A stretch of DNA of 64,000 bases from Zootoca vivipara. Lineage: Eukaryota. The translations under genes and the position numbers were made by a program. Of this stretch, positions 1 through 64,000 are shown piece after piece. Within the stretch, counting starts at the first letter, position 1. The number at the start of each line of letters is the position of its first letter. The notes below the pieces were generated by a model. The model had not been told where the DNA came from. It made no database searches and saw only the letters and a list, made by a program, of their open reading frames with translations. The stretch covers positions 32,240,001 through 32,304,000 of the forward strand of contig NC_083290.1 in NCBI RefSeq assembly GCF_963506605.1. The letters run 5' to 3'.

Positions 1-74
1 ATAGTGCCGTTACTTCTAGCCCCGCCCCTTGAATTTGATTGGCCCTCAGCGGCTCCAGAACCAAACGTTACTAC

Positions 75-248
75 CTGTCCGTGAAGAAAGATGGCCTTGT
101 CGCGCGCAGACTCCCTAAGCACTTTGCGCACGGAGATCTCAGCCAAGGGGAAGGTGCCAGCGCCGGGGCCTTCACTTTGGGACTCGGTGGTCCCGTTCTC
201 TCCATCTTTCGCCTCACGCTTTCGCTTAGCGCTAGGGGACTCCGCCAT
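75..248 (-). CDS. DCPS: m7GpppX diphosphatase (scavenger decapping enzyme), coding exon 1; gene continues off the left edge
   Basis: ATG at 248-246 gives 58 codons, MAESPSAKRKREAKDGENGTTESQSEGPGAGTFPLAEISVRKVLRESARDKAIFLHGQ, then donor CAG|GTAGT. KRKR NLS and KVLRESARDK.IFLHG match vertebrate DCPS exon 1, and DCPS neighbours TIRAP in human. Not in the ORF track. Confidence 0.93.
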
Positions 249-430
249 TTCTCTAAAACCTGTTGGCGCGCATGCGCTGTGGTCTCGAACTCTTCCCGCG
301 CTCGCTCGACTATGGAGCGTCAGGGCGGGCAACTCCCTCTGCTGGCAGGGAGGTCTCAACTACCAGGGGTGGTGGAGAAAGGGGCTTTACCAAGTCATTG
401 TACGCATGCGTTAGAGTGCGGTAACATTCC
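249..430 (-). promoter_or_regulatory. CpG-rich DCPS promoter/5' UTR with NRF1-like sites
   Basis: CpG-dense sequence directly upstream of the DCPS ATG; GCGCATGCGC near 267-276 and TACGCATGCGT at 401-411. Confidence 0.6.
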
Positions 431-856
431 TAATGTAGATGCAGGAAAGGGTGGAGCTGAAATCCAATGGTATGCACGTAGAACTTCAGGGCCACTTTAG
501 GCACTTTTCAAAACTTCTGAGCTGGGCAGGAAATAACAGCGGTACATAAACAAAAATCTCAGGATCTAATTGTGTGTTCAGATTATTTGCATGCAGAAGC
601 CTTGAGTTTCATCGGTTTGTGAGCAGGCGCTTTGTGATTTGAAATTATTAAAGCAAAACTAATCCATGCAAACTAAAGAGTTAGGTTGATTTTTACCGCT
701 ATCTTTTTTGGGGGATAGAGGCAGTGCTGCTATCCAAATCACCATTAGGCTAGGTTCCGTGTTTTTCTAAGCTGTTTTCAAAAAGCAGCTCTCACTTCTG
801 TCCAGGAAAGACCAAATTTTGCAGGCAGATTCAAACGAGAAGCCACAAACTCCATA

Positions 857-1076
857 CAGTGGTACCTCGGAATCCATCCCAGAAGTCCATTCAACTTCCA
901 GAAACCAAGGCGCGGTTCCGATTGGCTGCAGGAAGCTCCTGCAGCCAATCGGAAGCTGCGCCGGACATTCGGGTTCCAAAGAAGGGTTGCAAATCGGAAC
1001 ACTCACTTCCAGATTTGCAGCATCAGGGAGGCAAAATGTCCGATTGGCAAGCTATTTGTCAACCAAGGTACGACTG
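857..1076. mobile_element. Tc1/mariner-superfamily (Tigger/pogo-like) MITE
   Basis: TA|CAGTGGTACCTCGG...CCAAGGTACGACTG|TA termini with TA target duplication; internal palindrome 916-954. Confidence 0.85.
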
Positions 1077-2312
1077 TACATACATTCCTGGTCGATCTAG
1101 TCTAGCATCCTGTTCTCATCAGATGAGCCCATCAGGTGCCTATGGGAAACCAGAAGGCAGTATCTGTGCAGGAGCACCACTTGTGATTCCCAGCAACTTG
1201 CATTTAGAGGCATACTAAAGTAGGGGAAGAACATAGTCATCCTAGCTAGTTACCCCTATTTTCCAATAATTTATTGAATCCCCGTTTAAAGTTACCACTG
1301 CGTCTTGTAGGAGCGAATTCTATCGCTTTAAATAATGTATTGTGCATGAAGAACTACCTCTTCTAACATTCAGCTTCATTGGATGACCCCAGGTTCCGGT
1401 TTCAAGGTGGCAAGTCTCTCCACTTTCTTTAGCATCTCTGCTGTATTCTGTGGTACAAGATTCTTCCTTACCACCCATATCCCTTGGGCATTGGATTAAG
1501 AACAATAATTTTCAAATTTCTTTTGGAATTTATTTCTTAAATTTCCAAATCGTTTCCATCCCCCTAGGAGTCTTGCTTTCTTATCAGGACAAACTACACT
1601 GCAACCCCTGCATATCTACTCAGAAAGCAGCTTGCAGATAAATTGGTATAGGACTGGATCCTTAATTTCATGCAACACGCAGTACAACCATATGCACGTT
1701 TTGTTGTGTCCAACAGGACTTACTCCCTAGAATTTCAATGGTACCGCATTTATATGTTGTCTGAATTTTCTTCACAACCTGGACCACCACCCTGAAATAA
1801 ATAAATGGTAAGCCCACCTGGGACCGTAGAGTGAAGAGCGAGTAATAAATAGTAAGTACACTATGGATTGCAGACTACGTGCCAGCTTTTTAAGAGTTGC
1901 ACACAGCCAGAACTTCTAGTGCATCATATAGAACTGTCCTCTCCAGGGATCCCATTGACCATGAATTAGTACAGGGAGGAGGAGGGAAGGATTTTATCCC
2001 TCTATCTCCATGGTGAACATCCTGTTTGCCAATAGTAGGCAGGTAGAGTGGCACGCAATTCAATAAAAGTGCCAATGAAGAGTACTGTAAACTGAAATCA
2101 GTTCCAAGTCACACAAGTCACAATGCACTCAAAGCGCAATCTGTGGACATATTAGCTGATCTGTTCATTCATAATTATTTACATGTAACATGCAACACGT
2201 TTACAGTCCGTGTACACCGTTGCTTATCTGTACCAATAAAGAAAGATGTATTCCTTTGCACAAACAATTATACATGTGTACAGAAGAGCCTGTAGCTGCA
2301 TTCAGTATAATG

Positions 2313-2726
2313 CAGGGTCCCCAAACTACGGCCCCCGGGCCGGATGCGGCCCAATCGGCCTTCCGTTCCGGCCCGCGACGACCCCCGCCGCCCGCTGCCG
2401 CCGCCCGCTCTCACGGCGCGCGGCGCAGCGACGATCTAAAAAACCGGCAAAAAATCGCCGAAAATCCTTTGTGCGCATGCGTATGGGCCTCTCCCGACCC
2501 GGAAGAGGTCATTTCTGGTGCACTTCCGGGTCGGGGGAGGCCCATACGCATGCGCACAAGCGATTTTCGGCGATTTTTCCCCCGCGCGTGTGCGTGTGCG
2601 CATGCGCATGGGCGCACACTCCCCCGCCCTCCGGCCCGCTGCGCGCGCACTCCCCTGCCCTCCGGCCCACTGCGCGGTCGGCGCGGCGGGCACCGGCCCG
2701 CCGCGCGGTAAGTCTGGGGACCCCTG
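2313..2726. mobile_element. Young non-autonomous hAT transposon (414 bp)
   Basis: TIRs CAGGGTCCCCAAACT / AGTCTGGGGACCCCTG; perfect 8-bp TSD GTATAATG (2305-2312, 2727-2734); CpG-rich and undecayed; internal hairpin 2450-2578. Confidence 0.93.
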
Positions 2727-4541
2727 GTATAATGTGTGCACAAGCCTACAGACTTAAAAGGGTTGGTGTGTTGCGTTGTCTCTGTCATTTATAGTTGCTC
2801 CAAGGGTTTAACTGGGCCAGTGATGAATTAGAACAGGGTGGGTGGAGGAGGTTTGAAATAACTGCTGGATCTGAAGAGTTTGGTGCCTGAAATCACGTGA
2901 CATTCCAACAAGGTTCCTTAGTTATAAGAGGGAAATCTGGGCTGTTTTTAAGCCAGTCGGAAGCTCTGTGGGAGAATCACCAGAACTACATTCTGAAGTT
3001 TTGGTTTGTTTAAAGACTTTGATTTGCCTTGTCAAAAGATGAGGTTTCTACCGTTGCTTTCGGTATTACTCAGTGCTCCGTGTTACACAACGGCCTTCAA
3101 CTCAGAGAAGCAAAAAGGAACCAAAACTGCTATGGTTTCATAAGGGTTGCTAAGCAAAATCATGTTAATGCGCCATGCTGTCCAGAACAACAGAGGACGA
3201 CACTAAACGGTCTATTCCAAATACATTTACTTAGAGAAAAGTTAAGTGAATGAATTAAGTTTTGACTTAAACAAACAAAAATCACATTCTATAACATTAC
3301 AAAAATAGGCACCGACAGCAAAAAGTCTGCCCTTATCTCTGCTTCTTGGCGAAGTGGCCTGCAAAACAAACTAAACATCCAAATAATACTTTGAGACACC
3401 CATTACATAGGCTGTAACAGGGATGGAGAACTTCTGGTGCTAGACTAGAGTCTTTGTCATCCTTGGCCACTAGCCATGAGGGCTGATGGGAGGTCCAACA
3501 CCATCTGGAAGACCACAGGGTCCCCACTTCCTGGGCTAAAATTTGTAGCAGACGAGAAAATTGTTAAGTATTAGATGGAGTATTCACTTTCTTCCCACTC
3601 TATCCACTCACTGGCCGATTCATCCAGGTCATGTGGTAGGGAAGAAATGCAGAACGCAGCTTATTATTTTCATCCAAATTTGCATGTGGTGGATTGAAGG
3701 AGAGGTCAGAATAGATTAAACATGTCAGGGGTGGGGAATGTCAGGCCTGGGTGTCCCCAATGTGGCTCTCATCTCTGTTTGGCCCTAGAATTTGCTCCAG
3801 GCCACACCCCTCACAGCCTCTCCCTCACAGCCCATGTGTTTTTGCTTGGCTCAACTGTGTCCTTGAACTCTGATAATGCCCCTTTTATTGCCTGGATGGA
3901 GGACAGAGAGGGGTGTGTGGGAGAGTCTGCAGATACTAGCTTAAAGGTGATACAGTATTTTTGTTTATTGCTCCTCCCACTTTTTCCTCTGCCCTCGGCC
4001 ATCATTAACACTTGGCCTTTAGAAGGCTTCCTAGAAGGGAATGTGGCCTTTGGGCTGCAAAGGTTTTCCCACCTATACAATCTTGAACAGCAGCATAAGG
4101 TCATTTGGTCTTGGTATATATCAGGGTGGTCCAACCTTTCATACCAACTGGGCTGCAAGGGTAATTTGACACATAACCGGCAGGTCACACACTGCCTTGT
4201 TGCATGGTGCAAGGAGGGTGAATGGAGCAAGGCCAAAAATTGACAGCCCTCTCCCAGCCCTCAAACTGCCTTTCCAATGCACTGGGCTTTGGAAAGGAGG
4301 TGCAAGGCAAGGCTCGGACAGGGTCCCAGAGCCCTCCTACCTCCTTCCCAAAGCTGGGAGAGTATGCTAACTACCCTTTGGGAAGGAGGCAGGAAGATGC
4401 TAGGACCCCGTCAGAGCCCTCCCGCCTTCCTTTGGGAAGGAAGCGAGAGGGGAGGGGGATCAAATGTTGCCGAAGGCTGCCAAAAAGGGCTTCGAGGGCC
4501 ATGTGTGGCCCTCAGTCCACGTGTTGGACTGCCCTGGTGTA

Positions 4542-4790
4542 CAGTGGTACCTCGACTTACAAAGGCGATCCGTTCCGCGGCGCTCTTCGCAAGTCGAATC
4601 CTTCGGTTGTTGAAGCATCCATTTTGTGCATGCGCGAAGCGAGATTTTGCGCTTCTGCGCATGCGCTGACCGCGCGCACCACTTCTGCGCAGGTGCAGAA
4701 CATGCACGCGACGAAAAGACTTCCAGGTTTGCCGACTTCGTAAGTCGAAACCTTCGGAAGTCGAGTCATTCGGATGTTGAGGTACTGCTG
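4542..4790. mobile_element. Tigger/pogo-like MITE
   Basis: TA|CAGTGGTACCTCGAC...GTTGAGGTACTGCTG|TA. Confidence 0.8.
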
Positions 4791-5461
4791 TACGTATATG
4801 ATAAAAGGCAAGTGGGGGAAAATGAATGTGCCTTCAACCCAAGCGTGATAGATAAGGTCCAAATTTCAGATACAATTTAGCAGTCAGGCCTATGATGAAA
4901 CCTTGTGTCAGATAAGACTTCTTTCAAATTTCTGGCTAGTCACAACCTTTCTGGAGGGATTCTGGGGCAAAAATGGTAATCCTTCACCGAGGGAGATACA
5001 AACTTAAAAAAAGAAGAAACTCAAGTGTTTGCTTTCAGGGTTGAGAGAAGCTAAATTTGACACAATGAGAACCTGGTATCTACAATGGGCACAGAATTAC
5101 TGTTGTGGCAAAGAGTGAGAAATTGGGGGATGAGAGGGAATGGAATGGAGTATCATAAAGGAGGGCAGGGCTGGAGCAGCTCACACTGCAATATTTTCCA
5201 GCACGGCCCAAGTGTTAATATTAGTGTCCCTATGGTTGTGGTGGGCAGAACTAACACTATCGTTCCAGTTAGGACTATCAGAGCATAAAGCACACCAGAA
5301 TGGTAACCAGTTTGTGCTCTTTCCAGACTGTGAACTGCAAACTAGGATGGGATCTGCCCTTCAAAAGGTATGAGAGGCCAGGCCCACTAGAGAGAGAGAG
5401 CACCACGAAGACTTCTTCACCAATCCCAGTTGCACAACGAGGTGTTCCTTTGGCCCAGCCT

Positions 5462-8400
5462 TTATTTCTTCTGTTGCAGGATGTCCGGTTCGCCTATTCT
5501 GCTTTTGTTCTGACAGAGCTCCTGAAGATCTGAGAGAGACACAAAAGCTGTTAGGAGCTTTGAACCAGGCAGTTATGAAACCTCAGACAACCTTCACCCA
5601 TTTATAAAAACTCCATGGTTAGCACCCAGTAAACAGGCATTGCTTTCTACCATTTTGCCACAAGCAGTTGCATCTACTAGCTTGCAGGGCTGTACGTAGG
5701 AAGTTGTCTTAAACCAAGGTGGAGCATTGCTTTCTTTAGCTCGGTACTGTCTACAAGGGACAGGGAACCTGTGGCCTTATCAATGCTGTTGGACTAAAAC
5801 TCCCACCATCCCTGACCATTAGCCATACTTTTTTGAGTTCACGGCTCCCAACTACATTCTTTCTGCGGCAACCCTGTGGGGCTCAGGAGCCCAGCTATGT
5901 CACCTCTTGCCTGCAGAGCTGTCAGCCTCTCACCCTTTCTCGAACACCCTTCCTTGTGGAGTGTTCCCTCCTCTCCCATCTCCTTGGGAGTCCTCCAGGC
6001 AGCCGCTGCTGCCGCCCCTGGTCTCTGAGCTGCCCTCCTCCCTGGTCTCAAAGAAAGGTGCCTCCTCTCACTGGGACTTGTCTGTCCATTCCCAACAGCA
6101 AGGGCTGGTGGACTGGCTGGCTGGGCTCCCTCAACCACTTGCTTGCTTACTGTGAGGGGCCGCTTCAGCTCCTGGCAATCAGACTCACCCACCCCCAACC
6201 AGCCCCAGAGACACCATTCGCCTGGGGAGCTTGTAGCCAGAGCTGGTACAACAAACAGCTGTGCAAGCCTTTGGGAGGCAGAGACACAATAAGGCATTTG
6301 GGGGGGGAGGAAAGAAGGACAGAGGCCAGTGTTGCCCACAGCACCCCTGACCATCATTCAAGGCACCCCAGGGTGCCACAGCACATTGGTTGAAAACCAC
6401 TGATGTATTCCATAAGGTTAGTTACCTGGTAAAACAGGAAATTAAGGGTGAGAGTTCTGGGCAAAGTGAAAGTGCTGGTTTTGCCATAAAGGCTTTAGTG
6501 ACTCAGGGCCACAATACCTCAAGGACCGCCTCTCTCCATATAAACTGGCCCGGACTCTGCAGTTATCATTTGAGGCCCTTCTTCATGTGCCTCCTCAACA
6601 TGGGGTCCGAAGGGTGGCAACACAAGAATGGGCCTTTTCTGCAATAGCTCCCCGTTTGCAGAATCCTCTCCCCAGGGAGGTTCGACTGGTGCCTACGTTA
6701 TGATTATACATCTTTCAGCACCAGGCAAAGACATTCCATTACAACCAGGCCTTTGGCTAACAAACATCCTATATCCTTTTGAATGTGTTTGTGGGAATGG
6801 GTGGAAGAAGGGTAGTTATTGTTTTGTAGGGTTTTTGTTTGTTTGTTTCTTGCTTCTTCTTATGCATTTTGTGGTTTTATCTTGCGTTTTTATGTTGCGA
6901 ACCGCATAATTTAATAAAACAATAAATTTAGCCACCAGACTGGAATGCTGAGAAAGGGGCAGCTGAGGCAGTTATGACGGGGGGGGGGAGAATAGGACTG
7001 TCAGACCAGCAAGGAATAAGAAAGTATGGTTGTGAATTTGTGGAGTACAACCGATGCGCTGTCAGGCTTCAGGGAATCAGCTTCTCCACACACACCCCGT
7101 GGCAGTAGATAAGCAGGACAAAGGAAAAGGAGTCTTCTTACCAGTTAGAAACTTTAATGATCACAGCGAGAGAACTAAGAACCCATCTACTAGGAATGGC
7201 GGTGCTCCCAACTAAGAATTCCACCCCCTTATGTCCCTATCATCCACGTCACTCCTACATCTTGTAACCCGAGCTTGTACCCTCTGTGCTTTCTGTTCTG
7301 CCACTTTCTCAGCTCTTTTTGACCTCGGGGAAAGCGGATGAATGCTTTCCAGAGACAGTGAATCTGTTAACACACACACTCTCTCTCTCCCAGTCTTTAT
7401 TCTCCTTGCTGTTCCCCATCCAGTATTTCCCAGCTTCTGCCTTCTGAACTGTGCCCCTCTGCAAACCACTGTTCCAAATCCATACTGTCCTCCTGCTCCT
7501 GGGAAGATTCAGGATCCTGATCAGGAGCAGGGGGAGGCTCCCACTGTTCTTCCTCAGTACAGCCCTCCTCAGCACGGTTCCTGACATGCACCCACAGAAG
7601 TGGTTAAGCTGCTAAGAAACCCTCTCTTACTTACAGCGCAGCACCGTCTCTCTGATTTGCCTGAAGCTGGTATCTTGGAGCGTTACGCTGATGTAATAGA
7701 GGCATCGGAGCTCCCGGGGATAGTCTTTGCGGTCCATGTCCTTCAGCACCGGTATGGTGCGCCCGTTTGCCATGGGCGCCTCCGTCAAAGCGTGGTGCAT
7801 TTGGTAACGGCACCAGGGATCCTTGAGGAAGTTGGGTGTAATGAGCAGCACCCAGCAGTGGCTGTTCTGGACGGCGTCGCACAGCTCCGTGACGATGGCA
7901 CCCCCCGGAGCAGAGTCCCGGGGCTGAAGAAAGCAACGGAAGTGTTCCGGCTGGCTCTCTAGGTAGGAGACCAGCTCCTCCACAAACCCAAGGTCGCCCT
8001 CGTTGTGGCAGATGCACACGTCATACAACTTGTTCCAGCGGGCGCTGCCTGAAATGCTCACACTTACCTGAGAGGCAGAGGGCACCTGTTTGGGGCTGGC
8101 TGTCAAGTTGCTTGTTGGGGTGCTGGAACTACTCAACGGAGGAGGTGAAGGCGAATGTTTAGAAATATTGTTCAAGTGGCATTTTGTGGAGCTGGAAGTG
8201 TTCCTGGACTTCTGCAGAAGTGCCTTGAACCAGCCTGTAAAGTCACCAATTCAGAATCAGGCTAAATTGAACAGCAGCCAGCAGAGAGAGATCTAACCAA
8301 GACAGGTCCATGTAATGGTTTTAATTCTTTGATCAACCAGTCATTTCATGGATCGTTTTGCCCTTTCTTTATGGTATTTTACATTTTATTGTTAATATCG

Positions 8401-8753
8401 TTGTACACTATGTTACACTGTATGACTTGGTGGTCTTAGTGTGTGTACACACAGAGATAGAAAACAAACACAGATACAGTGGTACCTCGGTTTAAGAACA
8501 GTCCAGTTTAAGAACGATTTGGTTTACAAACTCCGCAAAACCGGAATTAGTGTCTTGGTTCAAGAACTTTACCTCGGTCGAAGAAAGGAATCCAAACGGT
8601 GGAAGGGCCCCGGCGGTGGGAGGCCTCATTAGGGAAAGCACGCCTCGGTTTAAGAACGGTTTTGGTTTAAGAATGGACTTCGGGAATGGATTAAGATCAT
8701 AAACCGAGGTACCACTGTACACACAAAATGAGTTTGACATACTGACCTGCCAT
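5462..8753 (-). CDS. TIRAP: TIR domain-containing adaptor protein (Mal), 224 aa, 3 coding exons: 8753-8747, 8234-7635, 5529-5462
   Basis: ATG GCA G|GTCAGT splices to AG|GC TGG TTC, giving MAGWFKALLQK. The TIR domain reads YDVCICH...RCFLQPRDSAPGGAIVTELC...LLITPNFLKDPWCRYQM. Donor T|GTAAGT joins AG|AT CTT CAG, giving YLQELCQ...QQKK*. Phases are consistent (7+600+68=675 nt). Confidence 0.93.
7060..7586 (-). mobile_element. Solo LTR (527 bp, probably Gypsy/ERV-type) in the last TIRAP intron
   Basis: Inverted termini TGTCAGG...CCTGACA; 5-bp TSD TGCGC (7055-7059) / TGCAC (7587-7591), differing by one CpG transition; ATTAAA on the minus strand at 7153-7158. Confidence 0.75.
8477..8717. mobile_element. 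Tigger/pogo-like MITE in TIRAP intron
   Basis: TA|CAGTGGTACCTCGGTTTA...TAAACCGAGGTACCACTG|TA, perfect 18-bp TIRs. Confidence 0.9.
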
Positions 8754-11497
8754 CCCAATAGCAAGACTATCTTCTAGGGATGGACTGATCAGTTCTGGCT
8801 CGCAGCCGTTTTGCGTGTATTCATTCACAAGGCTGTTCCATTCCGTTTCTGCATCGATCTGTAATTTTTAAAAAAGCACAAAAATTATCATTATTTCTGT
8901 TCATGCTTTAACCAAAAGTTAGAATTTTTGTATGCTATTTTCATTATTATATGCCCTTTGATGTGCACTTGATCTCGGTATATGAGTTTTTATATGCCTG
9001 TGCTCCAGAACTGCATTGCAAAATTCAAGGAAGTGTGAATTTTGAAAGGTGCCTGGGTTTTGATCTGCGCCCTATTTCAGATAGTGACATTTAGGTAGGT
9101 TTGCCTTTAAATGTGACCTGAATCAAATTTCTCCCCATCACTATTCAAAGCAGAACTTTATTGTTTGTCTAAATCTCCCACCCCACCAAACCAGCTACTT
9201 GAGCCAATTTCTACATCAGGGATGGGCAACCTGTGGCAGTAGGGCTGCCCTGGCCCAGTTTCAAAAGACCCCTGGAAGCAATCAGTTCAGACCTGAACTC
9301 TTGGAAGACAGTGAGCTAATTCATCTAGTTCACTGGGCAGGGAAGAAAAGGGTAGGCGGGGAGAAAAAGATCTGGCCCCACCCACAGTTGTCTTTGGTCC
9401 GCCCACTGCCACCACATGGCTCCCTCAGGTCCTCAACAGGCTTGCCCTCTGACCTACACAAAAAGGAGCCTGCAATAAGGGTGGGCAGTATACTGCAACC
9501 TATGGATTATCGTTTGCTGTCAGGTCATTTTTAGTACAGACATATGGAGTGTGTGTCAATTCCCAATTTTCTGTTTTAGACTTCCAATTGCAGAGAAGAG
9601 TGTACTGCAATAAAGTCTAAAGATTCAGGGGGGAAAGGCAAATTATAAGCCCTACACCTCTCCGAACTAGCAAAGCAGCTTGATATTTAAAAAATAAATA
9701 CTGTATCATAAACCAAAATCTTAACAACTCACAAACAAATACACTCAATAAATCCTACATGCCCACATTCCTGTTTACTCAGCATCCAGCATGCTCCCAT
9801 TGCTGATTTGGGAAGAGGTGTGCCGTAGGATGGAAAGACATGGCTGAGCCAAAGAGGTTTTGCAAGCACCACCAATCAGCTGATCAGCACCACCTCCAAA
9901 GCACAGGACTCTGAAAGGGTGAAGATCAGCTGACTGCCAGTGCTTGCAAAGCACTGCCCAGCTAGTGGTACAAACTTCAACATGACGACCAGCTGGTTGT
10001 CAAGGCTTGCACAACTCTGGGAACCTTGCTTTGAGTGACAAAACTTTGTGGGCAAAAACAGGTTTGCCCGACATTATAACCTCAAGCGCATAATCCCACC
10101 CATCTGTCAAGCCTGGTCCAGGCAGCACCCAGTTCAACTCTAACCTAATTGAGGTGTCTTTCTGGATCAAAGGGCACATTTGAAAATCTGAGCAACTTTT
10201 TTGGACACCACAAAAAAACACATTTCGCAGAAGAAAAATTGATGATGCTCAGAAACCTGTCCCTCAGCGTGCTCTCAAACTAAAAAAACACAGGGGAAAA
10301 AGCATGCTGGACACCCCAAAGGCCAAAAAGCCACCCCCTTTTTTAAATGTGGGGGCAGGGGTCCTTGGGAAGAAACAATGTGGGAGTGGTATCTGAGGAC
10401 AACATGATGGGGCCCCCGAGTCTGAATGCAGCAGAGCAGACTTACTTGGGTGTAGGTCTCACAGGCTGCAAACACATCATATATTTCAAACACGTGGCTT
10501 CCCCAAAGAATCCTGGGAAATGTAGTTCACCCCCAGAAAGATACAATTTCCAGCACCCGAAGCAAACTACAGTTCCCAGAACAGAAGTCATGTATGTAAT
10601 TTATGTATGTGATTTATATGTAATTCGTATAATTTGAATTAATTAATTAATAATGTGTTTTAAATGCATGGTGTGCAGATGCAGCCTCCGTGGACCTAAT
10701 TTTAGGCAAACATGCAGAGAATTGCAATGTTGTAAGATTTTAATTTTATGACTGTTATAAATCTGCTTCCAAGGGAAAGTTTAAAAACCCTTATCTAAAT
10801 GGAAGTGCATCAGTTTGCATTCCAAGGCATACATTGGGGGGGGGGCTAGTGGAGTTTTAGAACTGTGTACCCAAACTGCTGCAATCCGTTACAGTATTTC
10901 ATAATTAAAGTCAACAGTAGTTTTGCTATATGGGGAAAAAGTAAGTGCTGCACCCAGATTTACCCCCATCTGGCTGCCTTATGTCACCATTCAATCTCAA
11001 CCCTGAACTACTTCTGTTCCTTCTAAAAAAGGAACAGGCTCCCTCGCCCCCCAGCGTGGACCCGAATGTACACGACTACCGGTAATATCGGTGCATAGAT
11101 TTCAGTGGGTCTGCTCTGAGCGGGTAGACTTTGAGCAGAACTTCGTTGGCTACAAGCCATTGGATTTGAACGGCGCGGTCTACGAATGTGTGGCACAAAG
11201 AATTAAAAAACTAAAAGCCAGGAAGAGAGGCCAAAATTGATTGGAGTCCTCCTCGCCCGCCTGGGCGCGGAAGGCAGCGCTTCCTCCTGCATTTTGCAAC
11301 TTTATTTAGGAAGTACTGTACAGTAACTGCTCAAACCGCGGCTCTGCGGCCGCCTCGCCCCTCTTGCGTAGCGGAGGCATTGGCGAGAAACTGCGATCAG
11401 AAAGCGAGAAGAGGAGGATGGACCGGCAGCCGGAACCCTATGCAAGTTTACTCCGGAAAAAAAGGGCAGTCTAAATTCGATGAGGCGTACTCCCAAG

Positions 11498-11636
11498 CAG
11501 GGGTGCCAACTTGAATATGGAGGGGGGGGTGTAAACAACCCCTACCCTGCATAAATCGACGTGGTGCACGGACACCATTTGAATGACAATGCCAATACAA
11601 TTGGGGAGCCTCGGCCCCCAGGAGTTGGCTCCTATG
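11498..11636. mobile_element. Short hAT-like MITE
   Basis: CAGGGGTGCCAACT...AGTTGGCTCCTATG termini; imperfect 8-bp flanks CTCCCAAG/CTCCTATG. Confidence 0.55.
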
Positions 11637-12151
11637 CTCCTATGCACAGCATCCTAACTAGCCGGATTAACCAACCTTTCCTTCTGAAAGTGAGTTCGGG
11701 GCACAGCGAAGCTGCGTAAATTCCTGCGCGATGGTCACAATTCGGCCCGGTTGCCTTTCCTTCTGGCGATCGTGGAACCGGGGCGAAGCAGATCCCCTCC
11801 GAAGTGGGCGCGCGCGATCGGTCTCTGCTGCCTCCGGAGGAACTCGCCTGGGCTACTTCCCTCTTCGCCTGGGTGCTAAGGACCTCTCGGGTGCCCCCTG
11901 ACGCTGCTTTTTTTTTTTTTTTTGCAAGGAGGAGGATCTTGTGGCGCTTTGCAGGTTTTCCAGACTACTCGAAAGCGCTCAAACGCACGCCTACATGGAA
12001 GTAAACTCCGTTAAACTCGGTGGGACCTACTTCCGATAAAACACGCCCAGGAGACTGAACTGAAGGTTGCGATCCTCTATATCCATTTTTCTGGAAGTAG
12101 GCGGTCCACTGAACACAGTGACTTGGCGGACAAGCCTAACAATGCCTACTC

Positions 12152-12348
12152 AAATAAAAAAATTCCTTCAGTAGCACCTTAAAGACCAACTAAGTTTTTT
12201 ATTTTGGTATGAGCTTTCGTGTGCATGCACACTTCTTCAGACGAAAGCTCATACCAAAATAAAAACTTAGTTGGTCTTTAAGGTGCTACTGAAGGAATTT
12301 TTTTTATTTTGCTTCGACTCAGACCAACACGGCTACCTGCCTGTAACT
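12152..12348. mobile_element. Penelope-like element remnant (inverted pseudo-LTR) with hammerhead ribozyme core
   Basis: Near-perfect inverted arms at about 12152-12220 and 12241-12309. Minus strand 12240-12207 reads CTGAAGA-AGTGTGCATGCACAC-GAAA-GCTCATAC. Flanking duplication AATGCCTACTC(AAA) at 12141 and 12349. Confidence 0.8.
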
Positions 12349-12989
12349 AATGCCTACTCAAAAGTAAGCCCTATTCAGTGTAGTTTTCTCCCAAGCAAAT
12401 GGTGTTAGGGATTGCAGCCTTCCTTCTGAGTTAGCAGGTATAGAATTACACTACTGTATTGCTACGTATTTGCTATTCTTGGAAGTTCCGGGGCGATCAC
12501 TAATTTAAATAAAAATTCCAGAGCAAAAAAACAACAGCACCTGAAAAGCGGTGCATTTCAATCGCCTTGCACCCCGCCTTTTTTGGGGTAGCATTTTAAA
12601 GCTCCTCTGGCATCGCTTCAGCCCCCTTTTCGGTGGTTAAGTCCAACCGGTTGCTGGGCATCTTTAATCAGAAGTACGTGCCAATGAGGCCAATTGGACC
12701 GGCCCCGATATGTGCTCTGGGCTGCAACTGCAAAGTCTGCAGCGGTGAAAAGAAATGGCAATCCTATTTTGTCTAGCGAATGGAAAAGAGTAAATTCCAT
12801 TCCAGCATGTGATAATCTAACTCTCCCCCCCCCCACATCCCTCTTCATTGCATTCAAAAGACACGGGCTCTCTTTCACAAGAGACATTGAGGCTGCAAGT
12901 CTGCAGGCTAGATTCAGGAGTACAAAAACCTGTTGGGTATATGCAGTGGTATATTTCCTAGAAAAGCAGTTTAAGATCAAGTTGCCAAG

Positions 12990-13340
12990 GCTGCGATCCA
13001 GAGCACGCTTACCGAGGACTAAGGCTCCATTGAACTCAGCGGGACGTCCTGTCGCGTCACTGTGCCTAGGACTGGGGCAAAACCCCGATTTGCACGGCAC
13101 GTGTGAATACTACTCATGCCCGATGACTCTCGAGTAACGGGCGGGAGCTCCGTTTATTTAACCAATTCAGAGTAATGGAGTATGCGGGAGGGGCAAAGGG
13201 TAGGGAGAGGCTGCAGTAGCAGGAAGTCACGCCCCAGAGTGACGGCGGCAGTTGTGTAACTTCTCGGATGCTGTGAGGTTGGGCATCACTAAGTTACGCA
13301 AGTATAGCCGGTTTGCAAGAGCCGAAGTGCGGTCGGAGAG
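12990..13340. promoter_or_regulatory. Putative promoter of the (6-4) photolyase, possibly bidirectional with TIRAP
   Basis: Local CpG enrichment. E-box CACGTG 13098-13103, CCAAT 13162-13166, ETS CAGGAAGT 13220-13227, D-box-like GTTGTGTAAC 13251-13260 and GTTACGCAAG 13293-13302. Candidate donors: GAG|GTTGGG (+, 13278) and TCG|GTAAGC (-, about 13012). Confidence 0.6.
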
Positions 13341-15375
13341 GGTGGAGAGAGAAGTTAGAAATGTCTCTTTATAAGATTTTTCTCCTCTGCCTGGAAGAAT
13401 CAAGGTGGATTAACCTAACCCTGCAGTCCTATACATGCCTACTCAGCTCTGAATCCTACTGAGTTCAATAGATCTTACTCCCAGGTAAGTGGAGATATAG
13501 GCTGGCAGCCTGAGGCTGGTTGGAGGTGCGTTGCAGTTGCAGAATAAGCTAGCTGAGTGCTGTACTGCTTCAGACTGCAGATGGGGAATGTCCCTTTTAG
13601 CAGCTGTTCCCCGCAACCTTCCAGCAGTTTGACTTCACCCCAAAAGGCACACTCCTCCATTGTCTCCCCAGAGGGAGGGATTGCAACAGTTGCAACAGCA
13701 ATTAAAGGCGGGGTGGGGGGAGCCTCCCAGCTCAACTAGAAAACTAGCACATCAGCAAGAAAGTTTCTAGCTCAGCTCTTTTCCTGATGCTTTTGTCTTG
13801 CAGGAATTTATTATTAAATGTGTAGAAATATAAAAAAATATGATTTCTCCGCACACTTACAGTCTGAAGTTGTACATGTTCAGAATTCTACTCCCTCATT
13901 TCTTTCAAGGAAAGGGAGCCTTAGCTCTGGGATAAGGCGCTTGCTTTGCCTGTACAGATTCCAAGACTTCTGTCTGAAGCCCTGGATATTTGCTGCTAGT
14001 CATTGTGGATAATATTGACCTAGGAAGCTGCCTTATTGGCATTGGTCCATCTAGCTCAGTACTATTTACACTGACTGGCAGCTGCTCTCCAGGGTTTCAA
14101 GACAGGTTTTCTCCCCTCCTTGCCTGGAATTGCCCAGGATTAAACCCTGGACCTTCTACCTGTGAGGTAGATGCTTTAACCACTGAACAATGACCCTTTC
14201 TTGACCAGAACAGAGCAGTGACCTAGGCTTCAAATCCTCATAAGTATTCTGTGCAGAATAGCTCTGAGCGTCTGCTCCGCAAGGGTCAAGTGTAAAACAA
14301 GATTTTGAACTTGTGGAGGATAGATGATTTAGATGCACACAATTGCTGTTGGCATTGTGTAAGCAGAAGATCCATTTGACATCGCTGTGTGCATCGCTTT
14401 GTTAATGCTTGCATAAGACTGAAGTTTTGCATGCCATCAAAACATTGCTGAATGTGGGCTGCCAGTGGTTTGCCAAGAATGAGAGCCCGCACATGCTGGA
14501 TCGTGCACAACTGCCTCCCCGTAGGCTGATGGCAGAAGAGGCGCCTGCTGGAATATTGAGATTTGGTTAATTAATTTGGGCTCCGCAACTGTGAATCCAA
14601 CTGCACACAAGCTGAAGCTTCGAGGCTACTGTGTACGATGCATATACTGCTATTTATTTTTTTCAATGTCCTAAGGATCGTTTTCAACTGGCTTCCTCCC
14701 TGTATCTGCAATGCAGAAGTATTTTTTAAAAAATATATTTTTATTAGTTTTCCAATATTACCCAATAAAAGTTCAAATATAACCATATCAATTAATTTGC
14801 AATGCAAAAGTATTGTCCACATGCACCATTGCTTTTAATTTGTATTTCATTTAAAGCTGAAGCTCTAGTATTTCTCCGTTTAAAACATCCGCCCATTTCA
14901 AAGTAGTGCAAAATATGTTCAAGTGCATTTTTAAGGCAGTAATTCTACACCCATCCACCTGGGAGCAAGCCCCATTGAACTTATTGACATGTATTTCTGG
15001 GTGAACACATTGCACTGTGTTATATTTTTTGGGGGGTGGGGAACCCTACTGGAGCCTAGTCTTGAAGAAGATGAAGCTTATTACACATGTTGCTTAGCTT
15101 CCACATCTTTTTACTGCATGTGGAAGACCATCCTTTTGTACTTGATGTTAATCAGACATACTGATTGGCCTCTTATTTTGGTGCTCAGAGCAAACAGATT
15201 AAACAATCCACAAGCATTCACTGAAAGGGTTGGGAAAATTCACTCTTTGATCAACCAGATTGTGAACATGGGCAAAGTGAGGCAGCCACCCTGGGCATAT
15301 GCCCGCCAGAGTCCTGTGCTGACCAGGATTCATTTGAAACCAGGGTTGTAGCAAGTTTGAAACCCTAGTTAAGAG

Positions 15376-15686
15376 CATAGCTGCCAAGTCTCCCGTTTTT
15401 CATGGGAAACCCCCTTTTTAAAGTAGTTATCCCGAATGGTGGAATATCCCATAATTCCCCTGGATTTTCAAACCAGCTCCTGCCGACCAGGGAGGCTCCT
15501 TCTGTGCATGTCTGGACATGCGCAGAACCAATTTTGGGTGCCGCTCTGCCATGTCTGGGCACCGGAAATAGGGCAGCGCCGGCACTGGAAGTCGCTTCTA
15601 CACATGTCTGGACATGTGTAGAAGCGACTTCCGGTGCCGCACTGCTGCTGATCCCGGATTTTTCACTCCGGGAGTTGACGGGTATG
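15376..15686. mobile_element. Non-autonomous hAT element
   Basis: Imperfect TIRs CATAGCTGCCAAGTCTCCCG / CCGGGAGTTGACGGGTATG; perfect 8-bp TSD GTTAAGAG; internal palindrome about 15572-15648. Confidence 0.85.
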
Positions 15687-15809
15687 GTTAAGAGGGAACT
15701 GGGTTAACCTTCATTGTGACTGGCATCAGTGCAGACAGCAAACAGAGGGCAGAATTTGAGATGGAGCATGGGAACCTCGAGCTTCCTCGCTTCAGAACTC
15801 TTTTAACTA

Positions 15810-16320
15810 CAGTGGTACCTTGGTTCTCAAACTTACTCCGTTCTGGAAGTCTGTTCCAAAACCAAAGCGTTCCAAAACCAAGGCACGCTTTCCCATAGAA
15901 AGTAATGCAAAATGGATCAATCCATTCCAGACTTTTAAAAACAACCCCTAAAACAGCAATTTAACATGAATTTTACTATCTAACAAGACCATTGATCCAT
16001 AAAATGAAAGCAGTAAACAATGTACTGCAGTCACACAATCAATCAGTAGCTGAACTGGTTTCCACACAGTCGCAAAAACAAAACAAAAAGAGCCACAAAA
16101 ACGCAAAATAGGGAGAAAAAACAGACAGACCTCAGCATAACACTCAAATTGGAAGTGTAACACTCAAATCAGAAGTGTGGCACTTAAATCGGAAGCGTAA
16201 CACTCAAAACGGAGCATGTTCGGCTTCCGGAAAAAAGTTCGCAAACCGGAACACTTATTTCCCGGTTTGCAGTGTTTGGGTTGCAAGTTGTTTGGGTACC
16301 AAGGCGTTTGAGAACCGCTG
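15810..16320. mobile_element. Tigger/pogo-like MITE with an internal ~20-bp tandem repeat
   Basis: TA|CAGTGGTACCTTGGTTCTCAAAC left end; decayed right end TTTGAGAACCGCTG|TA; about 4 copies of TAACACTCAAATCGGAAGTG at 16138-16215. Confidence 0.75.
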
Positions 16321-16712
16321 TATTGTCTTTAAGTGCCTCAGTGTATGTGCCTTTGAGTTTGCCCATCTGAAAGGTCTACAAGTTAAATCCATGTGTTTCC
16401 CTAAATGTTTATTTAGTGGGGGTTGAGTGAGGTCAACCTTTGTGGCAGGACAGGGAAGTTGTGGCCCTCTAGATGTTGGGTCATATTGCATCACCCCCAT
16501 CCTGCATGGCCAATGGTCAGGGATGATTGGAGTTGTAACTCAAGAAACACTTGGAAGACCACTGGTTCCCCATTATTGCCTAATGAGAAAGCTTGTGTAC
16601 CACTGTCTTTGTAAAAAAAGTAAGAATATTCTCCTGTTCCCACCTAGCTTTTTCCTGCTTGGACACTGCTCCTAATATAAAGTGGGGAGAAACAGGCTGG
16701 TGACGCAACAGA

Positions 16713-19700
16713 ATGACTCATATTTCGATCCATTGGTTCCGCAAGGCACTTCGCCTCCATGATAACCCTGCCTTGCTAGCAGCTATGAAGGATAGCGCTG
16801 AGGTCTACCCTATCTTTATCTTTGACCCCTGGTTCCCGAAGAATATGCGGGTCAGCGTTAACCGCTGGAGATTTCTGGTTGAATCTCTGAGAGATCTGGA
16901 CGAGAGCCTCAAGAAGCTGAACTCAAGGCAAGTACCAGATGGGCCAGTTTTCAAAATACTGTACACCAGGGTGATTGAAGGGGCCATTTCTACAGTACTT
17001 TCCCCAGACCTGAATGGTTTTCTATGGAGAGGCCAAATGGGGAGGCGTGGGGGTCAAATTGGCCTACTAGGATGCAGGTGCTAAAAATACAATTCTGGCA
17101 CACAGTGCTCTCTGTCAGTTTGCCATACTGTCCCCTCCCAGATCCTAGTCCTCTCTGTCTTGACCTCAGAAACTCACCTAGTCTTGGGTGCTTTCTTGGT
17201 TTCTGAGCAATCAAAGGTTGTGTTGTCTCCTCAGGCTGTTTGTAGTTCGTGGCAGTCCTGTAGAGGCATTCCCAGAACTATTTAAGAAATGGAAGGTCAC
17301 CCTGCTCACATTTGAAGTCGACACAGAACCTTATGCAAGGCGCCGTGATGCTGAGGTGGTGAGGGTGGCAGCTGAACATGGAGTCCAAGTTGTTCAGAAA
17401 GTGTCCCACACTTTGTACGACACTGAAAGGTGGGTACAAAGAGCAAAGGCCATTACAATTTTGCATGCATTTCTGGAATCCACCAGGTAAAAGTTTCTTA
17501 GAGATTATTATTAATAATTGTGTATATCAGTCATTTTTATTTTATTTTTCCACAACAAAGGAACTCCAAGCAATTTCCAAAGGGGGAAAAATCCATTGCT
17601 GGACATTCCTGATAATGTATTGTCATCATTTCCAACAGAATCATTATTGAGAATAATGGCAAGGCCCCTCTGACTTACACTCGGCTGCAGACGGTCTTGG
17701 CTTCTCTGGGTCCTCCAAAACGGCCTGTTCCAGCTCCTAGTTTGGAAAACTTGAAGGGTGAGTACAAGTCTCTCTGGACTTGGGGATGCAGGCAATGGGT
17801 ATTTATGGATTCTGACAAGTACTGTGGGCCCTTTGGAGTGTGTGAGAGAGCTGTGACTTGGATAGAAATGCTGTGGAATAATCTGCCTTCTTGGGATGGG
17901 TGGCCTAAAGGTAAAGGTACCCCTGACTGTTAGGTCCAGTCGCGGATGACTCTGGGGTTATGGCGCTCATCTCGCTTTACTGGCTGAGAGAGCCAGCGTA
18001 TAGCTTCTGGATCATGTGGCCAGCATGACTAAGCCGCTTCTGGTGAACCAGAGCAGCGCATGGAAATGCCATTTACCTTCCCGCCAGAGCAGTACCTATT
18101 TATCTACCGTATTTTTCGCTCCACAAGACGCACTTTTTTCCCTCCTAAAAAGTAAGATGAAATGTCTGTGCATCTTATGGAGTGAATGCGTGGTCCCTGG
18201 AGCCGAATTGCCCAGGGGCGAAATGCAGGGCTTTTTTTTTTTAAAGAAAGAGCTAAAGGCTAACAAGAGGGAAAGATAGTGTTGAAAGGAACCCACTCAG
18301 CAGCTGATTGCAATAGATCGGGGAGGGAGATAAGGGAGCTAGCTCCTGCCCTGCCCCGCCCTGCCCCCTTGCCCAGGCCTCAATTGTTGTCTGCAGAGGG
18401 AGGCTGTTTTCTCAACGACATGTGACTGGCTGATTAGATTATCTGTCTGGAAACTGTAGAAATGGGTCCCTTTCCTTTCCTAGAGAAGCTGCAGAACTGT
18501 GAGTTGAACCCCATAAAAACAGGATTTTTTCCCCTTTGCAAGGTAAGCTCAACAACTTTGAGCTGATCCTCAAAAATGGAGCTTTCCTCCTTTGCAAAAG
18601 AAGCTTCCTCAAATATTTAATGGGGGGGGGGCAAAGGCACCTAGGCCTCTAGGAGTTGGCTGCTATGCCTAGGACAATTCAAGAAAGCAAAAAAAATTTT
18701 TACTTGTTTTTCTTCTCTAAAAAACTAGGTGCGTCCTATGGTCAGGTGCGTCCTATGGAGCGAAAAATACGGTTCTTGCACTTTGACGTGCTTTTGAACT
18801 GCTAGGTTGGCAGGAGGAGGGACCAAGCAACGGAAGCTCGCCCCGTCGCGGGGATTCAAACTGCCAACCTTCTGATCGGCCTACCCATACCCAATTTACA
18901 TTTTTCAGTGCTTATGTTTGTTCTAGGCAGCATTTCATGGTTAGCAAGGGAAGAGCTTGACCATAAGCCTAACCATGGATGATGATAAGAATAATAATTT
19001 TATTTATACACCACCCATCTGGCTGGGTTTCCCTAGCCACTCTGGACAGCTTACAGCACATGCTGTGATGACATGCTAAGGTTTGTCTGAGCAAAGCATG
19101 AGGAGTAAAATAGAACAGAGAGGAGCAAAGTGGTTGTGAACACCTCTCTGGGAATCCACATGTTTGCACAGGCCCAGTAAGCCATAGTTGGTTCACTGTG
19201 TTGTGCAGATCAGGCCAGTGAATAGCACGTCACAAGGGTGCTTAGCTAATCAGATCTGGCGACTGCTGAAGGCAAATAATACTAAGCCAAAGTGACAATG
19301 AATGGACAAATATTTTGCCAATGTGATACAAAAAATGCTGAAAAGAGGTGCGTGATTTACAACGTAGTCAAAAAAGTTAGCATAAAAGGTACTGGTACTT
19401 TGACTTGGCCTTGTTATGAATAATTAGACAAGTTCTTACATTGATTGAGTCATCGGGGATTGAGAGCGGCAAGATTTGGGCACAGGGAGCCAGACGAACC
19501 AGAGATGCCCTGTTCCGTACGAGCTTTGAATCTGTCGGATCAATGTTCTAACCTAGAGTGCAGCACATCTGTCAAAGAGGACCATGATAAAGAGTATGGC
19601 ATCCCTTCTCTTGAGGAACTGGGACAGGATCCAAAGACAGCTGGCCCCCACCTTTATCCAGGAGGAGAATCTGAGGCCCTTGCTCGGCTGGACTTGTATA

Positions 19701-22700
19701 TGAAGAGAACGGTAGAGTGACTGAAATGTCTGTTGCTTTTGCCCAACAGACTTAGCTTCGCTGGTGGGGAATCTCTGGCCTGGTGGCCAGATTTGGCTAG
19801 GGTTGGCATACATCCGGAATTTCCCAGACATATCTGGAATACTGCAAGTCGGAAGCAGTGTCCGTGCAAAAAAAATGTCCGGGAAAATCCAGACGTATGG
19901 CAATCCGTGTTGGCAACGTCGTATTTGGGGATTTTCTTTTTTGCTCAACAAATTTGGGCAAAACTTTAAAAAAACTCAACAACTTTGCAAAAAAACATAA
20001 ACAAAACCAAAAAAAAACTCAACAGCTTTTTTCTGGCTGTTCCTCCCTGCATGGCCTGAACATTACCTGAAGTCGTGCTCCAGATTCATTGACCCTGGAA
20101 AACATGAGTGGCGATAGCTAGTGCTATGGCCTCTTCGGTTGCTACACCCACCCTGTGGAACACATTGCTAAATGTGAAATGCTGGGCCCATTCACTGTTG
20201 TCTTCGGCAGCTAGTTAAAAACATGGCTGTTTGTCACGTGCCTGTGTGATCAGACTGCTACCTGATTTTGACTGCTGTGGCTCTATATTGGCTTCATTGG
20301 GTACTTTGGATTTTGCTACAGTCAACATTTGTGATTTTAATGGGGATTGTTATGTTTGATTTGTAAGCTTTCTTGAGTTCCTTCGAAAACTCAGTGGGGT
20401 ATGCATTTTAAAAATAAGTAAATAAAATTACAGGGACAACAGAACAGGGTGTTCTTTGGTGCCTAAAATATAGTAAAGAAAGCAACTGGCACATACAAGG
20501 CACAGAACTGTCCAATGCAAGGGCCGCCACCAAAAAGCCCTCTTGTCTAATAGCCACAAGGCAGCCCTTGGGACATATCTAGCCCCTCAAAACTCTCAAT
20601 GCATTATTCCCCCCTTTTTCTTTACAGTCATGGGTATGCAATTTTAAGAAGCCTGATACATCCCCCAATTCTTTGACTCCTAGCACCACGGTGCTCAGCC
20701 CCTACGTCAAATTTGGGTGCCTGTCTGTACGGATGTTCTGGTGGAAGCTGACTGAAATCTACCAGGGGGTAAGAAGAGGAGCTTTTTTATATATATTCTA
20801 GAGTTGTCATATAATCACAGAATACTGCCTTTCTGTTTTCATTGATACAACTGCTGGATACTATCTGTTCCAACAAGTGCCATTTCAGAAATCTGTAGGC
20901 TGTGGACCTAGATGGGTGGGTGGGGGGTGTTCCGTTGCATATATGCTGCTTGTAGATTTCCTCAAAAAGACTTTTTTTAAAATCTGTCCCAGACCAAGGC
21001 TGTCAAAACTCTCTCTGATATAAAGTTGCTGTGACAAATCTACATGGCTAGGGCTTCTGTGACACTAGAGGCAATCAGCCACCCAAGGCAAGGTGGACTG
21101 CAAAAGCTACCTGCAATATTTAATTCGACCATATGCATGGCTACTGTGCAGGTGGGACCTTAGACGGCTGCATTTAGAAGCTCCTCTTGCTAGATTGTAC
21201 CACTGAACATCACTCTGCAGTAAATGTGTCTTCTTCCGACTCTCTGAAAAGTGGTCCTCCAGCTGTTGTTCGACTCCAACCTGCATTATCTCCAGCCACC
21301 ATGACTAGTGGTCGGGGTGGTGGGAGCTGTGCTCTAGGGCCCTGCTCTAAAACAATCCAAAGAATAATTATGGTTCCTTCTCTACTGTGCTTCTCTAGAG
21401 GAAACACTCTGACCCACCGGTATCTCTGCATGGGCAACTCCTGTGGCGGGAGTTTTTCTACACGGCAGGAGCTGGGATCCCCAACTTTGACAAGATGGAG
21501 GGCAATCCAGTTTGTGTGCAGGTGGACTGGGATGACAACAAGGAGCATCTCAAAGCCTGGCGTGAGGCATGTTCTGTTTGGCAAAGTTCACGACCTACCC
21601 AAATATTTGCAGATTAAGGCAATCTCCTCCCTTGCCACCAGGGTCAAACATATTACCCACACTTATATGCACTTTTCATAGCACTGTAAAAAAAGGTAAA
21701 AGGTAAAGGACCCCTGGACAGTTAAGTCCAGTCAAAGGCGACAATGGGGTTGTGGCGCGCATCTCGCTTTCAGGCCGAGGGAGCTGGTGTTTGTCCATAG
21801 ACAGCTTTCCAGGTCATGTGGCCAGCCCAGCATGACTAACACTGTGACGGAAGCCAGAGTGCACAGAAATGCCATTTACCTTCCACTGCAGTGGTACCTA
21901 TTTATCTACTTGCACTGGCGTGCTTTCAAACTGCTAGGTTGGTAGGAGCTGGGACAGAGCAACGGGAGCTCACCCCATTGCGGGGATTCAAACCGCCAAC
22001 CTTCTGATCAGCAAGCCCAAGAGGCTCAATGGTTTAGACCACAGCGCCACCCACATCCCAATATAGCACTGTAGACCAATGGGACTAGTGGTGTTGCTAT
22101 TTCCTACAGTAGAAAAGGGTGAAACTCGGGTTGTTCCACGTAGGGCTGAGAAAGATTCCCATCTGCAATTCTCAATGCACACAAGGGCTACAGAGGTGGC
22201 CCTTCAGGCTTCTCTGTCTGGCCCTCAGAACTCTTGCCCTAGGTCACAACCACCCAAGTGCTTTTGGCTTGCTGGAATGTGTGATGGTGCCTCACTTTGC
22301 ATGGATGGATGGATGGATGGGTTGGTGTGCATGTAGAAACCCAACTTTTGCATGGCAGTAATGTAACCTACTGTACCAAGAGCGAGTCACCCACTTTTGT
22401 ATCAAGCCCCACCCAAAACAGGTATGCGGCCCTTGGAAGGTTGACCACAGGGGAATGTAGCTCTCAGCCTTGGTGTAGACTCTACTAAGCTTGACATGCT
22501 GGTAGTTTGTCTCTAGATAAAGTCAGCTTTCTTCATTCCTTCTTACGTCAACTTCTCTCCAAGTTTTGACATGATATTACAGTAATTCTGTTAAACATAT
22601 TTTGCCTTGCTTCAATGAAATTGAGCTGCAAAATTGATATTATCTGTTTTTCCACATTTGATCTAGAATGGTTTATTTCCTTTTATTTGGTACATGTGAT

Positions 22701-25700
22701 CAGAATTTCCTGACTGATTTAACATTTTGGGGTGGCATTTATGTTTAAAAGAATGTTGCTATATATAACATGCACCACTTAAGTTTTGCTTGAGTGAAGA
22801 ACTGGGAAAATATGAATGAAAATAGGAGCGGGGTAGTGGTAAGGGAAAACCTGAGCTTCCTCTCCCTTTCTTGCTGCCAGGGCCGGACAGGCTACCCCTT
22901 TATAGATGCTATTATGACGCAGCTGCGCACAGAGGGCTGGATCCATCATTTGGCACGTCATGCGGTGGCTTGCTTCCTGACGCGAGGAGATCTCTGGATA
23001 TCCTGGGAGGAAGGGCAAAAGGTGAAGGCAGAAGTTGCAGAGTTCAGAACATTCTCTGTAGCCAGAGGAAAGCTGGATTTATTGGCGGGTCCATAGCTAG
23101 TTAGTGGCTGAACTGTTAAGTTGCCCCTGAGCACACACTCCATTCAAAACTGGGAGATCTCCCCTTACGCCATTCCTAGCAACATGCTTAAGTTGCCCTG
23201 CACGTTTATTCTGCATACAAACTAGATAGAAACCTCTGACTTACTGAATGACAGGAAGACAGGCTAACGTTCAAAAGGGTAAGTGTCCTATCCATTGCAT
23301 GCCGACTACTGGCATGCAAACCCCAGAATGTTGCCTGTGAGGGTTGGCAGCCCTCAGGTTGAAAAAAATTGTCGCCTCTTGCCCTACGGCTTCCTCCCTA
23401 CTGAATTGTGGAATACATGACAAGGGTTCACCGTCCCTTTAAGTAGTCAGGCCACTGTGACCTCTTGATACAGATGCCCCCATTACACCCGGAGCGTAGT
23501 TAAAATGTAACATTACAAAAAGCTTGTCGAGCATGCGGAAGCTACGACTCTTGGACTGGACTTCTTTGCGGTTCCCAAAAGGCGTTCGTTTTCCAAACTT
23601 CTCCTATTTCAGGTCTTTGAAGAACTGCTGCTTGATGCCGATTGGTCCTTGAATGCCGGTAACTGGCAGTGGCTTTCTGCAAGTGCCTTTTTCCACCAGT
23701 TCTTCCGTGTCTACTCACCAATTGCCTTTGGCAAGAAGACAGACAAAAATGGAGAGTATATAAAGTAGGTGTAAATAATATAGCATCACTGCACTTAAAA
23801 CAAGCATTAAGTTATCCGGCAGAGTTTATGTTTACTACTGGGAACAGTAATCATGTCTATAAATGTGATTAAGGGAAAGCTAAATGGGTGGAATGGTGAG
23901 AATCTCTTTTTAGCTTTGCCTGTGCCTAAGAGGCAACTGGTATAAGTGCAGGAGTAATCTGGCTGATTTTTAGGTATCTACAATCTGTAATTTCAGAATT
24001 CTTTGACGTCGCCACGCTTAAAAAATTAATCCAAATTCTGCATTGAGAAAAAGAATTTTGCTGTATGTATAGAGCAAAAAGTGCATTACTTTGTCCAATT
24101 CCAGGTTTTCTAATCATAGAAATTAGCAAGGTGCTATTCTCTGAACTACTGAAAGTATTATTCAACCACTTCTCTGACTTCTGAGAGCCAAGTGCACAAG
24201 GCTCACATATTTTCAAGCATATACTGTACACTACATATATTCTCAGGCAAATTAATTCTACACCCACAACATTGTACACATTTTCCTGGACTCCAGTAGA
24301 CCTGCATGATAATCACATTGCTTTGGATCAGATGTAATCTCCCTTGCAGGTGCTATCATGACCACAGAGGGCTGTTACCCTGTTCCAGTGCAGACTTGGA
24401 CGTAACAATATTGATTTTAACTCTGCAAAGCATCAGGCTGTCATACTATGCCACTAAGTCCTGAGCTTTCCCCCGTACACACCTGACTTCCTCCTTTATC
24501 ATTACAACCTATGCAGGAAGTACCTCCCCTTCCTCAAGAAGTTTCCAAGTGACTACATTTATGAGCCTTGGAAAGCACCACGGAGCGTGCAGGAGCGTGC
24601 AGGCTGCATAATTGGCAAAGACTATCCCAAGCCCATCGTTGCTCACGAAGAAGTGCGGAAAAAGAATCTCGAACGGATGAAGGCAGCGTATGCACGGCGA
24701 TCACAGAGTGCAGCTGCCGAAGCGCAGGATGAAAGAAGTAAAAAAGGTAAGCTTGTCAAAACAAGAGTGCTGTTATGGCTTGGGGTACCTGTACAGGTAA
24801 TGTTTAAAACGACAACTACCAGCTAAAAATCAGGAAGAGGAGTAATAACAATTTCAGCCTCCGCACTGTGCCCCGAGTGTCACAACCCATCTTTCCAATC
24901 TCAGCAGGTGGAGAATTCAGTGGCCACATTGCTCACCAGGGCATGTAACACCAATCTTAGTCCAACTGCATTGGCTGTCAATCCGTTTCCAGGCCCAATT
25001 CAAAGTGCTGGTTTTGACCTATAAAGCCTTCAATGGATTAGGACTGCAATAGCTTAAATACTGCCTCTCCCCATATGAACTGACCTAGACTGACCTGGAA
25101 CTAGCAATCATCATCTGAGGCCCTTGTTTGTGTGCTCCCTCAACGAGAGGTCCAGAGGATAGGAGAGAATAGGAGATTTTTGTGGTGGCTCAGTTTGTGG
25201 AATGCTCTCCCCAGCAAGGCTCACCTGGTACCATCATTATACAGGGTGAGTCCTTTAAAAGAGGCCCCATGGATACAAAGTACACATGTTCCACGGAGCC
25301 TCTTTTAAAAGACTCACCCTGTATATCTAGGTGCCAGCCAAGAACTTCCCTCTATATCCAGGCCTTTCACTATGGACTTTTAGAGTGGGTAAAAAGGTAA
25401 AGGGACCCCTGACCATTAGGTCCAGTCGTGACTGACTCAGGAGTTGCGGCGCTCATCTCATGTTATTGGCTGAGGGAGCCGGCATACAGTTTCCAGGTCA
25501 TGTGGCCAGCATGACAAAGCCGCTTCTGGCGAACCAGAGCAGCACACGGGAACACCGTTTAGCTTCCCGCTGTAGTGGTACCTACAGTATTTATCTACAT
25601 GCACTTTGATGTGCTTTTGAACTGCTTAGGTTGGCAGGAGCTGGGACTGGGCAACGGGATCTCATCCCGTCGCGGGGATTCGAACCGCCAACCTTCTGTT

Positions 25701-28058
25701 TTTTTTTTTAAATATATTTTTATTAATTTTCCAATTAAAACCAATTATATCACATTCGTTATTTCAAATTATACACATATATATCAATCAAACCGAATAT
25801 TATGCCAAATCATCTAAAAAATTTTTTTTTTTTTGGGTTCCCATGCTTCAAGAAATTGGGAATTCCTCGCAACTGTCCACTGCCGTCTTTTTTCTAAAGT
25901 TCAAATCGTCTCTCCAAGTTCATAATAATCCGTATCTTTCCCTTATAATCACATAGATGTTTTCCACTTTCAACCGATTGTTTCCCAGCTGCTGAGATAA
26001 ATATCAAACAAGGTTTCACAAATGTTCTTTCTCCTGTGTGGGTTAATCAGTCCAGCCTCCCCATAAATCTTCTTGGTCTGGAGCTCCCTGTTGCGTCAAC
26101 ACGAAGCAGCGCCATCTTAAAAAAAACTCAAAACACTTTCGTTTTCTCTCATAACCGGGTAGATTAACGATCTTTATAAAATTTACAGCTTTTCCAGGCA
26201 GAAGACCCAAACATCAAACCATAGACTCTTGGTAAATTAATGGATCTCCTTGCCCTATAGCTGAACTTAGCTTCAGGTCGCTGCTCCAATTCAAAGTGCG
26301 TCACAGCTCATAAATCCTCCGAACGCGTCCAGGACTCCTTCCGTCCAACTAGAGGGGGGCTTTTCTCGTCGGCAACTCCACATCTTTAAAAAATATGCTC
26401 AGTAACAACAGTTTATAAAGTTGAACTCACACAGTCTTTTGCTTCTCTTTCACTCCAAACAAACCAGGACATCGCGTCTGGGAAGGTACGAAGTAACTCA
26501 TATGAAGAAAAATAAAAAAGGACTCACTTCCCTTATCGCTCCGTCCCCATCAATCCTTCTTTCAGATGAAATACAGCCTTTGACTCCTCTCCCTCAGCAG
26601 CATAAATTTCTCAGCAGTAAACAGCGCTTCTTCCCCTCCTTCTGAAGTATGTCCATAGATTTAAGCCTAATTATCTTCTTTAACCATGGAAATCCCCGCC
26701 ATGCAGATTAGCGTCCGGGAGTCCTGGCCCTCGTAAGTGCTCAGCCCAAGCTCCCCCCACTCCAAAAACAGTCGGAGTGGGTCTGGGGGCATCGCGGGCC
26801 AGCGGCCCCTCTCCGTAACCCCCGGAGAGGGTAGGGGGTTGCCATTTACTCCCCTAGCAACCGCCAAATTCCTTACGAAGGTCAGAGAGATGGAAAACAG
26901 GTCCGCCATTCCTGCCGGCGGAAACCGGAACCCTCGAACCGCCAACCTTCTGATCGGCAAGCCCTAGGCTCTGTGGTTTAACCCACAGCGCCAAATGTTA
27001 TTTTCCCCCTCCGCACACCTTGGTTTTAATATATCTATGTGGGTTCTTTGTTTTTAAGTTGCTTTGGGTTGTCTTGGGCAAGATAAAACGACCAACAAAT
27101 TTAATTAATAATAATCTCTAATTACTGTAGTTCTCAAACATCTAAGACCGGTGACACCCACCAACAAACTTTTAGGCTAAATTCTAATACGCAAATGATC
27201 TGGATTATTATTATTTAATTGTGAAAAGGAATTAGCCACCTTTCAAGGAGGCAGGTCTCCATGTTAATGCAGGAATCACTGTTTAGGAAACAGGCTGTGA
27301 GCAGTGAGAAATAGTGAGGCAACCTCAGAGGGCATGCAGTTAGTTTGCATTCGGTAGAATGGAATTAACGCTGTCCAACCTGGAGATGTAGTGCAATTAT
27401 CTGCCCTAACAGAGGCCAGCTGGAAGCCAGAGCAGATAATCATGCACAAGCACAGCAGCAACCTATGAATGCTTTGAACTCATTGACCTTTAAGATAATA
27501 CAGTTCCTTAGTGCAGTGTTTCCCAACCAGTGTGCCTCCAGATGTTTTGGGACTACAACTCCCATCATCCATAGCTAGCAAGACCAGTGGTCAGGAATGA
27601 TGGGAGTTGTAGTCCCAAAACATCTGGAGGCACACTGGTTGAGAAACACTGCCTTAGTGCATGGCACACTGAGGTCTTGCAGCTCAGTGTGGTTATTGGA
27701 ATTGATGGCCTTTCCCCCCAGATATAGGTTAGAGGATTCCAGCAGAGTGACAGAAATGGTAGTTTAATTCTGATCTTCAAGCATCCCTATGTCAAATTTT
27801 GGAGCTTCATTTGAGGGAAGTTGGATCCCAGCTGTTTGCATCAAGCTATGAACACAGCGTGATCTAAATGGAAAACGGAGAACAGGGGCCTTATGGCAGA
27901 AGGTGGCTGGGATCAAGTATAAGCCAGGCTGTACATTGAAAAGTGCTACACAGAAATCAACTTGGATTGTTTTTCTTTTAGATGCCAACCAGAAGCGGCC
28001 GGAGGCTCCATTGAAAGCTGAAGTGCGAACAAAGAAAATGAAGATCAAAAGCACCTAA
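16713..28058 (+). CDS. cry5: (6-4) DNA photolyase (cryptochrome/photolyase family), 530 aa, 10 coding exons: 16713-16927, 17235-17429, 17639-17757, 19557-19711, 20628-20768, 21399-21566, 22881-23021, 23613-23764, 24517-24746, 27982-28058
   Basis: N-terminus [27 protein letters not shown]...[17 protein letters not shown] resembles Xenopus (6-4) photolyase rather than CRY1/2/4. Motifs present: [27 protein letters not shown], catalytic [55 protein letters not shown]. Phases close with no internal stop (1593 nt). The last exon, a basic tail, is the least certain. Confidence 0.93.
17906..18880 (-). mobile_element. Sauria SINE interrupted by a Tc1/mariner MITE
   Basis: (ACCTTT)n tail seen as AAAGGTAAAGGT; typical body; the SINE resumes at 18775 (CTTGCACTTTGACGTGC) after the insertion. 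Confidence 0.85.
18107..18772. mobile_element. Tc1/mariner non-autonomous element nested in a Sauria SINE
   Basis: TIRs CCGTATTTTTCGCTCCACAAGACGCAC / GTGCGTCCTATGGAGCGAAAAATACGG, inserted at a TA of the SINE. Confidence 0.85.
21691..22059 (-). mobile_element. Sauria SINE (full length)
   Basis: tRNA-derived head with A box TGGCGCTGTGG and B-box-like GGTTTGAATCC on the minus strand; (ACCTTT)n tail. Confidence 0.9.
24955..25240 (+). mobile_element. Decayed L2 LINE 3' fragment
   Basis: Remnant of L2 ORF2 C-terminal motifs ([18 protein letters not shown]). Confidence 0.55.
25242..25321. mobile_element. 80-bp hairpin Tc1/mariner MITE
   Basis: TA|CAGGGTGAGTCCTTTAAAAGAGGC...GCCTCTTTTAAAAGACTCACCCTG|TA. 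Confidence 0.8.
25389..26993 (-). mobile_element. Sauria SINE split by an L1-type retroelement insertion
   Basis: Body and tail at 25389-25698; tRNA head at 26934-26993. Confidence 0.85.
25699..26933 (-). mobile_element. Non-autonomous L1-group retroelement (1235 bp, poly(A)-tailed, no long ORF)
   Basis: Perfect 19-bp TSD TCGAACCGCCAACCTTCTG (25680-25698, 26934-26952). Minus-strand 5' end GGGTTCCGGTTTCCGCCGGCAGGAATGGCGGAC is CpG-rich and resembles an L1 5' UTR; 3' end has AATAAA plus poly(A). Confidence 0.8.
27514..27651. mobile_element. hAT MITE (138 bp hairpin)
   Basis: TIRs CAGTGTTTCCCAACC / GGTTGAGAAACACTG; perfect 8-bp TSD CCTTAGTG. Decayed relatives near 3418, 5760, 16450, 31288, 35163, 36045, 44902 and 49815. 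Confidence 0.92.
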
Positions 28059-29893
28059 AAGTGGCTCATGTTGAAAACTGTGGCTTAAAACTAAAAAGAC
28101 AACAATACCCACAGTATAATAACTTTTCAAAATGCTAGAAGTGGTGGTGAATGGCTAAGCTAAATACTACCCCTGTGTTATACTCTGCCTTTAGATGGCA
28201 AGCGCAACTAGGGAGAAAATGAGGTCACACAACCCAACAGGGTTTCCATGCTTATCTTCTATGGGGGGGGGACACACACCTTTGGCCAAATTTGGCCTGG
28301 CAGGGTAGCGTCAATATGGCCTGCAGGGCCATTCCCTGAAGCCCACCAAACACCTGATCTTAAAGTGAGTTTCCAATTGTTCATTTGCTGGAGTACAGTA
28401 TGCTTCCGCTGACCATCAGCTGACGGGTGCTGGGAGTGTGGCTTGTTCAAACAGCACAAAGCTACTAAACTGCTACTAAAGGCAAATCTTGTTTCTTCTG
28501 TTTTACCAACAGTTTCAATGCAAACCACTTCATGCTACTGAACTACAGGAAGGTTTTGTTTTGTTTTTTTTAAAAAAAACAAAAACATTTAAATTTTAAT
28601 ATACCATATCCCTCTACATCCTAAGCTACTATTCTCCCAAAACAGGTATATCTTGTGGATTTTCAGATTAAGTGACAGAAAGGAACAGCTACTGAGAAGA
28701 CACACTAGACTGCGATTAAGTGACAATTTTTTAATTATGAAGTCACCTTGGCATTTGGGGGGCTGGAAAGGTAACTTGCAATATTCTAAAATAAAATTGC
28801 TCAAAACGATATCTTGTATTCACAACTCTCTCCCTCGGTTACCTTGTGAATATCAATTTTTCTATCATAGCATGTTTCTGAGGAACTTTTCCTTCCCTCA
28901 TTAAACTCTTGTTGCCATTAAGCTTTTTATGCAATCTTCCCTTCTCAACCAAAATTAGCAAGTGCCGGTTAGGCTGAAGGTACAGTTCTTCAGAGCTGGA
29001 ACTGTTTGAGAGAGACTGCTTCCCATAGTACACCCCCACATGTCTTTTGCCTCACTGTCAGCTCTTGCCGGGAAAATGAATCAAAATTGGTTCTCCGTTT
29101 TAAACTGCCTTCCACTCTTTGAAATAACTTTACAGACCTCCTTTCCTTTTCTACCTCCAACTGTAAAAAAAAAGGAAACTCATTCTTTTAACCCCCAATA
29201 ATGCTGCTTGTTTTTTTTAAAATGGTATATAGAAACAGTAAAAAGTCAGCCTGATTTCTGGGATAAGGGTGAAAAAAGTTCAGTTCCTGGAAAGGAAGGG
29301 CACCTTCACCATGCAAGGGAATAAAAACATCAATTATTGTACAAAGCTTAATTGCTCAGGTCATGACCATTTAGTCATTATTTTATTCATTCATTTACTG
29401 CATTTATATCCCACTTTTCCCTCCAAAGAATTCAAGGTGGTGTGCATGGTTCTCCCCTTCCTCACTTAATCCCCACAACAACCCTGTGAGGTAGGTTAGG
29501 CTGAAAGGCTGTAAAAAAAGGTGCTGTTGCATCTTCTCCATGCCCCCAAACATACTGACAATCTCTTGCTCAGTAGGCTATTAAAAACCCCATCACAAAT
29601 CTTTTAATGGCAGGTAGAACATAACAGCACAAACTCCATATTCTGAGGTGGTTTACCTCTAAATACCAGATGCCAGCAAAAAGCAGAAAGCTATTCCTTC
29701 AACACACTGCTTTTAGGCTTCCTAGAGCCACCTGAACAGCTGCACAACAGCAGCAGACTTGAGGGACCCCATTAAGAAGGACTCATGCTCTTAGCCTGTA
29801 ACTGGCTCAATGGAGACACCCACTTGGCTCTTGCGGCCAACGTGGTATGAAAAGTTGGATCACCCTGATTGAGAGCGTCTTGATCTATAGCTG

Positions 29894-30140
29894 TAGTCAT
29901 ACCTTGGGTTACAGCTGCTTCAGGTTGTGTCTTTTCGGGTTGCGCTCTGTGCCAAACCCGGAAGTACTGGAACAGGTTACTTCCGGGTTTCGGCGCGCTC
30001 ACATGCGAAAAACTGCTAAATTATGCTTTGCGCATACACAGAAGCGCCGAATCGCAACTCAAGCATGCACAGGTTGCGATCACAGCGGGTTGCGAACGTG
30101 CCTCCCGCACGGATCACGTTCACAACCCAAGCGTCTACTG
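29894..30140. mobile_element. Tigger/pogo-like MITE
   Basis: Decayed TIRs (TAGTCATACCTTGGGTT / AACCCAAGCGTCTACTG|TA); internal AACCCGGAAGTA...TACTTCCGGGTT palindrome. Confidence 0.65.
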
Positions 30141-30551
30141 TATTGGACTTCCTGTTTAGGAATTTTTTTAATGTTTGAAGTTCTATTCTGTTTTTAGTCC
30201 TCTGTTGGCAGCCGCCCAGAGTGGCTGGGGAAACCCAGCCAGATGTGCGGGGTATAAATAATAAAATGTATTATTATTATTATTATTATTATTACTTGAA
30301 TTTTCAATTGTTTCATGGGTGAAAATGGAGAAGCGACAATACTACACAAGGAGTTTATCCTGTCTGAGGCCCACTCAAATGATGTGGAGCTGTGCAATGT
30401 AACACTTGTAGGAACAGTATGGGAATCTGAACAGTCTTCACGAACTGCTGCATGGGCATGTAGCCATTAATCTGGGAAAAATAGGGAAGAAAATAGGAAA
30501 GAACAGTAAGGGCTGGGACTCACCATCAAGATACCCAGCTCTCTAAAGCAC

Positions 30552-32846
30552 TTAAATGATATTCCTTTCTATAGCCTTGTTTCCTTTAAAAACCCTGTTG
30601 AAGGAGAATATACTTAGGTCGATGATCTTGAATCTCCCATCAATTATGAGCTCAGCTAGGGCTTGGCCCACAGCTGGTGACTGCTGGAGTCCATGTCCAC
30701 TGAAGCCTGTGGCAAAATAGAGGTTTTCCACCAGTGGGTGCACACCAATCACAGGACTCTGGTCAAAGATGTTGTAGTCATAGTAACCAGCCCAAGAATT
30801 CTTCACCTGTCATGAGATAAAGATAAAGCTCCGTCAGTCGCAAGATACAGTCCCTAAACTGTCAACAGCAGGACTAACAGCGGATCTCGGGGACAGATCT
30901 ACAGAAACAGACAAGGCTGCCCTCTTAAACCCACCAGTAAAATATAATATACTACAGTACTTAGATATTGAATCCTAGCCAGTTATTCCTAGCTGAACAA
31001 GAGGGATAAAAGGCTATGTCTAGAACTCAAGAGGAAAAAGGAAAAATAGAGATGAAAGGTCTAAGACCTTTGTGATTTGGTGATAACCCACAAGAATTGC
31101 AGAGTTCGACATCCTAAGAATGTGACATTTACTTTAAATATGTAATGGATGGATGGCCTACAATTGCCCTGGGTAATCCAGAAGGTTAAAAACCAAATTA
31201 TTTTATTATTGGAGTGGTTTACAAGATGTGCACAAACATGAAACAAACTGCCATTCTCACAGCTAGGAGAGAAGGAACACCTGAGCCCAGGAGTGGGGAA
31301 ACTGCGGCTCTCCAGAAATTACTGGACTCTAGTTCACATCAACTAGCATTATGGCCAATGGCCAGGGATGATGGGAGTTGAAACCTAGCAACATCTGGAG
31401 GGCTAAATGTTTCCCGCCCCAGAGGTTTAGTGTAATATGTGAAGTGAAATAGTGTCAATGGCTGCGAAACACCCTAGAAGACAAGTCTTGCTAGCTAGAT
31501 TGCAAACTCACTGTGGCTAATGCACAGCAATCAACTCACCCTACAGGAACAAGGAGGAATAAGTTGAAACAGTTGTATTGCTTGCAGAGAAGGATTATAC
31601 CAGCAGAGGACCACTAGTCCCTTCTGAGCTCATCACAAAATTCACCGAAGGAAACATACCCAGTCCAAATTCAAAACCTATACAGTCGTACCTTGGATCC
31701 CAAACGCCTTGTGGGTCGAACGTTTGGCTTCCAAACACCGCAAACCCAGAAATGAGTGTTCTAGTTTGCTAATGTTCTTTGGAACCTGAACGTCTGACAC
31801 TACTTCCGATTGGCTGCAGGAGCTATATGCAGCCAATCGGAATCCGCACCTTGGTTTCCGAATGTTTTGGAAGTCGAACAGACTTCTGGAACCAATTCCG
31901 TTCAACTTTCGAGGTACCACTGTACTGTCAAAATCAAAGGCAACGAGGGGCCTGAAGACTAATGATGTAGAGGAAATGTTGATCATAGTTAGCTCAAAAC
32001 AGAATAAACAGAAGGGCCACACAAGATAGGAAGAAGTGAAACCTGCAAGGTACTCCTGATTGCTTAACCGTAAGTGGACAATATGTCTGCACCAGGCCCC
32101 AAAATAAAGTTTAAGGCGTTAACTCCTTAAACACCTCCTTGAGATAGCCAAACATTACCTTCAAGCTTTGAAAGCTTGGCACCCGGTGAGCCAGCTTGGG
32201 CCAGACTTTATTCTGGAAGAACTCATGATCTACTTCCAGGTCCTGGATATCTGGCTCTTCCTCCTAAGAAGAAAGCACAAGCAGCTGAATTCTGGGCACC
32301 AGAAAATTACAATCATGGCAGTTGAAAAACTTGTTTGCATTTTGAACCTCCCTAGAAAAGTGCAGCCACAGGGCAGATAGGAACTCAAAGGCAGTAGCCA
32401 AGTCCCAAACTCCAGCATGCTCAGGTAGGCTTTGGGTAGATTTCAGCTGTCAGTGTGGAGCAGCGAATAGCATTGAGCTTTGACCAGGACAGATATGGAT
32501 TGAAATCCCTGTTGAACCGCAATGCTTATTCAGTTCTTACCCATCGTTCTGCCCGGACACTGAGATCCAGCACCGAGAGCCTTCTGTTGGTTCCCCCACT
32601 GCGAGAAGTGAAGTTACAGGGAACCAGGCAGAGGGCCTTCTCGGTAATGGCGCCTGCCCTGTGGAACGCCCTCCCATCAGATGTCAAAGAAATAAACAAC
32701 TATCGGACTTTTAGAAGACATCTGAAGGCAGCCATGTTTAGGGAAGCTTTTAATATTTGATGAATCATTGTATTTTAATATTCTGCTGGAAGCAGCCCGG
32801 GGTGGCTAGGGAAACCCAGCCAGATATAAATAAACTATTGTTGTTG

Positions 32847-32895
<49 letters not shown>

Positions 32896-35800
32896 GCCAC
32901 TAACTCAAAGCCTAGCCTTCATCGGAATGGTGGTGGAGAGAAGTGACAACATGTGTCAAGTCATCCAGAGCTCTTTAGAGAAAAAGAGTGATAAAGACTT
33001 AATCAAATTTTAGATGCTAATCAAATGATAAACAATATGGTCAGTATTCCAGTGGTCCCATTCCACTACTGCAAGACTTGTGCTAGCACAACAGAGCTTT
33101 CCCATAATAAATCAATTCCCCTTGCAGTGTTCTTACAGGAAGACATCCTTACATGCGAGTTAACATGTGCACCATCAGAAACACCCAGAGCTCTTCCTCT
33201 CTGGGGAGCTGGTGTCCCTGCAGTGGCTTCCTAAGAGTCAGCTCCCAATAAAATAATGGTAAACTCACTTCCGCAGGGCTTAAGCCTCCAAGGTAGTTGC
33301 CACCCATGCCTTCCCTCCGGAAGTAAGCTCCTGTGGTGTCGATTAGCATAGGACACTCCAAGCCAGGTCCATCAGGGCAGTGCCAGACATAGACATACCT
33401 AGCAGAACAAGGACAAAGAGAAAATAACTCCTGCATTTAATTAAGACTGAAATACTAGATCTCCATGCAACCAAAGAGGGATAAAGAGTAGCTACAGAGC
33501 ATGACACATGGGCTTGGACATTGAAATTACAATAGGCTAGGTAAGAGCTGGCTTTCATTTCATTTCTTCTTATTAAATTTCTATACCATCCTCCATCCAA
33601 GGATCACAGGATGTTTTACAATATGAAAACACAAAAATGCAGACCGTAATAACAAAAAAACCCAGTTTAAAAGCCCATAGATTGTTGAATTAGCCTGGGA
33701 GAAGAGGAATACTTTTTGCCTGATGCATTCCACAAATAGAAAGGAATCTCAGCAAAGACCCGTTCTTCATGTTATCCACCTCTGGACCTCTTGTGGAAGA
33801 GGCACACAAAGAAGAGCCTCAGATGATGATTGCTAAAGCTGCCTTAGAAACAAAGCTATCAATCCTTCTGGCCTGGCACTGTTTAGTTCAATTAGGAGCA
33901 AATCTCAGGCAAAGGCCTCTTTTCCAGCTCTGCAAGCAAAGATCCTTTCAACTGGAAAATCCGGGACTGAGCAAGGGAAATCTTGCATACAAGNNNNNNN
34001 NNNNNNNNNNNNNNNNNNNNNNNNNNNNNNNNNNNNNNNNNNNNNNNNNNNNNNNNNNNNNNNNNNNNNNNNNNNNNNNNNNNNNNNNNNNNNNNNNNNN
34101 NNNNNNNNNNNNNNNNNNNNNNNNNNNNNNTGAAATATGAAAGAAGGCAGGTGTTCTAGGAAAAGTTACCAATTCCAGTTATCTATGTTTTACTAGCAAA
34201 GTTTAAATAAGAAGGAGCAGTAAGTATCTAACCATTTGGATCAGGGGCAGGGAAGCTGTGGCCCCACCAGATGTTGATGGACTACAACCGATCTGCAGAG
34301 ATTTAGATCTCCGATTTAGAAAAATAAGTAGTGTAGGTCTATCATGTGTGGCAACAGAGGAACAGGACAAAAACTTTGGCCCTAACTTCAAAGTGAATCA
34401 TGCTGGCAGCCCTCACAAATCTGAGCTTCACAACATATGGTTACCATTTAACAGGATTTAATAGGTATTTAACATATGGACTACAAAGCGGCATAAATAC
34501 TATGTTTAACCATACCTTTTCTTGGGCTCCACAGGAAGCCTGATGCCCAGCATTGAGTCTGGCCTCCCAGTTCCAATGCCAGCCATCTCTGCCACTCTGC
34601 CTGACCAAGCTCCTGCTGCATTCACTACAAAACCACATTCTATTTGGGTGGATTCTATACTGTCGGGCATCTGGACCTAGAGGATAACACAGTAGGGAGG
34701 ACCTGGTAACTGTTTCATTAGGCAAGCAAATACCCTCTCTGATACGGGTTTTCCAGATGACAATGGAGAATACAAAAGCAAGAAGGAAAAAAGCCAGAGA
34801 GATGTCATAGGATCTATGACCAAGCATTTGCTGTATCGTGGAAGCAACCGAGAGCTTTCTGATTTACTTCTTGTTCCATTACAAAAAAAGTTGGGATTTC
34901 CTGTCTAGTTGCTATTGTGCATTCCACCTCCTTTTCATGTCACACACAAGCCTGGCAAAGTACACCCCAGGGGACATGCCAGAAAACTCCACAGAACACT
35001 GCCAGGCATTGTTGGCATCCATGTATACCTTCAGTACATTTGCATGGCAGTCTTAAACTGAGCTAACATTGGAGCCACGTTTTTTTTTTGGGGGGGGGGG
35101 AGAGTGCAGACTATTGAACACATACCTGTATCTTGGATTGGCTTTTCCTTTAGGCTAGTGGAGCAAGGCTGGGGAACCTGTGGACCTTCAGATGTTGCTG
35201 GACTGTAACTCCAATCACCTGCAACCACCAGCAACCAACATCTGGCAAGCCACAGGTTCCTTAGCCCTGTAACAGAGCCAGGGGAAGCAGGTGGCACTGC
35301 AGCATGGGATAGACAAGGAGGCATGAAAGCCTGAAATCACATCAAAGCCCCATTTCTATCCCTTCTACTGCCCAGTACAATACTTGCCCTTGAACAATTG
35401 TTAATATGTAATACTGCCTTCTAGGAAGTCAATTGCCCCAAGCCTGCCTACTTTATCTGTTCTGTCAAAAGTTCAAGGGCAGATCATACTGTACTACAGC
35501 TCCTTTTAGTTTTGTAAGTTCTCGTTAGCTCTGCAAAACTACAGAAGAACCTCATAGGAACAGGAGTTTTGAGAGGCCCTCACATCAAACATAAATGATA
35601 AGTAGAAAAGACTACAACCTAAAAATAGAGACCATGAACGTATTTTTGTAACCCAATAAAACCTTTAATAAAAATTATATATATATTTTATTTTATTTTT
35701 TAAAAATGAGGGCTTTCTGTGAGCTTCTCCTTGGAACCTTCTACTCAGAACATCTTGCCCTACTTTTAACTGAAGTAGTTCAAATAATGACTTACATTAA

Positions 35801-38800
35801 CACCCTTGATACGGGAGAAATTAATACGATCCCCCTCATGCGTCACCAGTTCTTCAGTATACAAGTTGAAAGCTGGGGAAGAGGGAAAGGAACATACAGA
35901 AGCAACTTTGCTTTGGCTCAACTTTGAAATCTAGGACTTGGAAGAATGATGTCTTCCAATCCCATGGGTAAAATATTTGAAACATTTTTGTAGCCCCCCC
36001 CCCCCAACGACTTCATTCAGATTTCAGGATGGTATATGGCAGCTGTGTGTAACCTTTGGTCCTCCAGATGTTACTGGACTGCAGATCCCATCAACCGCAG
36101 CAAGCATGGCCAATGGCTAGGGATAATGGGAGTTGTAGTTCAGCAATATTTGGAGAGCCAAAGACTCCCCACACCTAGTATACAGCATAAAACAAATATA
36201 AAAAACAGTAAAACCTTTAATTTTAAAATGGACTAATACTTGCTCAGTTTAATCATTACAATCTACAGAACTATCTGGTAAATAATAATGTTTCTGCCTG
36301 GTGCTTAAACGATACGGTTGGAGGGGGGCATTCCACTGCTCCTGCAGCCAATTGGAAGCTGCACCTTGGTTTCTGAATGGTTTCGGGAGTCAAATGGACT
36401 CCCAGAACGCATTCTGTTTAAGAACCAAGGTAAGACTGTACTGAATAGGGTTTCTGCCCCCTGGTGCCAGGAGGCTGAGCTGCTCAACACAATTCAGTGC
36501 TAATGATGGCATGTGCTTGCAATAGCAAGTGGGGGGGACGGACTCACATGTCACTTCGCCGCGGCTTTGGTAGACGCCCAACGATATTGCTTTGTTCCGG
36601 AAAGCGTTGAGTAGAGTCCAGGGGTCAAACCACCCCTCATTTTCCAAGCCTTAAGAAGACAAAACAGAGAATGCAAGAAAGACAATCTAGTTTAGAATTA
36701 CAATGCCATGACAATTATTCTGCAGCCATACTCTGAACATTTCTGAATAGCACTCTTGGTTAGCTAAGAACAATTGATCTTTCCCAACAGGCAAACTCAG
36801 TAAAAAAAAACCCAGAACAAAACAGAACCCCACCCTGCAACCCTGCAACATTTCTTGTACAGTCAAACCTCTGTCGTTGAACGTAATCCATTCCGGAAGA
36901 CAATTTGACTTCGACAACTGAGGCGTGGCTTGAGAGCTTCTTGCACTCAAGTGGAAGCCCCATTGGACATTTGAGTTCCGAGGAACGTTTGAAAACCAGG
37001 GCATTTACTTCCGGGTTTTCGGCATTAGGGAACCGTAATGTTTGAAAACAGAGCTGTTTGAGAACCAAGGTTTGACTGTAACAAGTAACCTCCATCGTAC
37101 TTTGCCAAACAGCTAGCAGTGTCAGGAGAGGCAGATTGGTCCAGGTTTGCTCTTATCTGCAGCTTTGTCTCAGCTTTCAGTGGTTTAATTGCCTTTGCAG
37201 CCATTGGATAGATGTGTGAATAAAAGCACATCTTATGAAAATGTATTTTTTCTTTAAAATTATTGAATAAATGAGATAATTATGCTTATATCCATGGGTT
37301 GTGCCATTTTGCCCTGACATAGGATTCTCCAACATTTGACTATGGATCTGAGAATGCAGCTCCAGATGGGGCAGGGGTTGAAGGACTAGGACTGGACTAG
37401 CTATTCATGAAGAAGCTGTTAGGAGAAAATAGAAGAAATGGGGGCTTGTTCATTCGAGAGTCCCCGTAACTTAAGCATACAAAAAAGAAGAACAGAGCAT
37501 TCTGATTTTAAACTGTTTACTTGAGATAGCAGTGCTATTAATCTTTAGGAAAGATGGAGATTTAGCAGTCTAGTACCAATGGAAGCCAAAGCTACGCCAT
37601 CTGTATTCAACCACGGATACTTCTTTTTCAGTTGTGCTGGTGACAGTAGTGAGATCTCTGCTCCTTCCTTCCTGAAAAAAGCAAGCAAACAAACCATGAA
37701 AGAACTCTCATCAGAATGCACAAGATGGGAAAGAACATTTTGTCAATTTAAAAGTTGCTCTAATAAAGGCAGGAAGGGGCAATTTATGTTATTATTTTTA
37801 AAGTCAAAAAGTCTACTTTCCCCCAAAAATATTAATTTTCAAATAATCTGTGTGAGCAAATAGGTAAAATTACCACAGGTGATCTCAATGCTGGGGGAAG
37901 AAAACCACTATGGCTTTACAAGAACATAACATTCTCATTCATACCTCATACATACATACATGCCTATCACTGTTTCTTCTCCCTAAGCACCTTTCACCAA
38001 AAGGATCCTCAGAACCCCATACCTTTGAATTCCAACATTCTCCTCCAGCACAGCAGCTCCATCCTCTGAAGCCAGGAAGAGATAGCCCGATGGGTTAAAC
38101 TGAATATCTATGGGTGGCTGCGTGACAACACCAAGGTATTGCTGGAACAAAAAGATAATCTGTTTACATTTCAAGGATTGCTGTCTTCAGGATGGGATGA
38201 AGTGGGAAAATTACAGGAATACATATCACTGCTATAGCTCTTTTCTTGAGAGTTTAAAGAGCTTTATGGTCACTGTAGCCCTTACACAGCAATGCATTAT
38301 TTTTATCCCCATATTCTAGATGAGAAGCTGTGGGGGAGGGGGGCAATGGCTTACCTAGGACTACCTGATCAATTCATGGCAAAGAAAATATCTGAACTCT
38401 TAAAAGTGTGATTCCAAGCATGTTTACTAAAAAATAAGTCAGAGAGAGTTTTTTCTTCTTATTCAAAGCATTTGTACTCTGCTCGTCAACGGGACATTCT
38501 CTAATAAGTGTGCTGAGGACTGCATACTTGACCATTATGATATGCCAACTCTTAGCATATCTCAAGCATGGTGGTGTTTCCTGCTTGGCAGGGGGTTGGA
38601 CTGGATGGCCCTTGTGGTCTCTTTCAACTCTATGATTCTATGATTCAAGCACACATGATGTAACAATGACTGGAGGATTTAAGAGAAAAATAATAGACAA
38701 AAGAAACAATCCATGTATGTATATGGGGCGATAAATTAAAACCGAGAAGCTTCAAGAATGTCACTTATGTCCAAAATTCCCAAGATTATATAAACAGAAA

Positions 38801-41800
38801 TGTACAACTTTAACTTCTGATCTAGAAAGTGTACAGTGCATGGGTACTGGGTAAGCAAACTAAGGCCCGGGGGCCGGATTTGGCCCACAGATGGTCCGGG
38901 AATCAGCATGATTTTACATGAGTAGAATGTGTGTTTTTATTTAAAATGCATTTCTGGGTTATTTGTGGGGCATAGGAATTCGTTCTTCGCCCCCCCCCCA
39001 ATAGTCCACCCCCCAAGGTCTGAGGGACAGTGGACCGGCCCCCTGCTGAAAAAGATTGCTGACCCCTGGTATAGTATACCCTACAGCACTCTTAATGGAG
39101 TTAAGACCAAATCAGGAAGAAATACCAGTATTTTCTGAGTGAAGAGCTTGCTACTGGGATGCCAATTGATAGATTCAGTATCTGTATGTGGATGCTAGGG
39201 TGACTAACTTATTAGGACAAAAGCAGTGGTGCAAACTGCACAGTGGTTATTTAATGCATTTAAGCACTCTGTAGATATCTAATTAGTTGCACATTGTCCT
39301 ATTTTGTCTCCTTAAAGATGGCCCGATGGCCCATTTGCCTGTTCCAGAGGTTGCAAGGCAGGCCAGTGACAGAAGCAAGAGTGAGACTCCTCCACTTCAG
39401 CATTCCCACAAACACCCAGACATCATGACATACGTTGATGGTGCGGAGGAAGTTTGCTGAAAACTGGCTCATCTTGATATTCTCTGGCATTGAATACTGC
39501 TGCCGTATTCCCCCCGCAGAGAGTACTGTAGATGCTTTGGAATACTGCAAAGAAGCAAAAGAGAAAATGATGCTGTCACGTAGCTCCATAGTCAAATTCC
39601 CTCTCCCAGAAACATTTCAGAAATGTAAAGAACAGCAAGAAAATAAAAGGCAACTGGGGAAGAGATTCCCTGGCAGGACAAAATGGTGAATGCCCATTTA
39701 TCCCTGTTGCAGCATTATCAATCTGCAATTCAATAGGTCACCTACTATTTCTACATTTAACATAATGAACGGCCGCCCTGATTACTTATTACTTTTTTAT
39801 CCTGCCCTGGCTCCAAGAAGTACAGGGCAGAATGCACAGTTCTCTCTCCCTGCCCTTCTGTGAGGCAGGTGAAGGTGAGAATGTGTGGTTGGCTTTGAGT
39901 CACGCTTGATGGCTGAGTAGAGATTTGAAGCAGGTCTCCATCGGCCAAGTCTGACACTAAGTACTACAGCACACCTTCAGCAATGCACTTTAATGCAATT
40001 CATCTTTCTGGAAGGGACCTGAATACAGTCAATGACCATTTTGTGCGGGTGTTCTGTCCCTGTTGGTGGAGGGGGTATAAGAGCCCTCTTGCCCCCTTCC
40101 ACACCAATTCCTCCCTATTTGTGACGTTGTCCTGTCACTTCCGGGTCTGTCACCATGCATGTCTTTTGGATGCACATTAATCACTTGTTGCCTCTATTGC
40201 ACAAAGCAAACCCGACACTTAACAAACTTGATGTTTGAAACCGTTCCCCAAGCCCCCCATTATTGATCTCAGATGGTAAATGACCGTCATGTCTTTCTCC
40301 AACACCACTACTCGATAGGCATTTCTCTGTGGTTCTTTCATCTTCAGCCAGAAGGCAATAGACCAGCCTATTACTCCACCCCCAACGATGACCACATCAG
40401 CATGATCAGGAGGTAAACCTTCGGTAACATGCCCGGGCTGCCAGTCACTGCCGGGAAGGAAGTCTTTCATCTTCTTGTAGGCATTGATGACTCCCTTCTG
40501 CATATCTGAAAGAAGCCAAAAATAATACCATGCAGTTAGTGTTCAGCAGACTCAGTTGAGAAAAAAGCCACCACCTTATTGCTACCAAACGTGTCCAATA
40601 TATCAAGTTTGGAGAAAGCAGAATCGAGCATTTCATGAATCTCAACCCTTATGGTAGAAAGGTATGCTTGAAAGGCTTGGCAATTCTCAGATTCAGACAG
40701 ATGTCAAATCCACGCTGTGCACTATTTTAACAGTAATGGCTTCGCCCAAAGAATGCTCAGCTCTGTAGTTTGCGAAGGGTGCTTCAACTCTGTGAGGAAT
40801 CTCCTAACCACTCTCACTCAATGAACTGCAGTTTCCAGGATTCTTTGCGGGAAGTCATGATTGTTAAAGTGGCATGCTACTGCTTTAACTGTATGGCGTG
40901 GCTGAGAACAGAATGGTTGAATGTGTTTCCCAGTGGCTTCAAAGCCTCAGCCTCAATGCTCCATATAACTTATTCCCTTTCCCCCACAAGATACAGTGGT
41001 ACCTCATGTTGCGAACGGAATGTTCCGGCAGCCCGTTCGCAACATGAAAAAGCCGCCAATATGAAGCACTGCACCTGTGCACGCATGTGACACAATGTGG
41101 TGCTTCTGCGCATGTGCAAAGGGCGATTTAGTGCTTCTGTGCATGTGCGCAGGTCACGGACGCACCAAACCAGGAAGTAACCCATTCTGGGACTTCCGGG
41201 TTCAGTGCGTCCATAACCTGAAAAGACGCAACATGAAGCAGACGTATCCTGAGGTATGACTGCACGTAGATTTATGAAGAGAGAAAGAACATCCATGTTC
41301 TCCACAACAATTTACGCAGGTTGTAGAAAGCAGCTTTTCATGTTAAAAAATAAAAGCAAAGTTACGATGGCTTTTCTGTTTATAGAACACATCATAGCTC
41401 TAATTTAAACCATACTGATTGAAACAACTAAACAGTTACCGGGTATCAGTCTTCGTAATGAAAAGCCTTTCAGGTGCCCTTTGCACTTTATGCACCAACA
41501 GTTGTACTCCTGGCATTTCTAATTTCAGCAACACAACCAGCAGTTCAACCGTTAGGTTCAAATTGCTGTTTGCGTTGCTTAAATTTTTACCTTGAGATGC
41601 CAGGCATGAGCCAGGACTACAATTATTGGTGCATGACATACCGTACAAAGGGCATCTAAAAGGTTTGCCTTCATGAAGACTGATAACTGTTTGGTTGTTT
41701 CAATTATTATGGTAACAATTAGAGCTATGTTTTGCTCTAAAAATGAAACGGCCATCATAATTTTTTTAATGACCTATTTGTAAAAGTATACTCTGCTAAT

Positions 41801-43156
41801 GAGGCAGTCTTTTTTTTGAAGACTAGTAATTATTTTAAATACAAAAAACTTACAAAAATGCAGGTACGTGGTATTACCTTGGAATATGTGTTTTCCTGCT
41901 CACTAAGGCTGAAATGCTAAGCAGCATACCAGGGAGGTAAACTCCATTGAACAAAGTGGAATTTATTTCTGAAGAAGCATGGACAGAATTGTGCTACATT
42001 GCTTTTACTTTTGGATTCACATTACATACTTACTGAATTCATTACTGTCATTTTATAGGTTCAAACCAAAGAAACATGTGATAGTTATTGTACAATGCAC
42101 TATATCTTTTATTCAATTAAATAAGGAAATAACAGACTTCAACCTCCTCACTTGTAGTTATCAAGTGTCGTGAGACACACTTAAGAGCAACTGAAGCAGC
42201 CCACTTTTTAAAGTACTTACGGTACATTAAAAATAATTGAAACAAAATAAAATTTTCCTTCCAGTAGCACCTTAGAGATCAACTAAGTTTGTCATTGGTA
42301 TGAGCTTTCGTGTGCATGCACACTTCTTCATATTTGAAGTATGCATGCACACGAAAGCTCATACCAATGACAAACGTACTGGTAGTTGGTCTCTAAGGTG
42401 CTACTGGAAGGAATTTTTTTTATTTTGTTTCGACTATACCAGACCAACACGGCTACTTACCTGTAATTAAAAATAATGTAATTATGTGTTGTTTGCAAAA
42501 AGGAATCAGGAATCATCTAAAAAAGGCATGAAGAGTCTCCCACTTCAGAACTCTTCTGTTAAGATGCACACTGCACAGATTTTAGTCAGTTAAATCATTC
42601 AATTAATCAAATTTGATTTTAATAAGCTGACAATTATTTCCAAGTACTTGCATTAATCATAATTTTTTTTAAAAAAAAATTCTGTATGCACAGGTATGTA
42701 GATTTCAGCCAATCGGCCATCAAGTCAGTCAATTAATTAAACAAGGCACACCTGTAACGGGGATTAAAAACTGTCCCTTTTTTTTAAACAAACACTTAAA
42801 AAAATTACTTTAAGTTCTATTTAATTAACATCCACTACCAAAGAGATCTTAGCCAATCAACCATTCCAATAAAGTAGGAAGGATTGGATGAAAATGCCAA
42901 TACCAACCCACTCGTCTTTAATTCGATTTTTACTTTTCATCGAGAGACTCTCAGCCCTAGATTATCCTCATGACAACCCCGCGAGGTAGGCCAGGCCGAG
43001 AGAAGCCACCCCCGCCTGATTCGCACCTTGGACGGGGTCGTAAAGCCGGGGCTCCCCTGTACGAAACGGCCGGCGAGGCTCCGCCGGGCTCGCTGAGGGA
43101 CTTGCCGCCCCTAGCAGAGGACGCAGCCTGCCCAGCAGCCTCCGCCCGCGGATCAT
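30552..43156 (-). CDS. FOXRED1: FAD-dependent oxidoreductase domain-containing protein 1 (complex I assembly factor), 501 aa, 11 exons: 43156-43027, 40505-40285, 39544-39434, 38141-38023, 37671-37577, 36649-36548, 35872-35796, 34676-34516, 33398-33269, 32263-32159, 30806-30552
   Basis: Arg-rich presequence-like N-terminus; Rossmann [11 protein letters not shown]; [16 protein letters not shown]; EGWFDPW; VNAAGAWS; WAGYYDYN...[17 protein letters not shown]. All introns are GT-AG and in phase (1506 nt). Confidence 0.96.
31683..31922. mobile_element. Tigger/pogo-like MITE (same family as 857-1076, opposite orientation)
   Basis: TA|CAGTCGTACCTTGG...GAGGTACCACTG|TA with the CCAAT palindrome. Confidence 0.85.
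32538..32830 (+). mobile_element. L2 LINE 3' end
   Basis: Encodes the ORF2 C-terminus RTLRS...[15 protein letters not shown]...TFRRHLK, then the 3' UTR and a (TTG/TTA)n tail. Confidence 0.85.
32836..32894. repeat. (TTG)n(TTA)n microsatellite
   Basis: Directly visible. Confidence 0.95.
33994..34130. other. Assembly gap (137 N) in FOXRED1 intron 8
   Basis: Run of N. The flanking exons join in phase, so no coding exon needs to lie in it. Confidence 0.99.
36860..37078. mobile_element. Tigger/pogo-like MITE
   Basis: TA|CAGTCAAACCT...AGGTTTGACTG|TA. Confidence 0.85.
38570..38646 (+). mobile_element. CR1 LINE 3' terminal fragment
   Basis: GGGGGTTGGACTGGATGGCCCTTG...(ATTCTATG)n tail. Similar fragments near 44450-44650 and 48550-48630. 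Confidence 0.8.
38839..39068. mobile_element. Non-autonomous hAT element (termini related to 2313-2726)
   Basis: ...GCAAACTAAGGCCCGGGGGCCGG... and CTGAGGGACAGTGGACCGGCCCCCTGCTGAAAAAGATTGCTGACCCCTG; imperfect TSD GTACAGTG/GTATAGTA. Confidence 0.7.
40994..41262. mobile_element. Tigger/pogo-like MITE
   Basis: TA|CAGTGGTACCTCA...TGAGGTATGACTG. Confidence 0.75.
41355..41768. repeat. Decayed ~400-bp fold-back palindrome
   Basis: Paired blocks around a centre near 41552: CATAGCTCTAATT/AATTAGAGCTATG, TGAAACAACTAAACAGTTA/TAACTGTTTGGTTGTTTCA, ATCAGTCTTC/GAAGACTGAT, TGCACCAA/TTGGTGCA. Confidence 0.8.
42238..42465. mobile_element. Second Penelope-like inverted pseudo-LTR remnant with degenerate hammerhead cores
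   Basis: Same family as 12152-12348; 12-bp TSD ATTAAAAATAAT (42226-42237, 42466-42477). Confidence 0.8.
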
Positions 43157-44018
43157 GCTGCCGAATCTACTCCCCTCAGGTCGACTGAGACAAGCCCGCG
43201 CGGACACCGAGACGCCCTCTTTTTACCTCACCGCCTCCTTTTTTAACGCGTCACAGCAAACGCCCCGCCCCCTGTCTGCCCTGATAGGACCTGTTGGGTT
43301 CAGAGTCCGGGAAGCACCGCCCACTCCGTGGGGGACCTCCACCCCTTCTCAACTGGCCAATAGAGGGCCTCCTTCTTTGCCCCGCCTCGCTAAAACCCGC
43401 CGGGGTCAGAACATCGTAAGCACCGCCCACTCTTCAAATAAGTCCCCGCCTACTTTCCTCCGTCCTTGACCAATCCGCCGCCGCGATGCAATCCCCACCT
43501 CCTCCTCCTCCACAACCAATCCTGTCTCTCCTCATGACAGGCCATCCTTAGTTTTGACGTGGCCCTTCCATACTCACCCACCGGAAGCTCTTATCACCTA
43601 AGAGCCAGTCGGCTCGGCTCTTCTCGTTCCCGCCCCTTCCGCCGTCAGTGTTGTGTCAGACACAAGCGCGTCGTGCCTCATCATCGCAATCCCCTCTTGG
43701 GTTTTAGACTACTGTAGGTACTGTCTCTATGTTGCGACAACCTTATTAAAAGTTGTTGTTTTAAAGCACATTTGCTTCGACCACTCTATTGTTTTGCTAC
43801 GTCTATGGTCCTCGCTTCCTTTTCCGGAAGCGAGGCCCAATCGCTCTCCCCCTTTCTCCCCTTGTTCCCGCCTTCTATCCGGAAGCTCGCTTCCGGCGGA
43901 AATGAGGCGCGCAGTGAAGAGAATAGCCTGACGTGGGTAAGGAAGTCGGGCTGGTTTCCCGGCGTCTCAGGCTCCCCTCCCCGGTTCCCCCCTCTCTTCC
44001 CCCCCTCCCGGCTCCACC
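43157..44018. promoter_or_regulatory. FOXRED1/SRPRA bidirectional CpG-island promoter
   Basis: 862 bp between divergent ATGs; GC boxes, several CCAAT, CCGGAAG ETS sites, and TGACGTGG at 43555-43562 and 43929-43936. Confidence 0.85.
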
Positions 44019-47000
44019 ATGCTCGACTTCTTCACCATCTTTAGCAAGGGAGGCCTCGTCCTGTGGTGCTTCCAAGGCGTGCGCGGCCCTGCGGCGGCTT
44101 GCACTGCGCCCGTGAACGCGCTTATCCGCTCGGTTCTACTCCAGGTGAGTTCTCGCCACTTTCCCTTTTACGCGTCGGCATCCTTCCGCCGATTTTGGGT
44201 GCCTCCCTCTCTCTATTCCCTTCCCGCCGCCATCCCTGACTTTATGTTATTGTTGTTCTTTAGTCGTTTAGTCGTGTCCGACTCTTCGTGACCCCATGGA
44301 CCAGAGCACGCCAGGCACTCCAGTCTTCCACTGCCTCCCGCAGCTTGGTCAAACTCATGTTCGTAGCTTCGAGAACACTGTCCAAGTGGGGAGTTTGATC
44401 CACCATCAAACTCCCCACCTTTATTCTCTTCTGGGGGGGGGGGCAGGTAACGATTTCCTCTTAAAAAAATAGAAACAGGAAACATAAACTCAGCAGCTGT
44501 TCGACAGTGGAACGGTCTCCCTCGGGAGGTTGTGGAGTCTTCTTCTTTGTAGCTGTTCATCTGCCGTGGATTCTTTAGCTGAGATTCCAGCTAAAAGGGG
44601 GCTGGACTAGATGTTCCTAGGGGTCCCTTCCGACTCTTAAGGTTCTGTGAAATAGCCTGGAAATGGTGGACAGCCCAATTCTGTGCAAGGTGCATTCACT
44701 ACAATGTGGGAATCAATAACCTAGCAGGACAAGACAATTCCCATGCTTTCCCCGTGTGGAGAAACAACAACAACATGGTTTTCTTAATTGAATGTGCTTA
44801 ATTGTGATGCCCTATGGAACGTTATAGATCCACACGTGCTGAAAAGAGAAGACTTTTTTTGAAAATGTCAGTTAAAATCTGCTGTCATGGAAGAAATCCG
44901 CAGGTGGGTCACCTGTGGCTCTCCAGATGTTGGATTCCAGACCTAATCAGCCCCAGCTGCCAACAGCCAGTCTGAAGGGATGATGGGAGTTGTATGGTAG
45001 TCAGGCAACATCTGGAGGGCCACGAGTTCCCCAGCCTTACCTTACAAGCTTGCTAATGAATGTGAAACGTCTTAAACTCCTGAAAGTGAAATTCAAATGG
45101 TAAATATGCCATATATTTTGTGAGTGAGAATGTAACCCAAGTGGGATGATCCAAACACAGAAGAGGGGGTGGTATCCTTAGCATTGGGAGAAACTCAGTG
45201 TTTGAAGAAGTGCACCGAATCTTTAGGTGGAAATAACTCTTAATGGTGGAATACCCACCCACCCCCGCTCAGGACTGAGTATGCCCAGTGGGCACAGCAT
45301 GATTACTTGACTGCTGGGGTGTGTGCTAAAATCCAGCGAAGAAGGGGTATGGAATAGGGTATCTTGGAAAAGAGCGTGATCTAGGAGCAGTTTGTACTGC
45401 AACATTTTGTTGCAAGCTCTGCTTGTTCATTATTACAAACTGCTTGAGTTCAATGGGGCTTGTTCCCATGTAAGTGCGCATAGGATTGCAGACTTTAATC
45501 TTAGGAATGCCTACGTAGATGTAAGGCCAGCTTAGTTTAATGGAATTTACTCCTTAGTATTTGTAGCCCCTTAAAATACCAGCACATTTATTTTGGCTAA
45601 CACAGCTACCCTTCCAGATGCTACACTTCCAGAAAGCCTTATGACAAGCACTACTTGTTTGCTCCTGACCCTGACCACTGCATTTTGCAAGGAGGTTTCA
45701 AGAGACAAGACCCATATGGTGCAATTGTTACTTAATAAGTAATTCCCAATGTGTTTAAGTTGTTTTCATCTGCAGAAATTATTTAGCAGCTGGCTAGACA
45801 CAAGTTGCATTTCCCTGTAGAACCTCGTAAAACATATGTTGTGTTCAAGATTCCCTGTTGAATTGCAAGCCCAAACAGGAAAATATGTTTCCTATTTTAG
45901 TAGATTTCCTGTTTTGTAGTGCCTGTTTCTTATTTCAGAAAGTCACCGGTGCATAACTTATATTTCCTTTTTTGTACTTATGTGCATGCACCTGCTATAT
46001 TCCCAAGGACCTAATACAAAATACAAATTGTTGTTCCATAAGCTAATAGTCTGCGCTAGACAATATGTGATGGGAACATAAAATGAAAAGGTGCAAAGGA
46101 TGATGCTATCTAGTCATCCCTCTCTCCCACTCTTTCTGGCTTGGATCTCATCCCGTAGCCATGGCTACTACAACCTTCCATTTCCCCTAAGCTTTCTCTA
46201 ACTCTTTATCTGTTTCCATACACTAATTGGAATTGGAGAATGGATACTACTTAAGCTGATTCCAGGTACAGGAGACAGGATGATCTGATAGTACATCCAG
46301 TTCTGGCAGCATGTTGTAATCGGGTCATTTGGATCCTGTCATGGATCACAACTGTAAGCATTAAGATTCCATAAAAGCAGGTCTGTTTAAGTCAGATAAA
46401 TAACTTAAGAGTTCTATTTTGTGATTTTGCATCTGTACAGAAAGTTGTAAGTAGTTTTTTAAAGCAGTTTTTAAAATTTACTGGGTTTAAAACCTGACTA
46501 TTAGCTATAATTTGTCTAACTTCTAAATATTCCTTTATATTATTGGTTATATCAAGCTCTGCTGTCCATATATTTCAGAGGTTAAATAACCATTCAAAAT
46601 ACTTCTTTAAAATAATGTGAATGTCAGCGTTTTCTTGGTGTCACTAAAGCTCATTTTTTCGTCATATAAATTGTGCTTTGGGGGTGTTGATATTTATTTT
46701 TCTTAGTGTGTAGTGTTTCACAGTTGGCACCATGCTGGTCCTGTTTTTCTTTATATGTAAGAAAAGGACATTGGATTGAGCGTTGATTTAGCTACCTTTT
46801 GTGTCTTGCCCAGGTCTTTCAGGTCTGAGATTAAACACTATTTGCCATTCCTTTTATTTCTAAATTTCAAAGACTGTTTTCCAAGCCAAAAGGTGATATT
46901 TAATCAGTTTCCCTCTGTCCTGGGGTGTCCCGTGGTTCTTTGTTCCATATTTCAGAGCACTTTTTCATGGATTATAGAGCAGTGCAGTATTTATCTTTGG

Positions 47001-47287
47001 ATGTTTGAAAGCTTTCTTGAGTAGCCACTCATATTAGTAGTTTGCACATCGATGTGACTCAACAGATGGTGGGAATTGCCAGTGTGGTGTAGTGGACTTG
47101 TAATCTGGTGAACTGGGTTCATGTCCCCGCTCTTCCACATGCAGCTGCTGGGTGACCTTAGGCTAGCCACACTTCTCTGAAGTCTCTCAGCCTCACTCAC
47201 CTCACAGAATGTGTGTTGTGGGGAGGAAGGGAAAGTGAGCCGCTTTCAACTCCTTAGGGTAGTGATAAAGCGGGATATCAAATCCAA

Positions 47288-47318
<31 letters not shown>

Positions 47319-50300
47319 CTTCTTCTTCTTCTTCTTCTTCTTCTTCTTCTTCTTCTTCTTCTTCTTCTTCTTCTCTGTTGTGTTGTGCAACATGGGCATG
47401 TTCTAGGTAAGCTGCTAGTAGGTGGTACTTGCCTACTTCTGGATTTCTTCACTTTGCTGGTATTTTCTCTGCCTTTTTGCTTCTTGTTCAAGAAGACATG
47501 CCATTGATGGGTGGTTAAGTGAAAATGTAGCTGTTTCATACTAAGGCAGACTAGTGACTCAAGTAGCCTATCAGAATCTGTCTTGATTTATCATAGCTCT
47601 CCAGGGTCTCAAATAGAGATATTTCCCAGATTTATGGCTAGGGTGCCGTTTAACTATAAATTCTGCTTCAGAACATTTCCCTTAACTTATATTTTCTGTC
47701 TGATTTCTGTAGAAGCAGGCTGCTGCTGCAAGATTCTTTGTGTTAATTATAGGAAGTCAGGGCTGTTCAAAGAAGTTGTGTGTATGCTAGCTAATAAGGT
47801 ATTTGACTATTCTGACAACAGAAATAGGAGTCCGGGATATGATGGGAGATATCTCTGACAGCATGTGAGCTACTGTGTCTGAACAGCAAAAAGTCTAAAA
47901 TATTTGTGTGGTGGAAATGCATATTGCTGAATGAATTACAGTATAGCTGTAGTGTGAAGTGTACTGTGTGTCTTGAAACAGGTGCCTGTAAACATGTATA
48001 GAATATGAAGATTGGACACTGTTTCCTAGAATTTGAATTGTACCCACAGTTCTCTTGCAAAGCTATAGCAGTAAACGGGATGATTATTCTTTACCAGAAA
48101 AACACTGAATCTCTACAACTCCTGTAATGTAGGGTTTCTATCTCATTAGAGGTGCTGCCAATGTTCTCTTTCTCTCTCTCTTGCCTTTTCAGGAGCGAGG
48201 TGGCAGTAACTCTTTCAACCATGAAGCCCTTACGCTTAAATACAAGCTGGACAATCAATTTGAACTCGTTTTTGTGGTGAGTTATTCTGTGTGAGATAAA
48301 GACCTCAGACAGGTGGAAAACCTGTCTCCAAGAGTCTCCATAGCAAAGTGAATAGAAAACTTTTCTCAGCATTGATGTATTGTTTTCGATGTTGTGGAAC
48401 ATTACTTCCTTTTCCTTTGATTGGGATCAGAAGAGCTTGTTCCTCAGTCTTGCATCACACACTGTCATTACAGCAACACCTTAGAATTGTTCCTTAAGAG
48501 CAATGAGGCTTCAATCAAGGAGCAGTTTCTCTTTCACAAACAAATATGTAGAATTGTAATGTTGGAAGGGGTCCCGAGGATCATGTAGTCCAATCCCTTG
48601 CAATACGGGAATCATAGAACGCAGAATCATAGAATTATAATGTGGTTACTTTTGCTTGTCTTTAACACCACTGCTCTCCTTGCAGGTTGGGTTTCAGAAA
48701 ATTTTAACTCTAACCTATGTGGATAAGTTGATAGATGATGTTCATAAGGAGTTCCGAGACAAATATCGAAACGAGTTCCAGCAGAAGGGAGCTCTTGGGC
48801 TTCTCAATGGCACCTTTGATTTTAAGGAAGATTTTTTACGTCTCCTACGGTAATAGGATATTTTCTTTCATCTTTTGCTGCTGATCCTGTTGTTTTGCCT
48901 CAGATACCTTGTATTTTGGAGCTGTAAGTTGGGGGTTTGGCTCAATAAGAGTGACACAATCTCCCTCAGTAGAGGTGGGCAGGAAGGAAGTCTGCCCTGG
49001 TAGAAACTGCTTGTGTGAACTTCTCTGTGCTTAGCTTTTGGCTGCTTCCACCCGCAAAGCTGCATATGTTACTTATGGTTTTGGAGGAATCCATTGAAAC
49101 CTAACCATGGCAGCATCAGCATCCCTCCCATAACCCAACATGACTTTATTGTACTCCGCAACATGGGCAAGGTTTGTTGATGGGTATTGGCACTACAGTG
49201 CTAGCTAGCCAGCCTAGATGTCTCATTCCTTTGGGGGCAAGGGGTCCTATGGCCACAAAGCCCAAGATCATATCTTAAAAGTTGCTTGTTAGAAGAAGCT
49301 AGGGAAACAAATTCCATGCAGTAAATATGCATCTGTGCTGCCTCCAGCCAGGCCAGCTCTAAAATACATTTATTCATTGTCTGGCATTGAATGAGCACGA
49401 TTAGGTAAACCTTTTCCTCTTTGCAAACAGGGATGCAGAGGAGAGCAGTAAAGCCCGAGCTCCCACTGCCATGAAATCGTTTGAACAGTCGGCAAAATCC
49501 CAAAAAACCGTGAAGTCTATGATAGAAAATCGAGGGGAGAAACCAAAAGAAAAAACCAAGAACAAGAAAAACAAAGGTCCCAAAAAGGAAGGTGAGTTAG
49601 TGTTGTGATGCAAGCAGCAGGCCATGCCAAACCATAGGCCTGCTGTGGTGAGGAACTGTGGAGTTTGTGCTATTTCTGGTGGCTTCCACTCGGGAGCAGA
49701 ATCAGTAGCAGTCATATCGCATGTCCTGTTCGTTAAAATCAGTTTTAAAGGTTCAGTCTGACATGCAGTTGCTCATTTAGTGACAACTGGGGATACCCTG
49801 TTAGCTGAGGAGTTGAAGCAGAGATGGAGGTCCTCTGGCTCCTTCATTTGTTGTTGGACTACAACTCCCATTATCCCCCGGCCATTGGCCATGCTGGCTA
49901 GGGTTGATTTAAACCCCATCCCTGGTTTAAATGTTTCATTTTACATGTTTTTGTTTTGGTGGAACATGGAATTTGCTCAGCACATATAGTAATTAATTAT
50001 AAAAACTTATGGTTACCTAAAAACCTCAAAAGCAGGACTTGACCCTTTTCACTTAGAACATTGGATGTTATTAAAACAGTGCTTTCCGCCTCCCGCCCAG
50101 CTCCAGGAAATGAAGCAGCTACCGTCTCTAAAGCAACCGCAGCTGTTAAGCAGGATCCTCCCGTTGCAGCTGGAGACAGGGAAGAACTGACCAAGGATGA
50201 GATCCTGCAGAAGAACCGTGAGGAATTCTTTAGGAAGCGCATGAAGGGGGGAGAGAAGTCCAAGTAAGTAAGGCCATTGCTAATGAATAATGCTATCGGA

Positions 50301-53300
50301 TCTTCCTTGGCTTTGAATCCAGAGAGGTGAAGTTGGGTGGTTACATAGAGGAAGGACTATGGCTTGGTGGCAGAGCATTTGCTTTATATGCAGCAAGTCC
50401 CAGATTCAATCTCTAGTAGGGCTGGGAATGTCCTCTCTCTAAAACCCTGGAGAGCCACTAGCAGTCCATATATAGCCCAGACAAAGGTTTACTGCTTCAT
50501 TGAGGACTAACTTAATTTGAGCTGTCTTCTTGGCAGGTGACTATTCTGGAATGAATTGGAAAAACAAACCCAAAACCTATTTTTGAGCCAGGGCTTGAGG
50601 GAGGCTAGAATCACTTTCTGAACTGGGCAGCAGCAGGCCTGGGAGCAAAGTGGACTTCTGAGCACCAGTTTGTTTTACAGTCTTGGGAGTACACTTCCTT
50701 GTTTTTCTAGAGAATGGTGTTTTCTTGGACTGATAGGTAGAAGAAATTATAATGCACAATGCACACTCAGTCTTTCCTGCTATGATTGTTTGTGACCCAG
50801 CAAAGTTCAGGGTTGACTGATGATTCAGAGGAGGAATTTTGTTCAGTTTTTTCCTCCTTGACTGCTAAGATCTACTGGAGTTTCTGTTCTGTCTTCCTTA
50901 GCAAGTCTCCAAAGCCAGACACTCAGAAAGACAAGGGGAAGAAGCCCAGAGTGTGGGAACTGGGAAACTCTAATGCCAAAGTACTTGACTATAGTAATTC
51001 CACTACCAATGGAAACACAGATACTTGTCCCATGGAGGAGTATGATCCAGAAATGGTAAGATCCCCAGTCACTAGACATCCTGATGGTTCTGTTTCATGC
51101 CTGTGCATAGTTTTGCAGAGCTACATTAAGATGCCTTGCTCTCAAATCTTCAAGAGTTTACCAGGGCAGCTTGATTGTGGGGTTTTCATGCAGTTCTTGT
51201 CATCAAAGCAGATTTGGTTTCCTAACCAATGACCAAGCCACACTGTACAGAAGATTAATTGGGGCCATTGATTAGTTAAATTGAATGTAGGAATTTACTG
51301 GGAAGAACTGCAAATGGATGAAGTATAATTCTTAGTGTCTCCCTTTCACAAGTGCTGCTGCTAGCAGTAATCTTGTAACACAATAGTGTTGCCAAAGTAG
51401 CCTCAACTGTTAACACGATGTGACTTGGGGCCCCATTCGCACAAAGACTTGACTTTTATTTTGCCTATCACATTTTGTTTTTTGATCCCCTTGATTTTTA
51501 AGTCTTTTGTTGGGAGAGGGATAAAAACAAAAAAGGAACAGAAGTGCAGGTTCCCTTTTAAAAGAAGAATGCATAAGAAGAGCCTGCTGGAATCTGACCC
51601 ATGGCCCATCTATTCCAGTATCCTGTTCTCACAATGGCCAGTCAGATGCCTGTGGGAAGCATGCAAGCAGGTCTTGAGCTCAAGAGCTCTCTTCACTTGT
51701 GATTCCCAGCAAACTGTGCCATTGTGGTTACTAGATGCGGATGGCCCTCCATGAATTGGTTTAATCATCTTTTAAAGCCATCCAAGTTGGCAGGCGTCAC
51801 TGCTTCTCATGGGAGCAAATTTCAAGTTTAACTACTCGTGGTATGAAGTAGCAGTTCCTTTTATCGGTCCTAAATCTTTCAGGATTCATCTTCACTGCGT
51901 GCCCACTCCTAGTGTTATGAGAGAGGGAGAATTAACTTTACCTACTTTCTCTGGGCTATGCACCACTCTGTAATATCTGCACTATGAAACAAAAGTATGC
52001 AGGTGTGCCTGTGCTGCTCTCTCTGCTTCCCAGAATTCCCTGTCCCATCATAGAGCAGAAGGGGGGAGGAGCCTTTTTCAGCCAAGAGCCACATTCCCTC
52101 ATGGGAAACCTTCCTGGGGCCATAGAATGGGAGGAGCCATGGATGTGACCCTGAGCTTCCAGACACACAAATGCCAGAGGGACACATTCCAGTTGAGCAA
52201 AAGCACTTGATGAGAGCTCAGAGCAGAGATACTGAGGGGCTTGGCCTGGGGAGACCCCTTAAGGCTGGACAGAGACACTGAGGGCACCATATGATCCACA
52301 GGCCAAAGGTTCCCCATCCCCTATAGAGAATGTGGGGCAACTTTTACTATAGAGCACTGATTCTGGGATATCCTCTGCTGGATGTGCTCATCAAGAAGAA
52401 ACAGCACCGTGAGCCTCTTGTTCTTAGAACTTGTGTAAAGTGTACAGAAGGAAGATGCACCCTCTAGAAGTAACTTATGGTTCACATGGAGGCAGCCTGA
52501 GCTGCTTAGAGTAGTGAGACACAACAAAGAAGGCTTATGTAATTCCTGGCCTTTTTTATCCACCACCACAGGTGCTTGGGGACCGCAACCGTGAGCCTGG
52601 CCGTCTCCGTGATCTTGAATATGAGAGTGAAGAGGAAACTGAAGAAGAGAAGGTGGTTCAGAACTCTTCAGGTGCAAGGTAAGTTCCCTCACTAAAGCTG
52701 TTCTTCTGTGTCGACTTAAATGAAACTTTTTGTTTAATTGACATTTCCCCTCCTGTAACATCATAACACTATCTTCTTGTTGCCAGTGCAAAGAAGGGAG
52801 GCCTTGGAGGCATGTTTGGGATGCTTAAGGGTCTTGTGGGCTCCAAAAGCTTATCCAGAGAGGACATGGACCCTGTGTTGGAAAAAATGAAGGATCACCT
52901 GATTGGTACGTTTGGCTTCCTCTGGAACTAGGCTGATGGGGGCTCAATTTGGTGGCAATGGGCTGGATGCTGCCCACTTCCCATGCCATTTGTGCTGAAC
53001 TGTGCTTATGAAGGGTCCAAGGTTGACTATGTCGTTAGTTGGGTTTTAGAAAAGGTCACGGAACTTTCTGAAGGCTAAGCAGAAGGAGACTTGGAAGGAA
53101 GCCTGGGACAAGGATGGCTAGTTGCTGAAGTTCTTACAAAGTAGATTCTGTGCTGTTCGTACCCTAAGCTCCTTCTTTTATCCTGTTTTCAAAACCCCAT
53201 TCTCTACTTCACATCCTTGTCAATTGTAGCACCCAGACATTCACACCGAGATGGCTTTAAGGCTCTGCAGGCTGTCAGAATTGGCCACTCCGGCGCTGTG

Positions 53301-56300
53301 GTCTAAACCACTGAGCCTAGGGCTTGCCAATCGAAAGGTCAGGGGTTCGAATCCCCGCAATTGGGTGAGCTCTCGTTGCTCAGTCCCAGCTCCTGCCAAC
53401 CTAGCAGTTCGAAAGCACCGGTACTGCTCCGGCGGGAAGGTAAACGGCTTTTCCGTGCGCTGTTCTAGTTTTGCCAGAAGCGGCTGAGTCATGATGGCCA
53501 CATGACACGGAAAAACTGTCTGCAGACAAACGTCGGATCCCTCGGCCAGTAAAGCGAGATGAGCGCTGCAACCCCAGAGTCGTTCGCGACTGGACATAAC
53601 TGTCAGGGGTCCTTTACCTTTACAATCCAAGCACATTGGATGTTGGGCTTGTAAGCAGCCACCCTAGTGCTTAGTGTAAGCTTATTTGTTTTGAAAGCTT
53701 ATTTTTACAATATCAGAAAGTTCAGCAAGTGGGCTGTGAGTGCTCCACATTTCCCACACCGGTCATAAGTAAAGTGGATTGAATTTCAAACAGGGGTTTC
53801 ATACCCCTTTACTGGAGACTTTAGGTGTCTTTTAATAGAGCATATCTGTTGGTGACAACAGCAGCTTAGTAGAATTGTCCATTGGCTGCAGGTCCTTTTC
53901 CTCTCTTGGGGGCTAGTAACGCCTTCTACAGCCACCTGTCATATCTTTTTCTTTCGTTTCTCATAGCAATACTTCACACTTCCTCTATGGAGCTTGAGGC
54001 AGCCTACATATGGACCCTAGATGCTTTTTGTAACTACTGTCTGAATTTCTGCGTCCTATGATGCCTGGCTGAATTTTGCCTACTAGGTTTGGAGGTGCAG
54101 TGGGATGACTTGGATGTGAATATTCTAAGTTCAAATTGCTGTTGAGCATCTCCCACCCTAGGTTAGTCACCACAGGATGCTGAAATTTAGGCAGTAATTG
54201 CAGGTTTCACCTAGGGCCCCTACGTAGGCTGGATGTGAGCAGTGTACTGTCAACATTGCCATCCAGTATGGTTGCTATGTGATTAAAATGTCATCTCCCA
54301 CCCTTGGAGAAGCATAAACTACCAGAGTTAATATAAATTTTCATTTTAGAGAACATTAATCATTCACCAAATAGTGTGAACTTAGCAGCATAACAATCTT
54401 AACTTGCTGTTTTCCCTCCCCCCTCCTGCCCAAAGCTAAGAACGTTGCAGCTGAGATTGCTGTCCAACTCTGTGAATCAGTTGCAACAAAGCTGGAAGGG
54501 AAAGTGATGGGCACCTTTACCAGTAAGTTCCCCTTTGTTTTGCTTTGTTTTTTTTGTTTTTTTTGCATGCCTTAGCGTGTACTGTAGTCTGGTGACATTA
54601 CTTTCCTCGGATATATGCCCAAATGCTCATGAATTCAAAACAGAATCCTTGGGTGGTGCCCAACAAAGTAAATTCACTAGAGCCAAGATCACAGCAGAAC
54701 TCCTGCTTTCTCTCTTTTCCCAGTGTGGTGTAGTGGTTAAAACTCGTAGACTCCTTAATCTGGGGAACCGGGTTCGCGTCTCCACTCCTCCACATGCAGC
54801 TGCTGGGTGACCTTGGGCTAGTCACACTTCTTTGAAGTCTCTCAGGCCCCCTCACCTCACAGCAGGCACCCCCAAACTTTGGCCCTCCAGATGTTTTGGA
54901 CTACAATTCCCATCTTCCCCGACCACTGGTCCTGTTAGCTAGGGATCATGGGAGTTGTAGGCCAAAACATCTGGAGGGCCGCAGTTTGGGGATGCCTGCC
55001 TCACAGAGTGTTTGTTGTGGGGGAGGAAGGGAAAGGAGAATGTTAGCCGCTTTGAGACTCCTTTGGGTAGTGATAAAGCGGGATATCAAATCCAAACTCT
55101 TCTTCTTTCCTTCCCAAATCTGCTCTGGAGAGTTGAGGAGAAACCCTCAACCTCACAAGAAAAGGTTTAGTAGGGCCCATGGGGAGAAGAGAGAGAGACA
55201 GGAAAGTTGTGTTGCTCAGCCAAAAGCCCTTCTGCAAGCGGATCTACTTCACTGGATACTACCCGTTGTGTCTAAAAAACCCAAATTAGATTGTGAGAGC
55301 AGGTCTTTAGTGAAACTGACAATCTCACACCAGGAAAGTCTGTACAGCAGCCACATACTCTATAACATGTGATGCCAGTGTGCCAAAGTCCACTTGTATG
55401 TTTGTGTGTGTCGTTATTGTTCCATCCCTGAAAAGGATTAGGAAGGGTTGTGGAAGTCCATGACATCATGCACAAAAGTAAGATGGTAGCACTACACATT
55501 GTACAGTATGTGTGGGACACTACACATGCCTAAGCCCACTTATAGGCACAGTGTTTCTAGAATGTTACCAGGCTGTGCCTTCGTTTTACTCCAATATATT
55601 TTGTTGGTACCCTGTACCAATGTGTTCCTTCCCAGTTTCACCATTTTCTGCTCTTGTGGAAGCAAATTCCTCACTCAGTAAATGTGGGCAGGGTCAGGGT
55701 GCAACTGCTGCTCACCAAATGTGAGTAGTTACTATTTTTATTATTGTCTTTCCAGCTGCCTATGCTAGAGTTTTGTTGCTTGCTTAACCTTGTCTCTAGT
55801 TGGCTTGTTTGACTTCTGCTGCTGCTGCTGCTGCTGCTGGGATGGGGGAAGAAATAACCCAAAGTGGATTTGTCCATTGGGAATCTGCTTCCCTGTGGGT
55901 TCACGAATGCTTAGCCTTCTGCATTTCCGGATGCCACCAGTGTGTGGCAGACTCATTTGAAAGCACGCCCTGCAGGATTTTGTGAAGGGCAAATTTATAT
56001 CCTTGGCATTAGTAAGTTTTGACTTCTCTCACAGAGAAGAGAGATTGATTCCTCTGGCCAAGAAGGCTGACATTGTCAGAGAATGCTGATGCAACTTAAC
56101 ATGTGGTAGAAATGGATTTTGGACGCAGAAGCATTTGATTCAGATGGCCCATTTTCTGTTTTTCTGTTTCTTGTGTTGTGAAGCTGCTTTGCTTGCCCAA
56201 AGGCCACAGGAGCAAACTGTACAAATATATCACTTATTAAAGAAGAAAAATCAATGTTACTCCAGAAAGGTGATGGCTTGTAAGGGGCTGTGAGAGTGAC

Positions 56301-59300
56301 TGAAAATCATGAGCCCTGGAGTGTCCTGTCAGTTGAATACTTGCACAGAATACTGAATACAATCAGATGCTGATACAGAGAGAGTGGTAGGCCAATGGTC
56401 CTCAGAGAAGGGTAGGTCGAACCTAAGACCAGATGTGGAGAAACCAAGCTCGTTTGGAGAGAAAATGGGAACTTTTGCATTCCTGTTGTCCAGATGCTTC
56501 ATCCTAGTCCTCCTGAAATGGACACAGCAACATTTCTGCAAGGAAAGCAGAGCTGGGCCTGTTCACATCACAGTTTACTTCGATTCACTTCTGAGTATAA
56601 GTGTGGGAAAGAGTATGTGGGGCCCTTCAATCTAAAAATGACAATGTGCTTCCAACTTCCCAGCGGTGACCTCAACTGTGAAGCAGGCCCTTCAAGAATC
56701 CCTGGTGCAGATCCTGCAGCCTCAGCGCCGGGTGGATGTCTTGCGCTCTGTGATGGAAGCCCAGCGTCACCGTCGACCTTATGTCATCACTTTCTGTGGT
56801 GTCAATGGAGTTGGCAAGTCAACTAACTTGGCCAAGGTACTTGGAAGGGGCTGCATGTGCGTGGATTTTGGGAAATGGGTGAAGTTGGGAGGGGAACCAG
56901 CTCAGGTTTGGGTAATGCAGGATGGTAGAGCACCGTTGCTATTGTGCAAGGAAAAGAGGAAGATGGTGGCATGTCTGGTTATATCATGGAGATCTAAATG
57001 GAACCCTTGCTCAAGAGATCTCCTGATATATAAAGCATTGCGCTAGCAAACATTGGTTTATCCAGCTCAGTATTTTCTGTGCTGATTGGGGGGGACTCTC
57101 AAGAGTTTCAAGGGAGAGGCCAGGGATAGAACTGGGAATCTTCTGCGCTCAAAGCAGATGCTCTGTGACTGTACATGTTGTCCACTTTTCTCTCTCCCTG
57201 TTGAAATCTAAAATTTATTCTGTCTAATTAGGAAGCATCAAGAAGGTAACTTGAAGTTGGACTGAGACCTGAAGTGCTACAAATTAGCATTTTCCTGGGT
57301 GGCCACCTAGTAGCCCATATCTAGCTTCTGAAGCAATGTTGTTTCACCCACAGCTTCTTGGTAGAATTCTCAGTCTCGGCTTCTAAAGTACTATGGCATT
57401 TGCAAATGTCGCAGCTGTCAGTGCGCCCATAAAATCTCTAGTCTCCCGTTCTCAGCATTTTATGTTCTCAGACATAAAATTCATGCGTTTATCTTCTTCA
57501 CACATCGACTGCAGCATAAACACATGGCTTGGCTGCATGGATGTGATGCTACCGACGGAACATTCATATCCATCACCATTGTCCATTGTACATTCACCTA
57601 AGTGTCATCAAGTGTTCAGTAATTCAGTGGTGCACATGCTATGCACCCACCAGCCCTCGCCTGTGTGGGGGCATGTGTTCATTTTCACTTTCCAGATTTT
57701 GCAAGGCTCTCTGCCCATATTCCAAGCAGATCTTTCTAGCAATAAAAGTTTATTTGGACGCCAAATTTCTGCATCTGACCAGCTTTAGGGGGACTGGCAC
57801 AGCAGATGTGCTGCATATCTACAGCCTTGTTATTACTTGGCAGGAAGCAAAGCTGCGAGGTGCCAATGGGAAGTCGCGTAGAGATGCTGGATGGTGGGTG
57901 ATGGAAGAGGTAACATTCTTCTGCCTGCCCCCCAGATCTCGTTCTGGCTGATCGAAAATGGTTTTAGTGTGCTCATTGCGGCCTGCGACACATTCCGTGC
58001 TGGTGCTGTAGAGCAGCTGCGGACTCACACTCGCCGCTTGAATGCTCTTCACCCTCCAGAAAGCCACAGCGGCCGCACAATGGTGCAGCTTTATGAGAAG
58101 GGATATGGGAAGGATGCGGCCGGCATTGCCATGGAGGCCATTTCGTATGGTGAGGCCTTTCTCCCCGTTTCCTCCTTATTTCTGAACCCCTTATTTCTTG
58201 TCTTCCTTAGCAATTCTAGTCACTGCATGCCTGTAGCTGAAATCTCTTTTTCCTGTTGCTTCCCCCTCCCCTCAAAATCTGGGGATATTCCAGATGCTAA
58301 ATACTCTCCTCTCCAGCTAATAGGAAGCAGTGGGACTGGCCTGTGGGAACATCTCAACCATCCTAAATCCAGTTCCTTCTCGTCCTCTGCAAGAGAAGGA
58401 ATCTGATTTATAACTCTGCCTAATCTGTCATTCTAGCCATAACCAGGAAGGCTTCAGGTTGAGTGAAAAGAAGGGTCTCTGACAGTCATAAGGGATAGAA
58501 ACATCCTCAGTTTGGGAATCATGTATAAAGAACAGTATTTGGCATTGTGAGAAACAGACTTTTTTTTTAAAAAAGTTAATATTTATGGCTATGAGGGCAA
58601 GCCTGAAAACGTTTGGACAATTGGCTTGAAATCTCAGAAGAGAGATTTGAGGAAGGTGTAGAGTTTTAATCTGTGGGTAGGAGAAATGAAACATTAGGGA
58701 GATCTGATTCATTTGCAGAATATTGCAGTTTCTGACATACCATAGGATTATAGAAAAAAACCCTCGTTTTGTACTCGTTTCCACTAGAAAATTTACCAGA
58801 CCTGCCATGCCATACACACTCAGAAAACTTACTTTGGAGGTTTGCTGGCTCTGCTTTGCACTTACTCTCATTCAAAGCTGTAGGCTTGGATATTTCCCCC
58901 CAGCTGTTGCTGGATTTATTTATTCCTTCAAATAAATATATCCTTTTTATCTTCTCAGCACGCAACCAAGGTTTCGATGTGGTCTTGGTGGACACAGCAG
59001 GCCGTATGCAAGACAATGCTCCTTTGATGACAGCTCTGGCTAAGCTCATTGCAGTCAACACCCCTGACCTTGTCCTGTTTGTGGGGGAAGCCTTGGTGGG
59101 AAATGAGGCTGTGGATCAGCTGGTTAGTTCCTCAGATTACTAGTTAAGATTCAAAACTCAAGAGGTGACAAATGCATACCTCCTTTTGAGTGCTTCTTTA
59201 CACAACAGTGGTATACCTAGAAGTAGTCATGTCTGTTTGCATGCAACAAATATGTAGTACAGTGGAACCTCTACTCACATACGGAATCCTTTCCAAAGTT

Positions 59301-61800
59301 CCGTTCGTGAGTCGATCTGGGTCACTGGGAGAAGCGCCGTTCTGCATATGTGTAGACGGCGGCAGCTGCTTCTGCGCATGTGCAGTCTGCAGAAGCCGCT
59401 TCTGCGTATGCGCAAAACGCAGCAAACCCAGTATTGGCTTCCGGGTTTGTTGCGGTCGCGAGTTGGATTGTTCGTGAGTAGGGGTGGGGGTAAGTTGTGG
59501 TTCTACTGTACAGTCATACCTTGGATCCAGAATCCCTTGGTCCTCGGACGTTTTGGCTCCCGAATGCCGCAAACCCGGGAGTGTTCCAGTTTGCGAATGT
59601 TCTTTGGAACCCGAACATCTGATGGGGCTTCCGTGGCTTCAAATTGGCTGCAGGCAATCAGAAGCCACCCTTTGGTTTCTGAATGTTTTAGAAGTCGAAC
59701 GGACTTCCGGAACGGATTCCGTTTGACTTCCAAGGTATGACTGTACAGGCAACCCTCCTCTTACACTGGGGACATGGCCCAGGGGTAGCGCCTAAAGCAC
59801 TTTGGGTTCAATGACATGTGAGATTGTGAATGTCCCCCCACCCCCTTCCAATTTATTTATTTATTTGCCAGGTATGTAAAACTGAATGCACCCAAGTCAA
59901 ATGTGTGTGTGTGTGTTGCAAGTTGCTTGTATGGGCACATGCATCATAGCATGGGGGAAGTGCTGGGGATCGCCAAAGGATTCCCCCCCCCCCGCATTTG
60001 TATTTGGTGGCAAATATGACTGCAACATGAATTGTGTGTTAGGAGACATGCATACAGCCCATCAGTGAGCCTTGTGCAAGAACATTGCCAAACCTGTTTC
60101 ACCACTTGCTTCCCCTACAACCAGGTCAAGTTCAACAAAGCCCTTGCCGATCACTCCATGGCTCAGACCCCACGCCTCATTGATGGAATTGTGCTCACCA
60201 AATTTGATACCATAGACGACAAGGTAAATGGGGCCCATAGGTTGCAATTGTTTGGGGCTTCGGTGGGAGGAGTTTTTCTTTTTTGATGAAAAAAGCAGCA
60301 TTTTTTTGGGGGGGGGGGTATGGCTCCGGGGAGGTGGCCAATGTTAGGCCTTCAGGCCTCCTGTCTGCTACGGGCAACCTCCACTCTCCCCAGGCTGCAC
60401 CTCTCACCGGCTTTGCTCTACTCTTGAGTGCTTTTGCCTGGTTGGAATATGTGGTTGAACTGTGATAATGCCTCTTGCTTGCCTGGATGGAGAGGTGTTG
60501 GGGAGGGAAGACTTGACCTTCTCATATGGGTGGAATGTAGCCATTCCATAAAGGGAGGAGTCACATGTTGCTCCGCCCACACACGCCTTTGGGCCTGTCC
60601 ACCACTGGCATGCCCCCCCCATGCTCAATGGATCGCAAGGTAATGTGGCCATTGAGCTGAAAAGGTGTCCCCCCCCCTCCTGCTTTGGCAGTTTTTACCA
60701 GCTAATAAGCTTTTTCTGTGGATATTTTAGTAAACACAGTTCTCTGAAGAACTGAATAGAATCAAAAAGCACTGGATAATTTTGGAAGGCTTACTAAATA
60801 CATCTTTCTCCCATCCATAGAATTAATCCCTTCCAGTTTTGTGCTGTTCTGCCACCTGGAGCTTTTGATGGCTTCTAGATTATGATCCGCCAAGCCTCTT
60901 TTAAGTTACAGAAGGGCTTTTGGGGGCCCGTAATATGTTTCCCTTTCTAAAATGTTCAGTTAAGTGCTATGCCACATACTGTTGAACCTTTCTCTTGGAT
61001 TTTTCTTCTTCTTCAAGCAGCCTTGTGATATGGCTGCAGGGGAGGCATAGCTGGAACCTATACACTAGGACCGGGGCGACATTTGGTTTTCAACATTGAG
61101 ATAGATCGGCAGCTAAATACCAGTATATGCTGATTTATCACGCTGTCTGGAATGTTTGTCAGCTGTTTCTTCCTCCCAACCTTAGAGTAGGAAGAACAGC
61201 TGAGATACATTGCCCAACCCTATGACAGTGAATGAGCCCCGGAGGCCTTTTTGGCTCATGCGTGAATTGGAGGGTCACTGGAGCTTCCTTGTTGGGGAAC
61301 AGTATTCCACAGTGGGGGCCATCTTCTTTTATCGAGGTGGAAGTCTGAGCAGATGACTAAGGATCAAGGCAGGTTCATTGGGGGGGGTGCCTTTTTAAAA
61401 TCCCCATATGGTAAGAGATGTACCTTTAGGAGGGGGAAAAAACTGGCTAACATCAGTGGGTGTATCTCCCACATCCTAGACCAGCCTTCTCCAACCTAGT
61501 GGACTAGACACAAGGCACATTTAGTTTTAGTAGCTTTTTTTTAAAAAAACGAGAGGCTGTAACCATGGAAATAGCAAGGATTTCTTTAAGAAAAAACCAA
61601 TGCAATTTCACTGTACACAAGGATACTATATCGTCCTTTCCTACACTAACAGCTGCTTCTTTTCTCCCCAGGTTGGCGCAGCAATTTCCATGACATACAT
61701 CACTAGTAAACCAATCGTGTTTGTGGGTACTGGACAGACCTACTGTGACCTGCGTAGCCTTAATGCCAAGGCTGTGGTTGCTGCTCTCATGAAGGCCTAA
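44019..61800 (+). CDS. SRPRA: Signal recognition particle receptor subunit alpha, about 647 aa, 14 exons: 44019-44144, 48193-48276, 48686-48849, 49431-49591, 50101-50263, 50902-51055, 52572-52678, 52787-52905, 54436-54522, 56664-56836, 57936-58149, 58959-59122, 60125-60223, 61672-61800
   Basis: [21 protein letters not shown]-terminus; SRP-GTPase motifs [25 protein letters not shown]; ends [13 protein letters not shown]. All introns are GT-AG and in phase. Confidence 0.97.
44245..44383 (-). mobile_element. BovB/RTE LINE 3' end
   Basis: Minus strand ...CTGGTCCATGGGGTCACGAAGAGTCGGACACGACTAAACGACTAAAG followed by a (CAA)n-like tail. Confidence 0.85.
47078..47372 (+). mobile_element. tRNA-derived Squam3-like SINE with (CTT)n tail
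   Basis: GCCAGTGTGGTGTAGTGG head, CORE-like GCTGGGTGACCTT.GGC, L2-like end, and about 28 CTT repeats (47289-47372). Confidence 0.8.
53289..53623 (+). mobile_element. Sauria SINE
   Basis: GGCGCTGTGG A box, GGTTCGAATCC B box, CCTTTACCTTTAC tail. Confidence 0.9.
54719..55106 (+). mobile_element. Squam3-like SINE interrupted by a hAT MITE
   Basis: Homologous to 47078-47290. Confidence 0.8.
54863..54998. mobile_element. hAT MITE (136 bp) nested in a SINE
   Basis: TIRs CAGGCACCCCCAAACT / AGTTTGGGGATGCCTG; perfect 8-bp TSD CCTCACAG. Confidence 0.92.
55815..55839. repeat. (CTG)8 microsatellite in SRPRA intron
   Basis: Directly visible. Confidence 0.9.
59260..59743. mobile_element. Two adjacent Tigger/pogo-like MITEs (59260-59508 and 59511-59743) sharing one TA
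   Basis: TA|CAGTGGAACC...GGTTCTACTG|TA|CAGTCATACCTTGG...CCAAGGTATGACTG|TA. Confidence 0.85.
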
Positions 61801-63277
61801 CCACCAGTTATTGCACCAAATTCCTGTCTGCAGATGTCTCAGAATGTGCTTTCCGGCGTGACTGTTTTTAGGAAACCCCCCCCCCCGCCCCGTTTTTGGC
61901 ATAGTGCAACACAAAATGGAGGGATGCTAGAAAAAAGCTGCTTACCTGGCTTTCGGTCCTTCTCCTCTTGATTTTGCTAACACACACCTTCCTTGATGTG
62001 ATGCGTGGGTTTAATTGCAGCAAGAGGTGCCTGTCTTCCTTTGAATTCTACTTACTTTCATACTCATTGGCTCTAAAGGTGTTCCGGGGTTGTCTTCACT
62101 TTTCCCACTGAGCCCTCTTTCCTGTTTCCCTTCATTCTGCCTGCTTGGACAGTCCAAAGCCAGAGCTTTGCCCCCCCCCCCTCCACCCCAGGTTAGCAGG
62201 TGCGATAAAGTCTTTGTGGGGCGGGGGATTGTTCTGTCACTACCTATGAACTCTGCTGTCTTTTAAAACCCTTCTCTCCAGCCATGGGGTAGAGCGGATA
62301 CTGCCTAAGGGCAGCTCTGCTCTTATCAAGCTTCACATTTGCTGATTTCAGTAGATCACAGTAGTTCACCAAAGCTTTCAAACCAAAAAAAAGGAAGATA
62401 GATACCAGAGTGAATTCCTGCTTAACAGGGTGGCTGTTGATGCCTTAAAATGGTCCTCCTTTCTACTGTCAGTGGGACTCCTTACAGCAGGGCCCTCCAG
62501 ACACTGCCCCAGACTGTAGCATTTGTGTGAAAAATGCAGGAACCCGTGATGCCATCCTAATGACATATTTGCAAGTGGGTGTGGTGTGTGACATCCCTTT
62601 CTTTTTCTAATGATGTGTCTCCAGCTGATCAGTGAGCTGCTTCATGGTGCATTTTTTTTCCTTTTTTTGTGGTGGGAATTGAATTACAGGCCCATTCTCA
62701 TACAACGGTAGTGCTTGCTGCTGGCTATCAAGACTCTTCCGCCCACATGCTATAAATTTGCACACTATTGAATGTGTATGCAAAATGGAAGCTTGCAGCT
62801 TACGATGCTTCAGATAATCCCTTTGCCCAGCACAGTCCTGATTCAAACCAAGGGAGGGGGAGGAAACATCTCTGCCTCCAGGAAGAGCTGGTTGTGTGAA
62901 TAATTTGAGGAGGAATTGCGGGTATATTCTGTACTGAACAACTGCCCTTGCTGCTGACACAGGATTCTGGTCCCATAACTCACGGCCTCACCTCCCACCT
63001 AATCATCAGAGGATGGAATGAAACTGGTCAACACAAGCCTTTGCATGCTCTCCCGCCTGCACTGGCTTTTGCTTTTCTAAACCAGTCTGTGACAGGAATT
63101 TTCTGGTGGGTGCTTGCTGCTTTTCTGCCCCCCCCCCTTCAGAGTGCCTCTTGATCCTGGTATAAAGTGCTATGTTAAATACTACAAAACTCTCTATGAA
63201 GATGTCTCGTAGCGCGGTATTGCAGATGTGCTCTAGTGCAATAAGTTGAATGCTGTCTGCTAAAAGGTAATTTATAT

Positions 63278-63283
63278 AATAAA
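63278..63283 (+). terminator. Probable SRPRA polyadenylation signal
   Basis: AATAAA about 1.5 kb after the stop, followed by the U/GU-rich tract TTTCCTTTGTTGTT. Confidence 0.55.
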
Positions 63284-63954
63284 ACTTCATTTTAAAAAAA
63301 GAAACACACTTGATTTCCTTTGTTGTTAGGCGCAGCAGCATAAAAATCCAGGGCTTCAAACTGTTCCAGAAAACCCTCAGCTAGCTTCCAAGAGACCAGG
63401 CAACAAGCTTCCTAGGGATGATCCCTTTCCTGCTGATCTTTTCCCTGCAATGCATGGCTGCAGGCAAGTTCTCTGTGAACCTGATGTACATCTTTGAAAG
63501 CTCCTCAGGATCCTCTGCAAACAGAGGTTTCTTTTAATGTGTGGCAGTGGCTGGTTTGTGAATTTAAAGTCTGTTGCCTCAACTCTTGTTTCCCAGAAGA
63601 AGGCTTACAAGACCCTCTCATTTAGCCCAGTTTCATGTCACCAGTGAGCTTCCATACAATCCAGAGAATGTAGGAATTCTGCTGCAGCAGATGAAAACTG
63701 CACCACATGTAACATCACTTTCCCACCCTTCATACATTGCCTCTCTAGCCATCGCTTCCACCATGAATTTGTCTAAAGTGACTCTTAAGCCAGAGATAAG
63801 TGAACATCCTTTTTTTATTATAGCTCCAAACATATAAAACACTGTATAAAGAAAAGACTTAGAAAACTAGAGCTTCAAGTAATTTTTTTAAAAAATGCTT
63901 GCATTTTAGTTGAAACCCTTACAGAATACAAAAGCACTAGTAGCAAACTCTTGC

Positions 63955-63992
63955 TCAGTGGGAGAGAGGACGGATCTCTCTGCAGATACAAC
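63955..63992 (-). CDS. Possible terminal coding exon of FAM118B (tail-to-tail neighbour of SRPRA)
   Basis: TTTAAG|GT TGT ATC TGC...CAC TGA. Supported mainly by human synteny and my recollection that the human last exon starts G-C; the acceptor context is cut by the window edge. Confidence 0.2.
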
Positions 63993-64000
63993 CTTAAATA

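What the first reader, a model, noticed from the sequence alone, without database searches (positions are those of the whole stretch)
12990..13340. Candidate light/clock-responsive promoter (E-box plus two D-boxes) between the (6-4) photolyase and the TLR adaptor TIRAP
Seen: the two genes are head-to-head. This CpG-enriched patch holds CACGTG (13098-13103) and two TTA(C/T)R(C/T)AA-type PAR-bZIP sites 42 bp apart (GTTGTGTAAC 13251-13260, GTTACGCAAG 13293-13302). Splice donors point both ways: GAG|GTTGGG (+) toward the photolyase acceptor at about 16647, and TCG|GTAAGC (-) at about 13012 toward TIRAP. Established: in zebrafish, D-boxes bound by PAR bZIP factors mediate light/UV/ROS induction of photolyase and clock genes, and E-boxes mediate CLOCK:BMAL1 control. 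Inference: a basking reptile may keep fish-type light-inducible repair, and the same element could co-drive a TIRAP 5' exon, linking sunlight or the clock to TLR2/4 signalling.
Basis: partly seen in the sequence, partly recalled or inferred. Interest (0 to 1): 0.8.

Follow-up and report, generated by a model that had tools for sequence, protein, structure and literature searches.

The report
Likely photolyase promoter with unproven light motifs
A small CpG-rich patch between a lizard's (6-4) photolyase and TIRAP genes looks like a real promoter and carries E-box and D-box-like motifs, but whether light or the clock controls it, or whether it also drives TIRAP, could not be tested here.

Summary
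CACGTG lies at 13098-13103, GTTGTGTAAC at 13251-13260 and GTTACGCAAG at 13293-13302. They sit in a 351-bp CpG island (GC 0.56, CpG o/e 0.93 against 0.385 for the window). The island lies between TIRAP (minus strand, ATG exon 8773-8748) and a (6-4)-type photolyase (plus strand, acceptor 16647|16648, ATG 16713).

The patch looks like a TATA-less promoter. In order it has a GC-box, a CCAAT box, a G-quadruplex motif and an ETS site, then the two D-box-like sites, and GC skew changes sign across it. The D-box-like sites match RT(G/T)AYGTAAY at 9/10 and 8/10, as well as functional zebrafish D-boxes do.

That match level is common, about one 8/10 site per 351 bp. An E-box alone, or a 9/10 site alone, turns up in about 10% of shuffles, and all three conditions together in 0.6%. 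The same E-box plus 10-mer pair recurs 10 kb away in ordinary DNA.

The proposed plus-strand donor is weak, and a perfect CAG|GTAAGT donor lies at 13484|13485. The minus donor at 13013 is moderately good.

Verdict: a plausible promoter and a testable hypothesis of a known kind, not shown.

The parts
12990..13340 (.). Short CpG island, the candidate promoter patch
   Evidence: GC 0.561, CpG o/e 0.93, 25 CpG, 96th percentile of the window. GC skew goes from -0.09 (12800-13099) to +0.27 (13100-13399). No repeat copies elsewhere in the window.
13098..13103 (.). E-box CACGTG, single, with no E'-box nearby
   Evidence: One of 6 in 64 kb. P=0.10 in shuffles of the patch.
13139..13147 (+). GC-box GGGCGG overlapping an E2F-like GGCGGGAG
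13162..13166 (+). CCAAT box
13186..13205 (+). G-quadruplex-type motif GGGAGGGGCAAAGGGTAGGG
   Evidence: One of 7 such motifs in 64 kb on both strands.
13220..13227 (+). ETS-type site CAGGAAGT. The plus-strand start is inferred to lie just downstream.
   Evidence: The start position is inferred, not measured.
13251..13260 (.). D-box-like site 1, GTTGTGTAAC. It matches RT(G/T)AYGTAAY at 9/10 and differs by one base from the functional zebrafish cry1a D-box GTTGTATAAC.
   Evidence: PMC3516543; PMC2759001.
13293..13302 (.). D-box-like site 2, GTTACGCAAG. It matches at 8/10 and is a PAR/C-EBP hybrid core, TTACGCAA.
   Evidence: The core is unique in the window, but 8/10 matches occur about once per 351 bp.
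13275..13283 (+).
   Evidence: -0.2 bits on an approximate donor matrix.
13482..13490 (+). Alternative plus-strand donor CAG|GTAAGT, with the exon ending at 13484
   Evidence: 8.7 bits, the best-scoring plus-strand GT in the window. It lies in a short stretch with weak repeat matches.
13007..13015 (-). Minus-strand donor TCG|GTAAGC, with the exon ending at 13013
   Evidence: 3.3 bits. One of only three minus-strand donors of at least 2 bits between 13300 and 8780.
16648..16927 (+). First coding exon of the (6-4)-type photolyase. Acceptor at 16647|16648, ATG at 16713, GC donor AAG|GCAAGT.
8748..8773 (-). TIRAP exon holding the start codon (ATG GCA G|gt), preceded by an acceptor
   Evidence: The N-terminus MAGWFKALLQK matches Podarcis muralis TIRAP.
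11250..11900 (-). Two other unique CpG-rich patches (about 11250-11450 and 11650-11900), rival sites for the TIRAP start, with a weak donor at 11546

Best explanation
The patch is a small TATA-less CpG-island promoter. It most likely marks the non-coding first exon of the (6-4) photolyase gene. Transcription would start around 13225-13250 and splice to the acceptor at 16647|16648, more probably from the strong donor at 13484|13485 than from 13277. Like most CpG-island promoters it probably also fires on the minus strand, and that transcript may or may not be a TIRAP first exon ending at 13013. Basal activity would come from the GC-box, CCAAT and ETS factors. The CACGTG and the two D-box-like sites could add clock or PAR-bZIP/NFIL3 (or C/EBP) input. 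Shown: the motifs, the composition and the gene order. Inferred: the start site, the exon structure, and any factor binding or light response.
For: The patch meets CpG-island criteria and stands out from its flanks. Its motifs run GACGTC, CGTCA, E-box, GC-box, CCAAT, G4 and ETS, followed by the two D-box-like sites. GC skew changes sign at about 13100. The photolyase ATG exon starts at a strong polypyrimidine acceptor 65 nt before the ATG, in CpG-poor DNA, so an upstream non-coding exon is expected. The only verified promoter in the window, between the FOXRED1 and SRPRA starts at about 43.2-44.0 kb, is also CpG-rich, so CpG patches do mark promoters here. In the zebrafish photolyase genes, two D-boxes are necessary and sufficient for induction, and in ddb2 they lie just downstream of the start site (PMC7891740). 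Site 1 differs by one base from the functional cry1a D-box (PMC3516543). One weak hint: a probable RNA assembly of the same species holds 13% of the sampled words of 12600-17600. That is the share expected from the two coding exons plus an exon of about 255 nt.
Against: No transcript evidence was obtained. Motif statistics are weak: each motif alone has P of about 0.1, and 8/10 D-box matches are at background frequency. The same E-box plus 10-mer pair occurs by chance at 2894/3082. The long exon model would carry three upstream ATGs (read). A CCAAT (about 16509) and a TATAAA (16676) sit just before the ATG exon, so a proximal start is not excluded. Two other CpG patches could serve TIRAP.
Confidence: 0.55

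Rival explanations
1. The patch is a fish-type sunlight module. The two D-box-like sites bind PAR-bZIP/NFIL3 factors and make the lizard (6-4) photolyase inducible by light, UV or ROS. The E-box adds clock control, and the same element co-drives a TIRAP first exon.
For: Two D-box-like sites lie 42 bp apart near the inferred start, as in zebrafish photolyase and ddb2 promoters (PMC7891740). Match levels of 9/10 and 8/10 equal or exceed those of functional fish D-boxes. E-box plus CCAAT plus D-box is the make-up of the per2 light-responsive module (PMC2759001). The minus donor at 13013 is among the few usable ones.
Against: Motif presence does not predict a light response. Mammalian D-boxes are clock outputs only (PMC6627103), and the Aiptasia (6-4) photolyase gene has a predicted D-box but is not light-induced (PMC8097283). 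The E-box is 153 bp from site 1, not adjacent as in the per2 module. The statistics are weak. No paper on reptile photolyase regulation was found. The TIRAP link has no evidence beyond one donor string.
Confidence: 0.12
2. The patch is a promoter for TIRAP or for an unannotated non-coding transcript only. The photolyase would start elsewhere, for instance just upstream of 16648 near the CCAAT at about 16509 and the TATAAA at 16676.
For: CCAAT and TATAAA sit upstream of the ATG exon. TIRAP needs at least one upstream non-coding exon.
Against: The TATAAA is only 32 nt from the ATG, which leaves almost no leader. The sequence before 16648 is a good acceptor in CpG-poor DNA. Positive GC skew and the G4/ETS order point rightward, and a perfect plus donor follows at 13484.
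Confidence: 0.18
3. The patch is not a promoter. It would be an orphan CpG-rich remnant or a distal enhancer, and its motifs are chance matches.
For: The island is short (351 bp). Each motif alone appears in about 10% of shuffles. Other CpG-rich patches in the window are transposon-like: 2300-2720 is a palindromic element. Part of the left edge resembles a common squamate repeat from memory, but this was not confirmed by self-comparison.
Against: The ordered promoter motif array, the skew switch, the unique sequence and the position between two genes that both need upstream exons.
Confidence: 0.15

Closest known systems
Zebrafish photolyase and ddb2 D-box promoters (Zhao et al. 2018, cited in PMC7891740)
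   Same: A DNA-repair gene of the same family, with two D-box-type sites close to or just downstream of the start site and an E2F-like/GC element nearby.
   Different: The fish elements were shown by deletion and reporter assays to be necessary and sufficient for light, UV and ROS induction. Here nothing is tested. The sites are non-canonical, the host is an amniote, and the start site is only inferred.
Zebrafish per2 light-responsive module (PMC2759001) and the cry1a D-box GTTGTATAAC (PMC3516543)
   Same: E-box, CCAAT box and D-box near a start site. Site 1 differs from the cry1a D-box by one base. The match level to RT(G/T)AYGTAAY is the same or better.
   Different: In per2 the E- and D-boxes are adjacent within a short core, and the module is conserved from fish to human. 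Here they are 153 bp apart, and conservation could not be checked.
Mammalian clock-output D-boxes bound by DBP/TEF/HLF and NFIL3 (PMC6627103)
   Same: The same motif class. This is a plausible alternative function, daily rhythm rather than acute light induction.
   Different: Mammals have no (6-4) photolyase, and binding here is untested.
Generic bidirectional CpG-island promoters, such as FOXRED1/SRPRA at about 43.2-44.0 kb of this window
   Same: Head-to-head genes, a CpG-rich patch, no TATA, and GC-box/CCAAT/ETS motifs.
   Different: For FOXRED1/SRPRA the two first coding exons flank the island directly. Here both coding starts are 3.4-4.2 kb away and need unverified non-coding exons.

Membership tests
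CpG island (Gardiner-Garden type) | Length at least 200 bp, GC at least 0.5, CpG o/e at least 0.6 | tested here: met
   351 bp, GC 0.561, o/e 0.93.
Bidirectional promoter | Two genes head-to-head on opposite strands | tested here: met
   TIRAP on the minus strand and the photolyase on the plus strand.
Bidirectional promoter | Two transcription start sites less than about 1 kb apart | not testable with these tools
D-box enhancer (PAR-bZIP/NFIL3 site) | Match to RT(G/T)AYGTAAY at the level of experimentally functional sites | tested here: met
   9/10 and 8/10, while functional per2 and cry1a sites are 8/10. This level is also the background level, with 186 sites in 64 kb.
D-box enhancer (PAR-bZIP/NFIL3 site) | Binding by TEF/DBP/HLF/NFIL3 and loss of induction when mutated | not testable with these tools
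   Needs EMSA or ChIP and reporter assays.
D-box enhancer (PAR-bZIP/NFIL3 site) | Conservation of the sites in orthologous promoters | not tested
Circadian E-box (CLOCK:BMAL1 target) | CACGTG present | tested here: met
   13098-13103.
Circadian E-box (CLOCK:BMAL1 target) | A tandem E-box/E'-box pair or a second E-type site nearby | tested here: not met
   No CACGTT/AACGTG and no second CACGTG in 12900-13450. A single CACGTG is equally a USF/MYC/TFE-type site.
(6-4) photolyase (animal CRY/6-4 clade) | Photolyase homology region, closer to (6-4) photolyase than to CRY1/2 or CRY4 orthologues | tested here: inconclusive
   Pfam DNA_photolyase matches exons 1-2. The active-site exon is best matched by Drosophila (6-4) photolyase (89.8 bits, against CRY1 80 and pigeon CRY4 79). 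Other exons score best to CRY1/2 or algal aCRY, at levels too low for orthology. Pigeon CRY4 scores below CRY1 and CRY2 in all four exons tested, apart from a fraction-of-a-bit tie with one truncated CRY1 chain in the last. Lizards are reported to keep a (6-4) photolyase (PMC9498864). No full-length tree was built, because spliced models were searched exon by exon only.
TIRAP | TIR domain plus an N-terminal MAGWFK-type lipid-binding motif, with orthologues named TIRAP | tested here: met
   Pfam TIR_2 at 7e-22. 94% identity to Podarcis muralis TIRAP, and 120 named orthologues listed. The N-terminus aligns from residue 1.

The most novel reading that the evidence does not exclude
An amniote keeps the fish-type sunlight response. 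The paired D-box-like sites make the lizard (6-4) photolyase inducible by light, UV or ROS. Because the promoter is shared, the TLR2/4 adaptor TIRAP is switched with it, tying basking or time of day to innate immune signalling.
Probability: 0.04. Interest if true: 0.75.

Novelty: new member of a known kind. Interest (0 to 1): 0.3.

Why it matters
D-box control of photolyase genes has been shown only in fish, and mammals lost both the enzyme and the light response of the D-box. A working pair of D-boxes at a lizard photolyase promoter would place the loss of the light response after the split from sauropsids. It would also give a simple reporter for testing direct light sensitivity of reptile tissues. 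As it stands, this is a precise, cheap hypothesis with named bases to mutate, not a result. The TIRAP link would matter only if a shared first-exon region is confirmed.

Tried and rejected

No other collection holds reptile DNA, so motif conservation stayed untested.

3. A literature search for the exact 10-mers returned only primers and unrelated sequences.

4. Self-comparison of 12500-14200 and 10800-12500 against the window found no repeat copies of the patch or of the 11.3-11.9 kb CpG patches. It found only a palindromic MITE at 12151-12350.

5. The Rfam scan of 8800-14700 gave only sub-threshold miRNA-like hits on that MITE.

6. Pfam on the 160-aa and 147-aa ORFs overlapping the patch found nothing.

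7. The idea that the strong CpG block at 2300-2720 is a neighbouring promoter carrying the same motifs was rejected, because it reads as a palindromic transposon-like element.

8. The Zhao et al. 2018 paper with the fish photolyase D-box sequences is not held.

Exons were searched one by one by reference.

Full report
**Observation**

The sequence facts are right. CACGTG is at 13098-13103, GTTGTGTAAC at 13251-13260 and GTTACGCAAG at 13293-13302. GAG|GTTGGG has its last exon base at 13277 on the plus strand, and TCG|GTAAGC has its last exon base at 13013 on the minus strand. The stretch 12990-13340 has GC 0.561, 25 CpG and CpG o/e 0.93, against 0.385 for the whole window. That puts it at the 96th percentile of 351-bp windows, and its flanks fall to o/e 0.1-0.4. 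It meets the usual CpG-island criteria but is short.

**The two genes**

On the minus strand, the ORF at 7627-8175 is a TIR domain (Pfam TIR_2, 7e-22).
- Extended to its acceptor at 8234, it is 94% identical to Podarcis muralis TIRAP, and 120 named TIRAP orthologues are listed.
- The start codon sits in a tiny exon at 8773-8748 (ATG GCA G|gt) that begins at an acceptor. The Podarcis protein aligns from residue 1.
- TIRAP therefore needs at least one upstream non-coding exon.
- A further short coding exon lies at about 5536-5465.

On the plus strand, DNA_photolyase exons start at 16713.
- The ATG exon begins at a good acceptor, ttctcctgttcccacctag|c at 16647|16648.
- It ends at 16927 with a GC donor, AAG|GCAAGT. 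Exon 2 starts at 17234.
- Exon by exon against solved structures, the active-site exon is closest to Drosophila (6-4) photolyase.
- The other exons score best to CRY1/2 or algal aCRY, but at about 60% identity, too low for orthology.
- Pigeon CRY4 scores below CRY1 and CRY2 in all four exons tested, apart from a fraction-of-a-bit tie with one truncated CRY1 chain in the last.
- Lizards are reported to keep a (6-4) photolyase (PMC9498864), so the label is reasonable.
- A note from another agent calls this genome the common lizard, which fits the lacertid best hit.

**What the patch looks like**

From left to right it holds:

| Feature | Position |
|---|---|
| GACGTC | 13043 |
| CGTCA | 13055 |
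| E-box | 13098 |
| GC-box / E2F-like GGGCGGGAG | 13139 |
| CCAAT | 13162 |
| G-quadruplex motif (one of 7 in 64 kb) | 13186-13205 |
| ETS site CAGGAAGT | 13220 |
| TGACG | 13240 |
| D-box-like sites | 13251 and 13293 |

- GC skew turns from -0.09 to +0.27 across about 13100.
- The patch has no repeat copies in the window.
- The one promoter I could verify in the window, between the FOXRED1 and SRPRA first coding exons (SRPRA ATG at 44019), is also CpG-rich.
- This array is what a TATA-less CpG-island promoter looks like. It points to a plus-strand start near 13225-13250. That position is an inference.

**Splice signals**

Scores come from an approximate donor matrix whose frequencies I recalled from memory.
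- CAG|GTAAGT, with the exon ending at 13484, scores 8.7 bits and is the best plus-strand GT in the window.
- If transcription starts in the patch, that donor is the more likely one. Both D-box-like sites would then lie in the first exon, just downstream of the start. That is the arrangement reported for zebrafish ddb2 (PMC7891740).
- The cost of this model is three upstream ATGs in the longer leader.
- On the minus strand, only three donors reach 2 bits between 13300 and 8780: 13013 (3.3 bits, CpG-rich upstream), 11546 (2.4 bits, below another CpG patch) and 10446 (5.4 bits, CpG-poor).
- The 13013 donor is therefore a fair candidate for TIRAP, but not the only one. The unique CpG patches at about 11250-11450 and 11650-11900 are rivals.

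**How much the motifs mean**

The literature consensus is RTTAYGTAAY, or RT(G/T)AYGTAAY (PMC6627103, PMC2759001).
- The functional zebrafish sites are CTTATGTAAA (per2, 8/10) and GTTGTATAAC (cry1a) (PMC3516543). Variants such as GTTACTTAAC are also accepted (PMC12561580).
- Site 1 here is 9/10 and one base away from the cry1a site. Site 2 is 8/10.
- In the zebrafish photolyase genes, two D-boxes are necessary and sufficient for induction (PMC7891740). The resemblance is real.
- The specificity is low. The window has 15 sites within one mismatch and 186 within two, about one per 351 bp.
- In 20,000 dinucleotide-preserving shuffles of the patch, an E-box appears in 10%, a one-mismatch site in 9.5%, two two-mismatch sites in 33%, and all three conditions together in 0.65%. 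The motif set was chosen after the sequence had been read.
- CACGTG at 2894 and the reverse complement of the very same 10-mer at 3082 form a second such pair, in DNA with no sign of a promoter.
- The E-box is single, has no E'-box partner, and is equally a USF/MYC/TFE-type site.
- TTACGCAA is a PAR/C-EBP hybrid and may bind C/EBP instead. This is from my own knowledge.

**Does a D-box imply light induction?**

Not by itself.
- In mammals the D-box is a clock output and does not respond to light, UV or ROS (PMC6627103).
- The human per2 module responds to light only when placed in zebrafish cells (PMC2759001), so the cell decides, not the motif.
- In Aiptasia the (6-4) photolyase gene has a predicted D-box yet is largely unresponsive to light (PMC8097283).
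- I found no paper on photolyase regulation in reptiles.

**What could not be done**

- Local scripts that counted motifs, or used the whole window file as the subject of a self-comparison, did read that stretch. Nothing from it was printed or queried.
- One hint only: a probable RNA assembly of the same species holds 13% of the sampled words of 12600-17600. The two coding exons in that stretch would give about 8.4%, and adding an exon at about 13230-13484 gives about 12.9%. This is arithmetic on an unlaid run that may be DNA, so I give it little weight.

**Verdict**

| Reading | My estimate |
|---|---|
| The patch is the photolyase 5' end | about 0.55-0.6 |
| It also supplies a TIRAP first exon | about 0.35 |
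| The D-box-like sites confer light, UV or ROS induction in the lizard | about 0.12 |
| The full story including TIRAP coupling | about 0.04 |

If the light-induction reading holds, this would be a new member of a known kind of element, extending a fish mechanism to an amniote. It is a well-posed hypothesis with cheap tests, not a finding.

Noticed in passing
window 16925-16933 and 17228-17236: The first intron inside the photolyase coding region is a GC-AG intron. The donor is AAG|GCAAGT at 16927|16928 and the acceptor is ctcctcag|G at 17233|17234. The reading frame only works with the GC donor.
   Followed up: partly
window 12151-12350 (copy at 42239-42470): A palindromic MITE-like element of about 200 bp. 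It matches itself on both strands at the second copy (76-78% identity) and gives sub-threshold hits to many miRNA precursor families on both strands.
   Followed up: partly
window 2300-2720: The strongest CpG block of the window (GC up to 0.72, o/e 1.1-1.46) reads as a palindromic transposon-like element with inverted ends (cagggtccccaaac ... gtctggggacccctg) and internal mirror-image halves. It does not read as a gene promoter, and there are no Pfam hits on its ORFs.
   Followed up: partly
window 2894-2899 and 3082-3091: A second CACGTG lies 188 bp from GTTACACAAC, the exact reverse complement of D-box-like site 1. This is a chance control for the motif pair.
   Followed up: yes
window 13186-13205: A canonical G-quadruplex motif, GGGAGGGGCAAAGGGTAGGG, lies on the plus strand just upstream of the ETS site. 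It is one of 7 such motifs in 64 kb.
   Followed up: partly
window 16485-16493, 16676-16681, 16700-16709: Just upstream of the photolyase ATG there is a C/EBP-ATF-type ATTGCATCA, a TATAAA 32 nt before the ATG, and GTGACGCAAC 4 nt before the ATG. This could be a weak proximal promoter or chance.
   Followed up: no
window 42968-44291: The FOXRED1 (minus strand, ...[11 protein letters not shown]) and SRPRA (plus strand, ATG at 44019, [20 protein letters not shown]) first coding exons are head-to-head across a CpG-rich stretch. The protein names come from my memory of the N-termini and were not searched.
   Followed up: partly
window 5465-5536 (minus strand): TIRAP has a further short C-terminal coding exon, matching residues 201-224 of the Podarcis protein at 75% identity. 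The stop at 7627 after the TIR exon is therefore probably bypassed by splicing.
   Followed up: partly
window 11905-11921 (minus strand): A 16-nt A-run sits between a SINE-like stretch (about 11925-12100) and the CpG-rich patch at 11650-11900. It suggests a retroposon tail next to a possible TIRAP promoter or exon.
   Followed up: no
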